Shown here: positions 1-64,000 of the stretch, piece after piece | Position numbering within the stretch: position 1 is the first letter of the stretch | Layout: every line of letters starts with the position of its first letter | From: Bacilli bacterium | GTDB lineage: Bacteria > Bacillota_I > Bacilli_A > RF39 > UBA660 | NCBI GenBank assembly: GCA_017410525.1 | Contig: JAFQQQ010000002.1 | Coordinates: 205,591-269,590, forward strand | Length of the DNA stretch: 64,000 nt | Direction of reading: 5' to 3' | Made by a program: the position numbers and the translations under genes | Notes under the pieces: generated by a model | The model's input: the letters and a program-made list of their open reading frames with translations, nothing else | Databases searched by the model: none | What the model was told of the DNA's origin: nothing

Positions 1-475
1 TATTCAATTAAATGATCCGCTTGAGCAACACCTGTATTAAATAGTAGGCTATTACCAAACATTTCTTCTTTTCTTGCTGTATATTTACCTTCGAGTAAGT
101 TTCCTGTAACTATTACATATTTAACTCCATTTTCAGCAAACTTCCTATACATATCATTTAATTTAGATATTTGTTCATATTTAGAACCGAATCTTAAATC
201 AGATATAACTCCAATTTTAGTATTAGAGTCTAAATCCTCGTCAATCTTATATGTATATTGTTTAGATAAATCGGGATTGTTATTTATTTTTATTTCAATC
301 TTATCTGATTTTTCATAAACTTTAACAATTATCTCTTGATCTTTTAGTTTTGAAATATATCCATATAAGGCGAAATCGCTTATTTCTAGTTCTTTACAAA
401 GATTTTCTACTGTAGAACCTTTTTCTAAAACATCTTTTAAATAATCTAATATTTCTTTTTCTGTTTTTGCCATAA
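1..475 (-). CDS. Winged-helix/HTH domain plus calcineurin-like metallophosphoesterase; N-terminus in window (start ~475), C-terminus runs off window start
   Basis: Reverse translation from the cat at 473-475 gives MAKTEKEILDYLKDVLEKGSTVENLCKELEISDF...GVISDLRFGSKYEQ...VIVTGNLLEG. GGAGG RBS upstream (revcomp of 481-486). The GDxHG-like metallophosphatase motif was recognised from memory. Confidence 0.5.
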
Positions 476-676
476 TTTACCTCCATAAAAAACAAAAAGA
501 GAACACAAAATCAAAAAGCGCTCTCTTTAAATGATAAATAGAATGATTTTAATATAAGATTTAGTTTATTCATGTTCTCACATCCTACTACTATTCTAAA
601 CTGATTATAACACTTCTCTAACTCATAAACAAGTCTTTTTTTGATTTTTTTTCATAATCTTTATTAGAGGTGAATT

Positions 677-1852
677 ATGAAAAAGATTTTAATGTGTTTT
701 ATTTGTTTATTTATGGTAATTCCTTTTGTTAATATGTATGCAGAAGAAGTTAAGGAAGAAAAAAGTAATGTGTTAGCTAAAAACGCTAAAAGTGCTATTT
801 TACTTGAAGAAAGTACAGGTGAAATACTTTATGAGTTTAATTCTCATGAGAAATTAGAGCCTGCAAGTATGACTAAGATGATGAGTTTATTACTTATAAT
901 GGAAGCTATAGAAAAAGATGTAATAAAGTGGGATCAAATCATAACAGTATCATCTAATGCTTCTGGTATGGGTGGAAGTCAAATACTTCTTGAAACTGGT
1001 GAAAAGATGAGTGTTGATGACTTAGTTAAAGGTGTTGCTATTGCTTCGGGTAATGATGCAGTAGTTGCTTTAGCGGAAGCAATTGCTGGAACAGAAGAAA
1101 ACTTTGTAAAAATGATGAATGATAAATTAGTTGAATTAGGACTTAAAGATAGTAATTTTAAAAATTGTCATGGATTAGATGAGGAAGGCCACTATTCAAG
1201 TGCTTATGATATGGCCCATATTGCTCGTGAACTTGTTAAACATGAAAAGATATTAGAATATTCTAGTATATATGAAACATATTTAAGGGAGGGTACAGAT
1301 AAAAAAATATGGTTAGTTAATACTAATAAATTAGTTAGATTTAAAAGCGGTGTAGATGGACTTAAAACTGGTTATACAGAAGGAGCAGGATTTTGTTTAA
1401 CTGCTACAATGAAACAAAATGATATGAGAGTTATCGCTACAGTAATGGGGGAACCTGATAGTCAGACAAGAAACAATGAAGTATCTTCTATGCTTGATTA
1501 TGCTTTTGCTCAAGTAGGAATAAAAAAGGTATTGTCAAAAAGTAGTGTGGTTGAAAAAATAAGTTTATCAAAATCTAAATTAGATGAAATAGAAATTGTT
1601 CCTGTTAAAGATGTTACAGTTTTATACAAAAAGGTAGAAGGAGAAATAACTCCTACATATGAAATAAAATTAGATGAAGTTAGTGTTCCTATAAAAAAAG
1701 GTGATGTAGTAGGAACTTTATATGTTATGAATAATGATGAAGTAATAAATGAAATAGATTTAACTGTTAAAGAAGATGTGGAAAAGTGTAATTTATTTGA
1801 ATTATACTGGAAATATTTAAAAAATATAATAGGTGGTAATATTAAGTTTTAA
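677..1852 (+). CDS. dacF: D-alanyl-D-alanine carboxypeptidase (serine-type, PBP5-like, sporulation-type DacF/DacB-like)
   Basis: Signal peptide, SxxK (SMTKMM), SGN and KTG motifs in order, and a C-terminal PBP5 beta domain. RBS AGAGGTG lies 6 nt upstream. Confidence 0.8.
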   Translation: MKKILMCFICLFMVIPFVNMYAEEVKEEKSNVLAKNAKSAILLEESTGEILYEFNSHEKLEPASMTKMMSLLLIMEAIEKDVIKWDQIITVSSNASGMGGSQILLETGEKMSVDDLVKGVAIASGNDAVVALAEAIAGTEENFVKMMNDKLVELGLKDSNFKNCHGLDEEGHYSSAYDMAHIARELVKHEKILEYSSIYETYLREGTDKKIWLVNTNKLVRFKSGVDGLKTGYTEGAGFCLTATMKQNDMRVIATVMGEPDSQTRNNEVSSMLDYAFAQVGIKKVLSKSSVVEKISLSKSKLDEIEIVPVKDVTVLYKKVEGEITPTYEIKLDEVSVPIKKGDVVGTLYVMNNDEVINEIDLTVKEDVEKCNLFELYWKYLKNIIGGNIKF

Positions 1853-1942
1853 GAGATGAGAATCTCTTTTAATTTTAAATGGCGAAATATTTACTTTTTT
1901 TTATATGAGTGATATAATCTTTATAAGAATAAGGAGGTATGT

Positions 1943-3559
1943 ATGAGAGAAGTATATATATTTGGACATAAAAAGCCTGATACAGATTCAGTAACTTCAG
2001 CTATAGCCTTATCTTATTTGAAAAATCAGATAGGTATTAAATCTAAACCTGTGGTATTAGGAGATATAAATAAAGAGACTCATTTTGTGTTAAAATATTT
2101 TAATATAGAAAAACCAGAATACTTAGAAGATGTTAAACTACAAATAAAAGATTTAAATTATTATAAAGATTGTTACGTAAGTAAGTTTGACTCGATTAGA
2201 AAAACATATGACTATATGGGAAGCAAAAATATTACGGGTGTTCCTATTGTAGATAATGAAAAAAAGTTTATAGGTCTTCTAACTTCTAAAATGATTGGTT
2301 CCGAATTAATAAATGGTAATTTTACTAAATTAAATACATCCTATGATAATATTTTGGATGTGCTTAAAGGGGAAGAAATTCTAAGATTTGATGACGAAAT
2401 AAGTGGTAATATATTAGCTGCTTCTTTTAGAAGTACAACTATTTTAAATACAGTAGAATTTAGAAAAGATACAATAATGATTATAGGAGATAGGCATAGC
2501 GTTATAGAAGCTGCGGTTAATAGTTATATAAAATTGTTAGTAATAGTAGGTAATTTAGAAATAAAAGAAGAACACTTATCTATTGCTAGACAAAATAAGG
2601 TAAATATTATAAGAACTCATTTTGATACATTTCATACAGCTAAATTGATAGGTTTATCTAATTATGTAGATAATTTACTTACTGATACTAGAACTATTAG
2701 TTTTAACGAAAATGATTACTATGATGATTTTAAAGATAAAAGTGTAAAATTAGGGCACAATAACTATCCAGTAATAGATGATAGTGGAATATGTTTAGGA
2801 CTTATAAGAATTACTGATATTAAAAATATGAATAGAAAACAAGTAATACTTGTAGATCATAATGAGGCTGTTCAAAGTATTGATGGGCTTGATGAAGCAG
2901 AAATATTAGAAATAATAGATCACCACAATATTAGTTCATTAACAACTAAGATGCCAATCAATTTTAGAAATATGACAGTAGGTAGTACTAATACAATTAT
3001 TTATTCGATATTTAATGAAAGTAATATAAATATTCCAAGTGACATTGCTGGTATTATGTTAAGTGGTATTATTTCTGATACATTAAAGTTTACTAGCCCA
3101 ACAACTACTGAATATGATAAATATGTAGCTTATAGACTTGCAGATATTGCTCAAATTAACATAGATGTATATTCTAATAAAATGTTTAAAGCGGGAACTG
3201 ATTTAAAGGGAAAAACAATTCAAGAAATTATTCAAGGGGATATGAAAATATATGAATCTAATAATGAAAGAATTGCTATATCACAAGTAATAACTTTAAA
3301 TTCAGAAGATATATTAGAAAAACGAGAAGAATATATTAAGAAAATAAATGAGATGAAAGAAAATAGAGGTTACGATATAATGGTAGTATGTGTAACTGAT
3401 ATAATTAAGGACGGTTCATATATATTCTTTGATGAATCAAGTAAAAGTGAGATCGCTAACGCGTTTGGATTTGAAGAAATAGAACAAGGTTATTTTTTCT
3501 CAAAATGTTTATCTAGAAAAAAACAATTAGCGCCCCTAATTATGAGTGTAGTAAAATAG
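1943..3559 (+). CDS. ppaC: CBS-domain-containing family II (Mn-dependent, DHH/DHHA2) inorganic pyrophosphatase
   Basis: The N-terminus MREVYIFGHKKPDTDSV (DHH motif) is followed by a CBS pair insertion and a DHHA2 C-terminus. At 538 aa it is typical of CBS-PPases. RBS AAGGAGG. Confidence 0.75.
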   Translation: MREVYIFGHKKPDTDSVTSAIALSYLKNQIGIKSKPVVLGDINKETHFVLKYFNIEKPEYLEDVKLQIKDLNYYKDCYVSKFDSIRKTYDYMGSKNITGVPIVDNEKKFIGLLTSKMIGSELINGNFTKLNTSYDNILDVLKGEEILRFDDEISGNILAASFRSTTILNTVEFRKDTIMIIGDRHSVIEAAVNSYIKLLVIVGNLEIKEEHLSIARQNKVNIIRTHFDTFHTAKLIGLSNYVDNLLTDTRTISFNENDYYDDFKDKSVKLGHNNYPVIDDSGICLGLIRITDIKNMNRKQVILVDHNEAVQSIDGLDEAEILEIIDHHNISSLTTKMPINFRNMTVGSTNTIIYSIFNESNINIPSDIAGIMLSGIISDTLKFTSPTTTEYDKYVAYRLADIAQINIDVYSNKMFKAGTDLKGKTIQEIIQGDMKIYESNNERIAISQVITLNSEDILEKREEYIKKINEMKENRGYDIMVVCVTDIIKDGSYIFFDESSKSEIANAFGFEEIEQGYFFSKCLSRKKQLAPLIMSVVK

Positions 3560-3641
3560 TGTTAAACCACTATTTTTTTCTATTTATCAATTGATATTAA
3601 CTCTTTTCTATGATAAAATTAATAAAGAATGAAGGTGTATT

Positions 3642-4163
3642 ATGGAAGTTTATGTACCAGATATTTATCAAGAAAATATATATAAATTAAATTATGAAAC
3701 TCTACTTTCTAGGGGGATTAAATGCTTGTTTTTTGATTTAGATAATACTATAGCTAAAGTTAAAGATACAATGCCTAAAGATGCTGTAAAAGAATTATTT
3801 GATAATTTAAAAAGAAAAGGTTTTAAAATACTTATTACTTCTAATAGTATTAAGGCTAGGGTAAAACCATTTGCAGAAGAATTGAAAGTAGATTATATAT
3901 CAAGTTGTAAGAAACCTAATATAGAAAAAATAGATGAGTTTATAAAAAATAGTAAATTTGGATTAGATGAGATAGCTATAATAGGGGACTCTATGATGGA
4001 TGATGTAGTATGTGGAAACACAATAGGTATAACTACTGTACTATTAGATCAAATGAGTAAAATGGAATTTCCTATTGCTCGTTTAAAAAGAATTAAAGAA
4101 AAAAGAATACAAAAAAAATTAAGAGATAAAAATCTGTTTACTAAAGGAAGATATTATGTCTAA
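3642..4163 (+). CDS. yqeG: YqeG-family HAD-IIIA phosphatase
   Basis: HAD motif I FFDLDNT, about 170 aa, and the conserved synteny directly upstream of yqeH. Confidence 0.7.
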   Translation: MEVYVPDIYQENIYKLNYETLLSRGIKCLFFDLDNTIAKVKDTMPKDAVKELFDNLKRKGFKILITSNSIKARVKPFAEELKVDYISSCKKPNIEKIDEFIKNSKFGLDEIAIIGDSMMDDVVCGNTIGITTVLLDQMSKMEFPIARLKRIKEKRIQKKLRDKNLFTKGRYYV

Positions 4164-5145
4164 ATGTATAGGTTGTGGAGTAAAATTACAAACTATAAAT
4201 AATAAGACTCTAGGTTATACTACTAATTTAGATAATAAATTATGTGAAAGATGTTTTAGAATAAGAAATTACAACGATTATAAATTTGTTATAAAAGATA
4301 ATACTGATTATATAAATATTTTAAAAGATATAAATAAGACTAATGATTTAGTAGTGCTTGTAGTAGATTTATTTAATATAAGTCAATATTTAAATGATAT
4401 ATCAAAATATATAGATAATAACGTCTTACTTGTATTAACTAAAAGAGATATATTACCTAAATCTTGTTATGATGAAAAGTTTAAACAATACTTTAAAAAT
4501 TATAATCTAAATATATTAGATACAGTAGTAGTAAGTAGTAATAAAAATTATAATTTAGATACACTTTATGAAAAAATAAATAGTTATAAAACAAGTAATA
4601 AAGTATATGTAGTGGGGTTTACTAATTCTGGCAAAAGTACTTTGATAAATAAAATAATTTATAATTATTCAAATAATGATATGGTTATAACTACTAGTAA
4701 TTTACCATCTACTACAATTGATTCTATAACTGTTAAAGTAAATGATGATTTAATTTTAATAGATACTCCAGGACTACTTGATGATGCAGATATAATTAAT
4801 TTTATAGATTCAAAAACTCTAAAAAGAATTATTCCAAATAGAGAAATAAAACCTATTACATATCAAATAAAAGATAAACAAACTATATTAATAGATGAAT
4901 TAGTTAGGTTAGATTTAATAGATAAAAATAATATGACTGTTTATATGTCTAATAATTTGGAAATAAAAAGATTATTTAAAGATACAAACGATTTAAAAAA
5001 TTTAAAAAAACATGAGTTAGATATAAGCGATGATAATGATGTGGTAATACAGGGGCTTGGATTTATAAAATTCACACATAAATCAAAAATAGTTTTATAT
5101 ACAAAGGAAAATGTTGCTGTTTATGTTAGAAAGAACTTAATATAA
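4156..5145 (+). CDS. yqeH: Ribosome-biogenesis GTPase YqeH (circularly permuted GTPase with N-terminal zinc ribbon)
   Basis: N-terminal CxGCG...CxRC zinc ribbon, permuted G motifs (TKRD ... GFTNSGKST ... DTPG) and start overlapping yqeG as in Bacillus. Confidence 0.8.
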   Translation: MSKCIGCGVKLQTINNKTLGYTTNLDNKLCERCFRIRNYNDYKFVIKDNTDYINILKDINKTNDLVVLVVDLFNISQYLNDISKYIDNNVLLVLTKRDILPKSCYDEKFKQYFKNYNLNILDTVVVSSNKNYNLDTLYEKINSYKTSNKVYVVGFTNSGKSTLINKIIYNYSNNDMVITTSNLPSTTIDSITVKVNDDLILIDTPGLLDDADIINFIDSKTLKRIIPNREIKPITYQIKDKQTILIDELVRLDLIDKNNMTVYMSNNLEIKRLFKDTNDLKNLKKHELDISDDNDVVIQGLGFIKFTHKSKIVLYTKENVAVYVRKNLI

Positions 5146-5154
5146 GGTGATAAT

Positions 5155-6000
5155 ATGAAAAATAAAACAGAAAAAAATAATAATTTATTTATAATAATTT
5201 TATTTGCTATTGTGTTAGTTTTAGTATTGTTTTTGCCTAAAATTTATGAGTTTATAGAAGCTGAGAAGTTACCTGAAGTAGAAAAAAAAGAAGAAAAAGA
5301 AGAAACGGAAGAAAAAATAGTAAATGAAGAAACATTGAAAAATATACATTTTCCAATAATGAGAAATAGCGTTTATGATTTTAATACGTATTATAGTTTA
5401 GATAAGTTTACTATTTCAAATATGTCTAATAATGATATATTATATAATGCTTTTATGGATATATATGAAGGCAATATGACAACGTCAAATATTACTGGCA
5501 GTTGTACATCAACACCAAAACAATTTAGTGTGGATTATCTAGAACTTAGAATTAAAAATATACTTGGTAAAAATGTAAAGTATAATTTAGAATCATTCTA
5601 TGTACCAGAAGATTCAACTAGTAACTATAAGGGAACTTGGGTTTATGATAGTATTAATGGTAGATTTATTTATAATGGTTTATGTTCTTATAAGGCAACC
5701 AATACTAAGTATTATAATTTAGAAGAATTAATAAGTGCTAAATACAAAGATAGCGATATTGTTGTAAATTATTATGTAGGATTTGCTAAAGTAGTAGATA
5801 ACAACTATGTAATTTATAGCGATGCTGGCATGACAAAAGAAATACATAATGGAACATTTACTTCTTTAGAAGATTTAAATAATATATTTAAATCAATTAA
5901 TAAAAACAATAAAAAAATATATAAATATGTATTTAAAAACACATTGTGTAGTTATAATGAATATTGTTTATATGAAGGAAAATGGGTAAATGAAGTTTAA
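5155..6000 (+). CDS. Hypothetical membrane-anchored (N-terminal TM) exported protein, Asn/Tyr-rich
   Basis: Single N-terminal TM helix followed by a Lys/Glu-rich linker. No recognisable catalytic motifs. Confidence 0.45.
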   Translation: MKNKTEKNNNLFIIILFAIVLVLVLFLPKIYEFIEAEKLPEVEKKEEKEETEEKIVNEETLKNIHFPIMRNSVYDFNTYYSLDKFTISNMSNNDILYNAFMDIYEGNMTTSNITGSCTSTPKQFSVDYLELRIKNILGKNVKYNLESFYVPEDSTSNYKGTWVYDSINGRFIYNGLCSYKATNTKYYNLEELISAKYKDSDIVVNYYVGFAKVVDNNYVIYSDAGMTKEIHNGTFTSLEDLNNIFKSINKNNKKIYKYVFKNTLCSYNEYCLYEGKWVNEV

Positions 6001-6289
6001 TAATGATGGTTTTAATGAAAGAATGAATTATATTCATAATTCTAATGATTTAAATAAAATAAAAAACAATCCAAATAACTTTGATAATTCGTTTGCTAAA
6101 ATGAGAACAGAAGAAAGAAGAAATTTAGTGACTACAATTAATCATGATAAAGTATTAGTAACTGAGGAAGTTAGAGGTAATAAAGATAATTTCTTAATTA
6201 GAAATAACAATATAAATAGAATAAATGCAAAACCTAATATTAATAACCCAGTAAGTAATGCGTTAAATAGAAATATGTTTAAAAGATAG
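5990..6289 (+). CDS. Hypothetical small Asn-rich protein
   Basis: 99-aa ORF overlapping the previous stop, with low-complexity N-rich composition. Terminator hairpin directly downstream at about 6283-6302. Confidence 0.3.
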   Translation: MKFNNDGFNERMNYIHNSNDLNKIKNNPNNFDNSFAKMRTEERRNLVTTINHDKVLVTEEVRGNKDNFLIRNNNINRINAKPNINNPVSNALNRNMFKR

Positions 6290-6507
6290 GTTGCTATCTT
6301 TTTTATATAAAAATTTAATTTTATGTATTGTAATTTAAAAAAAATTATAATATAATTAAGAAGACGTTTTGCAAAGAATCTACAATTTATTAAAAAACAA
6401 CTAGATGGCTACATTTAAAAATGTGGTTTTTTGTGTTATGTAAAAGAAAAGAAAGGAGAGTATGGATGATAAATTGTTGATTCTTTCTAGGAAGGAGTTG
6501 AATAAAA

Positions 6508-7488
6508 ATGTCATTCATCGAGGTTAAACATATAAATAAATCATTTAAGGTACCTATAAAGTCTAATGGAAGATTTGGCGCTTTAAAAACTTTCTTTAGT
6601 AGAAAATATAATTATATTAAAGCTATTAATGATATTTCGTTTTCTATTAAGAAAGGAGAAATAGTTGGTTACATTGGTCCAAATGGGGCAGGTAAGTCTA
6701 CAACAATAAAAATGTTATCTGGAATACTTGTGCCTGATAGTGGTAGTATTGTAATTGACAAAATGACACCTTGGAAGGATAGAAGAAAATATGTATCTAA
6801 AATAGGTGTTGTATTTGGCCAAAGAAGTCAATTATGGTGGGATATACCAGCTATTGATTCATTTAATTTGCTTAAAGATATTTATAAATTAGATGATAGG
6901 GAATATAAAAAAACATTAAATGAATTAATAGAGTTATTAAACTTAAAAGATATAATAAATATACCAGTAAGAAATTTAAGTTTAGGTAATAGAATGAAAT
7001 GCGAAATAGCGGCATCACTCATTCATAAGCCTAAAATACTATTTTTAGATGAACCTACTATAGGGTTAGATGCAATATCTAAAAAAACAGTTAGAGAATT
7101 TATAAAAAAGATAAATAGACAAAATAAAGTTACAGTAATATTAACGACTCATGATATGGCAGATATAGAAGCTCTAGCTAAAAGAATTATTTTAATTGGT
7201 AAAGGTAAATTATTATATGATGGATCACTTTCTAAATTAAAAAGAAAATATGATTATTTAAGAAAAATAACGGTAATAACTAAAGATAAAATAAAAATAG
7301 AAGAAGATTATATAATAGAAGAAAAAAATATTGACGGTGGAATTGAATTTATAATAGACATAAGAAAAATTGAAATAAATGATTTTATAAAACTAGTATC
7401 ATCTAAAATATCTATAAGTGATATTGATATAGATAGTGGTAATATTGATGAATTAATTGTTAAATTATATGAGGATTTTAAAATATGA
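6508..7488 (+). CDS. ABC transporter ATP-binding protein (ABC-2 type exporter ATPase)
   Basis: Walker A GPNGAGKST, signature LSLGNRMK and Walker B LFLDEPT. RBS AGGAAGGAG. Confidence 0.85.
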   Translation: MSFIEVKHINKSFKVPIKSNGRFGALKTFFSRKYNYIKAINDISFSIKKGEIVGYIGPNGAGKSTTIKMLSGILVPDSGSIVIDKMTPWKDRRKYVSKIGVVFGQRSQLWWDIPAIDSFNLLKDIYKLDDREYKKTLNELIELLNLKDIINIPVRNLSLGNRMKCEIAASLIHKPKILFLDEPTIGLDAISKKTVREFIKKINRQNKVTVILTTHDMADIEALAKRIILIGKGKLLYDGSLSKLKRKYDYLRKITVITKDKIKIEEDYIIEEKNIDGGIEFIIDIRKIEINDFIKLVSSKISISDIDIDSGNIDELIVKLYEDFKI

Positions 7489-8288
7489 AGTCTTATATAA
7501 CATATTTTAAATTAAAGTTTAAAACAGGACTTCAATATAGAGCTGCTGCTTTAGCAGGTATGGCTACTCAAGTATTCTTTGGATTTGTATATGTTTCAAT
7601 ATATATAGCATTCTATGAATCTGGTAGTGGTAATTTACCTATGGAATTAAATGAACTTGTAAGTTATGTTTGGATTAGCCAAAGTTTGTTAGCCCTTGTT
7701 TATATGTGGTATAAAGATAAAGAAATATTAAATATGATTAAGTCAGGTAACATTGCTTATGAATTATGTAGACCTCAAGATTTATATTTTATGTGGGCAA
7801 GTAAAATACTTGGAGAAAGACTTTCCAGTTGTGCTTTAAGATTTTTACCAGTAATTCTATTTGCTTTATTACTTCCAAGTCCATATAATTTAGATTTAAG
7901 TATTACATTACCTAGATTATTGTTATTTATGGTTGTAATGATATTATCAATTATACTTATGACAGTGCTTGTACTTTTATATCATGTAATTTGTTTAATT
8001 ACTTTAGATGACAAAGGTATAGTAAATATATTCATGGTGTTATCAGATATATTATCAGGCATGGCAATACCAATACCTTTCTTTCCAAGTTATCTTAAAA
8101 ACATATCTAATATATTACCATTTAGATATATAACTGATTTTCCATTTAGATTATATGTAGGAAATATTAGTATCAATGAAGGATTGTTTGGATTAGTAAT
8201 ACAAATCATATGGATAATAATACTTGTTATAATTGGTAGATTTATAACAAAAAAATCACTAAAGAAAGCAGTTATACAAGGTGGTTAA
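7485..8288 (+). CDS. ABC-2 family transporter permease
   Basis: Six predicted TM helices and translational coupling (ATGA overlap) with the ATPase. Confidence 0.65.
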   Translation: MKSYITYFKLKFKTGLQYRAAALAGMATQVFFGFVYVSIYIAFYESGSGNLPMELNELVSYVWISQSLLALVYMWYKDKEILNMIKSGNIAYELCRPQDLYFMWASKILGERLSSCALRFLPVILFALLLPSPYNLDLSITLPRLLLFMVVMILSIILMTVLVLLYHVICLITLDDKGIVNIFMVLSDILSGMAIPIPFFPSYLKNISNILPFRYITDFPFRLYVGNISINEGLFGLVIQIIWIIILVIIGRFITKKSLKKAVIQGG

Positions 8289-9066
8289 TATGGGATTATA
8301 TTTTAAATACTTTAAAATTCATTTTAAAAGTGAATTGCAATATAAACTATCTTTCATAATGTCATTTATAGCGCAATTCTTCGTATTCTTTGGTTATTAT
8401 TTTACAATTATTTGTTTATTTGATAAGTTCTCAAATATAAAAGGATTTACTCTCTATGAAGTGTTATTAACTTTTGGGATAATACAATTTGGATTTTCAT
8501 TTTGTGAGACATTTTTTAGAGGCATTGATCAATTTGATTATTTAATATTAAAAGGAAATTTTGATAGATTACTTTTAAGGCCTATAAATATTTTATTACA
8601 AGTGTTTTGTGAAGAAGTGAGTTTTATAAAATTATCTAGATTATTACAGTCTATTATAGTACTTATAATCGCAATAATAAAAATTGATGTAGTGTGGAAT
8701 ATAGAAAATATCATAACTTTAATATTTATGTTAATTAGTTCTATATTTATATTCCTAAGTATACTGATAATTACTGCTGCTTATTGCTTTTATACAGTAA
8801 AAGGCTTAGAAGTTAGAAATGTATTAACTTATGGATGTAGAGAGATGGCACAATATCCAATAGGTATATTTAGAAAAGGGTTTGTTATATTCTTTACTTG
8901 CATTGTACCTTTTGGATTTATAAATTATTATTCGCTTATGTTTATATTAGGTGATGTAACAAATAAATTATTAATAATTTCTCCTTTAATAACTCTTGTT
9001 TATTTAATACCAAGTGTTATAATATTTTATAAGGGTATGAAAAGATATTCTAGTGTAGGGAGTTGA
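8281..9066 (+). CDS. ABC-2 family transporter permease (second subunit)
   Basis: Polytopic membrane protein overlapping the previous gene, homologous in architecture to the 7485 permease. Confidence 0.65.
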   Translation: MVNMGLYFKYFKIHFKSELQYKLSFIMSFIAQFFVFFGYYFTIICLFDKFSNIKGFTLYEVLLTFGIIQFGFSFCETFFRGIDQFDYLILKGNFDRLLLRPINILLQVFCEEVSFIKLSRLLQSIIVLIIAIIKIDVVWNIENIITLIFMLISSIFIFLSILIITAAYCFYTVKGLEVRNVLTYGCREMAQYPIGIFRKGFVIFFTCIVPFGFINYYSLMFILGDVTNKLLIISPLITLVYLIPSVIIFYKGMKRYSSVGS

Positions 9067-9070
9067 TAAA

Positions 9071-9568
9071 ATGGAATATTTAGATTTATATGATGAAAAA
9101 GGAAATTTAATTGGTGAAAAAATACTAAGAACTAAAGGTATGAAACCACAAGATGATAAATATATAAAAATAGTTCTAGTATTTATAAAAAATGATGAAA
9201 ATAAATTTTTAATGCAAAAAACATCAAAGGAAAAAGGTAGTGTTTGGGCAACTACTGGTGGACTTGTTTCGTCTGGATATACTCCAGATGAAACAGTCGT
9301 AAAAGAAATAGAGGAAGAATTAGGTTTAGTAATAGAATTTAAAGAGTTAAAACACATAGAAACAATAAAAAGAAAACATGTTTTTCAAGATACTTACTAT
9401 TTAGAAAAAAATATAAATATTGAAGATTTAAAAATTCAAGAAGAAGAAGTAGAATTCGTTAAATGGTTAAGTGTCGGTGAAATAAATGAATTAATAAAAA
9501 ATGGTGAATTTAGAGAGGGTAATATTCTTGCTTTCAATAATTTATTAGAAAAAGAAAAATTAATATAA
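9071..9568 (+). CDS. NUDIX hydrolase
   Basis: Nudix box GGLVSSGYTPDETVVKEIEEELGL (Gx5Ex7REUxEExGU). Confidence 0.75.
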   Translation: MEYLDLYDEKGNLIGEKILRTKGMKPQDDKYIKIVLVFIKNDENKFLMQKTSKEKGSVWATTGGLVSSGYTPDETVVKEIEEELGLVIEFKELKHIETIKRKHVFQDTYYLEKNINIEDLKIQEEEVEFVKWLSVGEINELIKNGEFREGNILAFNNLLEKEKLI

Positions 9569-9630
9569 AAAATTTTTCTTTTTTTATAGAAAATAGTATG
9601 CATTTATGATATAGTTTAAGTGGTGGTACT

Positions 9631-10149
9631 ATGTATATTATTTCTGATGATATAAAACTTTCAGTATTAGAAGATAAGGAAGAAAATTATAAGTTATTAG
9701 AAAAATGGTGTAATAGAGAAGAAATATATAAACATTTCGAGCAAAGAATTTTAAAATATGATGAAATAGTTAATAAATATAAACCAAGGTGTAATATAAA
9801 TGCAGAAGTTCCTGTTTATATGATATATTATAAAAATAAAAAGATAGGGATTATTCAATATAAAAATATAAAGTCCAATACTTATGAATTTGATATTTTT
9901 ATTGGTGAAGTCAATCTGCACAGTAAAGGTTTGGGAGAAAAAGTAATAAAACTTATAACTAATTATTTGATTGATAATAAAGGCGCCGAAACATTCTTGC
10001 TTTGTCCGTTAAAAGAAAACGAGAAGGCTATAAAATGTTATAAAAAATGTGGATATAAAATAGTGAAAGAATATAAAGATTTTAATACGATTGGTGAAGA
10101 GAAAGAATATGTTATGATGGAGTATAATTATGAAAACAATTCTTTATAA
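9631..10149 (+). CDS. GNAT family N-acetyltransferase
   Basis: About 170 aa with GNAT-like motif-A region (..SKGLGEKVIKLITNYL..); recognised from memory of the AAC(6')/GNAT pattern. Confidence 0.55.
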   Translation: MYIISDDIKLSVLEDKEENYKLLEKWCNREEIYKHFEQRILKYDEIVNKYKPRCNINAEVPVYMIYYKNKKIGIIQYKNIKSNTYEFDIFIGEVNLHSKGLGEKVIKLITNYLIDNKGAETFLLCPLKENEKAIKCYKKCGYKIVKEYKDFNTIGEEKEYVMMEYNYENNSL

Positions 10150-10636
10150 TTATGATAATTTGAAAGAAGAAAATATAAATAGAACAACTAGAAGAGCAAA
10201 AGCACTTATAATTAATTCTCAGGATAAAATATTGTTTGCTCATTCAAAAAATAATTATTTTTTTGTAGGTGGTAGAGTAGAAGAAAATGAAACATTTGAT
10301 GAATGCATTGTTAGAGAAACAAAAGAGGAAACAGGAATAGATTTGCCTTTAGAAAAAAGAGAACCTTTTTTTACTATAACTTATATGAATAAGGATTATC
10401 CTAGCTTAGGTGTTAATACTAAATCAATTACTAATTACTATTTAGTTAAGTGTGATACTAAACCTGATTTAAATGAGATAACTTTAACAGAAGAAGAAAA
10501 AAATAATAATTTTAAATTAGTTTATATTCATAAAGATAAAGCACTTGAAGAATTAAATAATAATTTAGATAATTGTTCTAATAAAAATGTAGTTAGGGAT
10601 ACAATAGAAGTTATGAAAGAATATTTAAAAATATAA
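10130..10636 (+). CDS. NUDIX hydrolase (second)
   Basis: Nudix box GGRVEENETFDECIVRETKEETGI. Confidence 0.75.
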   Translation: MKTILYNYDNLKEENINRTTRRAKALIINSQDKILFAHSKNNYFFVGGRVEENETFDECIVRETKEETGIDLPLEKREPFFTITYMNKDYPSLGVNTKSITNYYLVKCDTKPDLNEITLTEEEKNNNFKLVYIHKDKALEELNNNLDNCSNKNVVRDTIEVMKEYLKI

Positions 10637-10657
10637 TAAATTAATTCAGGAGGGTTT

Positions 10658-11158
10658 ATGAAAAAATATATAGATTGTGATGGTGTTATTTTTGATTCTG
10701 AAATTTGGTTATTTGATGATGAATATAGAAGTTTAAAAATTAAAGATGAATTTAATAAAATAAAATATATTCAAACTAAAGATTGGAATGAAATATTAAG
10801 AAAAAGCGGAATTATAAATGATGCAATTAATATTTTAAAAGAATTAAGAGATTTTGCTATTTTAACAAAAGTACATTCTATGGAAAATGAAGGAGTAGCT
10901 AAAATAAAATTGTTTAGAAGTCTAGATATCAAAAACGAAATAATACTTGTGCCATATACTTTGAAAAAAACAGATGTAGTAGATCCTTGTGGTAATATTT
11001 TAGTAGATGATACAGTTCATAATTTAGATGATTGGAAAGAAGAAGGTGGAATACCAATATTCTTTAATAAAGATAACTTAGATATAGATGGATGGGGAAA
11101 AGAAAATAAAAAATATCCTAAAATTAAAAGTTTAGATTATTTAAAAAAGATAAAATAG
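10658..11158 (+). CDS. HAD-like 5'(3')-deoxyribonucleotidase family protein
   Basis: N-terminal DxDG motif (IDCDGVIFDS), about 166 aa, consistent with the NT5C-type family. Confidence 0.5.
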   Translation: MKKYIDCDGVIFDSEIWLFDDEYRSLKIKDEFNKIKYIQTKDWNEILRKSGIINDAINILKELRDFAILTKVHSMENEGVAKIKLFRSLDIKNEIILVPYTLKKTDVVDPCGNILVDDTVHNLDDWKEEGGIPIFFNKDNLDIDGWGKENKKYPKIKSLDYLKKIK

Positions 11159-11167
11159 GAGATAAAT

Positions 11168-11752
11168 ATGAAAATAGTTTTAGCGACAACATCAAAATTT
11201 AAAAATGAGATAATGGATACAGTAGGTATCAAACATTCTATGATTGAAAGTGATTTTAATGAAGATTTAGTTAGTGAAAAAAATGTATATGAATACGTAA
11301 AGAAATTAGCGCTAGGTAAAGCAAGTAGTGTTAAAGAAAAAGTAAATAATTCTATAATTATAGGTCTTGATACTATTAACTATGTAGATGGTATTATTCA
11401 AGAAAAACCTAAAGATTTAAATGATGCTAGAAAAAATATAGAAATGTGTAGAAATAAGACTACTAAAGTAATAACTGGTATATGTATTATTGATCAAAAA
11501 ACTAATGAAATAATAAATACATATGCAGAGACTAAAGTAACTTTAAGAGATATAGATGATATAGATATTGATTATTATATGGAAAATGAACCTAATATTA
11601 TGTATGCGTCTGGATTTATACTTGAAACTATATTATCTAATTTTATAGATAAAATAGAAGGTAGTTACTATAATATATTAGGAGTACCAGTTGAAATAAT
11701 ATATAAATATATTAATGATATGGGATATAATTTAAAGGATATGGAGGAATAA
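11168..11752 (+). CDS. maf: Maf-like nucleoside triphosphate pyrophosphatase
   Basis: MKIVLATTSKFK...GLDT...KP family hallmark layout, 194 aa. Confidence 0.8.
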   Translation: MKIVLATTSKFKNEIMDTVGIKHSMIESDFNEDLVSEKNVYEYVKKLALGKASSVKEKVNNSIIIGLDTINYVDGIIQEKPKDLNDARKNIEMCRNKTTKVITGICIIDQKTNEIINTYAETKVTLRDIDDIDIDYYMENEPNIMYASGFILETILSNFIDKIEGSYYNILGVPVEIIYKYINDMGYNLKDMEE

Positions 11753-11754
11753 TT

Positions 11755-12084
11755 GTGGAACAAATATATAATAAATTAGTTAGGGATAATATACCAGAAA
11801 TAATAGAATCTAACGGAGAAAAACCTATAATAAGTATATTAGATGATAATAGATATAAAGAAGAATTAGAGAAAAAGTTATATGAAGAATATTTAGAAGT
11901 AATAGATTCTAGTTATAGTAGTAGAATAGAAGAATTAGCTGATATGTTAGAAGTCATTAGTGCTCTTGCTAAATTAGAAGATAAGACTTTGGATGATGTA
12001 GTGGAAGTAGCTAAAGAGAAAGTAAAAAAAAGAGGAGCTTTTGATAAAAAAATATTTTTAGAGAAGGTTATAAGCGATAAATAG
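11755..12084 (+). CDS. MazG-like / all-alpha NTP pyrophosphohydrolase family protein
   Basis: 109-aa helical protein with EExxE..D pattern (EELADMLEV) typical of small MazG-like NTP-PPases. Terminator hairpin follows at about 12084-12110. Confidence 0.5.
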   Translation: MEQIYNKLVRDNIPEIIESNGEKPIISILDDNRYKEELEKKLYEEYLEVIDSSYSSRIEELADMLEVISALAKLEDKTLDDVVEVAKEKVKKRGAFDKKIFLEKVISDK

Positions 12085-12173
12085 ATTTCTTTGAATGTAG
12101 AAATCTTTTTATAATAATTTGATTTTTAATTTAAACCATGATAGTATAATAGTCAATTTAAATGGGGGATATT

Positions 12174-13415
12174 ATGAATGAAAAATACTTAATTATTAAT
12201 GCTGGTAGTTCATCTTTAAAATTTTCTTTATATGAAATTCCAGAAGTAAAAGAAATTGTAAATGGTTGCGTAGAAAAAATAGGAAATGAAGATAGTTTTT
12301 ATACTTTAAAATATGACGATAAAAAAGAAGAAAAAGTAAAAGTAATTATGAATCATACTCAAGCTGTAGAAACTATGCTTTATGAGTTGTTAATAAATAA
12401 TTTTATAAGTGATGTTAATGAAATAAAAGGAGTAGGACATAGAGTACTACATGGTGGAGAAAAATATTTTGATTCAGTTGTAATTGACGATGAAGTTATA
12501 AACGATATAGTCGATTTAACTAAATTAGGGCCACTTCACCACCCAGGTAATTTATCAGGAATACTTGCTATGCAAAAAGCAATACCACATATACCACAAA
12601 TAGCTGTATTTGATACTTCTTTTCATCAAACAATAAATGAAGAAAATTATATATATCCTATACCATACTCTTGGTATAATGAAAATGGAGTAAGAAAATA
12701 TGGCTTTCATGGGACTAGTCATAAATATATTACGGAAACTATGCAACAATATTTAGATAAAAAAGATGTTAACTTAATAATTTGCCATATTGGTAGTGGA
12801 GCTAGTATGTCTGCAATAAAAAATGGTAAAAGCTGTGATACAACAATGGGTTTAACTCCACTAGATGGACTTATGATGGGTACTCGTTCAGGCTCTATTG
12901 ATCCATCAATTATTGAATATATTTGTAAAGAAAGAAATTTAACTGTATCTGAAGTTACTAATATTTTAAATAAAGAAAGCGGTTTAAAAGGAATAAGTGG
13001 CGTAAATGATTTCAGAGATGTAACAGCTTTAGCTAAACAAGGAAATCATAATGCAAAATTAGCTATAAAATTATTTGAAAAATCAATAGTTAAATATATC
13101 GCGCAATATTATTTTGAATTAAATGGTGATGTAGATGCTATTATATTTACTGCAGGTGTAGGAGAAAATATGTCCTACGTTAGAGAAGATATAGTTAATC
13201 TTATTTCAAAACCAATGGGTATAAAAATTAATAAAGAAATTAATGATAACATTGCTAAGTTTAAGCAATATCAAAGTGGTGTTATAACAACAGATGATTC
13301 TAAAATTAAAGTAATGGTTATACCTACTAATGAAGAATTAATGATATTAAAGGATACTGTTAGATTAACTAAAAAATCAAAAGATTTAAATAAAGAGAAA
13401 AAATTAACTAAATAA
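12174..13415 (+). CDS. ackA: Acetate kinase
   Basis: N-terminal LIINAGSSSLKFSLY plus the conserved HLGNG/ VHGGG-like blocks. RBS TGGGGGA, so I moved the start to the ATG at 12174. Confidence 0.9.
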   Translation: MNEKYLIINAGSSSLKFSLYEIPEVKEIVNGCVEKIGNEDSFYTLKYDDKKEEKVKVIMNHTQAVETMLYELLINNFISDVNEIKGVGHRVLHGGEKYFDSVVIDDEVINDIVDLTKLGPLHHPGNLSGILAMQKAIPHIPQIAVFDTSFHQTINEENYIYPIPYSWYNENGVRKYGFHGTSHKYITETMQQYLDKKDVNLIICHIGSGASMSAIKNGKSCDTTMGLTPLDGLMMGTRSGSIDPSIIEYICKERNLTVSEVTNILNKESGLKGISGVNDFRDVTALAKQGNHNAKLAIKLFEKSIVKYIAQYYFELNGDVDAIIFTAGVGENMSYVREDIVNLISKPMGIKINKEINDNIAKFKQYQSGVITTDDSKIKVMVIPTNEELMILKDTVRLTKKSKDLNKEKKLTK

Positions 13416-13436
13416 TAATATTTTAAGGAGGGAGAT

Positions 13437-14075
13437 ATGAAAGTAATTGAGTTGGAAGAAAAATATATTTTAGAATATATAAAATATATGATTTCTAGTT
13501 TTAAAACAATACCTATAGAAATAAATAATGCTAAATATCATCATAATACAAGTTATTCTGATGTACCTTTGGTTTTAAAACAAGGTATTTTGTCGGTGTC
13601 AGAATTAAATAGATTAGGTATAAAAAAATATTCTCCTGAAATATTAAATTTATGGAGTGACATAGAGTCACATATTAATGGTATAGATTCAATATCATTA
13701 TCTGTAGTTGGTTTAAAAGATTTATATGTAGATGAATTTGAATATGATCCGTTTATACCAACAAAAGTAGATTTGAATATTTCAAGTGATATATCTACAC
13801 TAAGATCAAGTATACATTATGGAAATGAATTTTTATGTTATGAAAATATAGGAATTGATAAAATAAAATCAATTGATATAAGATTACTAGAATTAATTGA
13901 AAAAAGAAAAGATTTTACAATAAAAGATATAATAAATAAATATAATTGTTTAAAGGATGTTGCATTAGCAATTAAAGAAAATAACTTAGATATTCCTTTT
14001 AGAGAAATGTCTAATGATAATTGTGCATTAGATATAACTAAAGTGTCAGAGATGCCTAAATTAATTTTAAAATAA
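13437..14075 (+). CDS. Hypothetical protein
   Basis: 212-aa ORF with RBS GGAGGGAG, followed by terminator hairpin CAAATGAAA..TTTCATTTG + T-run at about 14078-14108. Confidence 0.45.
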   Translation: MKVIELEEKYILEYIKYMISSFKTIPIEINNAKYHHNTSYSDVPLVLKQGILSVSELNRLGIKKYSPEILNLWSDIESHINGIDSISLSVVGLKDLYVDEFEYDPFIPTKVDLNISSDISTLRSSIHYGNEFLCYENIGIDKIKSIDIRLLELIEKRKDFTIKDIINKYNCLKDVALAIKENNLDIPFREMSNDNCALDITKVSEMPKLILK

Positions 14076-14147
14076 AGCAAATGAAAAAATTTCATTTGTT
14101 TTTTTAAAATATTTATATATAATAGAGATAGAAAAAAGGTGATTTAA

Positions 14148-14324
14148 ATGATATATATAGTAAGACATGGACAGACGGATTATAATGTAGAAGGTAGATA
14201 TGGTGGTAGGATAGGTGTAGAATTAAATATTAAAGGAATTGGGCAATCACATATCATTCATAATGAATTAAAGAATATAAAGTTTGATAATGAAAAACTA
14301 AAAGAATTACAAAAATATATATAA
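14148..14324 (+). pseudogene. Histidine phosphatase (phosphoglycerate mutase family) N-terminal remnant
   Basis: Encodes MIYIVRHGQTDYNVEGRYGG (RHG catalytic motif) but stops after about 59 aa. Further short unframed fragments follow to about 14470. Confidence 0.4.
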
Positions 14325-14522
14325 TAGTTCATGACAATATTGATTTTGACTCTTATTTTTCAAGTTATATATTATCTAAAATACTTCAAAGTTTAAACAC
14401 AAATGCTATTTTTACTATTTTTGATGATTATAATATTGGTGATGATGATAGAAAAATAATAGATGGTTATAAAAAAGAAAAAAATAGAATTAAACAAAAA
14501 TAGAAAAAAATGTAAAAAGGTG

Positions 14523-14557
14523 TTGACAAACAAAAAAAATTAGAGTATTATTTAATG
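14523..14557 (+). promoter_or_regulatory. Sigma-A-type promoter: TTGACA-17 nt-TATTAT
   Basis: Exact -35 hexamer TTGACA at 14523-14528, a 17-nt spacer and TATTAT -10, situated about 40 nt upstream of the RBS of the small Cys-rich ORF. Confidence 0.5.
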
Positions 14558-14593
14558 TAATATTTTTATCTTTTTAGACAAAGGAGGAATATT

Positions 14594-14740
14594 ATGGTTA
14601 ATTGCTTTAACATAGAAAGATCAGTGATAAAATCAAAATCTAATGTTATTTGCAACAGCTTCTGCTGCAATACTTTAGTATGCTTTTCAATTCTTTCTTG
14701 TCTAAATGAAAAGATGAAAAGCGATATAGCAAAGTCTTAA
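14594..14740 (+). CDS. Cys-rich 48-aa small ORF (MVNCFNIERSVIKSKSNVICNSFCCNTLVCFSILSCLNEKMKSDIAKS): candidate RiPP precursor or regulatory leader peptide
   Basis: Strong RBS AAAGGAGG 7 nt upstream of the ATG. Six Cys in 48 residues. The stop codon lies in the loop of the downstream terminator hairpin. Not in the supplied ORF track because it is under 60 aa. Confidence 0.45.
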   Translation: MVNCFNIERSVIKSKSNVICNSFCCNTLVCFSILSCLNEKMKSDIAKS

Positions 14741-14771
14741 TGACTTTTCTTGTCGCCTTTCATCTTTTTTC
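14708..14771 (+). terminator. Intrinsic terminator / attenuator hairpin overlapping the 3' end of the small ORF
   Basis: GAAAAGATGAAAAGCGA (14708-14724) pairs with TCGCCTTTCATCTTTTTTC (14753-71), followed by a T-run. The left arm encodes the last codons of the small ORF. Confidence 0.55.
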
Positions 14772-14803
14772 TTATAAAAATATAAAAGGAAAAGGAGGGA
14801 TTT

Positions 14804-16237
14804 ATGATAACTATTGAAAAATTATTAAATCATGTAAATACTTATAATCCTGGAGAAGAAGAAATTATAAGAAAAGCTTATGAGTATGCTGATTATTTAC
14901 ATGGAAATCAAATTAGACAAAGTGGAGAACCATATATTACACATCCTTTGAATGTTGCTTATATTTTATCTGAAATGCATGCAGATAGAGATACAATATG
15001 TGCTGCACTCTTACACGATACTCTAGAAGATACAAATACAACTAAAGAAGAAATAGCTGATTTATTTAATAAAGAAATAGCTAACTTAGTAGACGGAGTA
15101 ACAAAGATAAGTAAAATGAATTTTTCTAGTAAAGCAGAACAAAATTTAGCAAACACAAGAAAAATCATAACAGGGCTTACAGAAGATGTAAGAATAATAA
15201 TAATAAAATTAGCCGATAGACTTCATAACATGAGAACTTTAGAATTTAAATCTGAATTTAAGCAAAAAGAAAATTCTTTAGAAACAATGGAAATATTTGT
15301 ACCGCTTGCTTATTATATAGGTGCTTATAGAATAAAAAGTGAGCTAGAAGATATATCTTTTAAATATTTAAAACCAGATAAATATAAAGAAATAGAACAT
15401 AGAATAAATAACTCTAGTATTGAAAATAATAATTGCTTAAATGAAATGTTATTGAATATAGAAGAAATATTAAATAATGAGTCAATACCACATGAAATAA
15501 AAGTTAGAACAAAAAATATATATGGAATATATAAAAGAATAGATAATGGAGAAAACAAAATAAGTGATATACACGATTTATTATCTTTAAAAATAATGGT
15601 AGATGATATAAAAAATTGTTATATAACACTAGGTCTTATACATGATAAATATCATCCAATAAATGGAAGATTTAAAGATTATATTTGTAATCCTAAAACA
15701 AATCTATATAAATCTTTACATTCTACAGTATTTGGGCCTAATGAAAAATTAGTACAAACACAAATAAGAACATTTGATATGGATAAAATAGCATCCTTTG
15801 GTTTAACAGCATATTGGGATATAAATAAAGGTGATGCAAGATATACTATGCAACAAGATTTAAGAGATAATTTTCAATTTTTTAAATCATTATCAGATAT
15901 AAATGTTATGTTTAAGGATAATCAAGATTTTGTATCTCAAATAAAGAATGAATTATTCGCAAATAAAATTTATGTGTATACTACTAACGGTAAAATAATA
16001 GAATTACCTAAAGGATCAAATATTATTGATTTAGCTTGTTATATGGACATAGAAAATGTATTAATAGGAGCTAAAGTAAATGATGAAATAGTTCCTATTG
16101 ATTATATTTTAAAAAATAAAGATAGGGTAATACCACTTATAGATGAATTATCTTATGGATATAGAGAAAGTTGGATAGAAAAAGCGAATACAGTTTATGC
16201 TAAAAAGAAAATAAAGGGGTTAATAGAGAGTAGGTAA
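14804..16237 (+). CDS. RelA/SpoT homologue paralog (HD hydrolase + synthetase-like + TGS), truncated after TGS (477 aa)
   Basis: HD motif LLHDTLEDT, synthetase-domain block GRFKDYICNPKTNLYKSLHSTV..QIRTFDM and a TGS-like domain (IYVYTTNGKIIELPKGSNIIDLA). It lacks the C-terminal helical/ZFD/ACT domains of long RSHs. RBS AAAGGAGGGA. Confidence 0.75.
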   Translation: MITIEKLLNHVNTYNPGEEEIIRKAYEYADYLHGNQIRQSGEPYITHPLNVAYILSEMHADRDTICAALLHDTLEDTNTTKEEIADLFNKEIANLVDGVTKISKMNFSSKAEQNLANTRKIITGLTEDVRIIIIKLADRLHNMRTLEFKSEFKQKENSLETMEIFVPLAYYIGAYRIKSELEDISFKYLKPDKYKEIEHRINNSSIENNNCLNEMLLNIEEILNNESIPHEIKVRTKNIYGIYKRIDNGENKISDIHDLLSLKIMVDDIKNCYITLGLIHDKYHPINGRFKDYICNPKTNLYKSLHSTVFGPNEKLVQTQIRTFDMDKIASFGLTAYWDINKGDARYTMQQDLRDNFQFFKSLSDINVMFKDNQDFVSQIKNELFANKIYVYTTNGKIIELPKGSNIIDLACYMDIENVLIGAKVNDEIVPIDYILKNKDRVIPLIDELSYGYRESWIEKANTVYAKKKIKGLIESR

Positions 16238-16240
16238 AAA

Positions 16241-17401
16241 ATGTTATTTAGATTAGTTGCAATTCGTTGTCATAAAAATATAATTTTCTGTGACAGTTTT
16301 AATGAAAACTTTGAAAAAATACAATTAGCAATTCCATCAGAACTTTTCAACTCATTAGGACTTAAAGTAGGTAGTGTAATTTCTACAAATTATCAAATTA
16401 CTAAAAATAAATATGGAAATGATTTGTATTTCATAAATGATGTACAAAATGTATCAAATCATAATAAAAATATATCTTTTAAATCTATAAATACAAAATT
16501 ATCATCCATGAATCAATCTAGTTTTATTAGTGCATTAAATGGTGGAGTTAATTTAAAATATTGGGAAATGAAACAAAAACTTTTAGAAGAAATTAGAAAA
16601 TTTTTAGTAAATAGAAGTTACATAGAAGTAAATACTTCATTGTTAATGGATAATAGAGGTACTAGTACTGTTAACCCTATGCAAGTAAATGGTAAATACT
16701 GTGGTAATAAATATTTAAAAATAACTCATGAATTAGAATTAAAAAAAATTTGTTATCTTACTTTAAAATCATTATTTGAGATAGGATATGTAACAAGAGA
16801 TGTATATTCTACTAGTAAATCTGCTAATCAATATTTAACATTTGAATTAGTTGCACCTATAGAAGATACATTAACAGCAGAAGAATTATATATTTATGTT
16901 TATGAGATTGCAATTAAGTTGGCTGAATCATATGGTATTTCTTATAATGAGATATTTAATAAAATAGAAACAGTGGATGTTTTAAAATTATATTTATCAA
17001 ATCATAAAAAGATTGATAAGAAAGAATTCCTTGAGTTTTATAAAAAACTATTAGAATTAGAAAAAAATATAATATATGTAAATGCGCCTACCAATACTCC
17101 TTTAGCGAAAGAATCAGAATACGGAATACCTTTAGAAACAAAATGGGCTATAGGAAATAGGGGTATAGGTCATGGATATTATGATCAAAATCAGTTATCG
17201 GTTATAGAAAATTTATTTGAATTACAAAAAGATGCACTAAAAGAAAAAGGGATAGATTCCAGTGTTGATAAAGAATACTTAATGACTTTAATGTATGCAG
17301 GTATAGATACAAAAAGTTTAAATATAGGGATTGATAGATTTATGTATAAATTTTTAGGTTTAGATCACGAAGAGAAAGCAATAAAAATATTAGGATTATA
17401 G
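16241..17401 (+). CDS. Class II aminoacyl-tRNA-synthetase-like protein (LysRS-II/EpmA(PoxA)-like core with N-terminal OB-like region; degenerate motifs)
   Basis: Motif-1-like EIRKFLVNRSYIEVNTSLL, motif-2 region YLKITHELELKK..FEIGYVTRDV..ANQYLTFEL (FRNE/HNPEFT positions substituted) and motif-3-like IGIDRFMYKFLGL. Compared from memory with EpmA/LysRS. Confidence 0.55.
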   Translation: MLFRLVAIRCHKNIIFCDSFNENFEKIQLAIPSELFNSLGLKVGSVISTNYQITKNKYGNDLYFINDVQNVSNHNKNISFKSINTKLSSMNQSSFISALNGGVNLKYWEMKQKLLEEIRKFLVNRSYIEVNTSLLMDNRGTSTVNPMQVNGKYCGNKYLKITHELELKKICYLTLKSLFEIGYVTRDVYSTSKSANQYLTFELVAPIEDTLTAEELYIYVYEIAIKLAESYGISYNEIFNKIETVDVLKLYLSNHKKIDKKEFLEFYKKLLELEKNIIYVNAPTNTPLAKESEYGIPLETKWAIGNRGIGHGYYDQNQLSVIENLFELQKDALKEKGIDSSVDKEYLMTLMYAGIDTKSLNIGIDRFMYKFLGLDHEEKAIKILGL

Positions 17402-17411
17402 AGGTGAACAA

Positions 17412-18671
17412 ATGAAAGAAGATAAAATATTATTTTTGTATCCGCCGACAGTTTATGCTAACCATAGTATGTTTAAGCATTTTACTTATTTTGGCGAAAC
17501 GATAGATGTTATAAGTAGATATTATAAAAATATAAAAGTTTTAGACTGTGCAGTTGAACAAATAGAACAAAAGATAATATTTAATAATTTTAAAGATAGT
17601 AATTTATTAGTAATGGAAATAGAACCTTATAACATAGATGTTGCACTATCTTTAGGAAAATTATATAAATCATTCAACAGTAAAGGAAAAATTATAGTAT
17701 ATGGTACTGCAATTACAATAATGCCCAATTATTTTATGAAACAACATTTATTTGATTATATAATTAATGATGGTAATTTTGCTGTTGGTATATTGGGGGT
17801 AATGAATGAAATTTTAAATACAGAATATCCTTATGAAGTTAAGAGTAAATATTATGAATTAATAAATGGTGAGTATATAATGAAGGGTGATAATTTTCAA
17901 CTTCCAATAAAAGATTGGGGTGTTGGATATAATAAATTATTACCATTAGAAAAATATAAATTTTATAATAATGGTATGTTTGAATTAACTGTTCAAACCG
18001 GTTGCCCTTTTAATTGTTCTTTTTGTTCTGAAAAAATATTATTTGATAAGTATTGTGGAACAAAATATAGAGATGTTGAAGATATTATTAAAATAATGAA
18101 AAATATTAATGACGATTTTAATGAAATATATTTTTCTGCTACAACAATGACAGCAAATAGAAAATGGACTGAAAATTTATGTACTAGATTAATTGAAGAA
18201 GGTAATAAAATGCCTTGGAGAACAGTTACTAGAATTGATTGTGTTGATGAAGAATTGTTAAAATTAATGAAAAAATCAGGATTAAAGAAAATTTGTTTTG
18301 GTGTTGAAACGTTTGATGATAAATTATTAGAAGAGATAAATAAAAAACAAAATGCAAATAATGTAATTAATATATTAAAATTATGCAATAAATTAGGTAT
18401 TAAAGCCAAAGCTTTACTTATGTTGGGTATACCAGGACAAACAGCAAAAAATGTTTTTGATACAGTGAAAATATTAAAAGATTTAAATGTGGAATATAGA
18501 TTTAAAGAATATTCTCCTATTCGTGAAGCACATATATTAGATTCTAAAAATTCTGATATCTCTGATATGATTCCTATTTTTAGTAGATATGAATATAGAA
18601 CAAGTAGTATTCCTGGAATAACTAGTGAAGAATATATGGAATTACTTTTTCCTACAGAATATGTGAGGTAG
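17412..18671 (+). CDS. Radical SAM enzyme, probably class B (N-terminal B12-binding-like domain)
   Basis: CxxxCxxC motif TGCPFNCSFCSE in the middle of the protein, preceded by an about 190-aa Rossmann-like N-domain. Confidence 0.65.
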   Translation: MKEDKILFLYPPTVYANHSMFKHFTYFGETIDVISRYYKNIKVLDCAVEQIEQKIIFNNFKDSNLLVMEIEPYNIDVALSLGKLYKSFNSKGKIIVYGTAITIMPNYFMKQHLFDYIINDGNFAVGILGVMNEILNTEYPYEVKSKYYELINGEYIMKGDNFQLPIKDWGVGYNKLLPLEKYKFYNNGMFELTVQTGCPFNCSFCSEKILFDKYCGTKYRDVEDIIKIMKNINDDFNEIYFSATTMTANRKWTENLCTRLIEEGNKMPWRTVTRIDCVDEELLKLMKKSGLKKICFGVETFDDKLLEEINKKQNANNVINILKLCNKLGIKAKALLMLGIPGQTAKNVFDTVKILKDLNVEYRFKEYSPIREAHILDSKNSDISDMIPIFSRYEYRTSSIPGITSEEYMELLFPTEYVR

Positions 18672-18678
18672 ATTAGCA

Positions 18679-19707
18679 ATGATTGAACATTTAAAAAGTG
18701 GTTTGTCAATATCGACACATTTAGGTTGTGGATTAAAGTGCTCGTATTGTATTTTGTCAACCATGGACGGTTTTAATGAGGGCCCGGTATTACAAATTAA
18801 ACCCAAGGATTTAATATTTAAATTATTTAATGAATATGAATTTTATTGCAAAAATAAAACACCTTTAATGTTAAATAATAGAACAGATCCATTTTTACCA
18901 ACTGTAACACCGTATACTTTAGAAATTTTAGATTTATTAATTGAAAAGCAAGTCGAGTCTCCAATTATAATAATTTCAAAGTTTGCGCCGCCTACAGTTT
19001 TAAAAAAATATTTTTCTTTATTAAATATTTGTTACTTTTATTCTTATTCTGGTATAGATACTGATTTTAACTATAATAAACTTAAAAGTGATTTACAACT
19101 AATAAAAAATGTTGTTCCTAGGTCTTCTAGATTTCATTATTTTAGACCGATAATACCAGGAGTGAACGATGATTTTGAATTTATGAAAAAAATATTAAAT
19201 ATATTTAGTGAAAATGAATTTGATGCCACTGTAATTGCTGGATTTAGGGTAACTAATCTAAATAAACATTTAATAAAAAAGGAAACGATAGATGTTGAAA
19301 AAATTGATTATAATCATAAATTAGTAGATAGTAGTATATATGAAATAAATAAAATATTTAATGCCGAAAATTATCGTATATTTAGACATACTAGTTGTGC
19401 TATAGCAAACCATTTTAATTCTTTTAACAAATTAAATTATTTTTCAAAATGTGGTCATTGCTTTGAATCATGTCCTAACTATGACAACTGTTTAAATAAA
19501 AGAATAAATATTAAAGATATTTTAAAAGAACTTAAAGAAAAATTTGGTAATGAATATAATTTTAAAATTAAAGATAACAAAATTGAAATATTGTCTTTAT
19601 GTACTCAAGAATTAGTTGCTTATATAAAAAATGCTTATGGGTGTGAGATTATTGCAACCAATGTTAAATTATCAAAATCTGAAGAGGTGATTTTAGGTGA
19701 AAAATAA
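18679..19707 (+). CDS. Radical SAM enzyme with C-terminal Cys-rich (SPASM/twitch-like?) region
   Basis: N-terminal GCGLKCSYC (CxxxCxxC). The C-terminal cluster is CAIANH..CGHCFESCPNYDNC. Confidence 0.55.
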   Translation: MIEHLKSGLSISTHLGCGLKCSYCILSTMDGFNEGPVLQIKPKDLIFKLFNEYEFYCKNKTPLMLNNRTDPFLPTVTPYTLEILDLLIEKQVESPIIIISKFAPPTVLKKYFSLLNICYFYSYSGIDTDFNYNKLKSDLQLIKNVVPRSSRFHYFRPIIPGVNDDFEFMKKILNIFSENEFDATVIAGFRVTNLNKHLIKKETIDVEKIDYNHKLVDSSIYEINKIFNAENYRIFRHTSCAIANHFNSFNKLNYFSKCGHCFESCPNYDNCLNKRINIKDILKELKEKFGNEYNFKIKDNKIEILSLCTQELVAYIKNAYGCEIIATNVKLSKSEEVILGEK

Positions 19708-20248
19708 TATTATAGTGGGATGCGATTTACATAATACTTTGTTATTAAGCAATGAAGCTTGGATAAAAGCATTTATAAGTCTTAATTCTAAATTGGATAT
19801 AAATGAAATTTCTAATTTTATATATAGTAAAAAATCAAGAAAAGAAATGGCTAGATTATATAATATTGATTATAATGTATTATTAAATACTTATCATAAA
19901 AATTGTATTCCTAATATAAAATTATTAAATTTTATTAAAGAACTTAAAGTTAAAGGGTTTCCTATTGTTTTAATTTCTTCATCAAGCGAAGAAAAAGTAA
20001 AAAAAGATTTAGAGAAACTAAAAGAATATATTTCTTTTGATAAAATTTATACAAAAGAAACATTTTCTAAAAGTGTTTCTAAAGATTGGGATATGGTTAT
20101 AAAAGAATATAGAGCAAAATTTATGGTATATATAGGAAATGACTATGATGAAGATATAATACATAATGATAAAGTAATATCTATTCTTTCAGGACATTTT
20201 TTTACAGAATTGAAAAAAAACGGTTTTTTAGAAGAAAGAGGTAAATAA
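19697..20248 (+). CDS. HAD-like hydrolase (atypical motif I)
   Basis: N-terminal VGCDLHNTLL (DxHxT in place of DxDxT), Rossmann-like remainder. Overlaps the previous gene by 11 nt. Confidence 0.4.
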   Translation: MKNNIIVGCDLHNTLLLSNEAWIKAFISLNSKLDINEISNFIYSKKSRKEMARLYNIDYNVLLNTYHKNCIPNIKLLNFIKELKVKGFPIVLISSSSEEKVKKDLEKLKEYISFDKIYTKETFSKSVSKDWDMVIKEYRAKFMVYIGNDYDEDIIHNDKVISILSGHFFTELKKNGFLEERGK

Positions 20249-20250
20249 AA

Positions 20251-21168
20251 ATGGAAATATATTTAAAAAAAGAAGATATAGAAAGTTATCTAATAAATCA
20301 GGAAGAAAATATAAAAAACATGATTGATAATTTAGATTCAAGTTGGCCACATTATAATGCAGTGAAAAAATTATTAGAAGAGACTATGTTAGAAATAAAA
20401 AGAAAAGATATACATTGTAATGCTGTTTTATCTTCTACTAAGCATGAACGAAAAATAGAAAAATATGTAAATTGGGTTGAGGTTTATAGACTAGCAAATT
20501 ATCATTTTTCAAAATATACTAGTAGTAATACTTCTTATAGTGAAGGATTGTTTTCAACATTACTTGCGTTAAATAGTATGTATATACATAATAAAAAAAT
20601 TAAGGATATTGGAATAATTGGTTGTGGTCCAGGAAGAAGCGTTTTAGATTTTTCTTTAGCTTATCCAGATGCCACTATTTATGGTTTAGATTATTCCTTA
20701 GTTTCCTTAGTTTTAGCAAGAAATATTGTTAGTACAAATAATAAAAATATTGAGATTATAAGAAGAGATGATGAAGTAGTATTAGATAAAGTTGAAAGCT
20801 TTAATAGGACAAATTGTAAATGGGGAATGTTTGATTTAACTAAATCTAATTTAAATGAAAAATTTGATATCGTAGTATGTTCAAATGTAATAAATTTAAT
20901 GCCTAATCATAAAGATGCTATAAATAAAATTTATGATATGATAAAACCTAATGGATATTTAATATATGCTGATTTAACTGGTTGGAGATTAGATAGAAAG
21001 AAAGAACAACAATTACTTTCTGATAAAAAAGCTATAAAAAATAGTTTTGAAAACGTAGGCTTTGAAACTATAGAATGTTTTGATGGTGGACCATATATAG
21101 AAAAAGAAAATAAAGATAATTTCACGTTTTATAAACAAACTTATTATATAGGAAGGAAGGTAAAATGA
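20251..21168 (+). CDS. Class I SAM-dependent methyltransferase
   Basis: Motif I IGIIGCGPGRSVLDF, motif post-I DYS, 305 aa. Confidence 0.65.
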   Translation: MEIYLKKEDIESYLINQEENIKNMIDNLDSSWPHYNAVKKLLEETMLEIKRKDIHCNAVLSSTKHERKIEKYVNWVEVYRLANYHFSKYTSSNTSYSEGLFSTLLALNSMYIHNKKIKDIGIIGCGPGRSVLDFSLAYPDATIYGLDYSLVSLVLARNIVSTNNKNIEIIRRDDEVVLDKVESFNRTNCKWGMFDLTKSNLNEKFDIVVCSNVINLMPNHKDAINKIYDMIKPNGYLIYADLTGWRLDRKKEQQLLSDKKAIKNSFENVGFETIECFDGGPYIEKENKDNFTFYKQTYYIGRKVK

Positions 21169-21824
21169 AAAATATAATATTATTAAGTGGACCTGATAAA
21201 ACAAAATATTTTGCTAAGGAAATATCAAAAGAAATAAAAAATAACGTTACGCATCCAACAAATATGGTTGTAATACCGGCTGATCCAAATAATTATGAAA
21301 AAAATGATAAACAATTTAAAGGGAATGAAAGTGTAGTTGGAGTATTTAAAACATTTAAAAAAATATTTCCAGATATAAATATTGTTTTGTTAGATAATAG
21401 AGTAGATTCTACAAGTGGATTAAACAAGTTGAAGAAAGCAGATATTATTTATCTACTTGGTGGAAATCCTTTTATTCAATTAGAATACTTGCAAAAAAAT
21501 AATTATAGTGATACAATATGCAGCACAAATGCATTGGTTATGGGAGTTAGTGCTGGATCAATGAATTTAGCTGTTGATTCTTATTATTCTAAAGATGAGG
21601 ATTATCCAGAAAGTGTAATTTATAAAGGATTAGGAATTGTTGACATGACTATAGATCCACATTTTGATATTAACAATGAAGAACAGGTTAAAGAAATAAA
21701 AGTTAATTCAAAAGATAGAAAAATTATTGGTTTACCAAATGATTCAGCAATAATTGTTTCAAATAATAATATAAAATATATTGGTGATATTTATTTATTT
21801 GAAAATGGTGAATTAACTAATTAA
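21165..21824 (+). CDS. Peptidase S51 (dipeptidase E / cyanophycinase-like) family protein
   Basis: GGNPF..., the nucleophile elbow GVSAGS and a downstream His region. Overlaps the previous gene by 4 nt. Confidence 0.55.
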   Translation: MKNIILLSGPDKTKYFAKEISKEIKNNVTHPTNMVVIPADPNNYEKNDKQFKGNESVVGVFKTFKKIFPDINIVLLDNRVDSTSGLNKLKKADIIYLLGGNPFIQLEYLQKNNYSDTICSTNALVMGVSAGSMNLAVDSYYSKDEDYPESVIYKGLGIVDMTIDPHFDINNEEQVKEIKVNSKDRKIIGLPNDSAIIVSNNNIKYIGDIYLFENGELTN

Positions 21825-21855
21825 TTAGTTAGTTTACAAGATAGGGGGAATTGGA

Positions 21856-23433
21856 ATGAATTGGGCATTAGAAGAAGCAAAAAAATTAGTTGAAAAGCAT
21901 CCTGAAAAGGAAGAATTTGTAATCGCATCGGGGGTTAGTCCATCTGGATTTATACACATAGGAAATTTTAGAGAAATCGTTACTACATTTTTTGTAGGTA
22001 AAGAATTAGAAAATTTAGGGAAAAAAGTTAGATTTATATTATCGTTTGATGATTTTGATAGATTTAGAAAAGTTCCTAAAGGAATGCCGGAAAGTTATAG
22101 TAAGTATATAGGAATGCCTTATACTAGTATACCTAGTCCATTTAGTGAAAATAAAACTTATGCTAAAGAAATGGAAGATATATTTGTAAGTGAATTAAAT
22201 AGACTAGGAATTAATCCTGAAACCATATCTCAAACAGAACAATATAAAAGTGGAAGATATGATGATAAAATTAAATTAGCTATGGAACAAAGAAAAAAAA
22301 TATTTGATATAATGGCTAATTATAAAACTCAAGAATTTACAGAAGAAGATAGAAATAATTATTATCCTATAAGTTTATATTGTGAAGAATGTGGTAAAGA
22401 TTCAACAACTATATTAAATTATAATGATGTAACAGGTGATGTAGAATATAAATGTACTTGTGGGCATCATCATATTCAAAATATAAATAAATGTGGTAAT
22501 ATAAAGTTACAATGGAAAATTGATTGGCCAATGAGATGGCAAAAAGAAGGGGTAATTTTTGAACCAGGTGGTAGAGATCATTCTGCAGAAAATGGAAGTT
22601 ATGCTGTATCAAAAGAAATATCTAAACGAATTTTTGAATATGAAGCACCATCCTATGTAGCCTATGATTTTATTGGTATTAAAGGCGCTAATGGTAAAAT
22701 GGCTTCATCAACAGGAAATGTTTTAACATTAACTGATTTATTAAGTGTTTATGATAAAAATATAATATTATGGTTTTATGCCAAAAATAGACCTAATCAT
22801 CAATTTAATATAGCGCTTGATGAAGATGTATTAAGATTCTATACAGAATATGATAGGATGGTAAAAGCATATTTTGAAGGTAAATTAGATGATAAAAATT
22901 CTAGTATTATATCATTAACAGGAGTAACTAGTGGGTATGTTAATAATCCTAATTTTGGATATATAGCAAACTTTTTACCGATGGTAAGTTATAAAGAAGA
23001 AGCACTTGCAAAATTATTAAGTAAAGAAAATATTGATTGTTCTACATTATATTTTAAAAATAGATTACTAAGAGCAACCAATTGGTTAGAAAAATATAAT
23101 AATAGTAAAATAAAAGTGTTAGATGAATTTAATCAAGAATATTATGAAACATTAAGTGATGAAGAAAAAGAATGGTTAGAAAAAACTTTAGTTGTTTTAC
23201 AAAATGAATATGAAACTACTCAGGATTTACAAACAGATTTATATGCTATTGTAAAAAATGGTATAGAAGATTCTAAAGAATTAAAAAATAAACAAAGAAG
23301 ATATTTTCAGATAATTTATAATTTAATTATAGGAAAAGATAATGGACCAAAAATGGGATTATTGCTATCTGCAATGGATTATGAAGTTGTAAAATCTAAA
23401 TTGCAAAAATCAAAAGAAAAAAAATTAAGATAA
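21856..23433 (+). CDS. lysK: Class I lysyl-tRNA synthetase (LysK-type)
   Basis: ASGVSPSGFIHIGNFREIVT (HIGH-equivalent of class-I LysRS) and KMASSTGN (KMSKS). 525 aa. Only 32 nt after the previous gene, so no T-box leader is possible. Confidence 0.8.
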   Translation: MNWALEEAKKLVEKHPEKEEFVIASGVSPSGFIHIGNFREIVTTFFVGKELENLGKKVRFILSFDDFDRFRKVPKGMPESYSKYIGMPYTSIPSPFSENKTYAKEMEDIFVSELNRLGINPETISQTEQYKSGRYDDKIKLAMEQRKKIFDIMANYKTQEFTEEDRNNYYPISLYCEECGKDSTTILNYNDVTGDVEYKCTCGHHHIQNINKCGNIKLQWKIDWPMRWQKEGVIFEPGGRDHSAENGSYAVSKEISKRIFEYEAPSYVAYDFIGIKGANGKMASSTGNVLTLTDLLSVYDKNIILWFYAKNRPNHQFNIALDEDVLRFYTEYDRMVKAYFEGKLDDKNSSIISLTGVTSGYVNNPNFGYIANFLPMVSYKEEALAKLLSKENIDCSTLYFKNRLLRATNWLEKYNNSKIKVLDEFNQEYYETLSDEEKEWLEKTLVVLQNEYETTQDLQTDLYAIVKNGIEDSKELKNKQRRYFQIIYNLIIGKDNGPKMGLLLSAMDYEVVKSKLQKSKEKKLR

Positions 23434-23456
23434 ACTAAATTTGTTTATCTTTTTTG
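23428..23456 (+). terminator. Rho-independent terminator ending the 14.5-23.4 kb operon
   Basis: AGATAAAC-loop-GTTTATCT followed by TTTTTT, immediately after the lysK stop. Confidence 0.55.
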
Positions 23457-23514
23457 TGTTATAATAAGATTGTAGGGGATAAGTATAATGAAAAAAATTA
23501 TTTAAGGAGGAAAT

Positions 23515-23997
23515 ATGATAAGAGAAGCTTTAGAAAAAGATGCTGAGAGAATTGTATATATTAATGTAATGTCTTGGAAAAATACGTATAAACATATTTT
23601 TCCACAAGATTTTTTAGATAGTCTTAATCCTATGAGTATTGATAATATTGAAAAATGTAAGAAAAAAATAAATCAATATATAGTATATGAAGTTGATAAT
23701 AAGGTAGTAGGGTTTGCTAGATTTGGATTAAATAAGAAAAATTATGGTAATGAGTATGGAGAAATACATGCTTTATATTTAGATGATAATTATAAGGGAA
23801 TGAATATAGGAACTGAGCTTGTAAAGTATATATTTGAAAAATTGAAGTCAACATATAAATATGTCTTGATAAGTACTTTAGTTGAAAATAATGCTAATAC
23901 ATTTTATAAAAAATTAGGTGGAAAATTTATAGGTCAAAGTGAATTTGAATTAGAAGGTAAAAAATATTTAGAAAATGTATATGAATATGTTTTATAA
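23515..23997 (+). CDS. GNAT family N-acetyltransferase
   Basis: 160 aa with an acetyl-CoA-binding motif region (..VVGFARFGL...GMNIGTELV..). Own extended -10 (TGTTATAAT) upstream. Confidence 0.65.
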   Translation: MIREALEKDAERIVYINVMSWKNTYKHIFPQDFLDSLNPMSIDNIEKCKKKINQYIVYEVDNKVVGFARFGLNKKNYGNEYGEIHALYLDDNYKGMNIGTELVKYIFEKLKSTYKYVLISTLVENNANTFYKKLGGKFIGQSEFELEGKKYLENVYEYVL

Positions 23998-24059
23998 TTG
24001 ATATAAAAATATATATAACTATAATAAGAAAGATTTCTATTTTTATAGAAATAAAAAAG

Positions 24060-24767
24060 GTGTTTATGAATAAATTTTTAAAAGATATAGAATTTGATAA
24101 TGAATATATAAATTCATGTATAACTAAAGTAGATAATAAATTAAAAGAATATATAAACAATAAAATATTACCTGAATATGATTTAAATGATGAAGGTCAT
24201 AATAAAAATCATATAGAGTTTGTTCTTAAAAGAGCGCTTGAACTAAGTAAAAATTATGATATAAATTACAATATTTTATATGTGTCTGTTAGTTTTCATG
24301 ATATTGCTTGTCATATAAATAGAGAAGAACATGAAGTTTTATCTGCTAATATAGCTTATAAAGATGAATTTTTAAATAAATTCTTTAATAAAGAAGAATT
24401 AACTATAATAAAAGAAGCAATAGAAGACCACAGGGCATCTTCAGATAAAATACCACGTAATATATATGGAAAAATATTATCTTCAGCTGATAGAAAAGTA
24501 GATATAAAAACATATTTGATTTCCTCTTTATTCTTTCAAGTAACAGATATTAGTAATTTAGATATGAATGAAGCAATAGAACAATCTTATAATCATGCTA
24601 TTAAAAAATTTGGTAAGAATGGGTATGCTACTAATAAGTTTTACGTAGATGACAAAAGATATAAAGAATTTCTTACAAACTTACAATATCTAATTGATAA
24701 TAAAGATGAGTTTTATAAATTAGCTGAAATAGTATTTAATGAAGTTAAAAGCAATAAAAAGAATTAA
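24060..24767 (+). CDS. HD-domain phosphohydrolase
   Basis: H...HD pattern (NHIEFV ... VSFHDIACH) and a later D (SSADRK). Confidence 0.55.
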   Translation: MFMNKFLKDIEFDNEYINSCITKVDNKLKEYINNKILPEYDLNDEGHNKNHIEFVLKRALELSKNYDINYNILYVSVSFHDIACHINREEHEVLSANIAYKDEFLNKFFNKEELTIIKEAIEDHRASSDKIPRNIYGKILSSADRKVDIKTYLISSLFFQVTDISNLDMNEAIEQSYNHAIKKFGKNGYATNKFYVDDKRYKEFLTNLQYLIDNKDEFYKLAEIVFNEVKSNKKN

Positions 24768-24865
24768 ATTTGAAACATATATATTTTTTATACATAAAAA
24801 AGACTATTTCATACAAACATATTGATTTTTAACTAAAAAAATATATTATATAATTAAATATTTAA

Positions 24866-24895
24866 TTTAGATAAACATTTAGTTTATCTTTTTTA
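24866..24895 (+). terminator. Terminator hairpin GATAAAC..GTTTATC + T-run
   Basis: Inverted repeat followed by TTTTTTATTATTTTTT between the HD gene and the ligase gene. Confidence 0.45.
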
Positions 24896-25001
24896 TTATT
24901 TTTTAACACATTTTTGTTGAAATGAGTTGTTGGAATGTGCTAAAATATATTTGTAATTAAAGATATGTTGCAGATTATTAAATCGATTGGGGGAAACGAT
25001 T

Positions 25002-26807
25002 ATGGAAAATAAAAAATTTGTTTTTGATAAGGAAGGCAGTAAAAAAATTACGGGATTTGCTTCTATAGATAAACCTTGGAATAGATTTTATAGAAAAGAA
25101 CCTATTAGAGAAATTAAGTTAAATCAAACTATTTATGATATGGTATTTGGTGAAAACATTAATAATATGGATGACGATGCTCTGGGATATTTAGGAGTTA
25201 GCTTAACTTTCAATCAATTAAAAGCTAAAGTTGACCAATTTGCAGATGCGTTACTTAAATCTGGTTTAAATAGCGGTGACGTAGTTTTAATGGGGGTTTC
25301 TAATTCTCCTGAATCTATCATAGCATTATTAGCATTAAATAAAATTGGTGTAGTTTCTAAGTGGTTTGATATTAGAGCAAGTGAAAAAGATATAGAAACA
25401 TATGCAAAATCAAGTAATTGTAATTATATGATTGCATTCGATATGTTAATACCTAAAATAGAAAAAACATTATCGAATGTGGATTTTAATAAAATAATAA
25501 TAATAAATCCAACAGATTCTTTACCAAAAATTAAACAAGAATTATATAAACTTCAATGTAAGAAAAATGGAACATATGTAAAAATGCCTTCGGATAAGAG
25601 ATTTGTTAGGTTTAATAATTTTATGAAATTAGGAAGCAATAATTCAAAATTAGAAAGTGTCCAATTTGATGCCACAAAACCTTCAATTATGATACAATCA
25701 AGTGGTACTACGGGTAAACCAAAAACTATAGTTCATTCTGATTCTTCTTGTGTTAATTGTACTCATAAAATGGCTTATACAGATTTACCGTTAGGTAGAG
25801 GTAAAAAGATGTTAGTAGCTTTACCGCCTTGGATTGCATATGGATTAGGTAATGCCATAATAATGCCTTTATCATATGGAACTAAGGTAGAACTTAGCCC
25901 TAATTTTGATCCTAATGCTGTATTAAAAAATATAGGTAAGTTTACTATTTCTTTTGCAGCTCCATTTCATTATCGTTATTTAAAAGAACATTTTTCAGAA
26001 TTAACTGAAAAGCAAAAAGAAGCTTTTAAAATGGTTGAATGCTTAGCGTCTGGTGGAGACAAAATGTCTATAGAAGAAAATAACGATTTTGAGAAGACCT
26101 TTGGCGTTGTACTTATAAATGGTTATGGTAACAATGAAGGTTGGGGGGTATTAACTGTAAATCCTACACTTCATAATAAATATGGTACAGTTGGTATACC
26201 TAAATTTGGCGATTTAGTAATCAGTTATGATACTGACAATGAAAAAGAAAATGCATATGGTGAGTGGGGAGAAATATGCTCATTAACTGATACTTCAATG
26301 TTGTATTACGAAGATAATTTAGAAGAAACTAAAAAAACTTTACAAACTCATCCAGATGGTAAAGTTTGGATACATACTGGAGATTTAGGTTTTATAGATG
26401 AAGATGGTTTTATTCATTTAGGTGGAAGAGCTAGACGAGTTATTGTAAGGCTAGGATTTAAAATATCTGCATATACAATAGAAGATAAATTATCTGAACA
26501 TCCAGCAGTAAAAGAATGTGTTGCGGTTTCTGTAAAAGATGCTGAAGAAGAACATGTTCCAATGGTATACATAATTTTAAAAGACGAGTATAAAGCATTA
26601 TCTGATACAATAGAAAATGATATATATGTAAAATTGTCACAAGAATTAAAAGAATATGAAATACCAAAATATTTTAGAATTGTTGATAGTTTACCATATA
26701 CTCAAAATGGTAAATATGATTTTGTTTCTTTAGAAAAATATGGTAACGAATATGTTGATAGTTTAGATTCAAACGATAAAATATTTAAAAAGAAAATAGG
26801 TGATTAA
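25002..26807 (+). CDS. AMP-dependent synthetase/ligase (adenylate-forming enzyme, acyl-CoA-ligase-like)
   Basis: AMP-binding P-loop SSGTTGKPKT, GYG.NE and the C-terminal hinge. Start moved to ATG 25002 after RBS TGGGGGA. Confidence 0.8.
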   Translation: MENKKFVFDKEGSKKITGFASIDKPWNRFYRKEPIREIKLNQTIYDMVFGENINNMDDDALGYLGVSLTFNQLKAKVDQFADALLKSGLNSGDVVLMGVSNSPESIIALLALNKIGVVSKWFDIRASEKDIETYAKSSNCNYMIAFDMLIPKIEKTLSNVDFNKIIIINPTDSLPKIKQELYKLQCKKNGTYVKMPSDKRFVRFNNFMKLGSNNSKLESVQFDATKPSIMIQSSGTTGKPKTIVHSDSSCVNCTHKMAYTDLPLGRGKKMLVALPPWIAYGLGNAIIMPLSYGTKVELSPNFDPNAVLKNIGKFTISFAAPFHYRYLKEHFSELTEKQKEAFKMVECLASGGDKMSIEENNDFEKTFGVVLINGYGNNEGWGVLTVNPTLHNKYGTVGIPKFGDLVISYDTDNEKENAYGEWGEICSLTDTSMLYYEDNLEETKKTLQTHPDGKVWIHTGDLGFIDEDGFIHLGGRARRVIVRLGFKISAYTIEDKLSEHPAVKECVAVSVKDAEEEHVPMVYIILKDEYKALSDTIENDIYVKLSQELKEYEIPKYFRIVDSLPYTQNGKYDFVSLEKYGNEYVDSLDSNDKIFKKKIGD

Positions 26808-26862
26808 ATCTATTTTCTTTTTTGTCGTTTTATGATATACTGAAATCATAGGAGGGTAAGAA

Positions 26863-29082
26863 ATGTTGTTTGGTAATATAAATAATACAATGCTATTTTC
26901 TTTGATTTCAGTTTTTTACATGATTTGCTTTGCAATTGGATTTTTTGCTCGTAAAAAAGTTAAATCTGTAGAATTAACGATATTTAAAGGTCTAATTTTA
27001 ACTAATTTAATTTCGTTGATAGTAGAAATATTATTAGTAATATTGATTTTAAATAATAGTAATTTTTTAAATATAATGTTAAGATTTTTTAATGTGTGTA
27101 TTTTTTCATATGTTTGGTTTTTCGGACTCTATAGTTATTTTGTTTTAAAAAGAAGTAAGGAACTTAATTCTAAAAGCTCTTTATTCGTTCTTTATTTAAT
27201 ATATTATTTTGTCTGTTGTATTGGAATGATGATTTCAAAAGTTGAATTGAATCCTGTAGATTTTATGCAATATTCAAAGGGGCCTAGTGTTCAAGTTTTA
27301 TTTATCGCAGTTGGAATGATTGTAATGGTAACAATTATGATGCTTTTAATAAATATAAAAAATATAAAGAAAATAAAATGCACTCCAATAATTATGTTCG
27401 TTTTGTTTATTGGTATAAATGCCATAATTCAATTTATATGGCCTCACATTTTATTGGCTAATTCTTTATTCAGTTTTGTTACATTTTTAATGTACTTTAC
27501 AATAGAAAATCCAGATATAAAGATGGTAAACCAATTAGAACTCGCTAAAGATCAAGCAGAAAAAGCAAACAATGCTAAAACTGATTTCTTAAGTAATATG
27601 TCTCATGAAATAAGAACTCCATTAAATGCTATAGTAGGATTTAGTCAATGTATAGAAAATGCTACTAACTTAGAAGAAGCAAAAGAAGATGCTAAAGATA
27701 TAGTAATGGCTTCTAATAACTTACTTGATATAGTAAATGGTATACTTGATATAAGTAAGATTGAAGCAGATAAGATGGAAATAGTTAATACTGAATATAA
27801 CCTAAAAGAAATATTAGATAATTTAGTAAAACTTATTATACCTAGAATAGGTGAAAAAGATATTGAATTAAAAACTCATTTTGCTGAAGATTTACCAGAG
27901 GTATTATATGGAGATAGTGGTAAAGTAAAACAAATTATTACTAATGTTTTAACTAATGCTGCTAAATATACTGAACAAGGTGAAATTAACTTTAAGGTTA
28001 ATTGTGTTAACGAAAAAGATAAATGCAGATTAGTTATATCTATAAGAGATACTGGTAGAGGTATTAAAACTGAACAAATAGATAAATTATTTAATAAGTT
28101 CCAAAGACTTGATGAAGACAAAAATACAACTACTGAAGGTACTGGACTTGGACTTGCTATTACTAAGAGACTTGTTGAAATGATGGGTGGTAAAATAGTA
28201 GTTCAAAGTGAATATGGAGAAGGTTCTACTTTTACAATTTATTTAACTCAAGAAATAAGAAATGGTTTATATAAAAAAGAAGAAGTTATAGAAGAAGAAA
28301 TAAGTTTTGATAGTAAAAAAGTATTATTAGTAGATGATAATAAATTAAATATTAAAGTAGGTACTAAAATATTAAGAGAATATAATCTAGATATAACACC
28401 TTGTGAAAGCGGATTTGAATGTATAAACAAAATAGAAAATGATAATAATTATGACATTATACTTTTGGATATTATGATGCCTAAAATGAGTGGTGTTGAA
28501 ACTTTAAAAAGATTAAAACAAATAGATGGTTTTGATACTCCTGTAATAGCACTTACAGCAGATGCTATTCAAGGCAGAGAAAATAAATATTTAGAAGTAG
28601 GATTTAGTGGTTATTTATCTAAACCTATTGAACATAGTGAACTAAAAAAGGTATTATCTAAATATTTAATAAGTGTTAAAAAAGAAGAAATTGAAATATT
28701 TGATGAAATCAAAAAAGATAAAAAAGATATTGATTATTTAAAAGAAAGTGGTATTGATGTAGATAGTAGTTTAGAACTTTTAGGAGATATGGAAACATAT
28801 AATGAAACTTTAAAAGATTTCTTAACTGAATGTGAAACAAGACTTCCTAAAATGAAAGAACACTTATCTAATAATGATTCAAATAATTATGCAATACTTA
28901 GCCATGCTTTAAAGAGTGATAGTAAATATTTAGGTTTTAAAAAACTTGCTGAACTATCTTTAGATCATGAATTAAAAGGTAAAGAAAATGATTTAGAATA
29001 TATTAAAGAAAATTCTAACGAACTTATGGATGAAGCAGAAAAAATAATAAATATTATTAAAAATTATTTAGGAGATGAATAA
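26863..29082 (+). CDS. Hybrid sensor histidine kinase (multi-TM sensor + HisKA + HATPase + receiver + C-terminal HPt)
   Basis: About six N-terminal TM helices, H-box [17 protein letters not shown]-boxes (GTGLGLAI), a receiver domain ([21 protein letters not shown]) and HPt-like [12 protein letters not shown]. Confidence 0.8.
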
Positions 29083-29461
29083 TATGGAAAAAGCAATTAT
29101 AGTAGCTGATGATTCTATGATAGTTAAAAATATCGTAGAAAAGGCAATTGATGATGAATATATGGTTTTAAAAGCATCAAATGGTAAAGAAGCAATAAAA
29201 CATATTACTGATAAAAAATATGAAATAATTGGAATGTTACTTGATTTAAATATGCCAGAAAGTGATGGATTTATGGTATTAAATTATTTCAAAAACAATA
29301 ATTTATTTAAAAAATATCCAATTGTTATAATATCTGGAGATGATACAAAAGAAACTATAGAAAAAGCTTTTACATACGATATAGTTGATATGCTTAATAA
29401 ACCATTTTCTAAAGATAATGTTAATAGTATGGTTAATAAAATTATTAATTTTAAAAGCTAA
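29075..29461 (+). CDS. Single-domain response regulator (CheY-like receiver)
   Basis: IVADDS...LLDLNMP..DG..K..P receiver signature. The true start may be the ATG at 29084 (MEKAII). Followed by terminator AACTTAACTG..AGTTAAGTTTTTTT at 29464-29490. Confidence 0.75.
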
Positions 29462-29583
29462 CTTAACTGAAAAAGTTAAGTTTTTTTATTTACTTAGAGT
29501 TGGATAAATGGTATAATTGTATTAGGGTAAAAGATAATTAATATTGTAATATTTTTTTATGTGGTAACAGTAAAAAAAGGAGA

Positions 29584-30546
29584 ATGTTAATTATGAAAAA
29601 TGAAATAATTTTATTTGAAAATCAAGATGTCAAACTTGATGTAAATATAAAAGATGACACAGTATGGTTAAATGCAAAGCAAATAGCTGAATTATTTGAT
29701 AGGGATTATAAAACAATTAGAAAACATATTAATAATGCATTGGAAGAAGAATTAAAAGATGAAGTGGTTGTCGCAAAATTTGCGAATACCACAAAACATG
29801 GTGCAATTAAAGAAAAAAACCAAACTCATATGGTAGATTATTACAATTTAGATGTAATAATATCAGTTGGTTATAGAGTTAAATCTAAAAATGGTATTAT
29901 ATTTAGAAAATGGGCAAATAAAATATTAAAAGAATATTTATTAAAGGGATATGTAGTAAATCAAAAAAGATTAGAATATTTAGAAAAAACTGTTAAGTTA
30001 ATAGATATAGCTAATAGGATTGATGATGAATTAGAAGGTAATGAAGCTAAAGAAATATTAAAAGTAATAGGGGATTATTCTAAAGCCTTAGATTTACTTG
30101 ATAATTATGATCATAAAGATATTACAAAAGTTAAAGGTAGTATTAGTGATAAAAAGATAACTTACAAAGAATGTATAGAAATAATAAATAAATTAAGATT
30201 TAATAGTGATAGTAAGTTATTTGCGCTAGAAAGAGATAAGGGATTAGAATCTATAATAGGTGATATTTATCAAACATTTGATAAAAAAGATGTATATAAA
30301 AGTATTGAAGAAAAGGCTTGTAATTTTCTTTATATGATTATTAAAAACCATGTATTTATAGATGGTAATAAAAGAATAGGTGCGACATTATTTATATATT
30401 TCTTACAATTTTATAATATTTTATATAAGAATGGTAAACAAGTAATAGATAATAATACATTAGTTGCTTTAACACTCCTAATTGCACAATCTAATCCAAA
30501 AGAGAAAGAATTAATAATAGATTTAGTTATGAATTTCTTGGAATAA
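29584..30546 (+). CDS. RhuM-family N-terminal domain fused to Fic/Doc toxin domain
   Basis: The N-terminus resembles the RhuM family (IILFENQDVKLDV..DDTVWLNAKQIAELF). The C-terminus carries the Doc-type motif HVFIDGNKRIGATLF (HxFx(D)GNKR). Confidence 0.6.
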   Translation: MLIMKNEIILFENQDVKLDVNIKDDTVWLNAKQIAELFDRDYKTIRKHINNALEEELKDEVVVAKFANTTKHGAIKEKNQTHMVDYYNLDVIISVGYRVKSKNGIIFRKWANKILKEYLLKGYVVNQKRLEYLEKTVKLIDIANRIDDELEGNEAKEILKVIGDYSKALDLLDNYDHKDITKVKGSISDKKITYKECIEIINKLRFNSDSKLFALERDKGLESIIGDIYQTFDKKDVYKSIEEKACNFLYMIIKNHVFIDGNKRIGATLFIYFLQFYNILYKNGKQVIDNNTLVALTLLIAQSNPKEKELIIDLVMNFLE

Positions 30547-30580
30547 ATAATAAATAGTATTTTGCATTTTTGGCAAAATA

Positions 30581-30841
30581 CTATTTTAATTTACTCTTTA
30601 AAAAATCTTCAAATACTAAAAGACCATAATGTTTATTATAATAATTAGGAAATTCGTTTAAATGAGCAAGTGCGATTTTAGCTGTTTTAACTAAATCATT
30701 ATTAGTAACATTAGTGTCTATATTTTGAAGTCCATGCTCTAATTCTACATTTATACCTCTTTTAAAATCTTCAAAAGGAAATTTAGAAAAATTTACATTT
30801 AAATATCTTGCTACTCTTAAAATATCATTATCACTAATCAT
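30581..30841 (-). CDS. Hypothetical 86-aa protein, convergent with the RhuM-Doc gene
   Basis: Only minus-strand ORF in the region not overlapping a + gene. The bidirectional terminator hairpin at 30553-30590 separates the two. Confidence 0.35.
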   Translation of the reverse strand: MISDNDILRVARYLNVNFSKFPFEDFKRGINVELEHGLQNIDTNVTNNDLVKTAKIALAHLNEFPNYYNKHYGLLVFEDFLKSKLK

Positions 30842-30910
30842 ATCATCACCTCTATAATTATATTGAATAAATTGAGTATTTATGTTATTATATTCGAAGG
30901 AAGTGATTGT

Positions 30911-32335
30911 ATGAGTTTACCAAATTTAAAAGAGGCTAAAATTAGAACTAATAAAGAAATAAAAATAATAAGAGATGAATATAAAGTTCCCGAAAACATG
31001 AAAACTATAGGTAAAAATAAAAAATATTTTTTAAAAACTTATGGTTGTCAAATGAATGTACATGATAGTGAAAATATAAAAGCTATTTTAGAAGATATGA
31101 GTTTTGAAGAAACTGTTCAAATGGAAGATGCTGATATAATAATTCTTAATACTTGTGCAATAAGAGAAAATGCTCATAATAAGATGTTTGGATTTTTAGG
31201 AAGAGTAAAACATTTAAAACAAAATAAAAAAGATATAATATGTGGTATATGTGGATGTATGGCACAAGAAGAAACTGTAGTAGATGATTTAAAAAACAAA
31301 TATAAATGGGTTGACATAGTATTTGGAACTCATAATATACATAAATTACCTGAAATATTAGAAGAGTCTATAAATAAACAAAAACAAGAAGTAGAAGTAT
31401 TTAGTATTGAAGGTGATGTGTATGAAGGAATACCTGTGAAAAGGGATTCTTTGGTAAAAGCTTGGGTAAATATTCAATATGGTTGTGATAAGTTTTGTAC
31501 TTATTGTATAGTTCCTTATACAAGAGGTAAACAAAGAAGTAGACTTCCTATTGATATAATAAATGAAGTAAAACAATTAGTTAAAGATGGTTACAAAGAA
31601 GTAACTTTACTTGGACAAAATGTTAATGCTTATGGTAAAGATTTAGATATGGATTATACTATGAGTGATTTATTAGAAGAAACTGCTAAAACTGGAATAG
31701 AAAGAGTTAGATTTGTAACTAGCCACCCATGGGATTTTGATGATAAAATGATAGATGTAATAGCTAAATACGATAATATAATGCCTTATATTCATTTACC
31801 TTTGCAATCAGGTAGTGATAGAATATTAAAACTTATGGGAAGACGCTATACAAAAGAAAAGTATTTAGAACTGTTTAATAAAATTAAAAACAGAGTTCCA
31901 AACTGCTCAATAACTACAGATATAATAGTTGCTTTCCCAGGAGAAACAGAAGAAGATTTTAAAGATACATTGGATGTAGTGAACAAATGTAAGTATGATT
32001 CAGCATTCACATTTATTTATTCACCTAGAGTTGGTACTCCAGCTGCTCTTATGAAAAATGATTTAACTGAAGAAGAAAAAAATAGAAGACTATATGAACT
32101 AAATGAAGTAGTAAATAAATATGCGAATGAAGCTAATCAAAAATACCTGGGAAAAGTAGTAAAAGTATTATTAGAAACTCCTAGTGAAAAAGAAGGAAGA
32201 CTTATGGGATATACTGATACTATGAAGTTAGTGAATGTAGAGGCTGATTGTAGTTATCTAGGGAAAATAGTAGATGTAGAAATAATAGACGTTAAAACGT
32301 GGAGTTTAGATGGTAAATTGATTGAAAAAGTATAA
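30911..32335 (+). CDS. miaB: tRNA-i6A37 methylthiotransferase MiaB (radical SAM MTTase)
   Basis: N-terminal MTTase domain (YFLKTYGCQMNVHDSE), radical-SAM CxxxCxxC (CDKFCTYC) and a TRAM domain at the C-terminus. Start placed at ATG 30911 after RBS GAAGGAAG. Confidence 0.85.
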   Translation: MSLPNLKEAKIRTNKEIKIIRDEYKVPENMKTIGKNKKYFLKTYGCQMNVHDSENIKAILEDMSFEETVQMEDADIIILNTCAIRENAHNKMFGFLGRVKHLKQNKKDIICGICGCMAQEETVVDDLKNKYKWVDIVFGTHNIHKLPEILEESINKQKQEVEVFSIEGDVYEGIPVKRDSLVKAWVNIQYGCDKFCTYCIVPYTRGKQRSRLPIDIINEVKQLVKDGYKEVTLLGQNVNAYGKDLDMDYTMSDLLEETAKTGIERVRFVTSHPWDFDDKMIDVIAKYDNIMPYIHLPLQSGSDRILKLMGRRYTKEKYLELFNKIKNRVPNCSITTDIIVAFPGETEEDFKDTLDVVNKCKYDSAFTFIYSPRVGTPAALMKNDLTEEEKNRRLYELNEVVNKYANEANQKYLGKVVKVLLETPSEKEGRLMGYTDTMKLVNVEADCSYLGKIVDVEIIDVKTWSLDGKLIEKV

Positions 32336-32388
32336 AAAACTATACTTTTTTTAATTTTTTGTGATATAATTTAAATATAATAAAGGAG

Positions 32389-33663
32389 ATGATAGTTGTG
32401 ATATGTAAGAAATGTGGAGCTAATATAGAAGATAATTGTAAGTTTTGCGGAGTATGTGGAGAAAAAGTAGAAGAACTTGTACAAGAACAAAATGTTCAAT
32501 CTGAAAGTATAGTAGAAGAAACGCCAATGGTTGTTCCTTTAATTCAACCAGAGACAGAATCTTTAGAACAAACTGCAATTGTTGAACCAATAGTGCCAGA
32601 AGTTAATATTGAAACAAATGAAAACGTTATTCCAGTAGTAGAACATTCTTTAGAACAAACAGCAGTAGTAGAACCCGTTACACCAGAAACAAATGTTAAT
32701 GAAGTAGTGTCTACACCTGAAGTTAATACTGTACCGGTTACTAACAGAGAGTTGAAGAAAAAAAATAATTCTTGGATTTTTGTAGTGTTAGGAGTATTAT
32801 TAGGATTAATTGCACTTGCTTTGATATATTTTGCTTATTATAAATCATCTAATAGTTCTGTAAGAGTACTTGAAAAGGCTTTAGGTAATTTGGCATTTAA
32901 AGCAGAAAATAGTGGTACTATAGATGCAAAATTATTAATTCAAAGTAATACAGAAGATGCTATGAACTTATCTGCTACTATAAAATATGCTAAACAAGGT
33001 GATGATAATTATAACTTTAATTTAACATTAAATAAATCTATGTTCTTTGATGAAATGAATATATATGCATCAATTTTAGATGAAAGGGTAACTTTATTTG
33101 TTAATTCAAGTTTAATAGATATGTTAGGATTTACTTCAGCAACTCCTTCTATGTGGGTATATATGACTACCACAGAACAGGAATTAGAAATGCAAACTGG
33201 AACTGAAATAGATGAATTAGATGATATAGATTTAAGTGATATTTTAGATGAAAAACATTTTAAACTAATTGGAGAACAAAACAATTTAAATCATTATCAA
33301 TTAGTTATAGATAATGAACTAGTAAATAGAATTAAAACTGAAGCATACAAAGAAGAAGATTTAAAAAGTTTTGGTGATAGTTTAAGTGAATTAACAGAAA
33401 CTTATTATGTAGATTTCTATATTAATAATTCTAATGAATTAGTTAAAATATCTATGGATTTAACAAATTCTTTAAATGATGAATCAATAAAGAGTGCAGT
33501 TATAAGTTTTGAATTCAATAACTTTGGTAGTACTTTAGTACAAATACCTACAGAAGCCCAAAATTCTATTATTGATTTAGAAACTTATATGACGACTTAT
33601 GCTATACAAGATGATGCATATATTGATACATCATTAAATCAGGATTACACATATGAATATTAA
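32389..33663 (+). CDS. Membrane-anchored protein with N-terminal zinc ribbon (CKKCG..CKFCGVCG), Pro/Glu/Val-rich linker, one TM helix and extracytoplasmic domain
   Basis: Sequence features only; the start could instead be the GTG at 32398. Confidence 0.45.
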   Translation: MIVVICKKCGANIEDNCKFCGVCGEKVEELVQEQNVQSESIVEETPMVVPLIQPETESLEQTAIVEPIVPEVNIETNENVIPVVEHSLEQTAVVEPVTPETNVNEVVSTPEVNTVPVTNRELKKKNNSWIFVVLGVLLGLIALALIYFAYYKSSNSSVRVLEKALGNLAFKAENSGTIDAKLLIQSNTEDAMNLSATIKYAKQGDDNYNFNLTLNKSMFFDEMNIYASILDERVTLFVNSSLIDMLGFTSATPSMWVYMTTTEQELEMQTGTEIDELDDIDLSDILDEKHFKLIGEQNNLNHYQLVIDNELVNRIKTEAYKEEDLKSFGDSLSELTETYYVDFYINNSNELVKISMDLTNSLNDESIKSAVISFEFNNFGSTLVQIPTEAQNSIIDLETYMTTYAIQDDAYIDTSLNQDYTYEY

Positions 33664-33734
33664 AAGTAGTTTTTACTGCTTTTTTTGTGCATTTTTACTA
33701 AACTCTTTCATATATTAAATTGAGGAGTGATTAT

Positions 33735-34265
33735 ATGTCATTATATAAGGAGATAGTTACTAAAGCTGTTATTGGTAAAGGTAAAAAATATTTTAAAGAC
33801 AATTATAGTATTTCTATAGAAAATACTCCAACTACAATACTTGGGTGTTGGGTAATAAATCATAAGTTTAAAGGGTATAAAACAAACGAAAAAATAGGTG
33901 TTAGCGGATCATATGATGTAAATATTTGGTATTCATATGAAAATGATTCTAAAACTGCTGTTGTAAATAAAAATATATCATATAATGATTTATTTAATGT
34001 CAGATTAAAAGAAAATGCAGATCTATCAAATGATACAGATATAATTGTTAGAACGCTTAAACAACCTAATTGTTCTGGAGTAAATATAAATGGTAAGAAC
34101 ATTACTTTTGATATAGAAAAAGAATTAGGTGTAGAAGTAGTAGGAGAAACTAAGGTAAAAATAGCTATTGAAGAAGATGAAGAACCATGGGATGAAATAG
34201 AGGATGAATTAAGTGATAAAGATTTAGAAGAAATAGATAAAGTAAAAGATGATTTTATAAAATAG
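33735..34265 (+). CDS. cotE: Spore coat morphogenetic protein CotE
   Basis: Strong similarity to B. subtilis CotE recalled from memory (IITKAV..G.K......ILGGWIINHK..YD.NVWYSY.D.TKT.VV......QPNC..V....VVGETKV, acidic C-tail). The miaB-proximal location matches the Bacillus synteny. Confidence 0.75.
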   Translation: MSLYKEIVTKAVIGKGKKYFKDNYSISIENTPTTILGCWVINHKFKGYKTNEKIGVSGSYDVNIWYSYENDSKTAVVNKNISYNDLFNVRLKENADLSNDTDIIVRTLKQPNCSGVNINGKNITFDIEKELGVEVVGETKVKIAIEEDEEPWDEIEDELSDKDLEEIDKVKDDFIK

Positions 34266-34318
34266 TACTATTGTACTTTTTTTCTTTTTTTGGTAATATA
34301 TATTCTGTTGGTGATTTT

Positions 34319-34801
34319 ATGATAAACAAATTAGGACTAAATGAAGAAAGAATGTTATCAGTAGAGAAAATAATAGTAAATACAAAATTAAATTTATTAG
34401 ATGAAGAATTTCTTTTTAATAATGATATTTTTAGCTTAGAATATATAAGACAAATGCACATATTTTTGTTTGGTGATTTATATTATGAAAGGGATTTGAC
34501 TTTTAGAGAATTATCAAATGAAGAAATAAAGTATATAGAAGTTTTACTTAATTCAATTAAACAAATATGTATAAATAAGTATGATTGTGTAGAAATACTC
34601 TTAGAAACATTAGTAAGGCTTTGGGAATTGCAAATATTTAAAGACGGAAATACTAGAACTCTTTTAGGATACTTATCTATATTAAATAAGGCATTTATTT
34701 TAAATTTAGACATAGATTTGAATAAAGAAATAAAAAGTAGAGCTAGTGAATTATATGTCAAAAACCTTGTTAACCAAAAACAGTTGACAAAATCAAAATA
34801 A
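34319..34801 (+). CDS. Fic-fold protein with degenerate active-site motif (QIFKDGNTRT in place of HPFxDGNGR)
   Basis: Motif position and flanking helices resemble the Fic core. The catalytic His is replaced by Gln. Start chosen at the ATG after GGTGA. Confidence 0.4.
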   Translation: MINKLGLNEERMLSVEKIIVNTKLNLLDEEFLFNNDIFSLEYIRQMHIFLFGDLYYERDLTFRELSNEEIKYIEVLLNSIKQICINKYDCVEILLETLVRLWELQIFKDGNTRTLLGYLSILNKAFILNLDIDLNKEIKSRASELYVKNLVNQKQLTKSK

Positions 34802-34837
34802 TTTGTTAATATTATATATAGTGAATGGAGGTGCTTT

Positions 34838-35125
34838 ATGGCAGTTAAAATGAGATTAAAAAGAATGGGAGCTAAAAAAAGACCTTTTTACCGTATCGTA
34901 GTTGCTGATTCAAGATTCCCAAGAGATGGAAGATTTATTGAAGAAGTTGGATACTATAATCCAGTTGAAAATCCAGCGCTTGTAAAAGTGGATAAAGAAT
35001 TAGCTATGAAATGGTTAAATAATGGTGCAACTCCTACAGATACAGTTAGAGATATCTTAAGTAAAGAAGGAATATTAAAAGAATTCCACGAAGCTAAAAT
35101 GGCTAGTAAGAAAGCTGGTAAATAA
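34838..35125 (+). CDS. rpsP: 30S ribosomal protein S16
   Basis: [26 protein letters not shown] is near-universal S16. Confidence 0.95.
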
Positions 35126-35127
35126 TT

Positions 35128-35370
35128 ATGGAATTAATTAATTTAACAGAATATTTAGTTAGTGAATTACTACCTAATGTAGAAGGTATAAGTGTTAAGC
35201 AAATAGAATCTGAAACTGATACAGTTATTCAAGTTTTAGTTCCAAATGAATGTATGAGTTTAGTAATTGGTAAAGGTGGAAGTATTGCTAATTCAATTCG
35301 TACAATAGTACAAGCTAGTGCTTATGTTAAAAAAATGGGTAGAGTAAGAATCAATATAGATTCATTATAA
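35128..35370 (+). CDS. ylqC: KH-domain RNA-binding protein (YlqC-like)
   Basis: 80 aa with a GxxG KH motif (IGKGGSIANSIR), immediately after rpsP as in Bacillus. Confidence 0.8.
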   Translation: MELINLTEYLVSELLPNVEGISVKQIESETDTVIQVLVPNECMSLVIGKGGSIANSIRTIVQASAYVKKMGRVRINIDSL

Positions 35371-35452
35371 AGTTGGAGTAATCCAATTTTTTTTATTTTT
35401 TAGTTGTAATAACTTCTTTAATATATTATAATTATATATAGGATGTGATTAT

Positions 35453-36253
35453 ATGAAACAAAGAGTAATAAGTGCTACAGTAGCATTTGCGATCTTTATA
35501 CCAATTTTTATTATAGGAAAATTACCTTTTAATTTAGCGTTTTATGTTTTAACTCTTCTTGGCTTAAAAGAGTTTATGAAAGTTAAAGAAAAAGAAAAAA
35601 AATTTCCTGACTTTATAAGACTTATTGCATACCTTTTAATAACACTTCTTTATTTTGGATGTACTTTAGATGGTAATATGGACTTTAGTTTTGATTATAG
35701 AATGGTTGCTGGACTTTTCTTGAGCTTATTGATGCCGGTAGTTTTATATCACAATGAAAAAGTATATAATATAAAGGATGCATTTTATTTGTTAGGTGGT
35801 GTATTTTTCTTAGGTTTTTCTATGTCTTTATTTTCAATGTATAGAGCCAAAGGTTTAGATTTAATAATATTCTTATTTATGATAACTATAATTACTGATT
35901 CATTTGCTTATTTTGGTGGAAGATTAGTAGGGAAAAATAAATTGTTAGAAGTTATTTCTCCTAAGAAAACTTGGGAGGGGACCATTATAGGTAGTTTAGT
36001 AGGTACTTTTGTTTGTACAGTTTATTATTTAACCGTAATAAATCCTGATGTATCCGTGTTTGCCATTTCTATTGTCGTACTATTCTTGAGTTTAATAGGT
36101 CAATTTGGTGATTTATTCTTTTCAGCAATAAAAAGAAAATATAATGTAAAAGATTTTTCTAATATTATGCCAGGACACGGTGGAGTATTAGATAGATTGG
36201 ATAGTATTATATTTGTGATGTTAGCTTTCACATTCTTTGTAAATATTTTATAA
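35453..36253 (+). CDS. cdsA: Phosphatidate cytidylyltransferase
   Basis: Polytopic membrane protein with the C-terminal CDS signature (..SAIKRKYNVKDFSNIMPGHGGVLDRLDS). Confidence 0.8.
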   Translation: MKQRVISATVAFAIFIPIFIIGKLPFNLAFYVLTLLGLKEFMKVKEKEKKFPDFIRLIAYLLITLLYFGCTLDGNMDFSFDYRMVAGLFLSLLMPVVLYHNEKVYNIKDAFYLLGGVFFLGFSMSLFSMYRAKGLDLIIFLFMITIITDSFAYFGGRLVGKNKLLEVISPKKTWEGTIIGSLVGTFVCTVYYLTVINPDVSVFAISIVVLFLSLIGQFGDLFFSAIKRKYNVKDFSNIMPGHGGVLDRLDSIIFVMLAFTFFVNIL

Positions 36254-36266
36254 AAGGTGATTATTA

Positions 36267-37529
36267 ATGATGACAATTATATATTTTATTTTAATACTTG
36301 GAGTAACTGTTTTTATACATGAATTAGGTCATTTTGTGTTTGCTAAAAGGTACGGAGTTCATGTATATGAATTTTCTATAGGAATGGGTCCAAAATTGTT
36401 TAAGTTTAACAGAAAAAATGATGAAACAAATTATTGTATTCGTCTTTTTCCTATAGGTGGATTTGTTCAAATGGCAGGGGAAGAAGTTGAAGAAGATAAA
36501 AGTATACCTATAGAAAAGAGTTTAAGATCTAAAACTGCTTTTCAAAGATTTATGATTATGGTTGCAGGTGTAATGATGAATTTTATACTTGCTTTTGTAC
36601 TTTTATTTTTCTTAGGTTTATTTAATGATGCAAGTGTTAATAATGTTTATATAGATGGTAGTACAATTCCTAATTTAAACAATAATGACAAGATTGTAGA
36701 AGTAGATGGACACTTTGTAAATAATTACGATAAACTTGCTTTAGAATTAACTATAGCTGCTAAAAAAGATTTCAATATGGTTGTAGAAGATCCTAAAGGT
36801 AACGAAAAAGAAGTTAATGTTCATCCAATTGCTTTAGGTAAAAATGGTTTACCACATAAAAAAGATTTTGGATTTGAAGTAAATAATATAGAGATATCTA
36901 AAAGCAGTTTAAAAGAAGTAAGTGTTGGTGATACTATTGTTTCAGTTAATGGAATAAAAATAACTAACAATTTAGAACTTTTAAATGAATTGGATAAAGC
37001 AAAAGGTGAAATACTATTAACTTTAAAAGATAAAAATAATAAAGAGCGAAATGTTAAAGTAACAGTAAACGAAAATAAAGATGATGAACTATTAGGATAT
37101 AGTTATGGATTCTATATAACAGGAGAAAGAGTTAAAGGTTTATTTGGAGCGCTTAAGTATGCTTGTTTAAAATTCTTTAGTACAGTAGAACAAATGGTAT
37201 TTACAGTATTCTATTTAATTACTGGAGATATTAGTTTAAATATGTTATCAGGACCTGTTGGAATATTTAGTGTAGTAGGAGATGCAGGTAAAGCAGGATT
37301 TAGTAGTGTAATATCACTTCTATCACTAATCTGTATAAATGTAGGTTTTATTAACTTTTTACCACTCCCAGCTTTTGATGGCGGACACATATTATTTATT
37401 ATAATAGAAAAAATAAAAGGTAGTAGAGTTAATCCTAAAGTAGAAAATACAATACATAATATAGGGTTTATATTACTTATGATACTTATGGTTCTTGTAA
37501 CTTATAACGATATAATTAGAATATTTTAA
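36267..37529 (+). CDS. rseP: RIP zinc metalloprotease RseP/RasP (site-2 protease) with PDZ domain
   Basis: HELGH zinc motif near the N-terminus, a PDZ region and a C-terminal LDGG motif (AFDGGH). Confidence 0.8.
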   Translation: MMTIIYFILILGVTVFIHELGHFVFAKRYGVHVYEFSIGMGPKLFKFNRKNDETNYCIRLFPIGGFVQMAGEEVEEDKSIPIEKSLRSKTAFQRFMIMVAGVMMNFILAFVLLFFLGLFNDASVNNVYIDGSTIPNLNNNDKIVEVDGHFVNNYDKLALELTIAAKKDFNMVVEDPKGNEKEVNVHPIALGKNGLPHKKDFGFEVNNIEISKSSLKEVSVGDTIVSVNGIKITNNLELLNELDKAKGEILLTLKDKNNKERNVKVTVNENKDDELLGYSYGFYITGERVKGLFGALKYACLKFFSTVEQMVFTVFYLITGDISLNMLSGPVGIFSVVGDAGKAGFSSVISLLSLICINVGFINFLPLPAFDGGHILFIIIEKIKGSRVNPKVENTIHNIGFILLMILMVLVTYNDIIRIF

Positions 37530-37538
37530 GGTGATTTT

Positions 37539-38438
37539 ATGTTAAAAGTAGAAAATGTAACAAAATATTATGGGGACTTTAAGGCAGTTGATAAACTGTC
37601 TTTTGAAGTAAATAAAGGAGAAATATTTGGACTTCTAGGAGTTAATGGAGCAGGTAAAACTACAACATTTAGAATGATTATGGGATTACTTGATAAAAAT
37701 GAGGGAAGTATTACTTTAGATGATAAAGAAATTGATTATTCAGTTACTGATGATATAGGTTTTTTAACTGAAGAAAGAAGTTTACTTACAAAACTTACAG
37801 TAAAAGAACAAGCAATCTATTTTGGTACTTTAAAAGGTATGAGTGATGAATCTATAATAGAAAGGCTTGATTATCTATTAAAAAAGTTTGGCATAGAAGA
37901 ATATAAAAATAAAAAGATAAAAGAATTATCTAAGGGTAATCAACAAAAAATACAATTTATAACAGCTATTCTAAACTCTCCAAAATTACTCATATTGGAT
38001 GAACCTTTCGCAGGGCTTGATCCATTTAATATTGAACTATTTAAAGAAGAAATATTAAACTTATCTAAAAAAGGGAGTATTATAATTTTCTCTTCTCATA
38101 GAATGGAACACGTAGAATTATTTTGTAAAAAATTAGCGGTCCTTGTAAATGGTAAAGCTGTATTATCAGGTAATATTAAAGATATTAAAGAAAGTTATAT
38201 GAAAAAGAATATCTTTATAAAGGGAGATGTTGAAATAGATAAGTTAAAGAATGTTAAAGGTGTTGAAGAAGTAATAGAACATTCACAAGAGTATGAAGTA
38301 AAAATATCGAGTAAAGAAGCAATACAAAATGTATTTAAATATATAAGCAAGTGTTTTAATGTGACTAAGTTTGTTGTAGAAGAACCAAGTCTAAATGAAA
38401 TATTTATTTCTAAAGTAGGTGAGTCATATGAGAAGTAA
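37539..38438 (+). CDS. ABC transporter ATP-binding protein (NatA-like)
   Basis: Walker A GVNGAGKTT, signature LSKGNQQK and Walker B LILDEP. Confidence 0.8.
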   Translation: MLKVENVTKYYGDFKAVDKLSFEVNKGEIFGLLGVNGAGKTTTFRMIMGLLDKNEGSITLDDKEIDYSVTDDIGFLTEERSLLTKLTVKEQAIYFGTLKGMSDESIIERLDYLLKKFGIEEYKNKKIKELSKGNQQKIQFITAILNSPKLLILDEPFAGLDPFNIELFKEEILNLSKKGSIIIFSSHRMEHVELFCKKLAVLVNGKAVLSGNIKDIKESYMKKNIFIKGDVEIDKLKNVKGVEEVIEHSQEYEVKISSKEAIQNVFKYISKCFNVTKFVVEEPSLNEIFISKVGESYEK

Positions 38439-39753
38439 ATTAAATTTTTTAATCAATGTTAGCCTGAAGAAAAAGATAAAATCAAAATGGTTCTTAGTTG
38501 CCAATATTGTTATAGGTTTACTTATAGTAGGACTTATAAATCTTGATAGTATAATTACTAAATTTGGTGGAGATTTTAGTGATTCTACTAAAATTTATAT
38601 ATCAGATGAAACAACTGTTATCGCACCTACATTTGAAGAAGCGCTTAATCTTTATGTAACTAATTTATATGGCATGGAAGAGTCTAAATATGAAGTAGAA
38701 ATAACAGATAAAAAATCTAATGAGATGCAGGAAACAATAAAAGACGAAGAAAATAAATCGTTGTTGATAGAAATCTATTATGATGAAAATAATGATATAA
38801 AAGCAAAATTAATTTCTTTGTCAACACTTGATACTTATGATTATCAAATTATAAGCGGTGCTTTAAATACAACAACTAGTATGTATACATTAAGTTCAAT
38901 AGGACTTACAGAAGAACAATACAATAAAATATTAAAAGGCATTGAAATAGATAGGGTTATATTGGATGAATCCATAAAAACAGAAGATGAAAATATGGAA
39001 ATGATAGTAACTACTGTATTTCCTATTATTATCTTACCATTCTTTATGTTAACTATATTCTTAATACAATTTATAGGAACTGAAGTAAACGATGAAAAAT
39101 CTACTAAGAGTATGGAAATAATAATATCTAATGTATCCCCTAAAACTCATTTTGCTTCAAAAATAATTGCTAATAATTTATTTATATTGATGCAAGTAGT
39201 ATTGATGATAATATATGCTATGGTAGGCATTGGAATAAGAAAGGTAATAGGTGGAGACAATATAATAAATGGTATAGGGACAGAAGTATCTAATATGTTT
39301 AATATGATATTGAATGGATCGTTAGGAGAAAAGTTAGTACCAATAATAATATTTACAATTATACTAATGATACTTACATTTATTGCATATTCACTTCTTG
39401 CGGGAATACTTGCATCTATGACAACTAATGCAGAAGATTATCAGCAAGTACAAGGACCTATGGTTATAATACTACTTATAGGTTATTACTTATCAATGAT
39501 AGCAGGTATGTTTGAAGGCTCTGTGCTTATTAAAATATTATCGTTTTTCCCATTTGTTTCGGCTATTCTTTCGCCGTCATTACTTGTAATGGGACAAATA
39601 GGAGTAGTTGAGATAATCATTTCTACAATAATAATGATAATAACAAACTATTTATTAATTAAATATGGTATTAGAATATACAAAGTGGGTATTTTAAATT
39701 ATTCATCTACTGGTATGTGGAAGAAAATGTTTAAGTCATTAAGAAACAAATAA
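38419..39753 (+). CDS. ABC-2 type permease (NatB-like) with large extracytoplasmic loop
   Basis: N-terminal TM, an about 170-aa loop and five C-terminal TM helices. Overlaps the ATPase gene. Confidence 0.6.
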   Translation: MSHMRSKLNFLINVSLKKKIKSKWFLVANIVIGLLIVGLINLDSIITKFGGDFSDSTKIYISDETTVIAPTFEEALNLYVTNLYGMEESKYEVEITDKKSNEMQETIKDEENKSLLIEIYYDENNDIKAKLISLSTLDTYDYQIISGALNTTTSMYTLSSIGLTEEQYNKILKGIEIDRVILDESIKTEDENMEMIVTTVFPIIILPFFMLTIFLIQFIGTEVNDEKSTKSMEIIISNVSPKTHFASKIIANNLFILMQVVLMIIYAMVGIGIRKVIGGDNIINGIGTEVSNMFNMILNGSLGEKLVPIIIFTIILMILTFIAYSLLAGILASMTTNAEDYQQVQGPMVIILLIGYYLSMIAGMFEGSVLIKILSFFPFVSAILSPSLLVMGQIGVVEIIISTIIMIITNYLLIKYGIRIYKVGILNYSSTGMWKKMFKSLRNK

Positions 39754-39811
39754 TTGTTTCTTTTTTATTGAAATCTTGGTATAATTAATTGGAAGGCGAG
39801 CGCTAAATCAG

Positions 39812-39852
39812 CTGTTTTTTAGTACTTTTTTCAAAAAAATAAAAATTTTTTG
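39812..39852. promoter_or_regulatory. Near-perfect 17/18-bp inverted repeat (AGTACTTTTTTCAAAAAA-7 nt-TTTTTTGAAAAAAGTAT) abutting the -35 of the tRNA promoter
   Basis: Seen directly in the sequence. It is followed by TTGTCA-17 nt-TATACT at 39852-39880, then tRNA-Ile. Confidence 0.4.
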
Positions 39853-39912
39853 AAAAAAGTATTGTCAAAATACGAAAATTAGGATATACTTATATAGTCA
39901 TATCTTTTTGAT

Positions 39913-39989
<77 letters not shown>

Positions 39990-40003
39990 TCTTATTAAAA
40001 TAT

Positions 40004-40080
40004 GGCCGGTTGGTGAAGCGGCTTAACACACATGCCTTTCACGCATGCATTCACGGGTCCGAATCCCGTACCGGTCACCA
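40004..40080 (+). tRNA. tRNA-Glu (anticodon UUC)
   Basis: Acceptor GGCCGGT/ACCGGTC, anticodon stem CATGC/GCATG with loop CTTTCAC, T arm ACGGG-TCCGAAT-CCCGT, CCA encoded. Resembles the Bacillus tRNA-Glu sequence, judged from memory. Confidence 0.8.
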
Positions 40081-40091
40081 TATGTTAATTA

Positions 40092-40118
40092 ACCCTTGAT
40101 TTTCAAGGGTTTTTATTT
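40092..40118 (+). terminator. Terminator hairpin AACCCTTGA..TCAAGGGTT + T-run after the tRNA pair
   Basis: Perfect 9-bp stem, 4-nt loop, TTTTTATTTT. Confidence 0.6.
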
Positions 40119-40128
40119 TGTCGTTTGA

Positions 40129-40153
40129 GTTTTGGTCTTGTTTTTGGTCTTGT
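40129..40153 (+). repeat. Tandem direct repeat TTTTGGTCTTGT x2
   Basis: GTTTTGGTCTTGTTTTTGGTCTTGTAA. Related copies recur at 41365-41401. Confidence 0.6.
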
Positions 40154-40253
40154 AACTCGTTTTTTTTTTGAACTTTTTTATTTCCTTTTGTCAATATAAA
40201 ATAAAAAACGAAAAAAACATTGAAAAAAAGATCAAAAATATAGAAGTTTTTAA

Positions 40254-40320
40254 ATGGTGACCGGTAAGAAACCCGGACCCACTTATAGCTATAGTGAATA
40301 CCTGCGTGAGTGTGTGTTAA
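40254..40320 (-). pseudogene. Degenerate inverted copy of tRNA-Glu (3' half), pseudo-tRNA fragment
   Basis: TGGTGACCGGTA...GTGAATACCTGCGTGAGTGTGTGTTAAG matches the reverse complement of the tRNA-Glu 3' end and anticodon-arm region with an about 13-nt insertion. The T-arm cannot fold. Confidence 0.45.
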
Positions 40321-40418
40321 GATTTGATAAAATAAATTGACCTCTCGCTTATTTAAAAAAAGTTGATATTTTTTTCTTTTGTGATATAATATAAGAAATT
40401 TTTGTAGGGGGATAATTT

Positions 40419-40700
40419 ATGAAAGAAATCACGTTTTATAGAACATATAGTTATGGTGGTATGGAAGGTAGAAACAAAGAAGTGAGAAATTTTGAAACAG
40501 TAGAGTTAGCTGTTCAAGATGCTCTTAAAGATACTTGGAATGACCAATTTAAATTATATAAAGTAAAAATGATATTTGATGGAAAAATAACAGAAGAAGA
40601 AAAGTACATAGAACCTTTAGTGTGTGGTAGAGATTTAATTTCTGATAATCCATTGAATAAATTAAATTTAGAATCTTTAACTAAACCAAAAAGAAAATAG
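40419..40700 (+). CDS. Hypothetical 93-aa protein
   Basis: ORF with RBS GGGGGATAA and an upstream extended -10 (TGATATAAT). No recognisable domain. Confidence 0.4.
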   Translation: MKEITFYRTYSYGGMEGRNKEVRNFETVELAVQDALKDTWNDQFKLYKVKMIFDGKITEEEKYIEPLVCGRDLISDNPLNKLNLESLTKPKRK

Positions 40701-40784
40701 TGTTGTATCTTGATTTTTAGATTTTATTTAGTAGTTAACGTTTGTCAAAAAATTTTTAAAAAAACATAAAAAGGAGTTTCTGTA

Positions 40785-41345
40785 ATGAAAGAAAAATTAT
40801 TTAATACAAGTGATGGTATAAAATATAAATTCTCAAGATTTTATATTATTAAAAATAATTATTTATTTAGTACTAGTAATGCTAATTTAGGTCATAATTT
40901 AAAAACTTGTTGTTGTATAAAAAAGTTAGGTTCAAATGTTCGTCCTAAAATTTATTTAGATATAAAAAAGGATAATAAGATAATCATGAAAAACAAACTT
41001 ATAGGTGATTACCAAGCATTAATGGATTTTATAGTGGAACACCAGAATGATTTTATATTTATAAAAGGTTTTAGTAGAGCTAGTATGGCTGAATTTATAG
41101 CAATGCTTAATATCAAAAAGCAGATGAATATTAAACCTGTAAAATTTAAAAATAAAATATTAGAGGCACAATACGAAAGACATTTACTAACAAAAGAACA
41201 ACGCATTGAAGAATTAAATAAAAAATTAGAAAATGGCGCAGAAGTTGATAGTGCTGAGCAATATATGAAAATTACCAATTCAGTATTTGGTATAAATAGA
41301 TATAAGTCTAGACAAAAAATTATACAATTAAGAAAAAATAGTTAG
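40785..41345 (+). CDS. Hypothetical 186-aa protein (basic, coiled-coil C-terminus)
   Basis: RBS AAAGGAG. No recognisable catalytic motif. It is the larger of the two ORFs of the islet. Confidence 0.4.
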   Translation: MKEKLFNTSDGIKYKFSRFYIIKNNYLFSTSNANLGHNLKTCCCIKKLGSNVRPKIYLDIKKDNKIIMKNKLIGDYQALMDFIVEHQNDFIFIKGFSRASMAEFIAMLNIKKQMNIKPVKFKNKILEAQYERHLLTKEQRIEELNKKLENGAEVDSAEQYMKITNSVFGINRYKSRQKIIQLRKNS

Positions 41346-41364
41346 GCTAAATAACTATTTTTTG

Positions 41365-41401
41365 TTTTAGTCTTATTTTGGTCTTGTGGTTTGGTCTTGT
41401 A
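41365..41401 (+). repeat. Tandem direct repeats TTTAGTCTTAT / TTTGGTCTTGT / TTTGGTCTTGT
   Basis: Same 11-mer family as at 40129-40153, in the same orientation, near the other end of the islet. Confidence 0.55.
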
Positions 41402-41541
41402 AATGGTTACTATTTGTTAAAATTATCAAAATAAACAGTAACAAAAAATGATAAAACAGTAACACGAAATCCCTTTGTTTTTAAGGCAATATGGCATTAG
41501 CCCTTTATTTTCAATAATTTTCTAAAAATAGAAGTTCACAT

Positions 41542-41558
41542 TCCCGTACCGGTCACCA
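41542..41558 (+). repeat. Direct repeat of tRNA-Glu 3' end (attR-like)
   Basis: A 17/17 identity to 40064-40080. Confidence 0.6.
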
Positions 41559-41606
41559 TTTATGAATTAGAAACCATTTTATATGGTTTTTTTCTTTATA
41601 TAATTG

Positions 41607-41640
41607 TGAACGCATTGCGTGGTGTGAGTGATTAAGCCTT
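41607..41640 (-). pseudogene. Second inverted tRNA-Glu-like fragment
   Basis: GTGAACGCATTGCGTGGTGTGAGTGATTAAGCC resembles the reverse complement of the tRNA-Glu anticodon/D-arm region (..GTGAATGCATGCGTG..GTGTGTTAAGCC). Confidence 0.35.
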
Positions 41641-41771
41641 ATATGGTTTTGAGTAAGTATTAATACTAAAATAACTGAATGGAATGAACCTGAATAGACC
41701 TCTCGCTTAAATTAATAATTTATGTTATAATTAAATTGTCATATAAATGATAAGTTGTAAGGAGGAAATAC

Positions 41772-42419
41772 ATGAATAATACTATAGTAACATATGAAAC
41801 ATTCCATGGAAGTGCGAAGAAGATAGCTAATATAATTTCTGATAAATTAAATTGCAAATGTATTAATATAGATACACCTTTTGAAGCTGAAGATTTAAAA
41901 GAAATAGATAATATAATATTAGTATTTAACTTTAGAGGGCCATATACTGCTCAATTAACTAAATTATATTTAAATAGAGTTAAAGAACAGTTAAAAAATA
42001 AAAATGTAATTTTAGTAGGTGAAGGATTATTTTCAGAAAAAGAATTCCCTGTAGTAGCAGATGAAATATACAAAAATAACCCATCAAAAACATTTAACAA
42101 ATTTTTTGTTAATGGACAATTAAGAATGGAAACATTATTTCCAGAAGAAAGAGCTCTACTTAAAAAGTTTAGTGAAATAACTGGTATGGAAATAAAAGAT
42201 ATGGGAGAACTTGATTTGAAGAAAGCAGAAGAAGTTGCTAATGAAATTGAAAGATTGATTGAAACGGATGAATTTAAGACTCCAATAGAAAATGAAACAA
42301 ATGAAAATCAAGGAACAAAGTGGGTTTGTCCAGTATGTGGGTATATCCACTATGGAGATAATCCACCAGAAAAATGTCCTTTGTGTGGAGTACCTAAAGA
42401 ACTTTTTAGAAAAGAATAA
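41772..42419 (+). CDS. Flavodoxin-like domain fused to C-terminal rubredoxin-like zinc/iron finger
   Basis: N-terminal flavodoxin-fold pattern (TYETFHGSAKKIA), C-terminal WVCPVCGY...CPLCG (rubredoxin CxxC...CxxC). RBS AAGGAGG. Confidence 0.65.
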   Translation: MNNTIVTYETFHGSAKKIANIISDKLNCKCINIDTPFEAEDLKEIDNIILVFNFRGPYTAQLTKLYLNRVKEQLKNKNVILVGEGLFSEKEFPVVADEIYKNNPSKTFNKFFVNGQLRMETLFPEERALLKKFSEITGMEIKDMGELDLKKAEEVANEIERLIETDEFKTPIENETNENQGTKWVCPVCGYIHYGDNPPEKCPLCGVPKELFRKE

Positions 42420-42471
42420 AAAAAGTTTGAATAATTAAAATATAAGTAGTATAATTTAATTATTCTTTTAT

Positions 42472-42546
42472 TGCCCCATAGCCAAGCGGTAAGGCAGTGG
42501 ACTCTGACTCCAATATGCGAAAGTTCGAATCTTTCTGGGGCAACCA
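42472..42546 (+). tRNA. tRNA-Gln (anticodon CUG)
   Basis: Acceptor TGCCCCA/TGGGGCA, anticodon loop CTCTGAC, T arm GAAAG-TTCGAAT-CTTTC, CCA encoded. Confidence 0.75.
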
Positions 42547-42549
42547 AGT

Positions 42550-42636
42550 GCAAGAATGGCGGAATTGGTAGACGCACTACTTTGAGGGGGTAGTGACTAT
42601 ATGGTCGTGGGAGTTCAAGTCTCCTTTCTTGTACCA
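42550..42636 (+). tRNA. tRNA-Leu (anticodon GAG), type II with long variable arm
   Basis: Acceptor GCAAGAA/TTCTTGT, D-loop GGAATTGGTAGAC, anticodon loop TTGAGGG, long variable arm, T arm GGGAG-TTCAAGT-CTCCT, CCA. Confidence 0.75.
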
Positions 42637-42638
42637 AT

Positions 42639-42712
42639 GCTGATTTAGTTTAGTGGTAAAACAAAAGCATGGTAAGCTTTAGAGGACTGTTCAATTCAGT
42701 CATTCAGCACCA
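42639..42712 (+). tRNA. tRNA-Thr-like (anticodon GGU), unusually AU-rich
   Basis: Hand fold: acceptor GCTGATT/ATTCAGC (one mismatch), D stem GTTT/AAAC, anticodon stem AAAGC/GCTTT with loop ATGGTAA, T arm GACTG-TTCAATT-CAGTC, CCA. Confidence 0.55.
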
Positions 42713-42717
42713 CTTTT

Positions 42718-42791
42718 GGGAAACTTGCTCAATTGGTTAGAGCGCTTGCTTGACGTGCAAGAGATCAAGGGTTCGAGTCCTATGTTTCTCA
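42718..42791 (+). tRNA. tRNA-Val (anticodon GAC), no encoded CCA, weak T-stem
   Basis: Acceptor GGGAAAC/GTTTCTC, D arm GCTC..GAGC, anticodon stem CTTGC/GCAAG with loop TTGACGT, T arm with one mismatch. Confidence 0.55.
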
Positions 42792-42946
42792 CTATTATTT
42801 TTAACCCTTAAACACTTGTTACAAAATATTAGGTATGTTATAATTATTATAGATAAGAAGTAGTTAACATACCACACAATTAATGGTTTAATTAATGAGA
42901 CTTATCTACTACAGTAGTAAGTCTTTTTATTTTAGAGGTGATTAAA

Positions 42947-45583
42947 ATGTTTTATAATAAAGATATAAAAGAAATAGAAAAAGAATTAAATACAAGCATA
43001 GATGGTTTAACAGAAAATGAAGTAAAAAAGAGGATAGAAAAATATGGTAAAAATATATTACCTAAAAATAAAAAAGATAGTATATTAAAATTATTTTTTA
43101 ATGAACTTAAAGATCCTATTATATTACTTTTGATAGTTGCTATAATTGTTTCTATAATTGCCGGAGAGGTAATAGATGCGCTTGCGATATTTTTTATAGT
43201 TCTTATTGATTTAATTATGGGAACATATCAAGAAAATAAAGCAAATAACACAGCAGAAGCATTAGAAAATCTAGTTAAGCAAGAAGTTAAAGTAATAAGA
43301 AATGGTGAAATAGTAAAAGTTGCATCAGAAGAACTTACAATAGGGGATATAGTTATACTTGAATCGGGAGATAAAATATCTGCTGATATGAGAATTATAG
43401 AAGCGCATAACTTAATGGTTGATGAAGCAATTTTAACTGGTGAAAGTGTTCAAGTAAATAAGAATGGTGAAATTGTTAACATAAGTAATGCTCAAATAAC
43501 TGAACAAGATAATATGTTATTTTCTGGTACTAGTGTAGTTAAAGGTAGAGCTAAAGCAATAGTTGTTTCCATAGGCCTTTCTACTGAAATTGGTAAAATA
43601 GCTAGAAGTATAAATGAAACCAAAGAAGAAAAATCCCCTTTAACAATAAGAGTAGAAAAATTTTCAAAACAAATAAGTGTTTTAGTATTGGTAATAGCTA
43701 TAGTTATAACATTCTTGCTCATTTCAAAAGGAGAAAAACCTGATGCTATATTCTTATCTGTTGTTGCACTTGCAGTGTCTGCTATGCCAGAAGGACTTCC
43801 TTTAGCACTCACAATGGCTCTTACAATAGCTTCAAATAAAATGGCGAAGAAAAATGTAATAGTAAGAAAATTAAAATCAGTAGAATCACTTGGAAGTTGT
43901 ACTGTAATCGCTAGTGATAAAACAGGTACTCTTACAGTAAATGAACAAACTGCAAAAAAAATATTATTACCTAATAATACAGAATACAAAATAGAAGGAA
44001 TTGGTTATAGTACAAAAGGAAAAGTGTTAGGAGATAATATAGAATTTGCTAAAGAAATAGGTTTGCTTGGAACCATTAACAATGAAGCAATTATGACCGA
44101 TGAAAAAATTGTGGGAGATTCTATAGATGTAGCATTCTTGGTAATGGGTAAAAAATTAAATGTAGATACAAAAAATATAAATACTTTAGAAATAATTGCG
44201 TATGAATCAGAAAATAAATATTCAGCAGTTTTCTATGAGTTAGATAATGAAATTTATTGTACTGTTAAAGGTTCATTAGAAGTTGTTAAAAAATTTTGTA
44301 ATAATATAAATTTAATTGATCAAAAAACAACTTCAAACGTACTTGATGAACAAAATGAAATGCTTGCGCGTAATGGTTATAGAGTAATCGCGCTCGCTAA
44401 TGGTAAAATTCATAAGAAAGATAAATATAGTGAAAAAGATATTAAAAATTTAACTTTTATGGGAATGGTAGGTTTTATTGATCCTATAAGAAAAGAGGTA
44501 GTTGATTCTATTGATGAATGTAGAACAGCAGGTATAAAAGTTTTAATGATTACAGGAGATCATCCGTTAACTGCTTTTTCAATTGCTAAAGAATTAAAAT
44601 TAACTGAAGAGTTTTATGATGTAACAACTGGAATAGAAGTAGATGAATATTTTAAAAAAGGAGAAAAAGAATTTGATGAATATGTAAAATCAAAATGTAT
44701 ATTTACAAGAGTTACCCCTTTACAAAAATTAGAAATAGTTGAATCATTAAAAAGACAAGGTGAGTTTGTTGCTGTTACAGGTGATGGAGTAAACGATGCT
44801 CCTGCGCTCAAAGCTGCTAATATAGGTATTGCTATGGGTAGTGGGACTGATATAGCTAGAGAAACAGCAAACATGATAGTAATTGATGATAATTTTAAAT
44901 CGATAGTTGCAGGTGTTAAAGAAGGTAGAATTGCTTATGCTAATATTAGGAAGATAATTTTATTCTTAATTTCTTGCGGCCTTGCTGAAGTATTGTTCTT
45001 CTGTTTATCAATTATATTTGATTTACCAATGCCTTTAGTTGCTATTCAACTTTTATGGCTTAATGTAGTAACAGATGGTATACAAGATTTTGCTTTATCT
45101 TTTGAAAGAGCAGAAGAAGGAATAATGAATGAAAAACCAAGAAATCCTAAAGAACCTTTATTTGATAAAAGTTTATTCGATGGTATTATGCTTTCAGGTT
45201 TAACTATAGGTTTGGTAGTGTTTGCAGTATGGTTCTATTTAATAAGGGTTATTAAAATTGATATAGATACCTCAAGAGGATATATAATGGCTTTGATGGT
45301 ATTTATTCAAAATATACATGTATTTAATTGTAGAAGTGAAAAACAATCCGCTTTAAAAGTGCCAATAAAGAAAAATAAATTAATATTATATGGAGTAATA
45401 TTCTCAATATTTTTACAAATTATAGTTATGGAAGTTCCTATATTATCAAGCTTCTTGAAAACAACTTCAATACCTGTTCTAAATCTAATAGTATTACTTA
45501 TAATGGCCACAATAGTTTTAATAGTATTAGAACTATATAAAAAAATAAAATATAATAAGAAAAATCTAATTAAAGAAAATTAG
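42947..45583 (+). CDS. Calcium-translocating P-type ATPase (P2A/PMCA-like)
   Basis: DKTGTLT phosphorylation site, TGES, the GDGVNDAPAL hinge and 10 TM segments. Start moved to the ATG after GAGGTGA. Confidence 0.85.
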   Translation: MFYNKDIKEIEKELNTSIDGLTENEVKKRIEKYGKNILPKNKKDSILKLFFNELKDPIILLLIVAIIVSIIAGEVIDALAIFFIVLIDLIMGTYQENKANNTAEALENLVKQEVKVIRNGEIVKVASEELTIGDIVILESGDKISADMRIIEAHNLMVDEAILTGESVQVNKNGEIVNISNAQITEQDNMLFSGTSVVKGRAKAIVVSIGLSTEIGKIARSINETKEEKSPLTIRVEKFSKQISVLVLVIAIVITFLLISKGEKPDAIFLSVVALAVSAMPEGLPLALTMALTIASNKMAKKNVIVRKLKSVESLGSCTVIASDKTGTLTVNEQTAKKILLPNNTEYKIEGIGYSTKGKVLGDNIEFAKEIGLLGTINNEAIMTDEKIVGDSIDVAFLVMGKKLNVDTKNINTLEIIAYESENKYSAVFYELDNEIYCTVKGSLEVVKKFCNNINLIDQKTTSNVLDEQNEMLARNGYRVIALANGKIHKKDKYSEKDIKNLTFMGMVGFIDPIRKEVVDSIDECRTAGIKVLMITGDHPLTAFSIAKELKLTEEFYDVTTGIEVDEYFKKGEKEFDEYVKSKCIFTRVTPLQKLEIVESLKRQGEFVAVTGDGVNDAPALKAANIGIAMGSGTDIARETANMIVIDDNFKSIVAGVKEGRIAYANIRKIILFLISCGLAEVLFFCLSIIFDLPMPLVAIQLLWLNVVTDGIQDFALSFERAEEGIMNEKPRNPKEPLFDKSLFDGIMLSGLTIGLVVFAVWFYLIRVIKIDIDTSRGYIMALMVFIQNIHVFNCRSEKQSALKVPIKKNKLILYGVIFSIFLQIIVMEVPILSSFLKTTSIPVLNLIVLLIMATIVLIVLELYKKIKYNKKNLIKEN

Positions 45584-45636
45584 ATTTTTTTGTATAAAAA
45601 GAAAAAAATGAATCAATATATAATTGGAGGGATTTT

Positions 45637-46074
45637 ATGAGTAAAAATAATGAAGAAGTAAACGTATTAGATGAATTAAATAAAGGTGCTTGTATGGGTA
45701 GAGATGCCATTCACTTTATAATGGATAAAGTAGAAGATGAAAATTTAAAAAAAGAATTAGATAGACAATATAGAGAATACAAAGAAATAAGTGAAGAAAT
45801 AAATAAAATATATCCTGAATATAGTGAAGACGAACCACATAAAACAAGTGCTATGAATAAGATGATGACTTGGTACGGAATTGAAATGAAAACTTTGATG
45901 GATTCTAGTACTTCTAAAATTGCAGAACTTTTAATGCAAGGAACTAATATGGGAATTATTGAAGGTAGAAGACTTTTAAATGATAAAAATACTGATGAAG
46001 AAATAAATAAATTAGTAGAAAAATATGTACAAGTACAAGAAACTGCTGTAGAAAAATTAAAACCATTTTTATAA
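45637..46074 (+). CDS. Hypothetical 145-aa protein
   Basis: RBS GGAGGG. All-alpha, acidic. No motif recognised. Confidence 0.45.
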   Translation: MSKNNEEVNVLDELNKGACMGRDAIHFIMDKVEDENLKKELDRQYREYKEISEEINKIYPEYSEDEPHKTSAMNKMMTWYGIEMKTLMDSSTSKIAELLMQGTNMGIIEGRRLLNDKNTDEEINKLVEKYVQVQETAVEKLKPFL

Positions 46075-46126
46075 TAAGCAATGCTTATTATTTTTTGTTT
46101 GAATATAATTAAAAGGGAGTGATTTA

Positions 46127-47071
46127 ATGGATTATAAATATTATTATTCAAATAATAACGGTAAAGACGATTACGGATTAAAATATGTTGATGAGTGTGG
46201 TAATGGATTAAAGTGTACTGAGTATAAAATACAATATCCACCACAGTGTCAATGTGAACAACCTGGTATGGAGTATATGATGCATCCAAGGCCTGTATTT
46301 GATAACCCTAATTATATAGGTTCTGGTAAATTAAAAGATAAAGTTGCAATCATAACAGGTGGAGATTCTGGTATTGGTAGAGCAGTTGCTATTGCTTATG
46401 TAAAAGAAGGAGCTAAAGTTGTATTACCTTATTTAAATGAACATATAGATGCTAATGAAACTAAACAATATATAGATTCTTTAGGTGGTACTTGTATACT
46501 TATGCCTGGGGATATTAAAGATCCTAACTTTTGTGACTACATAGTTGAAGAAGCAATGAAAAATTTTGGTAAGATAGATATACTTGTAAATAATGCAGGG
46601 GTTCAATTTCAAACAAAGAGTTTGCTTGATATAAGTGATGAACAATTTGATGTAACTATGAAAATAAATATGTATTCTATATTTTATTTAACTAAAAGAG
46701 CACTAAAATACATGCATCCTGGAGCATCTATAATAAATGTTAGTTCAGTAACAACTTTCTATGGTGAACCAGAACTAATAGACTATGTAACTAGTAAAGG
46801 TGCTATAATAGGATTTACTAGGGCACTTTCAACAAACTTAGCAGACAAAAATATAAGAGTAAATGCAGTTGCTCCTGGATACTTTTGGACTGCACTTCAA
46901 CCTGCTTGCTGGGAAGCAGAAAAGATTCCAACGCTAGGTGCAGATGCTCCTATGAAAAGAGCAGGTGAAACATTTGAAATAGCACCTTTATTTGTATATC
47001 TTGCAAGTAGTGATTCTTCATATGTTACAGGACAAACAATGCATATAAATGGCGGACTATATAAAGGATAA
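46127..47071 (+). CDS. SDR-family oxidoreductase, general-stress-protein-39-like (YdaD/YhdF type)
   Basis: GKLKDKVAIITGGDSGIGRAV Rossmann motif after an about 65-aa N-extension, NAG, and the catalytic YxxxK (YVTSK). Confidence 0.8.
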   Translation: MDYKYYYSNNNGKDDYGLKYVDECGNGLKCTEYKIQYPPQCQCEQPGMEYMMHPRPVFDNPNYIGSGKLKDKVAIITGGDSGIGRAVAIAYVKEGAKVVLPYLNEHIDANETKQYIDSLGGTCILMPGDIKDPNFCDYIVEEAMKNFGKIDILVNNAGVQFQTKSLLDISDEQFDVTMKINMYSIFYLTKRALKYMHPGASIINVSSVTTFYGEPELIDYVTSKGAIIGFTRALSTNLADKNIRVNAVAPGYFWTALQPACWEAEKIPTLGADAPMKRAGETFEIAPLFVYLASSDSSYVTGQTMHINGGLYKG

Positions 47072-47127
47072 AAAAGTTGTATAACTTTTTTTCTTTTTGC
47101 TCAATATAAAAAAGAAAGGAGATAGTT

Positions 47128-47352
47128 ATGCAAGAAACTTATAATGCAGTACCAAATATTGTTAGTTCAAAAGATTTAGATTATTTAAGTGATATGTTTA
47201 ATTGGAATTATGGTGCTTATAAAAGTAGTTTGAATGCTTCTAATTCAGTTATGGATGAAAATTTGAGTAATCTATTATTAAAAGCATCTAATATATTTCA
47301 TAGTAATATGAGTAAAGTATTAAATATGATTATGGGAGGTAACAATGAATAA
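47128..47352 (+). CDS. Small CotF-like/spore-coat-associated protein (putative)
   Basis: 74 aa, DLDYLSDMFNW helix. Paired with the following Coat-F-like ORF by a 4-nt overlap. Confidence 0.4.
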   Translation: MQETYNAVPNIVSSKDLDYLSDMFNWNYGAYKSSLNASNSVMDENLSNLLLKASNIFHSNMSKVLNMIMGGNNE

Positions 47353-47659
47353 TAGTATTAGTAATCCTAAAACAGAAGTACCTAAAGGAACAAGTATAAA
47401 TGATAAAGATTATATGAATTCATTACTTGGTACTTTAAAAGAAATGGTTAAAAATTATGCAGTTGCTTTAACAGAAGTAAGTAATGAAACTCTATATAAA
47501 GAATTTAAAAATATGTTTGATGAATATACAAATTTACAAAGAGAAGTTTATGAAGTAATGTTTAGAAAAGGTTGGTACACAATAGAGGTAGCAGAACAAC
47601 AAAAATTAGATAATAAACACCAAATACTAAATCAAGAGTTTATGGATTTACAAAGTTAA
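47345..47659 (+). CDS. Spore coat protein F (CotF) family protein
   Basis: D.DYMNSLL...K..V..YA.AL.E.SN..L...F..M..EYT.LQ.EVY..M...GWY matches the Coat-F domain pattern as I recall it. Terminator at 47660-47680. Confidence 0.55.
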   Translation: MNNSISNPKTEVPKGTSINDKDYMNSLLGTLKEMVKNYAVALTEVSNETLYKEFKNMFDEYTNLQREVYEVMFRKGWYTIEVAEQQKLDNKHQILNQEFMDLQS

Positions 47660-47694
47660 AGACTTATGTCTTTTTTTGTATACATAAAAATATT

Positions 47695-49170
47695 ATGTTA
47701 ATACTAATATTGGTGATATGTATGAGTATATGGAATAAGAAAGAAATAAAAAGAGATATACAAAGATTAAATAAAGATATAGAAGTAGATATATTAATTA
47801 TAGGTGCTGGTATTACCGGAATGACTACCGCATACTTTCTGAAAGATAAAAATATATGTGTAGTAGACGCCAATAGGATAGGTCATGGGGTAACTTTAAA
47901 TACAACAGCTAAAATAAATTATTTTCAAGAGAGAGTGTATACAAAAATAAAAAATATTAGAGATGAGAAATCAGCTAAAAAATATCTGAAATCTCAAATA
48001 AGCGCTATTAAAGATATAAAAGAAATAATAGAAAAAGAAAATATAAATTGTGATTTTAAAATGGTAGATTCGTATGTATTTAGTAATAAAGAAAGTGAAA
48101 CACAACCATTAAAAAAAGAAATAGAATTTTTAAAAGAAAATAATATACAAGTAAAACAAAAAGAATTGCCTAATAAAATAACTCAGTACTTATCTTACTG
48201 TGTAAGTGATACATATATTTTCAATCCTATAAAGTACTTAGAAGGAATTTATAAAATATTAAAAGAAAAAAATATAAATATATTTGAAGAAACTAAAATA
48301 TTAAAAATAAAAAAGAAAGATGATTATTATATTTGTTATAGTAATAAATATAAAATAAAGACTAAAAAAGTAATACTTGCTTGTCATTATCCTTATTTTA
48401 TATTACCATTTTTACTACCTTTAAGGTCTCATATAGAAAAATCTTATATAGTTATTAGTAGAGTTAAGAAAGATTTGAATTTTACTTGTATAAGTTCATC
48501 TAGTCCGACTTATTCTTGTAGATTTTATAATGATGGAGATAATATATATCAAATATCTTTAGCAGAATCCCATAATACAAGTATCAAACAAAATGATGAA
48601 TATCACTTTAAAAGAGTTAAAGAAATATTTAATTTGAAAGAGAGTGATATAGTAATAACTTATTCTAATGTAGATATAATGACTCCGGATCATATGCCTT
48701 ATATAGGTAGATTAAAAGATAATATTTATATAGCGTGTGGTTATAATACATGGGGTATGACTAATGGGGTACTAGCTGCTAGAATACTGAGTGATATGAT
48801 ACTAAATAAAGAAAATGAATATGTAGAAGTGTTTAATCCTAATAGAATAAATATTGCTAATATAGTAGATTTACCTAACATAATATTTAGTCAAACAAAA
48901 TCATTCTTTGGGCCTAAATTAGTAAAAAACAAATCATGGTATAACGGTAATATAACCTTTATAAATAAAGAAGGCAAAAGTTTAGCTGTATACAAAGATG
49001 AAAAAGGAAATAATCACATTATACATAATAAATGTCCGCATTTTGGATGTAGTTTAATTTTTAATGAAGAAGAAAAAACTTGGGATTGTCCTTGTCATTC
49101 ATCTAGGTTTGATATAGATGGTAGATGCATTAAAGGACCAAGTAATTATGATATCTCTTATAAAGAATAA
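47695..49170 (+). CDS. FAD-dependent oxidoreductase with C-terminal Rieske [2Fe-2S] domain (YhfW-like)
   Basis: DILIIGAGITGMTTAYFL dinucleotide-binding motif and C-terminal CPHFGC...CPCHSSRFD Rieske ligands. The true start may be M at about 47722. Confidence 0.7.
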   Translation: MLILILVICMSIWNKKEIKRDIQRLNKDIEVDILIIGAGITGMTTAYFLKDKNICVVDANRIGHGVTLNTTAKINYFQERVYTKIKNIRDEKSAKKYLKSQISAIKDIKEIIEKENINCDFKMVDSYVFSNKESETQPLKKEIEFLKENNIQVKQKELPNKITQYLSYCVSDTYIFNPIKYLEGIYKILKEKNINIFEETKILKIKKKDDYYICYSNKYKIKTKKVILACHYPYFILPFLLPLRSHIEKSYIVISRVKKDLNFTCISSSSPTYSCRFYNDGDNIYQISLAESHNTSIKQNDEYHFKRVKEIFNLKESDIVITYSNVDIMTPDHMPYIGRLKDNIYIACGYNTWGMTNGVLAARILSDMILNKENEYVEVFNPNRINIANIVDLPNIIFSQTKSFFGPKLVKNKSWYNGNITFINKEGKSLAVYKDEKGNNHIIHNKCPHFGCSLIFNEEEKTWDCPCHSSRFDIDGRCIKGPSNYDISYKE

Positions 49171-49233
49171 ATACAAAGTATTTATTTTTTTATTTTGGTG
49201 TAGTATAATTTATATAGAAAGTAGAGTGGTTTA

Positions 49234-50241
49234 ATGAAAATATTAGTTACAGGTGGTACAGGTTATATTGGTAGTCATACTTGTGTTGAATTATTAGATG
49301 CAGGATATGAAATAGTAGTTATTGATAATTTATCTAATTCCAAAATAGAAGTAGTAGATAAAATAAAAGAAATAACAGGTAAAGAATTTAAATTTTATGA
49401 AGGAGATTGCTGTGATAAAAATATTTTAACTAAAATATTTGAAGAAAACGAAATATCTGCAGTAATACATTTTGCAGGTTTTAAAGCAGTAGGAGAATCT
49501 GTATTAAAACCTTTAAAATATTATAGAAATAATTTGGATTCAACAATAACTTTATTAGAAGTAATGAGTGAATATAGTATTAAAAAAATCGCATTCTCAT
49601 CAAGTGCTACAGTATATGGCAAACCGGAAACATTACCAATCAAAGAAGATTTCCCACTATCAACAACTAATCCTTATGGAACAACTAAGTTGATGATAGA
49701 AGATATACTTAGAGATTTGTATGTATCAGATAATGAATGGAGTATAGCTATACTTAGATACTTTAATCCAATAGGGGCTCATAAGTCAGGACTTATAGGA
49801 GAAAATCCTAATGATATTCCAAATAATTTAATGCCATATATAGTTAAAGTAGCGACACATGAACTTGAGTGTCTTAGTGTATTTGGAAATGACTATGATA
49901 CAAAAGATGGCACAGGTGTAAGAGACTATATTCATGTAGTAGATCTTGCTAAAGGACATATTAAAGCGTTAGAAAAAGTATTAAAAGATAAAGGTGTAGA
50001 TGCATATAACTTAGGTACAGGTAATGGATATAGTGTTTTAGAAATCGTTAATACATTTATGGATGTAAATAAGATAGATGTTAACTATAAAATAACAGAT
50101 AGAAGACCTGGAGACATAGATGCCTGTTATGCAGATCCAACTTATGCTAAAGAGAAACTTAATTGGGAAGCAAATCTAGGAATTGAAGAAATGTGTGAAG
50201 ATGCATATAACTTTGTTAAAAAATTTAAAGAAGACAAATAG
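49234..50241 (+). CDS. galE: UDP-glucose 4-epimerase
   Basis: MKILVTGGTGYIGSHT, the YxxxK catalytic dyad region (PYGTTK) and 335 aa. Confidence 0.9.
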   Translation: MKILVTGGTGYIGSHTCVELLDAGYEIVVIDNLSNSKIEVVDKIKEITGKEFKFYEGDCCDKNILTKIFEENEISAVIHFAGFKAVGESVLKPLKYYRNNLDSTITLLEVMSEYSIKKIAFSSSATVYGKPETLPIKEDFPLSTTNPYGTTKLMIEDILRDLYVSDNEWSIAILRYFNPIGAHKSGLIGENPNDIPNNLMPYIVKVATHELECLSVFGNDYDTKDGTGVRDYIHVVDLAKGHIKALEKVLKDKGVDAYNLGTGNGYSVLEIVNTFMDVNKIDVNYKITDRRPGDIDACYADPTYAKEKLNWEANLGIEEMCEDAYNFVKKFKEDK

Positions 50242-50309
50242 TCTTCTTTTTGTTTAAAAAATATTTTCTTTTTAAATAAAGTGTGTTATAATTAATTAGT
50301 AATGAATCT

Positions 50310-50385
50310 GTCTCCTTAGCTCAGTTGGTAGAGCAACTGACTCTTAATCAGTGGGTCTAGGGTTCGAATCCCTAAGGGGACACCA
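50310..50385 (+). tRNA. tRNA-Lys (anticodon CUU)
   Basis: Acceptor GTCTCCT/AGGGGAC, anticodon stem ACTGA/TCAGT with loop CTCTTAA, T arm TAGGG-TTCGAAT-CCCTA, CCA. Terminator hairpin AAGATTCTTG..CAAGAATCTT follows at 50388-50427. Confidence 0.85.
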
Positions 50386-50457
50386 TTGGATATTAAAGAT
50401 TCTTGGTTTAGATTCAAGAATCTTTTTATTATAATTTTGGATTAAAGAGGGATGATT

Positions 50458-50808
50458 ATGAAAAAGAAAGGTTTTACATTAGTTGAATTACTTGCTGTTT
50501 TAGTTATTTTATCTATTTTATCAATTATTGCTACAGTTACGGTTAGTTCTATATTAAATGATTCTAAAAGTTCACTTTCTGATAGGCAAAAAAGAAATAT
50601 AGAAAATGCTGCAGAAACTTATTATTTAAAAGAAGGCATGAACTCTAATGATATGTGTATTAGTGTTGAAGAACTAATAGAAAAAGGATACATTGATAGT
50701 GTTACTGTAAAAGATCCACAGGACAGGAAAGAAATGACTGGATATGTAAAAATAACTTATGCTTCAAATCAATATTCATATAAATATCAAGAAATTTCTT
50801 GTGAATAA
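50458..50808 (+). CDS. Type IV prepilin/pseudopilin-like protein (N-terminal class III signal KKGFTLVELL)
   Basis: A G|FTLVE prepilin-peptidase site followed by a hydrophobic helix. 116 aa. Confidence 0.6.
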   Translation: MKKKGFTLVELLAVLVILSILSIIATVTVSSILNDSKSSLSDRQKRNIENAAETYYLKEGMNSNDMCISVEELIEKGYIDSVTVKDPQDRKEMTGYVKITYASNQYSYKYQEISCE

Positions 50809-50850
50809 AAATTAAAAATCTTCTCACAATATTAGTGGGAGGATTTTTTT

Positions 50851-51291
50851 ATGGAAAAAAAAGAATATAAAAAGATAGTAGATAAATATACTCCAGATGA
50901 ACCTAGATTTAGAAATGCATTGATTGCTTTTATAATAGGTGGATTTATGGGAGTGTTAGGTAATTTTTTAGTAGACTTTTATTCATCAACATTTGATTTA
51001 TCTAGTAAGGATGCTAGTGTATTTATGATTATTACTTTGGTTTTTTTAGGATGTTTTCTAACTTGTTTAGGATTTTTTGATAAATGGGTAGGGTTTGCTA
51101 AATGTGGACTTATTATACCTATAACAGGATTTGCACATGCTATGATGAGTGCAGCTTTAGAATATAGAAAAGAAGGTTTGGTAACGGGGATAGGTTCTAA
51201 TATGTTTAAACTTGCTGGTTCGGTAATTATATTTGGCGTTGTTTCAGCATACATATTTGGGCTTTTAAGATTACTTGTAATAGGAGGTTAA
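50851..51291 (+). CDS. spoVAC: Stage V sporulation protein AC
   Basis: MEKKEYKKIVDKYTPDEP.. followed by four TM helices; typical SpoVAC size and sequence. Confidence 0.85.
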   Translation: MEKKEYKKIVDKYTPDEPRFRNALIAFIIGGFMGVLGNFLVDFYSSTFDLSSKDASVFMIITLVFLGCFLTCLGFFDKWVGFAKCGLIIPITGFAHAMMSAALEYRKEGLVTGIGSNMFKLAGSVIIFGVVSAYIFGLLRLLVIGG

Positions 51292-51292
51292 T

Positions 51293-52282
51293 ATGACTTT
51301 TAAATATAATAATGTATATATAAATGAAACTAGTACAGTAGTTGGACCCTATGAAGCAAAAGGGCCTTTTTCTAAACTTTATGATAAGTGTTATAAAGAT
51401 TTTTATTTTAACGAAAAGACATGGGAACAAGCAGAAACTAAATTAATACAAGAAAGTGTAGAAATATTATTAAAAAAATCAAATAGGAAAAATAGTAAAA
51501 TTGATGTACATATTGGTGGTGACTTATTAAATCAAATAGTTGCGACTAATTATGCATCTGCTATAATAGGTATACCTTTAATAGGTATATATTCGGCGTG
51601 TGCAACGAGTAACTTAAGTTTATTACTTGCTAGTAATATGATAGAAGCAAATCAAATACAGAATGCTATAGTAACTGCATCCTCTCATAACAATAGTGCA
51701 GAAAAGCAATATAGAAACCCAGTAGAATATGGTGGGCCTAAAAAAGAATATTCAACATTTACAACTACAGGATGTGCTGCTTGTTATTTATCTAATGAAG
51801 AGTCAAAAATAAAAGTAGAGTCCGCAACCCTAGGCACAGTGGTTGATATGGGAATAACTGATGTATTTAATATGGGAGCAGTTATGGCTCCAGCAGCTGC
51901 TAAAGTAATAAATGACCATTTAAAAGATACTGGTAGAAAAATAGAATATTATGATTTAATACTTACTGGTGATTTAGGAGTAGTAGGTAAAATGATTTTA
52001 AAAGATTATATGAAACAGGAATATAATATTACTTTAAAAAATTATGATGATTCTGCTTGTATGATATTTGATATGGATACACAACCGGTTTATATGGGTG
52101 GTAGTGGAGTATCTTGTTTACCACTTGTTGCTTATACACACGTACTTAATAAAATGAAAAAAGGTGAGTTAAAGAAAGTTTTATTAGTTGCTACAGGTGC
52201 TTTAATGAATCCTACTATGTGTAATCAGCACTTATCTATACCTAGTATTGCTCATGCAATTAGTTTGGAGGCGGTTAAATGA
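51293..52282 (+). CDS. spoVAD: Stage V sporulation protein AD (thiolase-fold)
   Basis: About 330 aa with thiolase-like Cys region (IYSACATS); positioned between spoVAC and spoVAEb. Confidence 0.85.
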   Translation: MTFKYNNVYINETSTVVGPYEAKGPFSKLYDKCYKDFYFNEKTWEQAETKLIQESVEILLKKSNRKNSKIDVHIGGDLLNQIVATNYASAIIGIPLIGIYSACATSNLSLLLASNMIEANQIQNAIVTASSHNNSAEKQYRNPVEYGGPKKEYSTFTTTGCAACYLSNEESKIKVESATLGTVVDMGITDVFNMGAVMAPAAAKVINDHLKDTGRKIEYYDLILTGDLGVVGKMILKDYMKQEYNITLKNYDDSACMIFDMDTQPVYMGGSGVSCLPLVAYTHVLNKMKKGELKKVLLVATGALMNPTMCNQHLSIPSIAHAISLEAVK

Positions 52283-52629
52283 TACATTTTAATGCTTTTG
52301 TTTTTTGTGGTATAGTTTGTTTAATAGGACAAATAATACTTGACAATACTAAACTTACTCCTGGGCACATTACAACTATATTTGTAATAGTAGGAGCATT
52401 CTTAGATGTATTTAATATTTATGATAAATTTGTGCTTTGGGCAGGTGGTGGAGCTTTAGTACCAATAACTTCTTTCGGTCATTTACTTATACATGGTGCA
52501 ATGGATACTGTAAATAATTATGGTGTAATGGGATTATTTATGGGGATGTTTGATTTAACGTCTTCTGGAATAGTCGCTGCTATTATATTTTCGTTTGTTT
52601 TATCTTTAATTTTTCAACCTAGAGATTAA
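52279..52629 (+). CDS. spoVAEB: Stage V sporulation protein AEb
   Basis: 116-aa four-TM protein overlapping the spoVAD stop. Confidence 0.8.
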   Translation: MIHFNAFVFCGIVCLIGQIILDNTKLTPGHITTIFVIVGAFLDVFNIYDKFVLWAGGGALVPITSFGHLLIHGAMDTVNNYGVMGLFMGMFDLTSSGIVAAIIFSFVLSLIFQPRD

Positions 52630-52720
52630 ATTTGTGTAAACTTAAAAATAATTTTTCAGAACTTATTGAAATTATAAAAAATATATGTTATAATTTGGTC
52701 ATAAAATAGGAGGTATGTTT

Positions 52721-52861
52721 ATGGCTAAAAGGGGTAGACCTTCAAATAAAGTTATAGCGAAAAGAAAAGTTGCTAAATCTAAAAGTGAATTATCACTATT
52801 AGTAGGAATTTTCTTCGTAGTTTTACTTTTAATACTAGGTTATTTCTTTTTAATTAAATAG
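52721..52861 (+). CDS. Small (46-aa) basic membrane peptide MAKRGRPSNKVIAKRKVAKSKSELSLLVGIFFVVLLLILGYFFLIK
   Basis: RBS AGGAGG 7 nt upstream. Basic N-terminus plus a single TM helix. Not in the ORF track because it is under 60 aa. Confidence 0.35.
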   Translation: MAKRGRPSNKVIAKRKVAKSKSELSLLVGIFFVVLLLILGYFFLIK

Positions 52862-53006
52862 AGTTATCTCTATTTTTTTTATTTAATTTTCATAAAAGAA
52901 AAAAGTGTTAAGTTTTTGTGTAAAAATATTGTAAATTTTACCAAAAATACTTGTTTTCGCTTTTTTTATTATGTATAATAAATTTGTATGTTAAAAGGAG
53001 GATTTT

Positions 53007-55640
53007 ATGACAAAATATGTTTATGCCTTTAAAGAAGGTAACAAAGACATGCGAAATTTGTTAGGTGGTAAAGGTGCTAACCTTGCTGAAATGACAGGTA
53101 TTGGACTTCCTGTTCCACAAGGATTTACTGTTACTACTGAAGCATGTATTAAGTATTATGATGATGGAGAAGATATATCTCAAGAAATCAAAGATGAAAT
53201 TTTAAGTCACTTAGAAGGACTTGAAAAAGAATCTGGAAAAAAATTTGGAGATATGGAAAATCCGTTATTAGTATCTGTTAGAAGTGGTGCTAGAGCATCT
53301 ATGCCAGGTATGATGGATACAGTTTTAAACTTAGGTTTGAATGATGAAGTTGCAAAAGGATTTGCTAAAGCTACAAACAATGCAAGATTTGTATACGATA
53401 GTTATAGAAGATTTATTCAAATGTTTGCTGATGTAGTTATGGGATTCCCAAAAAGTTCATTTGAAAGAAAATTTGATGCAATTAAAGAAGAAAAAAACGT
53501 TAAATTTGATACTGAATTAAGTGCTGAAGATTTAATGGAAGTTGTTGAAATTTACAAAAATGAATACAAAAATCATGCTGGTGTAGATTTTCCACAAGAT
53601 CCAAAAGATCAATTATTAGAAGCTGTAAAAGCTGTATTTAGAAGTTGGAATAATGATAGAGCAATCACTTATCGTAGATTAAATGATATTCCATCTAGTT
53701 GGGGAACTGCTGTTAACGTTCAAGAAATGGTTTATGGTAACCGTGGAGATGATTGTGGTACAGGTGTTGCATTTACAAGAAATCCAGCAACTGGAGAAAA
53801 GAAATTATACGGTGAATATTTAATGAATGCTCAAGGAGAAGATGTTGTTGCTGGTATTCGTACACCTCAAACAATTGATACTCTAAAAGAAGTTATGCCT
53901 GATTGCTATGATCAATTTGTAAAAATTTGTAATATTCTTGAAAATCATTACAAAGATATGCAAGATATGGAATTTACTATTGAAAACGGAAAACTTTTCA
54001 TGTTACAAACTCGTAATGGAAAAAGAACTGCTCAAGCTGCTTTAAAAATAGCTGTTGATTTAGTAAATGAAGGAATGATTTCTAAAGAAGAAGCTATTCT
54101 AAAAGTTGAACCAAAACAATTAGATCAATTATTACATCCAAACTTTGATGCTGCAAGCTTAAAGGCCGCTAAAGTAGTTGCAAAAGGTTTAGCTGCTTCT
54201 CCAGGAGCTGCAACTGGTAAAATTTACTTTACTGCAGAAGATGTTATGGAAGCTGCTAAACAAGGTGAAAAAGATATATTATTAGTTAGACTTGAAACTA
54301 GTCCAGAAGATATCGAAGGTATGAATATCGCTCACGGTATTTTAACTATCCGTGGTGGTATGACTAGCCATGCTGCAGTTGTTGCTCGTGGTATGGGTAC
54401 TTGCTGTGTATCTGGATGTGGTGAACTTGTAATAGATGAAGAAGCTAAAACTGTTAAAACAGTTGATGGTAAAGTATACAAAGAAGGAGACTGGATGAGC
54501 TTAGATGGTTCAACTGGTAATGTATACGGTGAACAAGTTAAAACTGTTGAACCAGAAATAAGCGGAGACTTTGAAACATTTATGGGATGGGCTGATAGTG
54601 TTAGAAGACTTAAAGTTAGAACTAATGCTGATTCACCAAGAGATGCAATTCAAGCTCGTAAATTTGGTGCTGAAGGTATAGGTCTATGCCGTACAGAACA
54701 CATGTTCTTTGAAGAAGAAAGAATTTTCAACTTCCGTAGAATGATTGCTGCTGATTCAGTAGAAATGAGAGAAGAAGCTTTAGAAAAAATCTTACCATAT
54801 CAAAGAAAAGATTTTGAAGGATTATTTGAAGCTATGGAAGGAGATCCTGTTGTAATTCGTTACTTAGATCCACCTTTACATGAATTCTTACCTCATACAG
54901 ATGCTGAAATTAAAGCTTTAGCTGAAAGTTTAGGAATGAGTTTTGAAGCATTAAAAAATCGTGTTGAATCATTAAAAGAATTCAATCCAATGATGGGACA
55001 TAGAGGATGTAGATTAGCTGTTACATATCCAGAAATAGCTAAAATGCAAACAAGAGCCGTTATTGAAGCTGCAATCAATGTAAATAAAAAAGGTATGAAC
55101 ATAATTCCTGAAATAATGATCCCACTTGTTGGAGATATTAATGAATTAAAATATGTTAAAAAAGTAGTTTGTGAAACTGCAGATGCTATAATTGCTGAAG
55201 CTGGGGTTGAACTTACTTACCATGTTGGAACAATGATAGAAATTCCAAGAGCTGCTGTTACAGCAGATGAAATAGCTAAAGAAGCTGAATTCTTCTCATT
55301 CGGAACTAATGACTTAACTCAAATGACATATGGTTTCTCAAGAGATGATGCTGCTAAATTCTTAAATGAATACTATACAAAAGGAATTTTTGAAAATGAT
55401 CCATTCGCTAAGTTAGATCAAAACGGTGTAGGTAAACTTGTTGAAATGGCTGCTAAACTTGGTAAATCAACTCGTCCTGATATCCATATGGGTATTTGTG
55501 GAGAACACGGTGGAGAACCAAGCAGTGTTGAATTCTGTCATAAGGTAGGACTTGACTATGTATCTTGTAGCCCATTCAGAGTACCTCTAGCTAGACTTGC
55601 TGCTGCACAAGCCTCTATCAAAGAAGGGATGAATAAGTAA
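53007..55640 (+). CDS. ppdK: Pyruvate, phosphate dikinase
   Basis: 877 aa, N-terminal ATP-grasp region, phospho-His domain (GGMTSHAAVVARGMG) and the PEP-utilising C-domain. Terminator AAACGAAAATCGTTT at about 55646-55661. Confidence 0.9.
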   Translation: MTKYVYAFKEGNKDMRNLLGGKGANLAEMTGIGLPVPQGFTVTTEACIKYYDDGEDISQEIKDEILSHLEGLEKESGKKFGDMENPLLVSVRSGARASMPGMMDTVLNLGLNDEVAKGFAKATNNARFVYDSYRRFIQMFADVVMGFPKSSFERKFDAIKEEKNVKFDTELSAEDLMEVVEIYKNEYKNHAGVDFPQDPKDQLLEAVKAVFRSWNNDRAITYRRLNDIPSSWGTAVNVQEMVYGNRGDDCGTGVAFTRNPATGEKKLYGEYLMNAQGEDVVAGIRTPQTIDTLKEVMPDCYDQFVKICNILENHYKDMQDMEFTIENGKLFMLQTRNGKRTAQAALKIAVDLVNEGMISKEEAILKVEPKQLDQLLHPNFDAASLKAAKVVAKGLAASPGAATGKIYFTAEDVMEAAKQGEKDILLVRLETSPEDIEGMNIAHGILTIRGGMTSHAAVVARGMGTCCVSGCGELVIDEEAKTVKTVDGKVYKEGDWMSLDGSTGNVYGEQVKTVEPEISGDFETFMGWADSVRRLKVRTNADSPRDAIQARKFGAEGIGLCRTEHMFFEEERIFNFRRMIAADSVEMREEALEKILPYQRKDFEGLFEAMEGDPVVIRYLDPPLHEFLPHTDAEIKALAESLGMSFEALKNRVESLKEFNPMMGHRGCRLAVTYPEIAKMQTRAVIEAAINVNKKGMNIIPEIMIPLVGDINELKYVKKVVCETADAIIAEAGVELTYHVGTMIEIPRAAVTADEIAKEAEFFSFGTNDLTQMTYGFSRDDAAKFLNEYYTKGIFENDPFAKLDQNGVGKLVEMAAKLGKSTRPDIHMGICGEHGGEPSSVEFCHKVGLDYVSCSPFRVPLARLAAAQASIKEGMNK

Positions 55641-55839
55641 TTTAAAACGAAAATCGTTTTAATACCAATAAATATAAGGAATTAATATTGTAAAGATGTA
55701 TAATTCCTTGTAATTACAAATGTTCTTATAGGACAAATAAAAGTAAAAATATACAAAATATTAAAGACTAAGATGACTTATAGTTGCAAATCTTAGTCTT
55801 TTTTGTGCTTTGTGCGACAAGAATTTGGAGGTATTAAAA

Positions 55840-56301
55840 ATGCGATTATTGTACACTAAACCAGAATTAAAAGATTTATCCCAAGGATCAAGAATAGCGT
55901 TTGTCAGACAATTTAGATTGATGACACAAGATGAAGTATCGGATAAATTAGGATTAACAGGTGAATGTAAAAGAAGAACAATGACAAGATATGAGAAGGG
56001 AGAAAGAAATCCAAAAGATGATAGAACTTATGAATTATCTAAAATATTAAAAGTTAATTACAATGCAATAAAAAAATATGATTTCAAAGATCAATCAGAT
56101 ATACTTTATACTTTAATGTGGTTAGAAGAGTTGCTTCCTCGTTACCAAATAGATTTATCGAGAATACCAAGCATTAATGATGATAATATCATTAAATTTA
56201 AAGAATTCATCAATGAATGGGAAGAAATGAGGACAAAAAGATTTAAAAGAGAAATTTCTTACGAGCAATATGTTGAATGGAAGTTAAATTTAGAGGTGTA
56301 G
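55840..56301 (+). CDS. HTH-domain DNA-binding protein (element-encoded)
   Basis: RIAFVRQFRLMTQDEVSDKLGLTGECKRRTMTRYEKGER is an HTH_XRE-like pattern. Start chosen at M (MRLLYTKP). Confidence 0.5.
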   Translation: MRLLYTKPELKDLSQGSRIAFVRQFRLMTQDEVSDKLGLTGECKRRTMTRYEKGERNPKDDRTYELSKILKVNYNAIKKYDFKDQSDILYTLMWLEELLPRYQIDLSRIPSINDDNIIKFKEFINEWEEMRTKRFKREISYEQYVEWKLNLEV

Positions 56302-56305
56302 TAGT

Positions 56306-57166
56306 ATGTTAGAAAAAATAGATTTGTTAAAAATTGATGGTTTTAAAAATCATCCTTATAAAGTTAATGATGATGAATCTTTAAAAGAACTTGCAAGTAG
56401 TATTAAAGAAAATGGATTGCTGAATCCTTTAATAGTAAGATTAAAGTCAAATGGTAGATATGAACTAATATCAGGACATAGAAGAAAAAAAGCAATGGAG
56501 TCAATAGGAATATCAGAAGCGGAAGTATATGTAAAAAAATTGTCTGACGAAGAAGCTACGATAGAAATGGTTGATTCTAATATGTACAGAGAAAAAGTTT
56601 TACCATCAGAAAAAGCGTTTGCATATAAAATGAAATTAGAAGCATTAAAGCATCAAGGTAAATCTTTGTCCCCTAAGGGAACTAAATCTCATACGGTAGA
56701 TGAAATAGATGATACAAAAACTCAAATTTATAGATATGTAAGATTGACTTATTTAATCCCAGAATTATTACAATTAGTTGATGATACTGTTTTAAAGGAC
56801 AAAAGAGCAGTTTTAACGATGGGTTTAAAACCAGCGGTAGAATTATCATATTTAACAAAAGAAGAGCAAAAATTGGTATATATGGGGATTACATACGAGG
56901 ATTTAACTCCAAGTCATGCTCAAACAATAGAAATAAGAAAATTAAGTAAATCAAAAAAATTGGATTTTAATAGTTTAGAAGATATTTTATGTCAAAAAAA
57001 AGGAAATCAAAACGATCAAATATCATTTAATAAAGATAAAATAGAATCGGTTTTACCAACAGAATTATTGAAAAGAGATAAAAGATATATTGAACGATAT
57101 ATAATAAAAGCAATTATAGAGTATAAAAAAATGAAAATTGTTGAAGAAGATGAATTGGATTTTTAA
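56306..57166 (+). CDS. ParB/Sulfiredoxin-domain (ParB-like nuclease/partition) protein
   Basis: LNPLIVRLKSNGRYELISGHRRKKAM ParB N-domain box (GxRR). Confidence 0.7.
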   Translation: MLEKIDLLKIDGFKNHPYKVNDDESLKELASSIKENGLLNPLIVRLKSNGRYELISGHRRKKAMESIGISEAEVYVKKLSDEEATIEMVDSNMYREKVLPSEKAFAYKMKLEALKHQGKSLSPKGTKSHTVDEIDDTKTQIYRYVRLTYLIPELLQLVDDTVLKDKRAVLTMGLKPAVELSYLTKEEQKLVYMGITYEDLTPSHAQTIEIRKLSKSKKLDFNSLEDILCQKKGNQNDQISFNKDKIESVLPTELLKRDKRYIERYIIKAIIEYKKMKIVEEDELDF

Positions 57167-57190
57167 ATAAAGTAAAGAAAGGGTGATAAT

Positions 57191-58015
57191 ATGGTTTTTA
57201 AGGTGGAAAAAAATAAGAATTATACAGTAATGAGTAATTACCATTTGAGAGATAAAAACTTATCTTTGAAAGCAAAAGGCTTATTATCATTTATGCTTAG
57301 TTTACCAGATGATTGGGATTACTCATTAAATGGTTTATGTTCTATATGTAAAGAATCTGAAGGAGCAATAAAAAGTACATTAAAAGAGTTAAAAGATAAT
57401 GGATATTTGGTTATAGAAAAAGTACGAGGGGAAAAGGGATATTTTGAATATAACTATATTATTTATGAACATCCATATACATTAGAAAAGGAGAAAAACA
57501 ATCCAGAGGGTAAAAATCCACCTGTGGATTATCCAATGGTGGAAAATCATACCCAAATAAATACTAATGAACAAAGTATTAAAGAACAAATAGATAGAAT
57601 AGATAAAACCATAAATGAAGATGAGGAAAAAATTTCTTCATCTTTTTCTTTAGAAGAACATCACGCTATAACTAAAGATTTAGTTGAAAGAGAATATTTA
57701 GCAGAAGATGATGTAGAACTATACAAGTATGATAAATTTTTTAAGGAAATTTTAAAAAAACAAAAATTTACTGATGTAATTTCTATAACTCACTATATTA
57801 TTTCTAGTGTTAAAAGTCGGCATTTTATAGATGAGTTTGATAATAAGATAGAGAATAAATTTGGATATTTAAAAACATCAATTGAAAATAATATTGAAAT
57901 GTTTAAAAGACGTGAAATAGAATGGGATGATGAATTAGGATGGTTTAGGGAAGTGGATAACGATGATAAAGAATTAGATTCTTTTTATGACGATTTTGAT
58001 TATGAAATAACATAA
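57191..58015 (+). CDS. Replication-initiator/replisome-organiser-like protein (N-terminal winged helix, DnaD/RepA_N-like)
   Basis: The YTVMSNYHLRDKNLSLKAKGLLSFMLSLPDDWDYSLNGL N-terminal pattern is characteristic of Firmicute phage/plasmid RepA_N proteins, recalled from memory. Confidence 0.55.
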   Translation: MVFKVEKNKNYTVMSNYHLRDKNLSLKAKGLLSFMLSLPDDWDYSLNGLCSICKESEGAIKSTLKELKDNGYLVIEKVRGEKGYFEYNYIIYEHPYTLEKEKNNPEGKNPPVDYPMVENHTQINTNEQSIKEQIDRIDKTINEDEEKISSSFSLEEHHAITKDLVEREYLAEDDVELYKYDKFFKEILKKQKFTDVISITHYIISSVKSRHFIDEFDNKIENKFGYLKTSIENNIEMFKRREIEWDDELGWFREVDNDDKELDSFYDDFDYEIT

Positions 58016-58046
58016 AAAAAGACTAAAATCAGTCTTTAGGAATATG

Positions 58047-58445
58047 TTACTTCTCAATCAATTTTTCGGCAAAACTATGTAGCATTTCAAGGTTTATATC
58101 GCTTAAATTTTTTGCGATTTCAAATATGCTATATAAATTTGAATTTTTTCTGATAATGATGGCATCAACATTTTTTAAGTCATCTTCAGAAAATGTACTT
58201 CCAGTCTGGTTAAATATAGCTTCTTTTAATTGAAAAGAATCTCTAAAACCTAAACCTTTACTAATTTTTTTTAATGTTATACTGCTTATGTTACCGCTAT
58301 GCTTTTTAGACTCTAAATCATTAATTACCATTCTTGAAATTTCGCATTTATCTGCAAATTCTCTAGCACTCATCGTTGGATGAAATGATTTACGATAATT
58401 ATTAATGTAAGAGCCAAGTGCATCTACAAATGCTTTGTCTTCCAT
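58047..58445 (-). CDS. XRE-family HTH transcriptional regulator (repressor-like), divergently transcribed
   Basis: HTH_XRE core MSAREFADKCEISRMVINDLESKKH. Only gene on the minus strand in this block. Confidence 0.75.
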   Translation of the reverse strand: MEDKAFVDALGSYINNYRKSFHPTMSAREFADKCEISRMVINDLESKKHSGNISSITLKKISKGLGFRDSFQLKEAIFNQTGSTFSEDDLKNVDAIIIRKNSNLYSIFEIAKNLSDINLEMLHSFAEKLIEK

Positions 58446-58881
58446 ATCCTATCGCCTTTCTTTTGTTCTTTTACTACATTACCATTTTACACTTTTTTTG
58501 AATTTTTGTCCACATAACGCTATGAAATTCATTTTTAAAAAATTAAATTATGAAAATGGACATTTTTAATATTATTTGTTATGATAATAATGTAGTAAAT
58601 AGTCTTTAAAAAAATATGGGAGGATAGAAATGTTTAAATCAAAACTTGTGATGCTTTCATTTCTGACCAAAGAAAGGAGGAGCAAGATTGCAAGAGCAAG
58701 AAGGTTCTAATGTTGTTAAAAGCATCAAGATTGAAGTGATAAGTGGGGAAAAAAAAGGTGTAAACTTATTAACGCAGTTTAGTGAGGTAGAAACAATTAG
58801 AATATTAAAGCAGTGTCTTATATCGTTAGAAAGGGAGGCATCACAAAACCAGTAGTACCGATTAAGGAAGGAAAATGATAT

Positions 58882-59193
58882 ATGACTAAAGAAAGTAATG
58901 AAGTAGTATCAGAAGTAAATGCAGTAATTAGTAGTATTAGAAGTAAGGTTCAACAAGAAGAAAAAATTACAGTAGATGAAATTGATAATTTATCTACTAC
59001 TGTTAATCAACTAATCACTGATTATAGAACAGTATTAAATGACTATCTTGTAATGAACTCTTTAGCAGTAAAACATGATAAGTTTTTAGAAGTAATTGGT
59101 ATTATAGAATTTGCTTCTGCAAATGATGTTAGAATTTTAGATCAAACAATTAAATCCTTAGAAAAGGTTGTTAAAACAATAAAGCAGAGGTAA
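58882..59193 (+). CDS. Hypothetical 103-aa helical protein
   Basis: RBS AAGGAAGGAAAA. No motif recognised. Confidence 0.4.
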   Translation: MTKESNEVVSEVNAVISSIRSKVQQEEKITVDEIDNLSTTVNQLITDYRTVLNDYLVMNSLAVKHDKFLEVIGIIEFASANDVRILDQTIKSLEKVVKTIKQR

Positions 59194-59552
59194 ATAAAAT
59201 ATACTGTGTGGAAAAAAATTCTACACAGTTTTATTTTTGGATATTGACATTTATAAAAAAATAATGTATCCTTTTATTGTAAGTGGCAGTTCAAACTGAC
59301 ACAATAAAAGAAGGAGGGGATTGAAAAATTTGTAATAGGAGAGAGGTATAGAGTTTTTAATGAAGTATCCGAAAATCATGGAAACTATCTCACAATTATC
59401 AACATAAATAAAGACTTAATATATTATTTATTTGATGGTAGCGATCAGGTTCAATGTTTTTCAAGTAGTAGTGAATTTGCAGTTGACCTTATTAAGTTGG
59501 TCTAATTTTTTTAAAATAACTGTCAGTTTGAACTGACACGAAAGGAACTACG

Positions 59553-59813
59553 ATGAAAAAAATTAAGAAAGAAAGATCAGTACCAAAATGGGTTTTACGA
59601 AATCTACGATTGTATGGGAATTGTTGTTGTGGATACGATTTAATAAAAAAATATGGTGAAAAGAAATTATTAGAAAAATTAGTTAAATTTGGATTTGAAT
59701 GTAGTTTAAGAGTTGTACCAGATCCAGATGCAAGAACAAGAAGAAAAATGAAATATCCACCATCAGCTTACTATATTTTAGAAGTTGATAAGGTACTGAT
59801 TACTAACAAATAA
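59553..59813 (+). CDS. Hypothetical 86-aa protein (CCC motif); positional candidate antitoxin of downstream MazF
   Basis: Its stop abuts the TTG start of the toxin gene. No SpoVT/AbrB or RHH signature is recognisable. Confidence 0.35.
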   Translation: MKKIKKERSVPKWVLRNLRLYGNCCCGYDLIKKYGEKKLLEKLVKFGFECSLRVVPDPDARTRRKMKYPPSAYYILEVDKVLITNK

Positions 59814-60194
59814 TTGTTTTTATCAGTAAAGAAAGGTGAAGTTTATTTAATCGATTTGAAGGATACATATTCAAATGTCCAATGTGGGAAAAGACCTTGT
59901 TTAGTCATTCAAAACGATTATGGTAATGAATATTCACCGACAACAATAGTAGTTCCCATTACAACAAAAATTAAGAAGACTTATATGCCTGTTCATGTAG
60001 TTATTGAAAAGGGAAGTTATTCTAATAAGGATCGAGAAATGGTTTTATGTGAATGTATCTTAACAGTATCAAAAGATCAAATAATTAATCATTTAAGAAC
60101 TTTTGATGAAGATACGATGCAGAAAATTGATAAGGCTTTAGAAGTATCATTAGGAATTGGCGTGAAAGGGAGGAATCAAAAATTAAAAAGTTAA
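59814..60194 (+). CDS. MazF/PemK-family endoribonuclease toxin
   Basis: GEVYLIDL...GKRPCLVIQND...PTTIVVPITT follows the PemK/MazF pattern. Probable TTG start. Confidence 0.7.
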   Translation: MFLSVKKGEVYLIDLKDTYSNVQCGKRPCLVIQNDYGNEYSPTTIVVPITTKIKKTYMPVHVVIEKGSYSNKDREMVLCECILTVSKDQIINHLRTFDEDTMQKIDKALEVSLGIGVKGRNQKLKS

Positions 60195-60265
60195 AAGAGA
60201 CGTATAATGATATTTTTAGTAAAGGTATTGAAAATTATTGGAAGTCTGAAGGTTGTAATAGTAGG

Positions 60266-60832
60266 ATGCAAAAATACTTTAAATTTGCAAACTTACTAGA
60301 TAGTATTAATGTAGTTTTAAAATATATAATGATTATTTGTCTTAATATTATTGCAACAATGACAATTTTTAAACTATCTTCAGGAATTTATTTGACAGAA
60401 ATGGTTAAAGAAACAACAACTTTAACTGTAATGGATATTATTTTTCAACAAGGAGGCTTTATAGTTATTGGTTGTTTATATTTTGTTTTAGGGTTAAGAT
60501 ACGGAAAACGAAATAAAGACAGTTTTGGTAAGATAATGTATAAAGTTTTATATGGTATGCCAATGTATTATTTAATATATCTAAATATGTGTTTGATGGA
60601 TGGTTTAACAGGAATAATGATATTCTTAATTCTTTATTTAATTATTGTTAATATAAACTTTTTAATAAGTAAAAGAATAAAAGAGTTATATAATGTTGCA
60701 ACAGGTAATATTGGAACAGAAGAATATGAAAAAGAATTAGAAGAAGTAGATGTAGTATTTACAAAACAAGAAGTTGAAAATAAGGATAATAAAAAAGGAA
60801 GAGGAGATAAAAAATATGCAAGGAAGCGTTAA
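60266..60832 (+). CDS. Hypothetical integral membrane protein (4 TM) with acidic/basic C-tail
   Basis: Hydrophobicity pattern only. Confidence 0.4.
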
Positions 60833-61037
60833 ATGGTTTAGTGATAAATTAGGATATGGATTTATTGTTTGTGAAGATTTAGATGAGGAAGTATTTGTTC
60901 ATTTTAGCGAAATACAAATGGATGGATATAAGTCTTTAAAAGAAGGAGATATTGTAAGTTTTGATTATGACACAGAAGTTGGAAAAGCTAAAAATGTCAA
61001 TGTTATCAAAAATGAAAAGTTAGAAACTTCTAAGTAG
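60816..61037 (+). CDS. Cold-shock protein (CspA family)
   Basis: [18 protein letters not shown]...VFVHFSEI carries RNP1/RNP2 motifs. Start placed at MQGS after GGAGA. Confidence 0.85.
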
Positions 61038-61507
61038 TGAATTTTATTGGTGCAGTAGTGCATTATTCCGTTGACTGTGTAGATGAATCTAAAACAGCAG
61101 AAAACGGAAGAGAAATTTGTAGTCAGTATAGACCACTTGTAGAAAAAAGAATTAAAAGATTATTAGCAACACCAATGAACTCTGCAAGTATTGTACTTTT
61201 TACATCTGGAAATAGAAGTAAAAATTCTTTTGAAGAAAAACTAATACAAAGAGTTGCTTGGAATGATGATCAGATAACTAATTTTATGAATAACATTTTG
61301 TTATTAGAACAATATGATAAAATGGCAGGTTTATATTTGAAACTTAAATATATTTATGATAAAACTGATAAACAAATTGCAAAAAAAATGAAAGTAACAG
61401 ATAGAACTTTAAGAACTTATAAAACAAGGGCGTATTTTCAAATTGCAGTGTGGTCTAATAAAGTTGAATATATTTATAACAAAACTTTTCATTTTAATAT
61501 TGATTGA
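61037..61507 (+). CDS. Sigma-70 region-4-like / ArpU-family transcriptional regulator
   Basis: C-terminal HTH KQIAKKMKVTDRTLRTYKTRAY, typical of ArpU/sigma-like late regulators of Firmicute mobile elements. Confidence 0.5.
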   Translation: MNFIGAVVHYSVDCVDESKTAENGREICSQYRPLVEKRIKRLLATPMNSASIVLFTSGNRSKNSFEEKLIQRVAWNDDQITNFMNNILLLEQYDKMAGLYLKLKYIYDKTDKQIAKKMKVTDRTLRTYKTRAYFQIAVWSNKVEYIYNKTFHFNID

Positions 61508-61563
61508 TATATTTGATGTGGAAATATCCACATCCTGCTACATACAAAGGAGTTGAATATTTT

Positions 61564-62712
61564 ATGAAAAAAAGAAATATTTTAATTATTAGTGCATTAA
61601 TAGTAGTATTAGTATCTATTGGTATATATTTATTTATACAACATACAAATAAAATAACTTTAAAGGAATCTAATTTTATTTTTGAACTTGGGGATAAAGT
61701 TCCTTTTGAAGTTGAATATTATTTAAAAGATAAGGATAAAGATAAAATATCAAATTCAAAAATAAGATTTGAAAATGATGCAATGTTTGATACTTCAAAC
61801 AATGAAATTAGAACAATAGATTCAAAGTTTTTAGATGTTGGAAAATATAAAATGTATATTGAGTATAAGGATACTAAGTATCACTTTAATATTAAAGTGA
61901 AAGATACAACAGCACCTAATTTTATTGATTTTATGGATGAAATTATATTAGAACAAAATGCTGTAAATGTAGATTTGTTAAAATATTATGAAGCATCTGA
62001 TTTAAGTAGTTTAACGATAAGCATTGAAAGTGATTATGATATTGAAAAAACTGGTGAATATAAAGCAATAATTAAATCTAAAGATGTTTATGATAATATA
62101 GTTACAAAAGATGCAACAATTAAAGTAATTTCTTATGATGATTTAAAAAATACAGAAGTAACGAAATGCTTAGATGGTACAATATTTAAAAGTGAAAAAA
62201 GAATTGAATCAGAAAAGAAAAAAATAGAAACTAATCAATCTAGTTCTAATAATAATACAACCCCTAAAATAGAAATAGTTGATAATAACAACAATAGTAA
62301 TAATTCAAAGAATGAATCAAATAACAATAGTTCTAGTTCATCATCTAATAATACTCCAACTATTGTTAATGCTACATATAGAACAGATATTTCAAATGAA
62401 ATAGTAAATAAGATAAATGAATATCGTAAAAATAATGGTCAAACTGTGTTACCTGTAACTTCTGAAGCACAAGCTGAAGCTGACAGGAGAGCAAAGGAAA
62501 TTGTATCAAATCCTACTCATGAAGGTTCTTCTTATGGTTTTGGGGAAAATATAGGTGGAGGAGGAATTGGTACTGATTTCTTCACATTATGGAAAGAAAG
62601 TTTTTCCCACAATAACGCAATGTTAAGAGAGCAAAATACAGCAATAGCAGTAAGTATATATCAATATAATAATCAATGGTATGCAGTTGCTGTTTTTAGA
62701 ATGAATTATTAA
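61564..62712 (+). CDS. Secreted/membrane-anchored protein with Asn/Ser-rich linker and C-terminal CAP (SCP/PR1, YkwD-like) domain
   Basis: N-terminal TM/signal sequence, a low-complexity N/S linker and a C-terminal HEGSSYGFGENIGGG...WYAVAVF CAP-domain signature. Start at MKKRNIL. Confidence 0.6.
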   Translation: MKKRNILIISALIVVLVSIGIYLFIQHTNKITLKESNFIFELGDKVPFEVEYYLKDKDKDKISNSKIRFENDAMFDTSNNEIRTIDSKFLDVGKYKMYIEYKDTKYHFNIKVKDTTAPNFIDFMDEIILEQNAVNVDLLKYYEASDLSSLTISIESDYDIEKTGEYKAIIKSKDVYDNIVTKDATIKVISYDDLKNTEVTKCLDGTIFKSEKRIESEKKKIETNQSSSNNNTTPKIEIVDNNNNSNNSKNESNNNSSSSSSNNTPTIVNATYRTDISNEIVNKINEYRKNNGQTVLPVTSEAQAEADRRAKEIVSNPTHEGSSYGFGENIGGGGIGTDFFTLWKESFSHNNAMLREQNTAIAVSIYQYNNQWYAVAVFRMNY

Positions 62713-62748
62713 AATTTCTCAATATGGGAAATTTTTTTATGCAAGAAA

Positions 62749-62768
62749 TTATGTGGAATTCCACATAA
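62749..62768. repeat. Perfect 20-bp palindrome TTATGTGGAA|TTCCACATAA, candidate recombinase core site
   Basis: Seen directly in the sequence. Further copies of TTATGT(G/A)GAAC are at 62775-85 and 62792-802, and an inverted copy at 62848-58. Confidence 0.5.
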
Positions 62769-62865
62769 TATTTTTTATGTAGAACTTTTAGTTATGTGGA
62801 ACTTTTATAAAAAACATCTTGTAATTAAGGCGTTTCTATTATAAAAAGTTCCACATAATTTTTTT

Positions 62866-63867
62866 CTATTTCATATTATTTTTCAACCAACTATCTAAAT
62901 TGTCTTTTTTAGTATTACTATATTTACTTTTAGTGTTTATCGTTTCTGAATTTCTAAGAATTTCTTGTCTTTGCTTTTTCGAATCTGGAGTTGCATATAT
63001 CTCTGTTGATGTTATTGAACTATGACCTAGAAATTCTTTAACATATAAAAGCGGAGTTCCATTATTATACAAATGTGTTGCTTTGGTATGTCTAAAACTA
63101 TGAGGATGATAATTTCCATTGAATTTATCTGGATATATTAAATTTAATTTTAAAACTATTTTTTTAATCATTTTATTAATACTATATCTTGAATATTTTT
63201 TCTTATAATTAGAATAAAATAAATAATCATCTCCATAGTTAATATAAAATTCTTTTAAATATTTATTGATTAACTTTACTAATTCTTGACTGATAGGTAC
63301 AATTCTAGTTTTATTACCTTTGCCATATAAAGTAATACTTGCATTATCAGATAAATTTAAGTCATCTAATTTAATATTTATTAATTCAGTTACTCTTGCC
63401 CCTGTTTCATAAAGTACACATATCATCGTTAATTTTTTTAAATCTTTGATACTGTTTAAATAATTTATCATTGTTTTTATTTCATTTTCTGTAAAATATG
63501 ATATCATTTTATTAGGAACCTTTTTATTCTTAATACTAAGAATTTGAGAACAAGATCCAAATAAATCAGGTTCGTTTATTTGGACATACTTGTAAAATGA
63601 TTTTATACAAGCAAGTCTTTGGTTCCTAGTTTGTATTGAAACAGTTCTATCTGTTTCTAACCAATCTAGAAATTGGATTATTACTTCCTTAGTAATTGAT
63701 TCAATTTCTATTTTATTTGGTTTAATATTTTTTTCTTTATTCATAAATTCTAACAACAAATAAAATGTAGTTGAATATGATGATTTAGTGTTCATTGAAT
63801 AATTACATTCACCAATTAAATAACTTGTAAGAAATTCTTGAACTAATTTACTAAATCTATTAGTCAC
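62866..63867 (-). CDS. Tyrosine-type site-specific recombinase/integrase
   Basis: The C-terminal catalytic region is HPHSFRHTKATHLYNNGTPLLYVKEFLGHSSITSTEIY (R..HxxR..Y). GTG start after GAGGGGGTGA. Confidence 0.85.
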   Translation of the reverse strand: MTNRFSKLVQEFLTSYLIGECNYSMNTKSSYSTTFYLLLEFMNKEKNIKPNKIEIESITKEVIIQFLDWLETDRTVSIQTRNQRLACIKSFYKYVQINEPDLFGSCSQILSIKNKKVPNKMISYFTENEIKTMINYLNSIKDLKKLTMICVLYETGARVTELINIKLDDLNLSDNASITLYGKGNKTRIVPISQELVKLINKYLKEFYINYGDDYLFYSNYKKKYSRYSINKMIKKIVLKLNLIYPDKFNGNYHPHSFRHTKATHLYNNGTPLLYVKEFLGHSSITSTEIYATPDSKKQRQEILRNSETINTKSKYSNTKKDNLDSWLKNNMK

Positions 63868-64000
63868 CTAAATCACCCCCTCATATAAACTTTTAGAAAA
63901 AGTATCATTAGCATCGATAATTTTATTTTTATTATAATCAGTAAAATGAAGATAGTATTCTGTTTCATGAATACTTTTATGTCCCATATATTTATAAAGA
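63868..64000 (-). CDS. Second tyrosine recombinase, C-terminal end only (gene continues beyond window)
   Basis: The reverse frame ends ..LYKYMGHKSIHETEYYLHF..., matching the LGH..(x)..T..Y C-terminal motif. Its stop overlaps the start region of the downstream integrase. Confidence 0.45.
   Translation of the reverse strand, partial: LYKYMGHKSIHETEYYLHFTDYNKNKIIDANDTFSKSLYEGVI

Follow-up and report, generated by a model that had tools for sequence, protein, structure and literature searches.

A rare radical-SAM operon linked to class I lysyl-tRNA synthetase as a possible aaRS-directed antimetabolite cassette

We analyzed a nine-gene operon in a 64,000-nucleotide stretch of DNA (the window) from a Bacilli bacterium (contig JAFQQQ010000002.1). 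The operon has been seen in only some dozens of gut bacteria and in certain archaea, and, as a first-pass annotation had suspected, it matches no described system: searches of NCBIfam, PADLOC, Rfam and the literature were all without a match. Tentatively, and with less than even confidence, we explain it by analogy with agrocin 84 and microcin C as a cassette for an aminoacyl-tRNA synthetase (aaRS)-directed, aminoacyl-nucleotide-like antimetabolite with self-protection. Its features, all on the + strand, are:

14523..14551, +, sigma-70-type promoter TTGACA-17-TATTAT, the best promoter-like match in the region (11/12)
14594..14740, +, translated leader ORF of 48 codons with 6 Cys; strong SD AAAGGAGG with 6-nt spacing
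14708..14776, +, intrinsic terminator/attenuator hairpin with U-tract, holding the leader stop codon (14738-14740) in its apical loop
14804..16237, +, short long-RSH of RshC-like architecture (HD hydrolase, degenerate SYNTH and TGS; no helical/CC/ACT region)
16241..17401, +, ORF3, LysRS2-derived paralogue (N-terminal OB fold and class II core; remodelled active site with GHGY signature)
17412..18671, +, ORF4, radical-SAM (rSAM) enzyme with CPFNCSFC motif, resembling B12-domain (class B-like) families
18679..19707, +, ORF5, CX3CX2C (C17/C21/C24) and an auxiliary four-Cys set (C240, C261, C265, C271)
19697..20248, +, ORF6, HAD-like protein; motif I D-x-H-x-T (Asp+2 replaced by His), motif IV GN[DE]xx[ED]D; 9 homologues
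20251..21168, +, class I SAM-dependent methyltransferase (Pfam/NCBIfam) with an unassigned N-terminal part of about 110 aa
21165..21824, +, S51-family peptidase with GVSAGS nucleophile motif
21856..23433, +, class I lysyl-tRNA synthetase (LysK), apparently intact, with HIGN, KMASS and Zn-Cys motifs
23427..23455, +, operon-end hairpin, weak and AT-rich, with U-tract; overlaps the stop codon of LysK

Operon layout, leader and RSH gene

The nine co-directional ORFs (14594-23433) are separated by gaps of 3, 10, 7, -11, 2, -4 and 31 nt. Both coordinates and gap values of the first-pass annotation were reproduced, in agreement with the nine-gene operon that it predicted, and the family assignments of all ORFs survived HMM searches. 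Promoter-like matches as a class are not enriched (103 versus 104 in shuffles). The promoter proposed at 14523 is nevertheless judged to be real, because its -35 sequence TTGACA recurs at the equivalent position in five loci (L007, L008, L009, L046 and L061). A strong terminator that had gone unnoticed (14708-14770; dG -28.2, z -7.6) lies between the mini-ORF and the RSH gene. As for the terminator thought to close the operon at 23428-56, a hairpin with a U-tract is indeed present at about 23427-23455, but it is weak (dG -8.6, z -3.6) and was not called by the terminator scan. An Rfam search of the region found no T-box or other family, in line with the description of a LysRS gene without a T-box.

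The mini-ORF of 48 codons serves as a translated leader, with its stop codon in the terminator loop. SD-preceded small ORFs are found at the same position in seven loci. They belong to at least two unrelated families plus one ORF of 19 codons, and the peptides are not conserved, with Cys numbers from 0 to 6 (none in the 19-codon leader of L008; one each in L061 and L046). The constant feature is a stop codon within the equivalent hairpin (7/7). The whole leader RNA has a fold z of -4.4, and most Cys codons lie in predicted stems or in the anti-SD segment; the Cys residues may therefore reflect RNA structure.

The RSH protein (HD_4, 139.6 bits; RelA_SpoT, 99.1; TGS, 38.5) has an intact hydrolase motif, whereas the catalytic Glu of its synthetase is changed to Gln. 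Of 49 short RSH relatives, 44 have this Gln or have lost the motif. The earlier view that the regulatory C-terminus is missing is correct for the helical/CC/ACT region but not for the TGS domain, which is retained and which binds the tRNA CCA end. HD, SYNTH and TGS domains, with truncation within the helical domain and no CC/ACT, also characterize the RshC subgroup of long RSHs (PMC3153485), a divergent second-copy RSH in Bacilli of possible horizontal origin (Atkinson et al. 2011, PMC3153485). The description of RshC was, however, based on six Bacillus strains, with the annotation [HS] (PMC3153485), while the RSH studied here has lost the synthetase Glu and heads an rSAM/aaRS operon; the likeness is one of architecture.

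Gene families and active-site changes

ORF3 scores only 31.4 bits against Pfam tRNA-synt_2, 48 bits against TIGR00499 (cut-off 427.6) and 33-37 bits against the EpmA/GenX models (cut-offs 264-287), and yet in fold it resembles full-length LysU/LysS (Foldseek E 4.5e-19, TMq 0.68). Like these class II LysRSs, it keeps the OB fold and equivalents of E240, R262, E278 and the motif-2 and motif-3 arginines. It differs from them in that E421 is replaced by G or T and N424 by H in all members, a change common to sister "T-type" paralogues, and in that H270, N271 and Y280 are likewise replaced. The substituted catalytic motifs reported for this protein (GHGY) are thus genuine, and with the E421 Mg ligand lost, adenylate formation is at most putative. 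The OB domain also sets ORF3 apart from EpmA/PoxA, since EpmA lacks this N-terminal domain. In one protein (P0150), a radical-SAM domain is fused to ORF3.

The annotation of two radical-SAM enzymes, one with a C-terminal Cys cluster, is borne out. ORF4 matches Pfam Radical_SAM with 80.7 bits. Its assignment to the B12 type stands as far as resemblance to the B12-domain families HpnJ and PhpK (NCBIfam) goes, but no B12-binding Pfam domain was detected in it, even at E<=5; weak PF02310 matches are present in its homologues in L005 and L066. ORF5 matches no Pfam or NCBIfam family, although its CX3CX2C motif and four C-terminal Cys residues are invariant in the alignment, and by its sequence it is a new radical-SAM family. 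SPASM, twitch and RRE domains were found in neither enzyme, and no lysine-aminomutase model is among the best 25 of 44 NCBIfam matches for ORF4 or those listed for ORF5.

Of the remaining proteins, the HAD-like one scores 26.3 bits against HAD_2 and the methyltransferase 52.4 bits against its profile; the latter gene is also present in L005, L012, L021, L023-L028 and L034. The S51 protein (Peptidase_S51, 64.9 bits) has counterparts in L015, L042, L047 and L065; as a PepE orthologue it was rejected (41 bits versus an equivalog cut-off of 156). The last gene encodes a bona fide class I LysRS, as had been proposed, with 415 bits against TIGR00467 (cut-off 147.55) and a full-length alignment to P. 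horikoshii LysRS 1irx. Stand-alone class I LysRSs, 56-60% identical, are present in related Bacilli MAGs (L017, L018), so that LysK could be a housekeeping enzyme rather than an extra resistant copy.

Distribution and arrangement of the block

L007, L009, L019, L020 and L061-L065 share the eight large genes and their order with the window, and L008 does so without RSH. The flanks vary (ackA in the window, comEC/xfp in L061, MacB in L008). Conservation of gene order amid differing flanks bears out the suspected co-inheritance and supports the view, drawn from sequence comparison, that the block has been relocated and inherited as a unit, LysK included. It is also as sporadic and rare as anticipated: 5.8 billion proteins contain 132 relatives of ORF5 and about 30 of ORF3.

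The modules are swapped between loci. A core trio of ORF4, ORF5 and ORF6 recurs from Paenibacillus to Marsarchaeota; in L001 and L011 (Paenibacillus, Christensenellaceae) it lies beside GT4/GT2 glycosyltransferases and DltA/DltC-like genes. The leader and RSH head of the Lys-type locus L061 also precedes, at 91% identity, a different payload ending in ThrRS. This ThrRS sister cassette, whose RSH is 72% identical to that of the window, adjoins Mob_Pre on a mobilisable element. It also uses a LysRS2-like paralogue, which is therefore not obviously amino-acid-specifying. Linkage to LysK takes at least five forms: LysK is the last gene in the window type and the first in L012/L021, it lies downstream of ORF3 in L024 and behind a different rSAM cassette in L066, and in L016 it is on the opposite strand together with NUDIX. 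In L033, a bona fide class II LysRS follows ORF5 and ORF6, and in the archaeal version HisRS and a HAL-like enzyme adjoin. Immunity-type genes co-occur, namely S51 (window, L015, L047, L065), the S66/MccF family (L038/L044) and a tightly coupled GNAT (L016), and nucleotide-handling enzymes recur (HD, HAD, NUDIX, DUF402, deaminase, His_Phos). The conserved block contains no exporter, and none of the clusters contains a tRNA gene.

A possible antimetabolite cassette and its alternatives

The unit character and rarity of the block, the recurrence of its core, the rSAM-ORF3 fusion, the residues retained in ORF3, the linkage to aaRSs, the ThrRS sister cassette, and the S51/S66/GNAT and nucleotide-handling genes all count in favour of an aaRS-directed antimetabolite. 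Counting against it are the absent exporter, the lost E421, the lineage-wide class I LysRS, the LysRS2-like paralogue that the ThrRS-type cassette uses too, the glycosyltransferase and DltA/DltC-like neighbours of the core trio, which point to envelope or metabolite chemistry, and the fact that no compound is known for the cassette. So does the preference of the characterised S51 enzymes PepE, cyanophycinase and MccG, which all act on aspartyl substrates (PMC9239234).

In agrocin 84 (agn, pAgK84), the proposed maker of the aminoacyl-adenylate-like phosphoramidate bond is AgnA, which has an aaRS adenylation domain, and self-protection comes from an additional, complete aaRS (AgnB2, LeuRS) (PMC9239234, PMC8323819). 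Its genes lie on mobile DNA, like the cassette, but agn has an exporter (AgnG), and the aaRS here is a class I LysRS (ThrRS in the sister cassette); the likeness is in cluster logic, with no homology claimed. Microcin C-like (mcc) products are aminoacyl-nucleotides aimed at class IIb aaRSs, and such compounds are detoxified by the S51 enzyme MccG, the S66 enzyme MccF or the GNAT MccE2, immunity sometimes also coming from extra aaRS copies (PMC9239234, PMC8323819). A short ORF and a ribosome-dependent terminator likewise precede the mcc enzymes (PMC8323819). The cassette differs in having leader peptides that are unconserved and do not end in Asn, radical-SAM chemistry, and linkage to LysRS or ThrRS rather than AspRS; no MccB/ThiF-like adenylyltransferase was found among the window ORFs with Pfam and NCBIfam.

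A tRNA(Lys)-dependent pathway is a serious rival, if a somewhat improbable one. ORF3 would then be a pseudo-synthetase that does not activate lysine and holds tRNA(Lys), or Lys-tRNA(Lys) charged by LysK, through its OB domain and class II pocket. The lysyl moiety, or a nucleoside of the tRNA, might then be altered by the rSAM enzymes and methyltransferase; alternatively, ORF3 might transfer lysine from the tRNA to an acceptor, as do cyclodipeptide synthases (class I-like) and PEARLs (LanB-like). These aaRS-derived or tRNA-using enzymes have lost amino-acid activation and consume aminoacyl-tRNA for secondary metabolism, but they are unrelated in sequence to ORF3 and the parallel is one of logic. 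Such a pathway is consistent with an anticodon-domain homologue and Lys- and adenosine-contacting residues kept in ORF3 while E421 is lost, with the rSAM-ORF3 fusion, with a synthetase-dead partner RSH that keeps TGS, with the extra tRNA_bind domain of LysK in L012, L016 and L024, and with a linked aaRS that is in most cases a class I LysRS. This enzyme and class II synthetases approach opposite faces of the tRNA, and there are reports of ternary LysRS1:LysRS2:tRNA complexes. The pathway fits poorly with clusters devoid of tRNA genes, with the same kind of paralogue in the ThrRS-type cassette and with core trios lacking both ORF3 and an aaRS beside glycosyltransferases, and HAD, NUDIX, DUF402, S51 and S66 suit small-molecule handling better. 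We regard as unlikely that the core makes a modified sugar, cyclitol or polyol phosphate to which ORF3 attaches lysine, yielding a non-toxic metabolite or envelope modification with parallels to MshC in mycothiol synthesis or to envelope D-alanylation/lysylation, LysK and RSH being translation-co-regulated housekeeping neighbours. In NCBIfam, ORF4 aligns best, and over the greatest length, with HpnJ, a hopanoid-biosynthesis-associated radical SAM protein linked to aminosugar ring contraction. The neighbours of the core in L001 and L011, the generality of class I LysRS in the lineage and the position of LysK in L012, resembling the usual gene order dus-greA-lysS, point the same way. The mobilisable ThrRS version, the recurring S51, S66 and GNAT genes, an RSH of the synthetase-dead second-copy type instead of a normal Rel, and movement of the block with LysK argue against it.

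Two further options of the first-pass annotation lost ground. That the Cys-rich peptide is a RiPP-type substrate of the rSAM enzymes, or, in a variant considered here, a scaffold lysylated from Lys-tRNA and then cleaved by the S51 peptidase, is very doubtful. Four of the seven leaders do have 3-6 Cys, changes between the window and L007 leaders are synonymous and preserve SxIKSxSNVIC and SCLN, and a small ORF and terminator also precede microcin C enzymes (PMC8323819). However, the peptides are unconserved between loci that share 70-85% identity in their enzymes, unrelated payloads follow one and the same leader family, the Cys codons lie largely in predicted stems or the anti-SD segment, ORF4 and ORF5 lack SPASM, twitch and RRE domains, and no SCIFF or other precursor family was matched in NCBIfam. 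Lysylation of EF-P or another protein, analogous to EpmA/EpmB/EpmC, is scarcely credible: besides the presence of rSAM enzymes, it draws on EpmA/GenX matches of ORF3 that are far under the cut-offs, and the kept OB domain, the lost E421, the ThrRS and archaeal versions and the lack of lysine-aminomutase models among the NCBIfam matches listed oppose it. The unit, its rarity and its lack of a match among described systems have held up, and the idea of a lysine/aminoacyl-nucleotide metabolite with a dedicated or resistant LysRS gains most from the comparative evidence.

On the tentatively preferred explanation, an aaRS-directed antimetabolite, the block may be an accessory, modular cassette of head, payload and protection. 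In the head, consisting of promoter, leader ORF ending in a terminator and RshC-type RSH, read-through into the operon would depend on whether ribosomes occupy the leader, and RSH would presumably act as a hydrolase of (p)ppGpp-like 3'-pyrophosphates and use TGS to bind tRNA 3' ends. The payload, comprising the ligase-like ORF3, two radical-SAM enzymes, the D-x-H HAD-like phosphohydrolase and the SAM methyltransferase, would build a small molecule carrying or mimicking lysine or lysyl-adenylate, with ORF3 forming the aminoacyl-nucleotide bond. We infer that this product may be an aminoacyl-nucleotide-type toxin that poisons protein synthesis with LysRS as its target, and that immunity would be provided by the S51 peptidase, of the family of MccG, and by the class I LysRS, whose structure is unrelated to that of the presumed class II target.

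Organization, neighbours and distribution of the cassette

ORF calling yielded nine ORFs in one direction (14594-23433) with spacings of 3, 10, 7, -11, 2, -4 and 31 nt, exactly the ORFs, coordinates and gaps of the first-pass annotation. In order, they encode a leader peptide, an RSH enzyme (14804-16237), a class II aminoacyl-tRNA synthetase (aaRS)-like protein (ORF3), two radical SAM (rSAM) enzymes (ORF4 and ORF5), a HAD protein (ORF6), a methyltransferase (MT), an S51 peptidase (ORF8) and a class I lysyl-tRNA synthetase (LysK, 21856-23433). Profile HMM searches upheld all the family assignments proposed, with MT matching the class I methyltransferases; the 342-aa ORF5 gave no family whatever. 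The promoter assigned at 14523 is the top-scoring one of the region, and its position is kept in related loci. The proposed closing terminator, on the other hand, turned out to be a weak AT-rich hairpin (dG -8.6) that the terminator scan does not call. The G+C content is flat at ~24% over the entire window, for which reason the idea of a foreign composition of the cassette was dropped. An antisense ORF of 255 codons with a TTG start (17993-18760, minus strand), lying within ORF4 and the ORF4/ORF5 junction, is presumed to be spurious.

Several genes flank the operon. Just upstream of its promoter (14148-14324, plus strand), 58 codons encode an N-terminal fragment of the CobC/histidine-phosphatase family with an RHGQTDYN motif (E 2.5e-6 against PDB 6nru), apparently a truncated remnant. 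Related cassettes contain His_Phos_1 domains in an MT-HisPhos fusion (L005) and a HisPhos-APH fusion (L066). Directly downstream of lysK are genes for a GNAT acetyltransferase (23515-23997, plus strand) and an HD-domain protein (24060-24767, plus strand). This GNAT may contribute MccE2-like immunity to the system; it is missing from the related loci L061 and L065. L009 has a GNAT of 53% identity immediately before its cassette, and in L016 an unrelated GNAT gene shows tight coupling to ORF3. The next genes downstream (24987-29082, plus strand) encode an AMP-binding enzyme of 606 aa and a 739-aa hybrid histidine kinase (HisKA-HATPase-REC-Hpt); this pair also follows LysK in L009, and an AMP-binding gene comes after the cassette genes in L065 and L043. 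The cassette is followed, at a distance of ~6 kb, by a RhuM-family/Fic-domain protein (29584-30546, plus strand) of a kind typical of mobile or toxin-like modules.

The core formed by ORF4, ORF5 and ORF6 is shared by several lineages. The cassettes and sister cassettes, the latter having a related head or parts but another payload, are as follows:

Uncultured gut Bacilli, 'Tenericutes' and Erysipelotrichaceae: full cassette, 60-85% identical
Lachnoclostridium and relatives: LysK-tRNA_bind, ORF4, ORF5, ORF6, MT and ORF3
Lachnospiraceae isolate: core of ORF4, ORF5 and ORF6
Paenibacillus and Christensenellaceae: core with GT4/GT2, rSAM-SPASM and DltA/DltC-like genes
Marsarchaeota: core with a HAL-like enzyme and ORF3, adjoining a bona fide HisRS
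L046 5820-14864 (also L043, L045 and L040): sister cassette adjoining a Mob_Pre gene; payload in L046, L043 and L045 of DUF402, rSAM, paralogue resembling class II LysRS (LysRS2), ORF5-like rSAM (28%), HAD-MT fusion, cytidine deaminase and ThrRS
L038 317-4962 (also L044 and L048): third variant, with ORF5-like rSAM, HAD-MT fusion, 443-aa LysRS2-like paralogue and S66 peptidase
L066 3937-11602, between ffh and rpoZ/recX: fourth rSAM cassette, with rSAM-SPASM, HisPhos-APH kinase fusion, PhpK-like B12-binding rSAM, tyrosine-phosphatase-like protein, short ProRS and LysK

The window-type cassette has varied chromosomal neighbours (ackA in the window, comEC/xfp in L061-63, MacB in L008), and across these contexts it is kept together with LysK, as expected of a co-inherited block. 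The Christensenellaceae copy of the core is on a mobilisable element. The L046, L043 and L045 cassettes come from the human gut; in leader and RSH they share 91% identity with the Lys-type locus L061, and their terminal ThrRS (581 aa) is bona fide, apparently without an N-terminal TGS domain. The S66 protein of the third variant is an MccF-family LD-carboxypeptidase, and a serine recombinase gene follows it. An S51 peptidase is present in L047, and L016 contains a NUDIX gene besides its tightly coupled GNAT. In L066, the ProRS lacks the editing insertion, and the terminal LysK is 66% identical to that of the window. Given these varied sister cassettes, the system is modular: a regulatory head precedes an exchangeable rSAM payload, rich in enzymes that handle nucleotides or phosphate, and an aaRS and/or S51/S66/GNAT gene comes last.

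The gene set had been described as not being a known housekeeping arrangement, and our searches found no curated family, defence catalogue entry, RNA family or published description of this combination. A PADLOC search for anti-phage defence gave weak generic matches only, and a search of viral contigs retrieved no relatives; a known defence system was therefore rejected.

A leader ORF embedded in a terminator

The 48-codon leader ORF is preceded by a strong SD. Its UAA stop codon is situated in the apical loop of a long hairpin (14708-14770; dG -28.2, z -7.6) followed by a U-tract, and the entire 252-nt leader folds much more stably than shuffled sequences (z -4.4). A promoter, an SD-preceded small ORF and a terminator are present in seven related loci, the window included. 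The window, L061 and L046 have the leader stop codon in the apical loop of the terminator; in L007, L008 and L040 it is part of the 5' arm, and in L009 the leader ORF runs through and overlaps the RSH start (ATGA). From this arrangement, we read the mini-ORF and terminator as a putative ribosome-controlled attenuator. The earlier remark that the operon lacks a T-box agrees with the Rfam search: no covariance match was found in the window leader at E<=1 except chance miRNA-like matches on the hairpin, and a scan of the related loci found no leader RNA family.

The leader peptides of the seven loci belong to at least two unrelated families, a Cys-rich one (window, L007, L009 and L040) and one with the pattern ARN.Y..N.IYSC (L061 and L046); the L008 leader has 19 codons and no Cys. 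Their C-terminal residues are S, E, Q, L and K. The Cys codons lie mainly within predicted stems, and in the window, L040, L061 and L046 they fall in a stretch that base-pairs with the SD of the leader itself; hence, the Cys-richness may be a by-product of RNA structure. We also considered amino-acid-specific attenuation, with Lys codons in the Lys-type and Thr codons in the ThrRS-type leaders. Suggestive codons exist (E-K-M-K on the 5' arm in the window, T-V-T-E-I-T in L046). This possibility was rejected because the leader and terminator of Lys-type L061 are homologous to those of ThrRS-type L046, and because the L040 leader is Lys-rich and Cys-rich despite a payload that matches L046 as far as the contig end, beyond which the terminal aaRS lies unseen. 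The leader codons are constrained by the hairpin.

Properties of the encoded proteins

The RSH contains HD_4 (139.6 bits), RelA_SpoT synthetase (99.1 bits) and TGS (38.5 bits) domains and matches positions 1-449 of the 687 of TIGR00691 (502.6 bits). It ends at residue 477. The helical, CC/ZFD and ACT/RRM regions are gone, as the first-pass annotation had it in stating that the regulatory C-terminus is lacking, but the TGS domain is retained. The hydrolase HDxxED motif is intact, LLHDTLEDT aligning to B. subtilis Rel (6yxa). The catalytic Glu of the synthetase (LEVQIRT in B. subtilis) is Gln in the window, L007 and L009 (VQTQIRT), and in the RSH homologue of L014, which adjoins a distant ORF3-containing cluster, the middle domain is fully degenerate while HD and TGS are kept. 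Of the 150 best matches among 1.84 billion representatives, 49 are short RSHs (<=560 aa), with Q at the catalytic position in 15, E in 4 and the motif lost in 29; E is present in 93 of the 101 long Rels of the same set. The architecture, with TGS retained and CC and ACT absent, is like that of RshC as described by Atkinson et al. (PMC3153485), a divergent second-copy long RSH of possible horizontal origin that is truncated after TGS within the helical domain.

ORF3 matches tRNA-synt_2 weakly (class IIb aaRS, 31.4 bits) and scores 48.1 bits against the class II LysRS model TIGR00499, below its cut-off of 427.6. It has about 30 relatives among 5.8 billion proteins, and a plasmid search with ORF3 gave no match. 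Its AF2 model (pLDDT 83.5) consists of a five-stranded N-terminal OB barrel and a class II core, with full-length LysU and LysS as its closest PDB structures. Conserved positions include R186 and the motif-3 Arg (in GIDRF). Aligned with E. coli LysS, ORF3 retains counterparts of E240, R262, E278 and the motif-3 Arg and has Tyr for F274. Among the Mg/ATP and lysine ligands, E421 is replaced by G, N424 by H (in an invariant GHGY), H270 by S, N271 by A and Y280 by V, in line with the substituted catalytic motifs noticed earlier. A conserved E299 may substitute for E414. The E421 and N424 replacements are common to the LysRS2-like paralogues of the sister cassettes; the cluster-linked proteins of L033 and L036 are canonical LysRS2. 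ORF3 is a derived, undescribed LysRS2 branch whose competence for adenylate formation is doubtful. In one relative (P0150, 666 aa, L013 730-2730), an N-terminal radical SAM domain is fused to the ORF3-type paralogue; a zinc-dehydrogenase-like gene follows.

ORF4 (PF04055, 80.7 bits) carries the CX3CX2C core as CPFNCSFC. Its best matches are the B12-domain rSAM families HpnJ, PhpK and ApyD, and its N-terminal 40-190 residues align to the HpnJ, BzaD and ladderane B12-rSAM models. The description of ORF4 as a B12-type enzyme rests on this resemblance; Pfam detects no B12-binding domain (PF02310) in it even at E<=5; the L005 homologue has a weak PF02310 match. The metagenome scan for relatives was made with the ORF5 alignment. 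Remote plasmid homologues of ORF5 are 22-30% identical, and the two whose contexts were inspected (H1 and H4) have an exonuclease or small AAA ATPases as neighbours, in surroundings that resemble defence islands. The homologues on an Agrobacterium vitis plasmid (L059 9923-12218) and a Nostoc plasmid (L060 9956-11764) show 25-27% identity. Each is paired with an 'AAA family ATPase' of ~195 aa, joined in A. vitis by a 3'-5' exonuclease, and the surroundings contain dGTPase, GIY-YIG, TIR, WYL and toxin-antitoxin genes. These homologues are too distant for their function to be transferred. ORF6 scores 26.3 bits against HAD_2 (vs 23.8); motifs II-IV are present, and its motif I is D-x-H-x-T, with the nucleophile Asp kept and Asp+2, the general acid/base of the canonical DxDx[TV], changed to His in 9/9 homologues. 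ORF8 is a Peptidase_S51 member (64.9 bits) and not a PepE orthologue (41 vs a cut-off of 156).

LysK proved to be a bona fide class I LysRS, as had been proposed: it scores 415.4 bits against TIGR00467 (cut-off 147.55), its residues 2-516 align over the full length to P. horikoshii LysRS (1irx), and it has HIGN and KMASS motifs. It is linked to the system in at least five distinct arrangements, and the LysK-tRNA_bind copies of L012, L016, L021 and L024 form a separate clade (61-80% identical). No second LysRS is encoded within the 64-kb window. Many 'Bacilli bacterium' MAGs encode a class I LysRS of 517 aa that stands alone and shares 56-60% identity with the window LysK; therefore, its status as an extra copy is not assured and it may be a housekeeping enzyme. 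Seven tRNA genes are located at 39913-50385, with tRNA-Lys(CUU) (50310-50385) ~27 kb away from the cassette. In none of the loci scanned was a tRNA gene found inside cluster genes; those closest to a cluster are a tRNA-Ala gene in L003, which precedes the HAL-like gene by ~1 kb, and a tRNA-Ser gene in L011, ~0.3 kb beyond the last cluster gene.

Possible functions of the cassette

The detoxifiers known for aminoacyl-nucleotide antibiotics are S51 (MccG), S66 (MccF) and GNAT (MccE2) proteins, extra aaRS genes are the classic immunity determinant against aaRS inhibitors, and for agrocin 84 the proposed bond-forming enzyme is AgnA, which bears an aaRS adenylation domain (PMC9239234, PMC8323819). 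With S51, S66, GNAT and aaRS genes linked to the cassettes, the most economical reading, which develops the lysine- or aminoacyl-nucleotide-derived metabolite of the first-pass annotation, is that the cassette produces, and shields its host from, an antimetabolite that resembles an aminoacyl-nucleotide or mimics lysine. We hold this reading tentatively, at somewhat less than an even chance, because there is no exporter, the catalytic competence of ORF3 is in doubt, LysK may serve housekeeping, the ThrRS cassette also uses a LysRS2-like paralogue and the core is found with glycosyltransferases too. The cassette also differs from microcin C-like clusters: profile searches show no MccB (ThiF-like) nucleotidyltransferase in the window block, and no leader peptide ends in Asn. 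The S51 immunity peptidase of those clusters, MccG, belongs to clade V of the family in which Pfam places ORF8. The cassette is best filed with self-resistance-linked antimetabolite clusters, built of four uncharacterised protein families and a likewise uncharacterised attenuator.

The main rival, which we consider rather unlikely, is a tRNA(Lys)-dependent pathway with ORF3 as a pseudo-synthetase that would hold the tRNA. In its favour are the OB domain kept by ORF3 together with the loss of the E421 Mg ligand, the rSAM-ORF3 fusion, the TGS-bearing RSH and the LysKs extended by tRNA_bind. A specific form of it, a trans-modifosome, would start from Lys-tRNA(Lys) supplied by the class I LysRS. 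ORF3 would use its OB domain and disabled class II pocket to dock on this tRNA, gripping the acceptor stem from the opposite face; the fused or adjacent rSAM enzymes would remodel the still tRNA-bound lysyl group, and the RSH, with its TGS domain and dead synthetase, would be a sensor of that tRNA end as well. We regard this scheme as quite improbable. A non-toxic lysylated metabolite or an envelope modification is a little less doubtful than that scheme, yet still unlikely. There is small likelihood of RiPP or scaffold chemistry, an option raised earlier for the Cys-rich peptide: the leader peptides are not conserved, neither ORF4 nor ORF5 matched a SPASM or RRE domain, and no precursor-peptide family was matched. 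EpmA-like protein lysylation is the least credible account, with hardly any probability left to it. ORF3 scores 33.3 and 36.9 bits against the EpmA/PoxA models TIGR00462 and NF006828, far under their cut-offs of 286.9 and 264, and its model contains an OB domain, which EpmA, a catalytic core only, lacks. EpmA is partnered by the lysine 2,3-aminomutase EpmB; no aminomutase model is among the best 25 of the 44 NCBIfam matches of ORF4 or among the matches listed for ORF5.

A bacterial natural LysRS inhibitor is not known to us, and our literature searches turned up none. If the antimetabolite reading is true, the cassettes would represent aaRS-directed antimetabolites of the gut microbiome, made by radical SAM chemistry around a repurposed lysyl-tRNA synthetase, with self-resistance exploiting the class I/class II LysRS dichotomy and with payloads (Lys, Thr, possibly His or Pro) swapped behind a single regulatory head. 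The tRNA-dependent pathway, if true, would be a further case of on-tRNA amino-acid chemistry, and its trans-modifosome form would be a new tRNA-dependent route of amino-acid modification. Irrespective of the chemistry, four uncharacterised protein families emerge from the analysis (GHGY LysRS2 paralogues, ORF5 rSAMs, D-x-H HADs and synthetase-dead short RSHs), as does a conserved leader-ORF-in-terminator attenuator.

Follow-up and report, generated by a model that had tools for sequence, protein, structure and literature searches.

The window analyzed here is a 64,000-nucleotide stretch of a Bacilli bacterium contig, in which a small Cys-rich open reading frame (sORF) lies directly upstream of the RelA/SpoT gene rel, on the same (+) strand. 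The sORF spans positions 14594-14740 and consists of 48 codons plus a TAA stop codon at 14738-14740, as read from the sequence. Its 48-residue product, MVNCFNIERSVIKSKSNVICNSFCCNTLVCFSILSCLNEKMKSDIAKS, contains six cysteines (C4, C20, C24, C25, C30 and C36), encoded by codons starting at 14603, 14651, 14663, 14666, 14681 and 14699; the last five make up a Cys-codon zone (14651-14701) located 57 to 7 nt before a putative terminator. A strong SD sequence, AAAGGAGG, is found at 14580-14587, with a spacer of 6 nt to the ATG. Further upstream, a promoter-like site on the + strand (TTGACA-17-TATTAT, 14523-14551) matches 11 of 12 positions and is the only plausible promoter for both the sORF and rel. 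An equivalent TTGACA-16/17-TAAAAT element occupies the matching relative site in most related loci, and in three loci devoid of the leader (L041, L043 and L044) such a promoter lies directly 5' of rel.

The 3' end of the sORF runs into an intrinsic-terminator-like hairpin with a U-tract (14708-14773, + strand). The hairpin part of this element (14708-14769, GAAAAGATGAAAAGCGA ... TCGCCTTTCATCTTTTT) has a folding energy of -27.7 kcal/mol in RNAfold, and the T-run TTTTTTCTT follows and overlaps it. Codons 39-44 of the sORF form the 5' arm of the hairpin, and the loop holds codons 45-48 and the stop codon. A simple consensus terminator scan yielded no matches at the leader, because the hairpin loop exceeds the 8-nt loop limit of the scan, and hairpins were hence assessed by RNAfold in place of the scan. 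An earlier, sequence-only reading of this region had described a Cys-rich ORF of 48 codons with five of its six cysteines between C20 and C36, a consensus ribosome-binding site, and a stop codon placed inside a strong hairpin that is followed by a T-run, and all of these elements are borne out. Two of its details need adjustment: the SD spacing is 6 nt rather than 7, and the last 11 codons, taken to be the 5' arm, do fall within the hairpin, but only codons 39-44 belong to the arm itself.

The gene directly 3' of the sORF is rel, and not a radical-SAM gene. Its SD (14794-14798) and coding sequence (14804-16237) lie on the + strand, and its 477-aa product is a short Rel/SpoT homologue with HD, synthetase and TGS domains (Pfam) that matches positions 1-449 of the 687 in NCBIfam TIGR00691. 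The sORF is separated by rel and a LysRS-like gene from a Pfam-confirmed, B12-binding radical-SAM gene (17412-18671, + strand) and from the gene that encodes a 342-aa protein with a CxxxCxxC motif (18679-19707, + strand), for which a Pfam search gave no match. Of the two downstream radical-SAM enzymes named in the sequence-only reading, one is thus confirmed by Pfam and the second is without a Pfam match, and neither is the next gene.

The small Cys-rich ORF with its SD and its stop codon within the hairpin is a real and conserved feature. Its arrangement goes beyond chance, because it is found again before rel in about 40 to 41 of the 53 related loci of uncultured gut Bacilli, 37 of which pass a strict filter, and because its reading frame is kept open. 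The shared layout comprises a promoter, an SD, an sORF of 20-48 codons, a stop codon near or in a terminator, and then rel with its own SD. An SD-like sequence (at least 4 of 5 positions of GGAGG) and an ATG are found at the equivalent relative position in 37 or more loci, and a comparable hairpin with T-run, also a predicted terminator, precedes rel in most of them. [quoted passage not shown] Across these 30 leaders the sORF frame contains no stop codons, versus 124 and 183 in the other two frames, although the leaders share ancestry and these frame counts, like those given below, are not independent events. When about 560 kb were scanned blind, on either strand, for the combination of an SD, a Cys-containing sORF and a stop codon in a terminator, 35 matches resulted, 32 of which are the rel leader and one more a duplicate of this leader. 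No leader at all is present in L002, which at 77% Rel identity is the second-closest relative found. The only gene common to all 55 related loci is rel; flanking genes vary in every locus, and the genes 3' of rel, compared in nine other loci, are unrelated from one locus to the next. A PAPS-reductase/CysD-like gene follows rel only in L003.

Maintenance of the frame does not extend to the peptide that it encodes. Indels within the coding part are multiples of three in close pairs, and substitutions in such pairs fall in similar numbers on all three codon positions (e.g. 8/9/11 between the window and L001), from which it follows that the peptide sequence is not under purifying selection. This pattern bears on two explanations that assign the function to the peptide. 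The sequence-only reading had suggested a RiPP precursor of the sactipeptide or ranthipeptide type that the downstream radical-SAM enzymes would modify, at a precursor:enzyme ratio set by the hairpin, a suggestion invited by the Cys-rich peptide and by the location of the B12-binding radical-SAM gene and the CxxxCxxC protein gene on the sORF strand. Yet two genes intervene between the sORF and these candidates, and the sORF stays beside rel in more than 50 related loci while the window's radical-SAM genes are missing nearby, with the sole exception of a 26%-identity match 3 kb away in L040. Given that the sORF travels with rel, that its radical-SAM neighbors change and that its peptide is unconstrained, this interpretation was rejected, and we regard it as having next to no probability.

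A further possibility is that the sORF is a gene in its own right, furnished with its own terminator, whose product is a functional Cys-rich small protein such as a metal-binding or membrane peptide or a type I toxin, and that rel is expressed by leaky read-through. The strong SD, the maintained ORF and the dedicated terminator would all suit such a gene, and gene callers have predicted some leader peptides as hypothetical proteins: when five leader peptides were looked up by exact sequence, the protein collection contained two of them, entered as unnamed or hypothetical proteins, and lacked the window's own peptide. Type I toxin mRNAs typically show 5'-3' SD sequestration, and the sequestration of the SD in this leader, detailed below, may be likened to it. 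The even codon-position substitutions, however, are accompanied by a wide range of peptide lengths (20-48 aa), and few residues are conserved beyond the Cys zone; for the most part the peptides are hydrophilic (rich in N, K and S) and not transmembrane-like, and a Pfam search with the sORF peptide of the window gave no match. The sORF is moreover always co-oriented with rel, and only 18-69 nt (mostly 28-40) separate the terminator end from the rel coding match, which leaves no room for a separate rel promoter. An independent gene is accordingly considered improbable.

Besides the terminator, a second helix, designated P1, is supported by our analyses. In minimum free energy folds of the window, the sORF translation-initiation region (14573-14590, + strand), including the SD core GGAGG at 14583-14587, pairs with a downstream anti-SD or anti-initiation region (14690-14706, + strand, ATTCTTTCTTGTCTAAA) that encodes ILSCLN. 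Across 30 leaders, cognate P1 duplexes are more stable than non-cognate ones (mean -15.2 vs. -11.6 kcal/mol, permutation P<5e-5), an effect that is absent for the middle of the sORF in the same duplex-energy permutation test. The anti-region prefers the initiation region of the sORF over that of rel (-15.5 vs. -10.4, Wilcoxon P=3e-5), and in all 30 leaders the segment that pairs best with the initiation region has its end 0-17 nt 5' of the terminator. Compensatory A-U to G-C changes are seen between L004 and L040, and between the window and L001. RNAalifold, run on a sequence-only MAFFT alignment of the initiation and anti-region segments, did not yield a consensus structure, as the register of the pairing varies from leader to leader; the support for P1 is hence composed of single-sequence folds and cognate versus non-cognate energies, rather than of column-wise covariation.

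Structured as it is, the leader could in principle be an RNA-only element (a riboswitch, or a protein- or tRNA-binding leader) with an incidental ORF. Some of its nucleotide blocks, ATTATTTGYTCATGC among them, are indeed conserved, and its folds are stable, with z-scores for the window of -4.7 with the terminator and -2.3 without it. Against this explanation, Rfam searches yielded only spurious sub-threshold miRNA and snoRNA matches in the window leader at E-values up to 10, only tRNAs in the whole window and no matches in ten related loci, and RNAalifold showed no complex conserved junction. [quoted passage not shown]

The codon content of the sORF is strongly biased toward cysteine. Cys accounts for 7.3% of leader residues versus 1.3% in window genes, a 5.6-fold enrichment over 30 leaders, and family-wide it reaches 13% of codons in the last 45 nt before the terminator, again versus 1.3% in window genes. 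The enrichment is specific to the reading frame: TGY occurs 82 times in frame versus 19 and 47 times out of frame in whole sORFs, and 57 versus 11 and 22 times within the 45 nt 5' of the terminator, where the anti-region lies, and TGC occurs 43 times in frame versus 3 and 13 times out of frame. TGC makes up 52% of Cys codons in leaders, as opposed to 15% genome-wide. Cys-codon positions peak at -42 to -25 nt from the terminator, and the interval from -54 to -12 contains at least one Cys codon in 27 of 30 leaders and at least two in 16, with part of this signal overlapping the P1 pairing sequence. The remaining three leaders have no Cys codon in that interval, and one leader (L033) has none at all. 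Part of the Cys and TGC excess could be a by-product of the G-plus-pyrimidine sequence of the anti-initiation region, as in the CAUGC located opposite the start codon.

Taken further, this argument would make the leader a sensor of general translation capacity, responding to free ribosomes or initiation factors, elongation speed or antibiotics. Sensing would take place through a kinetic race of ribosome loading against the closure of P1, and the Cys codons would largely be by-products of the anti-initiation-region sequence, or simply slow codons. The fact that P1 hides the sORF SD and AUG in nearly every leader, the complementarity of the conserved core CAUGC to the start-codon region, and the leaders with one or no Cys codon in the zone are all consistent with such a sensor. 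It does not readily account for the strong frame specificity of TGY in the anti-region zone, or for the differing runs of Cys codons (CC, CSC, CCC, CxC) among lineages; in our reading of the sequences, CAUG is also used in places where CAUA would be the better match for the U that precedes AUG. We consider a purely general sensor rather unlikely.

Classical leader attenuators rely on mutually exclusive antiterminator and terminator helices. Pairing tests contrasting cognate and non-cognate combinations family-wide gave no indication of such an arrangement, as cognate pairs were no better than non-cognate ones for the anti-region with the 5' arm (permutation P=0.76), the initiation region with the 5' arm (P=0.09) or the initiation region with the 3' arm (P=0.74). 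The terminator arms, used as a positive control, gave P<5e-5. Folding the leader and looking for an antiterminator, as the sequence-only reading had recommended, produced modest candidates in the window only, in the form of alternative pairings of the terminator 5' arm with 14681-14697 (-12.8 kcal/mol) and with the 5' UTR (-10.1 kcal/mol). Neither is conserved in the family, and no conserved RNA antiterminator was found.

Since the family has no conserved RNA antiterminator, we propose that the ribosome itself serves in that capacity. Positions 14558-14803 would constitute the rel mRNA leader, acting as a transcription attenuator. Transcripts starting from the promoter at 14523-14551 would first expose the strong SD and AUG; about 100 nt later the pyrimidine-rich segment 14690-14706 would emerge and pair with the SD/AUG region to form P1, followed immediately by the terminator and then by rel. 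If a ribosome loads before P1 closes and keeps up with RNA polymerase until it reaches the sORF stop codon, it would cover the 5' arm of the terminator, because this codon lies inside the hairpin, and the hairpin would not form, allowing rel to be transcribed. If no ribosome has loaded, or if it lags behind, the hairpin would form and transcription would halt before rel. A ribosome waiting for Cys-tRNA at codons 25-42 nt upstream would leave the hairpin free, and read-through would thus be tied to how much charged tRNA-Cys is available or, in more general terms, to the speed of translation. Overall, we judge somewhat better than even the prospects of a ribosome-dependent attenuator of rel in which the ribosome is the antiterminator and delay at Cys codons gives the terminator time to form; the inferred parts of this model are termination at the hairpin, translation of the sORF, the role of Cys-tRNA as the signal and the lowering of rel expression by stalling.

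The logic outlined in the sequence-only reading, whereby a ribosome reaching the stop codon would melt the terminator and a ribosome stalled at Cys codons would permit termination, fits these data. Its second interpretation, a Cys-sensing translational attenuator, is broadly upheld as regards the conserved sORF, SD and stop-in-terminator arrangement and the in-frame Cys enrichment, but the controlled gene is rel, and not a cysteine gene or a radical-SAM operon. The underlying principle has an experimental precedent at the E. coli terminator tR2, where termination fell from about 90% to less than 10% once a stop codon had been shifted from 28 bp to 5 bp upstream of the terminator and came back when translation was removed; a free stretch of about 10-15 nt separating the hairpin from the A site was enough for folding (PMC4824070). 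In B. subtilis, which also belongs to the Bacilli, transcription is described as 'runaway', with the polymerase outrunning the ribosome (PMC13323073), and a ribosome acting as antiterminator would consequently need a polymerase pause. Motifs of the NusG-type pause (TTNTTT) do cluster at -42 to -19, with 18 of their 29 occurrences, but this T-rich zone is also the anti-SD strand, whose composition can explain them, and they are no evidence of pausing.

The physiological logic of producing less rel when translation is slow is not obvious, and the same attenuator might operate with the opposite sign, so that stalling at Cys codons causes read-through and rel is induced when Cys-tRNA is scarce. 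A stalled ribosome would hold P1 open, and queued ribosomes or an unrecognised alternative pairing could possibly block the terminator. Such a response, in which starvation leads to more alarmone enzyme, is physiologically attractive, known Cys leaders have been proposed or shown to induce upon stalling (PMC8632094; 10.1101/834739), and the two alternative pairings in the window would be candidates for the switch. Nevertheless, no alternative pairing with either terminator arm is favored in cognate combinations across the family, the Cys codons mostly lie 25-42 nt from the hairpin, beyond the 10-15 nt expected for ribosome interference (PMC4824070), and this version of the model does not explain why the stop codon is consistently kept within the hairpin. 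The opposite sign is thus regarded as unlikely, if less so than the general sensor.

The inferred attenuator most closely resembles E. coli pyrBI (a textbook case, discussed in PMC5021804 and PMC4824070), in which the leader ORF also runs into the terminator, as it does in 30 of the 30 dereplicated leaders examined here. In neither system is there an RNA antiterminator, with read-through being set in pyrBI, and in our model of the rel leader, by the closeness of the ribosome to the polymerase. The signal in pyrBI is UTP-dependent polymerase pausing, whereas the rel leader carries a Cys-codon cluster just 5' of the hairpin; pyrBI regulates a pyrimidine gene rather than rel, and the rel leader additionally sequesters its own SD and AUG in P1. 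With trpL, hisL, pheL, thrL and leuL it shares a short translated ORF (here predicted) with its own SD, regulatory codons (here putative) and an intrinsic terminator (likewise predicted) before the controlled gene. These classical leaders form exclusive 1:2, 2:3 and 3:4 hairpins, their stop codon is 5' of the terminator, stalling leads to read-through, and their target is the biosynthetic operon of the sensed amino acid. The rel leader has no conserved 2:3 antiterminator, its stop codon is inside the terminator, its inferred sign is opposite, and rel is no such operon.

Cys-codon-rich sORFs in which UGC is prominent have been reported upstream of Rhodobacterales cysS (uORFC-8-2; PMC8632094), as polycysteine leaderless sORFs in mycobacteria (10.1101/834739) and in actinobacterial Cys leaders (PMC1262725), and it has been proposed or shown that they sense the supply of Cys-tRNA by means of ribosome pausing (PMC8632094; 10.1101/834739; PMC1262725). 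[quoted passage not shown] They stem from Alphaproteobacteria and Actinobacteria, as opposed to uncultured gut Bacilli, and no sequence similarity to the rel leader was seen. Among Firmicutes, the B. subtilis leader ORFs of bmrCD/bmrB (PMC4191407), vmlR (PMC9226507) and tlrB/yxjB (PMC6851288) also couple the ribosome to an intrinsic terminator, and they rely on polymerase pausing for ribosome-polymerase synchrony. In these resistance leaders an antibiotic-induced stall promotes an RNA antiterminator, while the rel leader has no conserved antiterminator helix and its suspected signal is codon-specific.

Leader-peptide attenuation is a textbook mechanism for amino-acid biosynthetic operons. Our full-text literature searches retrieved no account of a leader peptide preceding rel, the gene at the center of the stringent (alarmone) response, and the lineage concerned is uncultured and abundant in the human and animal gut. 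As a note of caution for genome annotation, Cys-rich mini-ORFs near radical-SAM genes should not be taken for RiPP precursors by default, and comparative support is needed. If the proposed attenuator is correct, it would provide a natural example in which the ribosome, and not an RNA helix, is the antiterminator. With its length of about 250 nt it would offer a compact and testable model of how transcription and translation are coupled in Bacilli, a group in which this coupling is thought to be weak. The attenuator would also represent a new input to alarmone metabolism, with tRNA-Cys charging or translation capacity being read at the level of rel transcription. More tentatively, and with a probability that we put well below that of the attenuator itself but a little above that of the opposite sign, the Rel proteins of these reduced-genome gut Bacilli, which lack the C-terminal ribosome-sensing domains, may have had their 'hungry-codon' sensing moved from the protein to the leader, such that a pioneer ribosome on the Cys-codon sORF races P1 closure and thereby sets the level of the alarmone enzyme. 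Were this so, Cys-tRNA supply, and possibly sulfur or redox status, would be linked directly to the stringent response by terminator occlusion without an RNA antiterminator.

Ahead of the rel gene of the window lies a promoter-like TTGACA-17-TATTAT element (14523-14551), which matches 11 of 12 positions. A short open reading frame on the forward strand (sORF; 14594-14740) encodes MVNCFNIERSVIKSKSNVICNSFCCNTLVCFSILSCLNEKMKSDIAKS, containing 6 Cys, and is preceded by a Shine-Dalgarno (SD) sequence, AAAGGAGG, whose 3' end lies 6 nt upstream of the ATG. Codons 39-44 of the sORF constitute the 5' arm of a predicted hairpin (14708-14769, -27.7 kcal/mol), the 3' side of which continues into TTTTTTCTT, and codons 45-48 together with the TAA lie in its loop; the fold of the 251-nt leader reaches z = -4.7 against shuffled sequences. 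Re-examination of ORF and fold bears out the sequence-only reading in describing a Cys-rich ORF with its stop codon inside a hairpin, and the peptide matched no Pfam family. The same reading had linked the sORF to two downstream radical-SAM enzymes, but the next gene (14804-16237) is not a radical-SAM gene; it is, by its domains and its match to TIGR00691, a 477-aa Rel/SpoT homologue (rel) with HD, synthetase and TGS domains. The protein covers only positions 1-449 of 687 in TIGR00691 and hence lacks the C-terminal domains of long Rel/RelA, which serve ribosome-dependent control. Such a short Rel, of about 471-477 aa and with the same three domains, is found throughout the lineage (the window and related loci L001-L055). 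A His_Phos_1 (histidine-phosphatase) gene ending just upstream of the leader promoter (14148-14503) is split over two reading frames; the split probably reflects either a frameshift in a pseudogene or an error in the assembly.

The related loci were retrieved with a Rel-protein scan restricted to one genome per species, yielding 55 loci, nearly all in MAGs of uncultured Bacilli from the gut ('Mycoplasma sp. CAG:472' and 'Clostridium sp. CAG:451/609' among them), with 58%-84% Rel identity to the window and one outlier, Neobacillus, at 40%. Their sole common gene is rel. In most loci its 5' side presents a near-consensus promoter, a short AAATTATTTG-type 5' UTR, an SD and ATG, a sORF of 20-48 codons, a hairpin with T-run and, after roughly 30 nt, the rel SD. 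This layout passed a strict automatic filter in 37 loci and was additionally found by an independent scan in L007, L028, L030 and L054. A blind scan of ~560 kb on both strands, for an SD followed by a sORF of 20-55 codons that encodes two or more Cys and has its stop codon within or at a terminator, returned 35 matches, 32 of them rel leaders and 1 further a duplicated copy in L009. The related short Cys-rich ORFs, for which a search ahead of radical-SAM genes had been suggested, exist in most loci, upstream of rel. The L009 copy (12578-12785) is a near-identical second promoter, sORF and terminator 6.8 kb downstream of the first; it is followed not by rel but by the remnant of a methyltransferase and a pepE-like gene, and could be a segmental duplication or a re-used regulatory module. 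Two contigs carry two short rel genes each (L024/L045 on CAKOXW010000001.1; L040/L053 on CATYVZ010000006.1), every one with its own, different Cys-codon leader. L002 (5700-6000), L036, L041, L043 and L044 have neither sORF nor terminator, only a plain promoter before rel. Since this promoter directly precedes rel in L041, L043 and L044, the pre-sORF promoter elsewhere is the rel promoter. Among the relatives found, L002 comes second in closeness to the window (77% Rel identity) and yet is leaderless; the existence of leaderless relatives indicates that the leader was lost or never gained in some lineages.

In 30 dereplicated leaders, the sORF frame contains 0 in-frame stops, whereas the two alternative frames have 124 and 183, and coding-part indels between close pairs (9, 6, 6 and 9 nt) are all multiples of three. 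Substitutions fall evenly on codon positions 1/2/3 (8/9/11 for the window versus L001; 7/7/8 for L004 versus L040), and the peptides vary widely in length and sequence. Taken together, these patterns suggest that translation is selected for and its product is not. As judged from sequence comparison, a pattern of this kind marks a regulatory leader, and it counts against both a functional small protein and a RiPP precursor. The latter, proposed as a substrate for radical-SAM enzymes, was rejected because of the even substitutions and variable peptide, and because the relatives essentially lack the other genes of the window; the sORF is kept with rel while the neighbours vary. Two of five leader peptides looked up occur in a public protein collection, both only as unnamed or hypothetical proteins.

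The genes following rel in the window form a co-oriented cluster (16241-23433) comprising, first, a 386-aa class II LysRS-like paralogue, a 419-aa B12-binding radical-SAM protein (17412-18671), a protein of 342 aa that carries a CxxxCxxC motif and matches no Pfam or other family, a HAD hydrolase, a SAM methyltransferase, a PepE-like peptidase and a class I LysRS. The cluster may represent an aminoacyl or small-molecule modification pathway, and is not kept beside rel in other loci, where the gene 3' of rel, checked in nine loci, may be CysD-like, a YcaO-nitroreductase fusion, a HAD hydrolase, a phosphatase, aaRS-like or other. Among these nine, the only cysteine-related hint downstream of the leader is a PAPS-reductase/CysD-like sulfur-assimilation gene directly after rel in L003 (7440-8333). 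In L006, the 708-aa YcaO-nitroreductase fusion that comes next after rel (7448-9600) and a nearby 37-aa Cys/Gly-rich sORF (9621-9734; MDKKVLNFKSVKYTKSNSLAACVTGGGGCACDDGTGE) look like a thiazole/oxazole-type RiPP cluster separate from the rel leader.

Minimum free energy folds of almost every leader pair the sORF SD and AUG with the distal sORF segment directly before the terminator (the anti-region) in a helix designated P1 (14573-14590 with 14690-14706 in the window). A widely conserved YTCATGC core complements the start-codon region, and the CU-rich run after it complements the SD. Column-wise analysis with RNAalifold gave no consensus structure, and duplex energies of cognate and non-cognate partners were therefore compared. 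Pairing of the initiation region with the last 45 nt before the terminator was stronger for cognate partners (-15.2 versus -11.6 kcal/mol, p<5e-5), as was that of the terminator arms used as positive control (-15.3 versus -5.4 kcal/mol, p<5e-5); the initiation region and the sORF middle showed no such preference (-7.3 versus -7.6 kcal/mol, p=0.80). P1 also exceeded pairing with the initiation region of rel in the same RNA (-15.5 versus -10.4 kcal/mol, p=3e-5; 25/30 leaders) and with a shuffled anti-region (-15.5 versus -10.3 kcal/mol, p=2e-7), and compensatory A-U to G-C changes separate L004 from L040 and the window from L001. P1 and the terminator are thus the two family-conserved helices. 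Within the 30 leaders, no conserved pairing with either terminator arm that could act as an RNA antiterminator was detected (anti-region with 5' arm, -5.1 versus -5.4 kcal/mol, p=0.76; initiation region with 5' arm, -4.9 versus -4.5 kcal/mol, p=0.09, and with 3' arm, -7.0 versus -7.2 kcal/mol, p=0.74). The alternative antiterminator for which folding had been suggested amounts to modest pairings in the window (-12.8 and -10.1 kcal/mol) that are absent as a family feature.

Cysteine makes up 7.3% of leader residues, versus 1.3% in the window's long ORFs. Over the whole sORF, TGY occurs 82 times in frame versus 19 and 47 in the other frames, and TGC 43 times versus 3 and 13; in the 45 nt before the terminator, TGY occurs 57 times versus 11 and 22, all counts from leaders related by descent and hence not independent events. 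Genome-wide, Cys codons are TGT 162 times versus TGC 28. Cys codons peak 25-42 nt upstream of the terminator's first base, where they reach 13% of codons, and the -54 to -12 zone holds at least one in 27/30 leaders and at least two in 16/30, an enrichment to be read with the caveat that the Cys zone overlaps the paired segment of P1. Runs such as CC, CSC, CCC and CxC are common and vary by lineage. Seven tRNA genes lie at 39913-50385 in two small arrays (Ile, Glu; Gln, Leu, Thr, Val) plus a single Lys; the tRNA gene search found no tRNA-Cys within the 64-kb window.

Given the lack of an RNA antiterminator, the ribosome would be the only cis-acting route past the terminator. The single geometric feature that stays constant across the family is that the sORF ends in or at the hairpin, which agrees with this role. 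The principle has been demonstrated in E. coli, where termination at tR2 falls from ~90% to <10% once a stop codon is placed 5 bp ahead of this terminator, termination returns when translation is abolished, and ~10-15 nt of free RNA between A site and hairpin suffices for folding (PMC4824070). By this spacing, a ribosome at the sORF end would occlude the hairpin and allow rel transcription, whereas one held at the Cys codons, most of which lie 25-42 nt upstream, would leave it free to form. P1 would shut the start site ~100 nt after it emerges, such that only a co-transcriptionally loaded ribosome would translate the sORF and terminated or untranslated leaders would stay silent. In the best model, timely and efficient translation would lead to rel transcription and an absent or late ribosome to termination, with Cys-tRNA shortage as the most likely specific cause of delay. 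The earlier proposal of a Cys-sensing translational attenuator is partly right as regards a putatively translated Cys-codon leader with a terminator, but the element is a leader of rel and unconnected with the radical-SAM genes. Two points count against the model. In B. subtilis, also among the Bacilli, polymerase is reported to outrun the ribosome (PMC13323073), and the model would thus require a pause; a pause-motif scan of the leaders gave a confounded signal. Lower rel expression under translational stress is also not an intuitive direction, and would be sensible if the short Rel is mainly a (p)ppGpp hydrolase.

The closest working likeness is the pyrBI attenuator, where the ribosome occludes the terminator; the Cys codons would be regulatory codons of the amino-acid type, like those of trpL or hisL. 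Cys-codon leaders are already known from the cysS uORFC-8-2 motif of Rhodobacterales (PMC8632094), mycobacterial polycysteine leaderless sORFs (10.1101/834739) and actinobacterial Cys leaders (PMC1262725), but those lie upstream of cysteine-related genes and use other mechanisms. Full-text literature searching found no report of a leader peptide on rel, and no Rfam family matched the leader in the window or the ten related loci examined. The kind of system is therefore known, and what is new is the target, the lineage and an unusual design in which the start site sequesters itself, the sORF stop lies within the terminator and an antiterminator helix is absent. The leader is of moderate-to-high interest to specialists in RNA regulation and the stringent response, and the model is testable on a fragment of ~330 bp.

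Follow-up and report, generated by a model that had tools for sequence, protein, structure and literature searches.

The gene analysed here encodes a RelA/SpoT homologue (RSH) of 477 aa that is probably a lineage-specific Rel paralogue that has specialised in (p)ppGpp hydrolysis and carries a conserved pseudo-synthetase domain. It lies in a 64-kb window, i.e. the whole stretch of DNA that was analysed. The HD active site is complete and of the Mn-dependent type, the synthetase domain is strongly conserved and disabled at the metal/base position (Glu to Gln) and the helical, zinc-finger and ACT/RRM domains, which tether Rel to the ribosome, have been lost. On this reading full-length Rel would make the alarmone on starved ribosomes in these gut Bacilli, which are probably RF39-like, and the short protein would remove it off the ribosome. 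The pseudo-synthetase and TGS domains would then support the hydrolase site structurally or control it allosterically, in the manner of A. baumannii SpoT.

Domain architecture and catalytic residues

The gene and the elements of its product are located as follows:
14804..16237, + strand: truncated RSH gene, ATG start, TAA stop, 477 aa; predicted [Hs] (hydrolase active, synthetase inactive)
14876..15313, + strand: HD (hydrolase) domain, aa 25-170; Pfam HD_4, E 9.5e-41; all catalytic residues intact
15506..15820, + strand: RelA_SpoT pseudo-synthetase domain, aa 235-339; PF04607, E 2.3e-28; Gln318 codon at 15755-15757
15968..16129, + strand: TGS domain, aa 389-442; Pfam E 1.2e-09; Tyr413 codon at 16040-16042
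16130..16234, + strand: C-terminal helix, aa 443-477; aligns to B. subtilis Rel 450-480; final element

The protein aligned colinearly with B. subtilis Rel (PDB 6yxa; E 1.7e-113, query 2-473 to Rel 7-480, 38-40% identity) and stops at the 'KIRQF' helix, the opening of the helical domain. Judged by this alignment, the helix at aa 443-477 is the counterpart of the first helix of the Rel helical domain, and the AF2 model places helices at aa 457-460 and 464-476. We found no Pfam match to the AH/RIS (PF19296) and ACT (PF13291) domains in the 477-aa protein, whereas the 724-aa paralogue described below has both. The original prediction had described an HD, a synthetase-like and a TGS domain only, without any helical/ZFD/ACT region and ending about 250 aa before the end of a long RSH. 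The Pfam domains confirm this apart from the one helix left after the TGS domain, and the protein is ∼240-250 aa shorter than the 718-724-aa Rel of the same lineage. The motif strings quoted at that stage (LHDTLEDT, GRFKDYICNPKTNLYKSLHSTV, QTQIRTF and KNIYGIYK) are all found in the protein. As the next gene begins 3 nt past the stop, no remnant of the C-terminal region is left; read-through under genetic code 4 was ruled out because the stop is TAA and this next gene is unrelated. The score for TIGR00691 (spoT_relA) was 502.6 bits against a cut-off of 499.2, with model positions 1-449 of 687 covered, and the scores for the NCBIfam SpoT and RelA equivalog models were far under their cut-offs. 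The AF2 model had a pLDDT of 81.5 and 6yxa (TMq 0.68) and 7oiw (TMt 0.93) as its best structural matches; in this predicted model the fold of the catalytic domains agreed with S. aureus Rel 7oiw at a TM of 0.93 and an rmsd of 2.3 Å.

Residue mapping showed that the hydrolase residues R38, H47, H71, D72, E75, D76, D138, H141 and N142 are all retained, and the Rel hydrolase set (R44, H53, H77, D78, E81, D82, D144 and N148 in B. subtilis numbering) is conserved throughout. The HD motif (HD..EDT) had been reported as intact, and every hydrolase catalytic residue is indeed present. For the synthetase site we detected the following substitutions relative to B. subtilis Rel: G240 to V234, H244 to N238, S247 to G241, R269 to K263 and E324 to Q318. 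The D264/E324 pair and the G240-R-x-K-H motif are thereby incomplete: D258 is kept, and the changes of E324 to Gln318, G240 to V and H244 to N are fixed in the family. Retained are R235, K237, D258, R289, K291, D292, Y302, H306, Q320 and R322, from which it follows that the G-loop (guanine-binding) is intact and the catalytic Glu is not. The suspicion that the catalytic glutamate is replaced was correct, B. subtilis E324 being Gln318 here. An alignment with both the catalytic Glu and the G-loop intact had been named as grounds for giving up the original prediction; the G-loop half of that statement holds and the Glu half does not. In the TGS domain the equivalent of B. subtilis His420 is Tyr413, beside a 2-residue deletion. 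This His is present in 76 of 164 members of the truncated family compared to 99 of 100 full-length Rel proteins; in B. subtilis Rel, H420 of the TGS domain stacks on and reads the deacylated tRNA CCA end (PMC7797070).

In an engineered SpoT E319Q variant synthesis was abolished and hydrolysis remained intact (PMC6085430), and the Glu to Gln change in our protein is the identical substitution. Removal of ZFD and RRM from B. subtilis Rel increased hydrolysis and decreased synthesis, and the synthesis-dead variant D264G showed elevated hydrolysis (PMC7797070). The natural protein unites two of these laboratory manipulations, the synthetase-null E to Q change and the removal of the ribosome-binding domains. 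The laboratory constructs are artificial, whereas the truncated RSH is natural and fixed under purifying selection. Residual or altered activity with Gln318 could occur.

The truncated family and the full-length paralogue

The truncated RSH proteins form a large family that had not been named before and is found in uncultured gut bacteria. The best 120 of at least 8000 matches (E <= 1e-30) are all 438-493 aa long and 71-94% identical. More than 120 homologues, 466-511 aa in length and in the same identity range, have the synthetase changes in common; they belong to gut MAGs with the labels Bacilli or "Mycoplasma/Clostridium sp. CAG". We located the family at 55 species-level genome loci. VRTKN, DLLSLK and QTQIRT are almost invariant across its members, and even in divergent members the HD residues RHHDEDxxDH are unchanged, whereas the synthetase site shows further losses there, e.g. 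D264N, R295M, loss of Y308 and E to K, L or H. Among the 50%-identity representatives the non-Glu sequences are shorter than 515 aa with one exception. In the NJ tree 52/52 of the non-Glu sequences form a single clade (bootstrap 193/200), which attaches beside the full-length Rel of the same lineage and groups with low-GC Bacilli Rel instead of proteobacterial SpoT. Three truncated representatives that keep the Glu (P0132, P0214 and P0261) were considered as family members and rejected, as all three group with full-length Rel; P0132 falls into a cluster of variable-length fragments from short contigs. P0219 and P0203 look like separate truncations.

We compared the constraint on the individual domains. 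The mean pairwise identity in the truncated family was 84.5% for HD, 83.6% for SYNTH and 66.6% for TGS, which is the least conserved of the three; the corresponding values for the full-length family were 85.5%, 93.5% and 89.5%. For the truncated gene we observed dN/dS values of 0.05-0.10 for HD, 0.05-0.12 for the pseudo-synthetase, 0.14-0.40 for TGS and 0.07-0.19 for the whole gene. The pseudo-synthetase evolves as slowly as the hydrolase domain and thus under more constraint than a passive scaffold requires.

At three related loci (L045, L047 and L057) a 724-aa Rel with HD_4, RelA_SpoT, TGS, AH_RIS and ACT domains, followed by dtd, lies 3-7 kb upstream of the truncated gene, and a separate full-length Rel adjoining dtd was also found at L064. 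The synthetase site is intact in all 120 of 120 members of the full-length family. As an intact full-length Rel stands beside the short gene in three related genomes, the short protein is a paralogue. No second RSH was found within the 64-kb window; a 739-aa ORF at 26863-29082, whose length suggested a genuine rel, turned out to be a hybrid histidine kinase. The description of the gene as stand-alone thus holds within this window and fails in relatives, where a genuine rel adjoins. For the same reason, a genuine rel accompanying the short copy in relatives, 'subfunctionalised paralogue' fits better than the original label 'neofunctionalised'. The hydrolase-only half of the earlier proposal fared well: the E to Q change is that of SpoT E319Q and is fixed in a monophyletic family, the hydrolase residues are invariant and relatives have an intact full-length Rel.

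The protein might still be a bifunctional Rel-type enzyme in which Gln318 and the other changes only weaken or retune the synthetase, e.g. as a constitutive, ribosome-independent, low-level source of (p)ppGpp/pGpp. In favour of this alternative, the RxKD motif and the other residues that bind ATP and GDP are kept, the synthetase domain is under strong purifying selection and the TIGR00691 cut-off is passed. However, the same E to Q change kills SpoT synthesis (PMC6085430), divergent members have K, L or H at the Glu position and have lost D264, R295 or Y308, the synthesis of B. subtilis Rel falls without ZFD/RRM (PMC7797070) and relatives also have a full-length Rel whose synthetase site is perfect. 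We regard a remaining bifunctional role as improbable and keep the dedicated hydrolase as the preferred explanation.

The split of synthesis and hydrolysis between two long-RSH paralogues is textbook subfunctionalisation, known mainly from Beta- and Gammaproteobacteria with a hydrolase-only end point in Moraxellaceae. The combination of an active HD domain, an inactive pseudo-SYNTH and a coexisting synthetase paralogue, as predicted here, would place our protein with the SpoT[Hs] type. Like SpoT[Hs] of Moraxellaceae (A. baumannii SpoT, SpoT_Ab, PDB 7QPR; PMC9974481), it derives from a long RSH and coexists with a separate synthetase paralogue (here in relatives), and it has an HD domain that is active (here by prediction), a pseudo-SYNTH that is retained but dead and a TGS that has been repurposed away from tRNA reading. 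Foldseek aligned the model onto 7qpr with a probability of 1.00 and a TMq of 0.56, and the hydrolase site of the A. baumannii enzyme is scaffolded by its Core and TGS domains, next to a pseudo-SYNTH (PMC9974481). There are also clear differences. SpoT_Ab is full length (∼700 aa), and hydrolysis is activated there by the helical, ZFD and RRM domains (PMC9974481); strong hydrolysis can therefore not be taken for granted in a protein that lacks all three. Most synthetase nucleotide-contact residues are lost in SpoT_Ab, whereas in our protein the changes are confined to the catalytic Glu and a few neighbours, and the position of the truncated family with low-GC Bacilli Rel and not proteobacterial SpoT in the NJ tree indicates an independent origin.

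Other known RSH proteins share individual characteristics. RshC[HS] (Atkinson et al. 2011, PMC3153485) is likewise a second, divergent Bacilli Rel copy that is cut within the helical domain and keeps the TGS, so that its domain architecture equals that of our protein. It was reported from six Bacillus strains as an [HS] protein in which neither active site is impaired (PMC3153485), whereas our family is hosted by gut MAGs and has lost the synthetase Glu; this comparison is by published description only. The closest solved relatives are the Firmicutes Rel proteins (B. subtilis 6YXA, S. aureus 7OIW and RelSeq 1VJ7), with which the protein shares the Rel-type RxKD motif. It differs from them by having no helical/ZFD/RRM domains, by the changes of E324 to Q, G240 to V, H244 to N and R269 to K, by the loss of the TGS His420 and by not lying next to dtd/hisS/aspS. 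Small alarmone hydrolases (Mesh1, RelH, PbcSpo) resemble it in their stand-alone, ribosome-independent alarmone hydrolysis, which is predicted here, and the HD homology is visible in the PDB matches 3nr1, 7qoc and 5vxa. Those enzymes are single HD domains of ∼180-200 aa, whereas the 477-aa protein keeps SYNTH, linker and TGS modules.

If the dedicated hydrolase is confirmed, this would be a second independent and widespread case of such a split, in reduced-genome gut Bacilli. The protein would also be a natural minimal hydrolase (HD, pseudo-SYNTH, TGS) that shows which domains run and regulate hydrolysis, and the annotations 'GTP pyrophosphokinase' and 'bifunctional synthetase/hydrolase' of these proteins would probably be wrong.

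The leader ORF and terminator

Upstream of the gene we identified the following elements, the two Shine-Dalgarno sites being read from the sequence:
14523..14551, + strand: predicted sigma-70-type promoter of the leader-RSH transcript (TTGACA, 17 nt, TATTAT)
14580..14587, + strand: leader Shine-Dalgarno AAAGGAGG
14594..14740, + strand: leader ORF MVNCFNIERSVIKSKSNVICNSFCCNTLVCFSILSCLNEKMKSDIAKS, 48 codons plus TAA; 6 Cys including a CC pair
14708..14770, + strand: intrinsic terminator, long hairpin followed by U6, with the leader stop (14738-14740) in the loop
14792..14799, + strand: RSH gene Shine-Dalgarno AAGGAGGG

The promoter was the top match in 14050-16400, with 11 of 12 positions, and many related loci have TTGACA-N16-18-TAnAnT 200-250 nt upstream of the RSH gene. 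The leader ORF itself is conserved in L007, L001/2, L009 and L008, and analogous SD-led short ORFs precede the RSH gene in 33 loci, which represent 25 unrelated sequence groups. As expected of an attenuator, a promoter, a short ORF with its own SD and an intrinsic terminator thus precede the RSH gene across species. In the minimum-energy fold the leader Shine-Dalgarno pairs with a pyrimidine stretch, ATTCTTTCT, further downstream inside the leader ORF.

The most noticeable characteristic of the leaders is their Cys content of 6.6-7.4%, compared to 1.22% in the proteome (5-6 fold, P=2e-25), and the Cys residues are clustered in 15 of the 25 leader groups (P=0.003). The bases of the Cys codons are paired at a higher frequency than the rest of the leader (0.72 vs 0.52) and TGC, the rarer Cys codon, is over-used in leaders (52% vs 17%); RNA structure rather than codon sensing may therefore account for some of the Cys enrichment. 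We also considered whether the Cys-rich ORF encodes a RiPP precursor that is processed by the radical SAM enzyme of the cassette. This was rejected, as the ORF accompanies the RSH even where there is no cassette or a different one; the leader goes with the RSH and not with the cassette.

The terminator has an MFE of −28.2 kcal/mol (z = −7.87, ViennaRNA). A simple terminator scan overlooked this hairpin because of its long, bulged stem, and ViennaRNA recovered it. Around 30 loci have an equivalent hairpin and U-run that finish 20-40 nt upstream of the RSH start codon; the leader stop lies within this hairpin or at its 5' edge, and the terminator is part of the MFE structure of 29 of 30 leaders. 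When a ribosome was placed on the leader stop in the folding the hairpin was lost; with the ribosome on the Cys codons it was kept. We did not find an antiterminator of the trp/his type: the exposed segment is 3-28 nt long, and pairing of this segment with the 5' arm yields −2.3 kcal/mol on average compared to −16 for the terminator (z = −0.4). Since no antiterminator is detectable, the predicted effect of stalling in the leader is repression of the gene and not activation. Rfam searches for a riboswitch or T-box in the 5' leader (gathering score, E<=10) gave none, save chance microRNA-like hairpin matches.

These observations suggest, tentatively, that RSH expression is gated by translation of the leader. 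The strong promoter would drive the short Cys-rich ORF, whose stop codon lies within the intrinsic terminator. A ribosome reaching the end of the leader would block the hairpin, and the hydrolase, here together with the downstream cassette, would be transcribed; a ribosome stalled upstream, e.g. at Cys codons when Cys-tRNA is scarce, would let the terminator form and leave the hydrolase off. Against this model, in Bacilli transcription is reportedly uncoupled from translation. The E. coli pyrBI leader is a ribosome-mediated attenuator, and the leader described here resembles such systems in that a short translated ORF overlaps an intrinsic terminator and a close-following ribosome would suppress termination. 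A ribosome that finishes near an intrinsic terminator has been found to repress termination (PMC4824070), and the clustered Cys codons resemble mycobacterial poly-Cys short ORFs (bioRxiv 10.1101/834739) as a candidate sensing element. Unlike these systems, the leader would regulate an alarmone hydrolase and not a biosynthetic operon, and has no detectable antiterminator. If the gating is real, it would be a candidate new regulatory route that ties alarmone removal to translation via a leader peptide.

A more far-reaching combination, which we consider somewhat unlikely, is that gut Bacilli have independently repeated the RelA/SpoT split with the starvation input moved to the leader and the Glu-less domain acting as a nucleotide-binding sensor. 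Full-length Rel would then be the synthesising partner, its hydrolase ED motif perhaps already decaying in a sub-lineage, and the short protein would have shed the ribosome-sensing C-terminus as the starvation input moved to the mRNA. Low charged tRNA would block synthesis of the hydrolase and (p)ppGpp would therefore stay high.

The downstream cassette

16241..23433, + strand: seven-gene cassette, downstream neighbour; probably co-transcribed; not part of the RSH function

The genes of the cassette are, in order, a class II LysRS-like ligase, a B12-type radical SAM enzyme, a 342-aa unknown protein, a HAD protein, a methyltransferase, a peptidase S51 and a class I LysRS; the first of them starts 3 nt after the RSH stop. 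The original prediction had noted that the context differs from the usual rel neighbourhood. This was confirmed, as the order here is ackA...cassette and not dtd/hisS/aspS, which is the site of the full-length paralogue. An assessment that the context is entirely unconserved had to be revised, as L065 and L066/67 share the RSH-cassette order, which is also present in L007.

This adjacency raises the possibility that the hydrolase serves the downstream operon, e.g. by shielding the producer from the stringent response to a lysine-antimetabolite or LysRS-targeting product of the cassette. The gaps between RSH and cassette are only 3-29 nt in the window, L007, L065 and L066/67 and have been kept although the proteins diverged to 52-74% identity, and in some other relatives this location is occupied by other enzyme cassettes, whose last gene encodes another aaRS. 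However, the truncated RSH family (best 120 matches at 71-94%, 55 loci) is far wider than the cassette family of 31 proteins, most of its members lie at loci without the cassette, and the leader accompanies the RSH and not the cassette. Furthermore the cassette core with its own class I LysRS occurs without the RSH in L068 and L069, on which ground the RSH was also rejected as a cassette component. We find a role in the operon quite improbable.

The other function offered by the original prediction was that of a neofunctionalised pyrophosphotransferase whose acceptor is altered and could be a nucleotide or a tRNA 3' end. Such an enzyme would use an acceptor other than GDP/GTP, be analogous to toxSAS and perhaps act with the aaRS-like neighbours. 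The TGS domain and the class II LysRS-like gene 3 nt downstream fit this proposal, and toxSAS enzymes are reported to pyrophosphorylate tRNA CCA ends. However, the catalytic Glu that any pyrophosphotransfer needs is absent and the CCA-stacking TGS His is replaced here (Tyr413) and unconstrained in the family. The protein also differs from toxSAS by its fused, intact hydrolase domain and by having no antitoxin-like partner or toxin-antitoxin arrangement, and the aaRS/radical-SAM cassette is an independent unit, which exists without the RSH while most RSH family members are without it. The altered acceptor was accordingly abandoned as very improbable.

The remaining explanation is an artefact or decaying pseudogene, i.e. 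a rel gene that lost its end through an error in sequencing or assembly or through a nonsense mutation of recent date. It would account for the ∼250 aa by which the protein is shorter than Rel but has a negligible probability, as hundreds of independent assemblies show the same length, the gene that follows 3 nt past the stop is unrelated, the whole-gene dN/dS is 0.07-0.19, length and substitutions both recur across at least 120 homologues, contrary to the sequencing-truncated orthologue named beforehand as a possible refutation, and some genomes maintain two truncated copies (L032/L053 and L048/L061).

Active sites and predicted function of the truncated RSH

The gene has an ATG start, a strong Shine-Dalgarno (SD) sequence upstream and a TAA stop, and Pfam found no domains in its 477-aa product beyond the three listed here.

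14804-16237 (+): truncated RelA/SpoT homologue (RSH), 477 aa
aa 25-170 of the protein: HD_4
aa 235-339: RelA_SpoT
aa 389-442: TGS

The score against the RelA/SpoT subfamily model of NCBIfam is barely over the cut-off, with a match limited to positions 1-449 of the 687 in the model. Among solved structures the closest is B. subtilis Rel (6yxa, E 1.7e-113), which is colinear over residues 2-473, and the protein ends in a 'KIRQF' helix at the point where the helical domain begins in Rel. The sequence strings cited in the original prediction are all present in it. Residues were mapped using the B. subtilis Rel numbering. All nine hydrolase residues are conserved (R44, H53, H77, D78, E81, D82, D144, H147 and N148). 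For the synthetase site we observed the changes G240 to V, H244 to N, S247 to G, R269 to K and E324 to Q, with R241, K243, D264, R295, K297, D298, Y308, H312, Q326 and R328 unchanged. Thus the catalytic Glu is lost, as had been suspected, and the guanine-binding loop is intact. The AlphaFold model (pLDDT 81.5) superposes on the catalytic domains of S. aureus Rel with TM 0.93 and an rmsd of 2.3 A.

An exchange of E for Q was also used to obtain the synthetase-dead, hydrolase-proficient SpoT E319Q (PMC6085430). B. subtilis Rel without its ZFD and RRM domains shows increased hydrolysis and decreased synthesis, and hydrolysis is faster in a Rel that has lost synthesis (PMC7797070). A. baumannii has a hydrolase-only SpoT whose hydrolase site is scaffolded by its pseudo-SYNTH, Core and TGS domains (PMC9974481), and exactly these modules are kept here. 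Together with the superposition, these data lead us to predict that the truncated RSH is probably a ribosome-independent (p)ppGpp hydrolase, [Hs] (active hydrolase, inactive synthetase) in Atkinson notation. Among the activities originally proposed, the E to Q exchange and the conserved hydrolase residues favour the hydrolase-only one. The tRNA 3' end as an acceptor fared worse: the His that stacks on the CCA end is replaced by Tyr413, adjoining a 2-residue deletion, and occurs in only 76 of 164 members of the truncated family compared to 99 of 100 full-length Rel, which argues against tRNA recognition. TGS is also the least constrained domain (66.6% identity, dN/dS 0.14-0.40).

The pseudo-synthetase evolves about as slowly as the hydrolase domain, with a mean identity within the family of 83.6% compared to 84.5% and a dN/dS of 0.05-0.12 compared to 0.05-0.10. 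Regarding it as a dead domain leaves this unexplained. The domain retains nearly all nucleotide contacts, and may plausibly bind a ligand or act allosterically.

In its predicted function the protein resembles the SpoT[Hs] of Moraxellaceae, but it lacks the whole C-terminal region and has a different origin. The published description of RshC sets that protein apart, as the truncated RSH occurs in another taxon and misses the synthetase Glu. In the literature searched we found no description of the family or its leader; the 2020 census divides long RSHs into 13 subfamilies, which lie outside this comparison. If leader control and sensing by the pseudo-synthetase hold true, the protein would be of greater interest.

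A family of truncated RSHs beside full-length Rel

The best 120 database matches measure 438-493 aa (119 lie within 466-493 aa), are 71-94% identical and are named only 'Mycoplasma sp. CAG:611' or 'Clostridium sp. CAG:710'. This large family of like-length homologues rules out an artefact. A scan of species-representative genomes gave 55 loci, of which 54 came from gut metagenome assemblies, mostly titled 'uncultured Bacilli bacterium' and in some cases 'Mycoplasma/Clostridium sp. CAG' or otherwise; the remaining locus, 40% identical, holds a full-length Rel from Neobacillus mesonae. Going by GTDB naming, we take the hosts for members of the RF39 lineage. Across the family, VRTKNIYGIYK, DLLSLKIMV and QTQIRT are near-invariant motifs.

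Among representatives at 50% identity, all sequences without the Glu are shorter than 515 aa except one (P0122, 545 aa), every protein above 580 aa carries G-R-x-K-H...E, and no short member shows any change in the hydrolase residues. In divergent short members the synthetase site is eroded further (E to K/L/H, D264N, R295M, Y308H). Neighbour-joining of 166 sequences places all 52 that lack the Glu in a single clade (bootstrap 193/200), which branches beside full-length Rel from the same low-GC lineage. Short sequences that keep the Glu were rejected as members, being fragments or separate events.

We found no second RSH in the 64-kb window; a 739-aa ORF downstream, considered as a Rel, is a hybrid histidine kinase. 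At three related loci the truncated gene has a 724-aa Rel 3-7 kb upstream on the same contig, with HD_4, RelA_SpoT, TGS, AH/RIS and ACT domains and a D-Tyr-tRNA deacylase as the next gene.

L045, 4655-6829: full-length Rel
L047, 1326-3500: full-length Rel
L057, 2891-5065: full-length Rel

The truncated RSH is therefore a paralogue and not the sole Rel, with co-occurrence established in these relatives. In the closest relative with a long contig both genes are probably on one 80.5-kb contig. The full-length family (P0271-P0390; 718-724 aa, 72-100% identical) has the classical rel-dtd-hisS-aspS setting, and its synthetase site is intact in all 120 members. Of these, 110 also have an intact hydrolase ED motif; in the other ten, including all three co-located copies, D82 is replaced by E, C, V or L, and E81 by K in two. 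This loss looks like subfunctionalisation under way and suggests a reciprocal loss of hydrolysis by the full-length Rel in a sub-lineage.

A Cys-rich leader ahead of the gene

14523-14551: promoter, best match of the region, upstream of the leader ORF
Ahead of the leader ORF: SD sequence
14594-14740: leader ORF, 48 codons
14708-14770: long hairpin with U-run (-28.2 kcal/mol, z = -7.9)

The stop codon of the leader ORF lies within the hairpin loop. The same arrangement is found upstream of the truncated RSH at most related loci, with leader peptides that sort into 25 groups of unrelated sequence. Their Cys content is 6.6-7.4% compared to 1.22% for the proteome (P=2e-25), and the Cys residues are usually clustered ∼16 codons ahead of the stop.

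When 30 leaders were folded, the terminator was part of the minimum-energy structure in 29 of the free leaders. It persisted with a ribosome mask on the Cys codons; with the mask on the stop codon it was lost or weakened, and 22 leaders kept no more than 30% of the terminator pairs. No antiterminator was detectable in the leaders. This layout fits a device like pyrBI, where termination is suppressed with efficient leader translation. By analogy, efficient translation of the leader would lead to read-through into the truncated RSH gene and ribosome stalling would lead to termination, a mechanism that we put forward tentatively, from sequence and folding. Caveats are that the Cys-codon bases are preferentially base-paired and TGC is over-used, that the SD is often paired with a downstream pyrimidine stretch, and that transcription-translation coupling in Bacilli may be weak. 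A ribosome halting near an intrinsic terminator represses it (PMC4824070), and in mycobacteria short ORFs with poly-Cys serve as attenuators that respond to Cys (bioRxiv 10.1101/834739).

For roughly two in three leaders (window 14580-14700 and equivalents), the minimum-energy fold has the SD/start region paired to a stretch rich in pyrimidines that lies 75-100 nt downstream and often contains CATGC. With this pairing, translation of the leader could be limited to the first co-transcriptional ribosome; part of the excess of Cys codons (TGC) could also stem from it.

Some genomes hold two truncated copies: L032/L053 on one 605-kb contig (97% identical), L048/L061 on one 90-kb contig (85%) and L022/L054 in one MAG (83%). 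Each copy whose 5' region is covered (all but L054) has its own promoter and U-run terminator; no leader ORF was detected upstream of the L061 copy.

Downstream cassette and wider neighbourhood

Seven genes with gaps of 3-30 nt follow the truncated RSH (window 16241-23433).

Gene 1: class II LysRS-like catalytic domain without anticodon-binding domain
Gene 2: B12-type radical SAM enzyme
Gene 3: 342-aa protein, no family match
Gene 4: HAD phosphatase
Gene 5: methyltransferase
Gene 6: S51 peptidase
Gene 7: bona fide class I LysRS

The original prediction took the adjacent aaRS genes as a clue to RSH function. Three related loci (L007, L065, L066/67) show the truncated RSH followed by the cassette in the same order, with proteins diverged to 52-74% identity; between the window and L007 the cassette is 96-99% identical and the RSH only 94%. 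Two others (L068, L069) carry the cassette core and a class I LysRS, fused in these loci to a tRNA-binding domain, without any RSH, and at other truncated RSH loci the cassette is absent or a different one ends in another aaRS. The cassette family has 31 members compared to hundreds for the truncated RSH. Thus the adjacency is lineage-specific and does not define RSH function. The class I LysRS always accompanies the cassette core, even at 39-43% identity, in another gene order and with no RSH, and one homologue (P0442) is a radical-SAM::LysRS-like fusion. The cassette may encode a pathway for a lysine-derived metabolite with its own, or a resistant, LysRS.

In close relatives, other enzyme cassettes occupy the slot that separates the truncated RSH from an AMP-binding/histidine-kinase module; it seems to be a hot spot for accessory cassettes linked to an aaRS.

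L001/L002, 12030-16378: PPDK_N, 200-aa protein, radical SAM, terminal class II 2b aaRS
L008, 12173-19195: S51, PLP decarboxylase, aminotransferase, phosphodiesterase, terminal MetRS-like protein
L048, 13687-18681: radical SAM, S51, GNAT fragment

The module itself consists of an AMP-binding enzyme (acyl-adenylate-forming) and, after it, a hybrid histidine kinase, in some cases together with a response regulator, and recurs near the truncated RSH (window 24987-29461; L001, L017, L020, L029, L035, L046-L048 and L066). In L017 a tandem of HK, AMP-binding, HK, AMP-binding and HK lies directly upstream of it.

A 212-aa protein without Pfam match directly follows acetate kinase (window 13437-14075; L008 3591-4226, 58% identity). 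Between its gene and the RSH promoter, window 14148-14324 holds a 58-codon remnant starting MIYIVRHGQTDYNVEG, with the RHG motif of histidine phosphatases (phosphoglycerate-mutase family) recognised by eye only, which looks like a truncated pseudogene. Further downstream we found a RhuM/Fic-domain protein after the response regulator (29584-30546), six clustered tRNA genes (39913-42791) and, on the minus strand close to the end of the window, where the GC skew collapses, an integrase of phage type (62866-63867); jointly the three may indicate the boundary of a mobile element.
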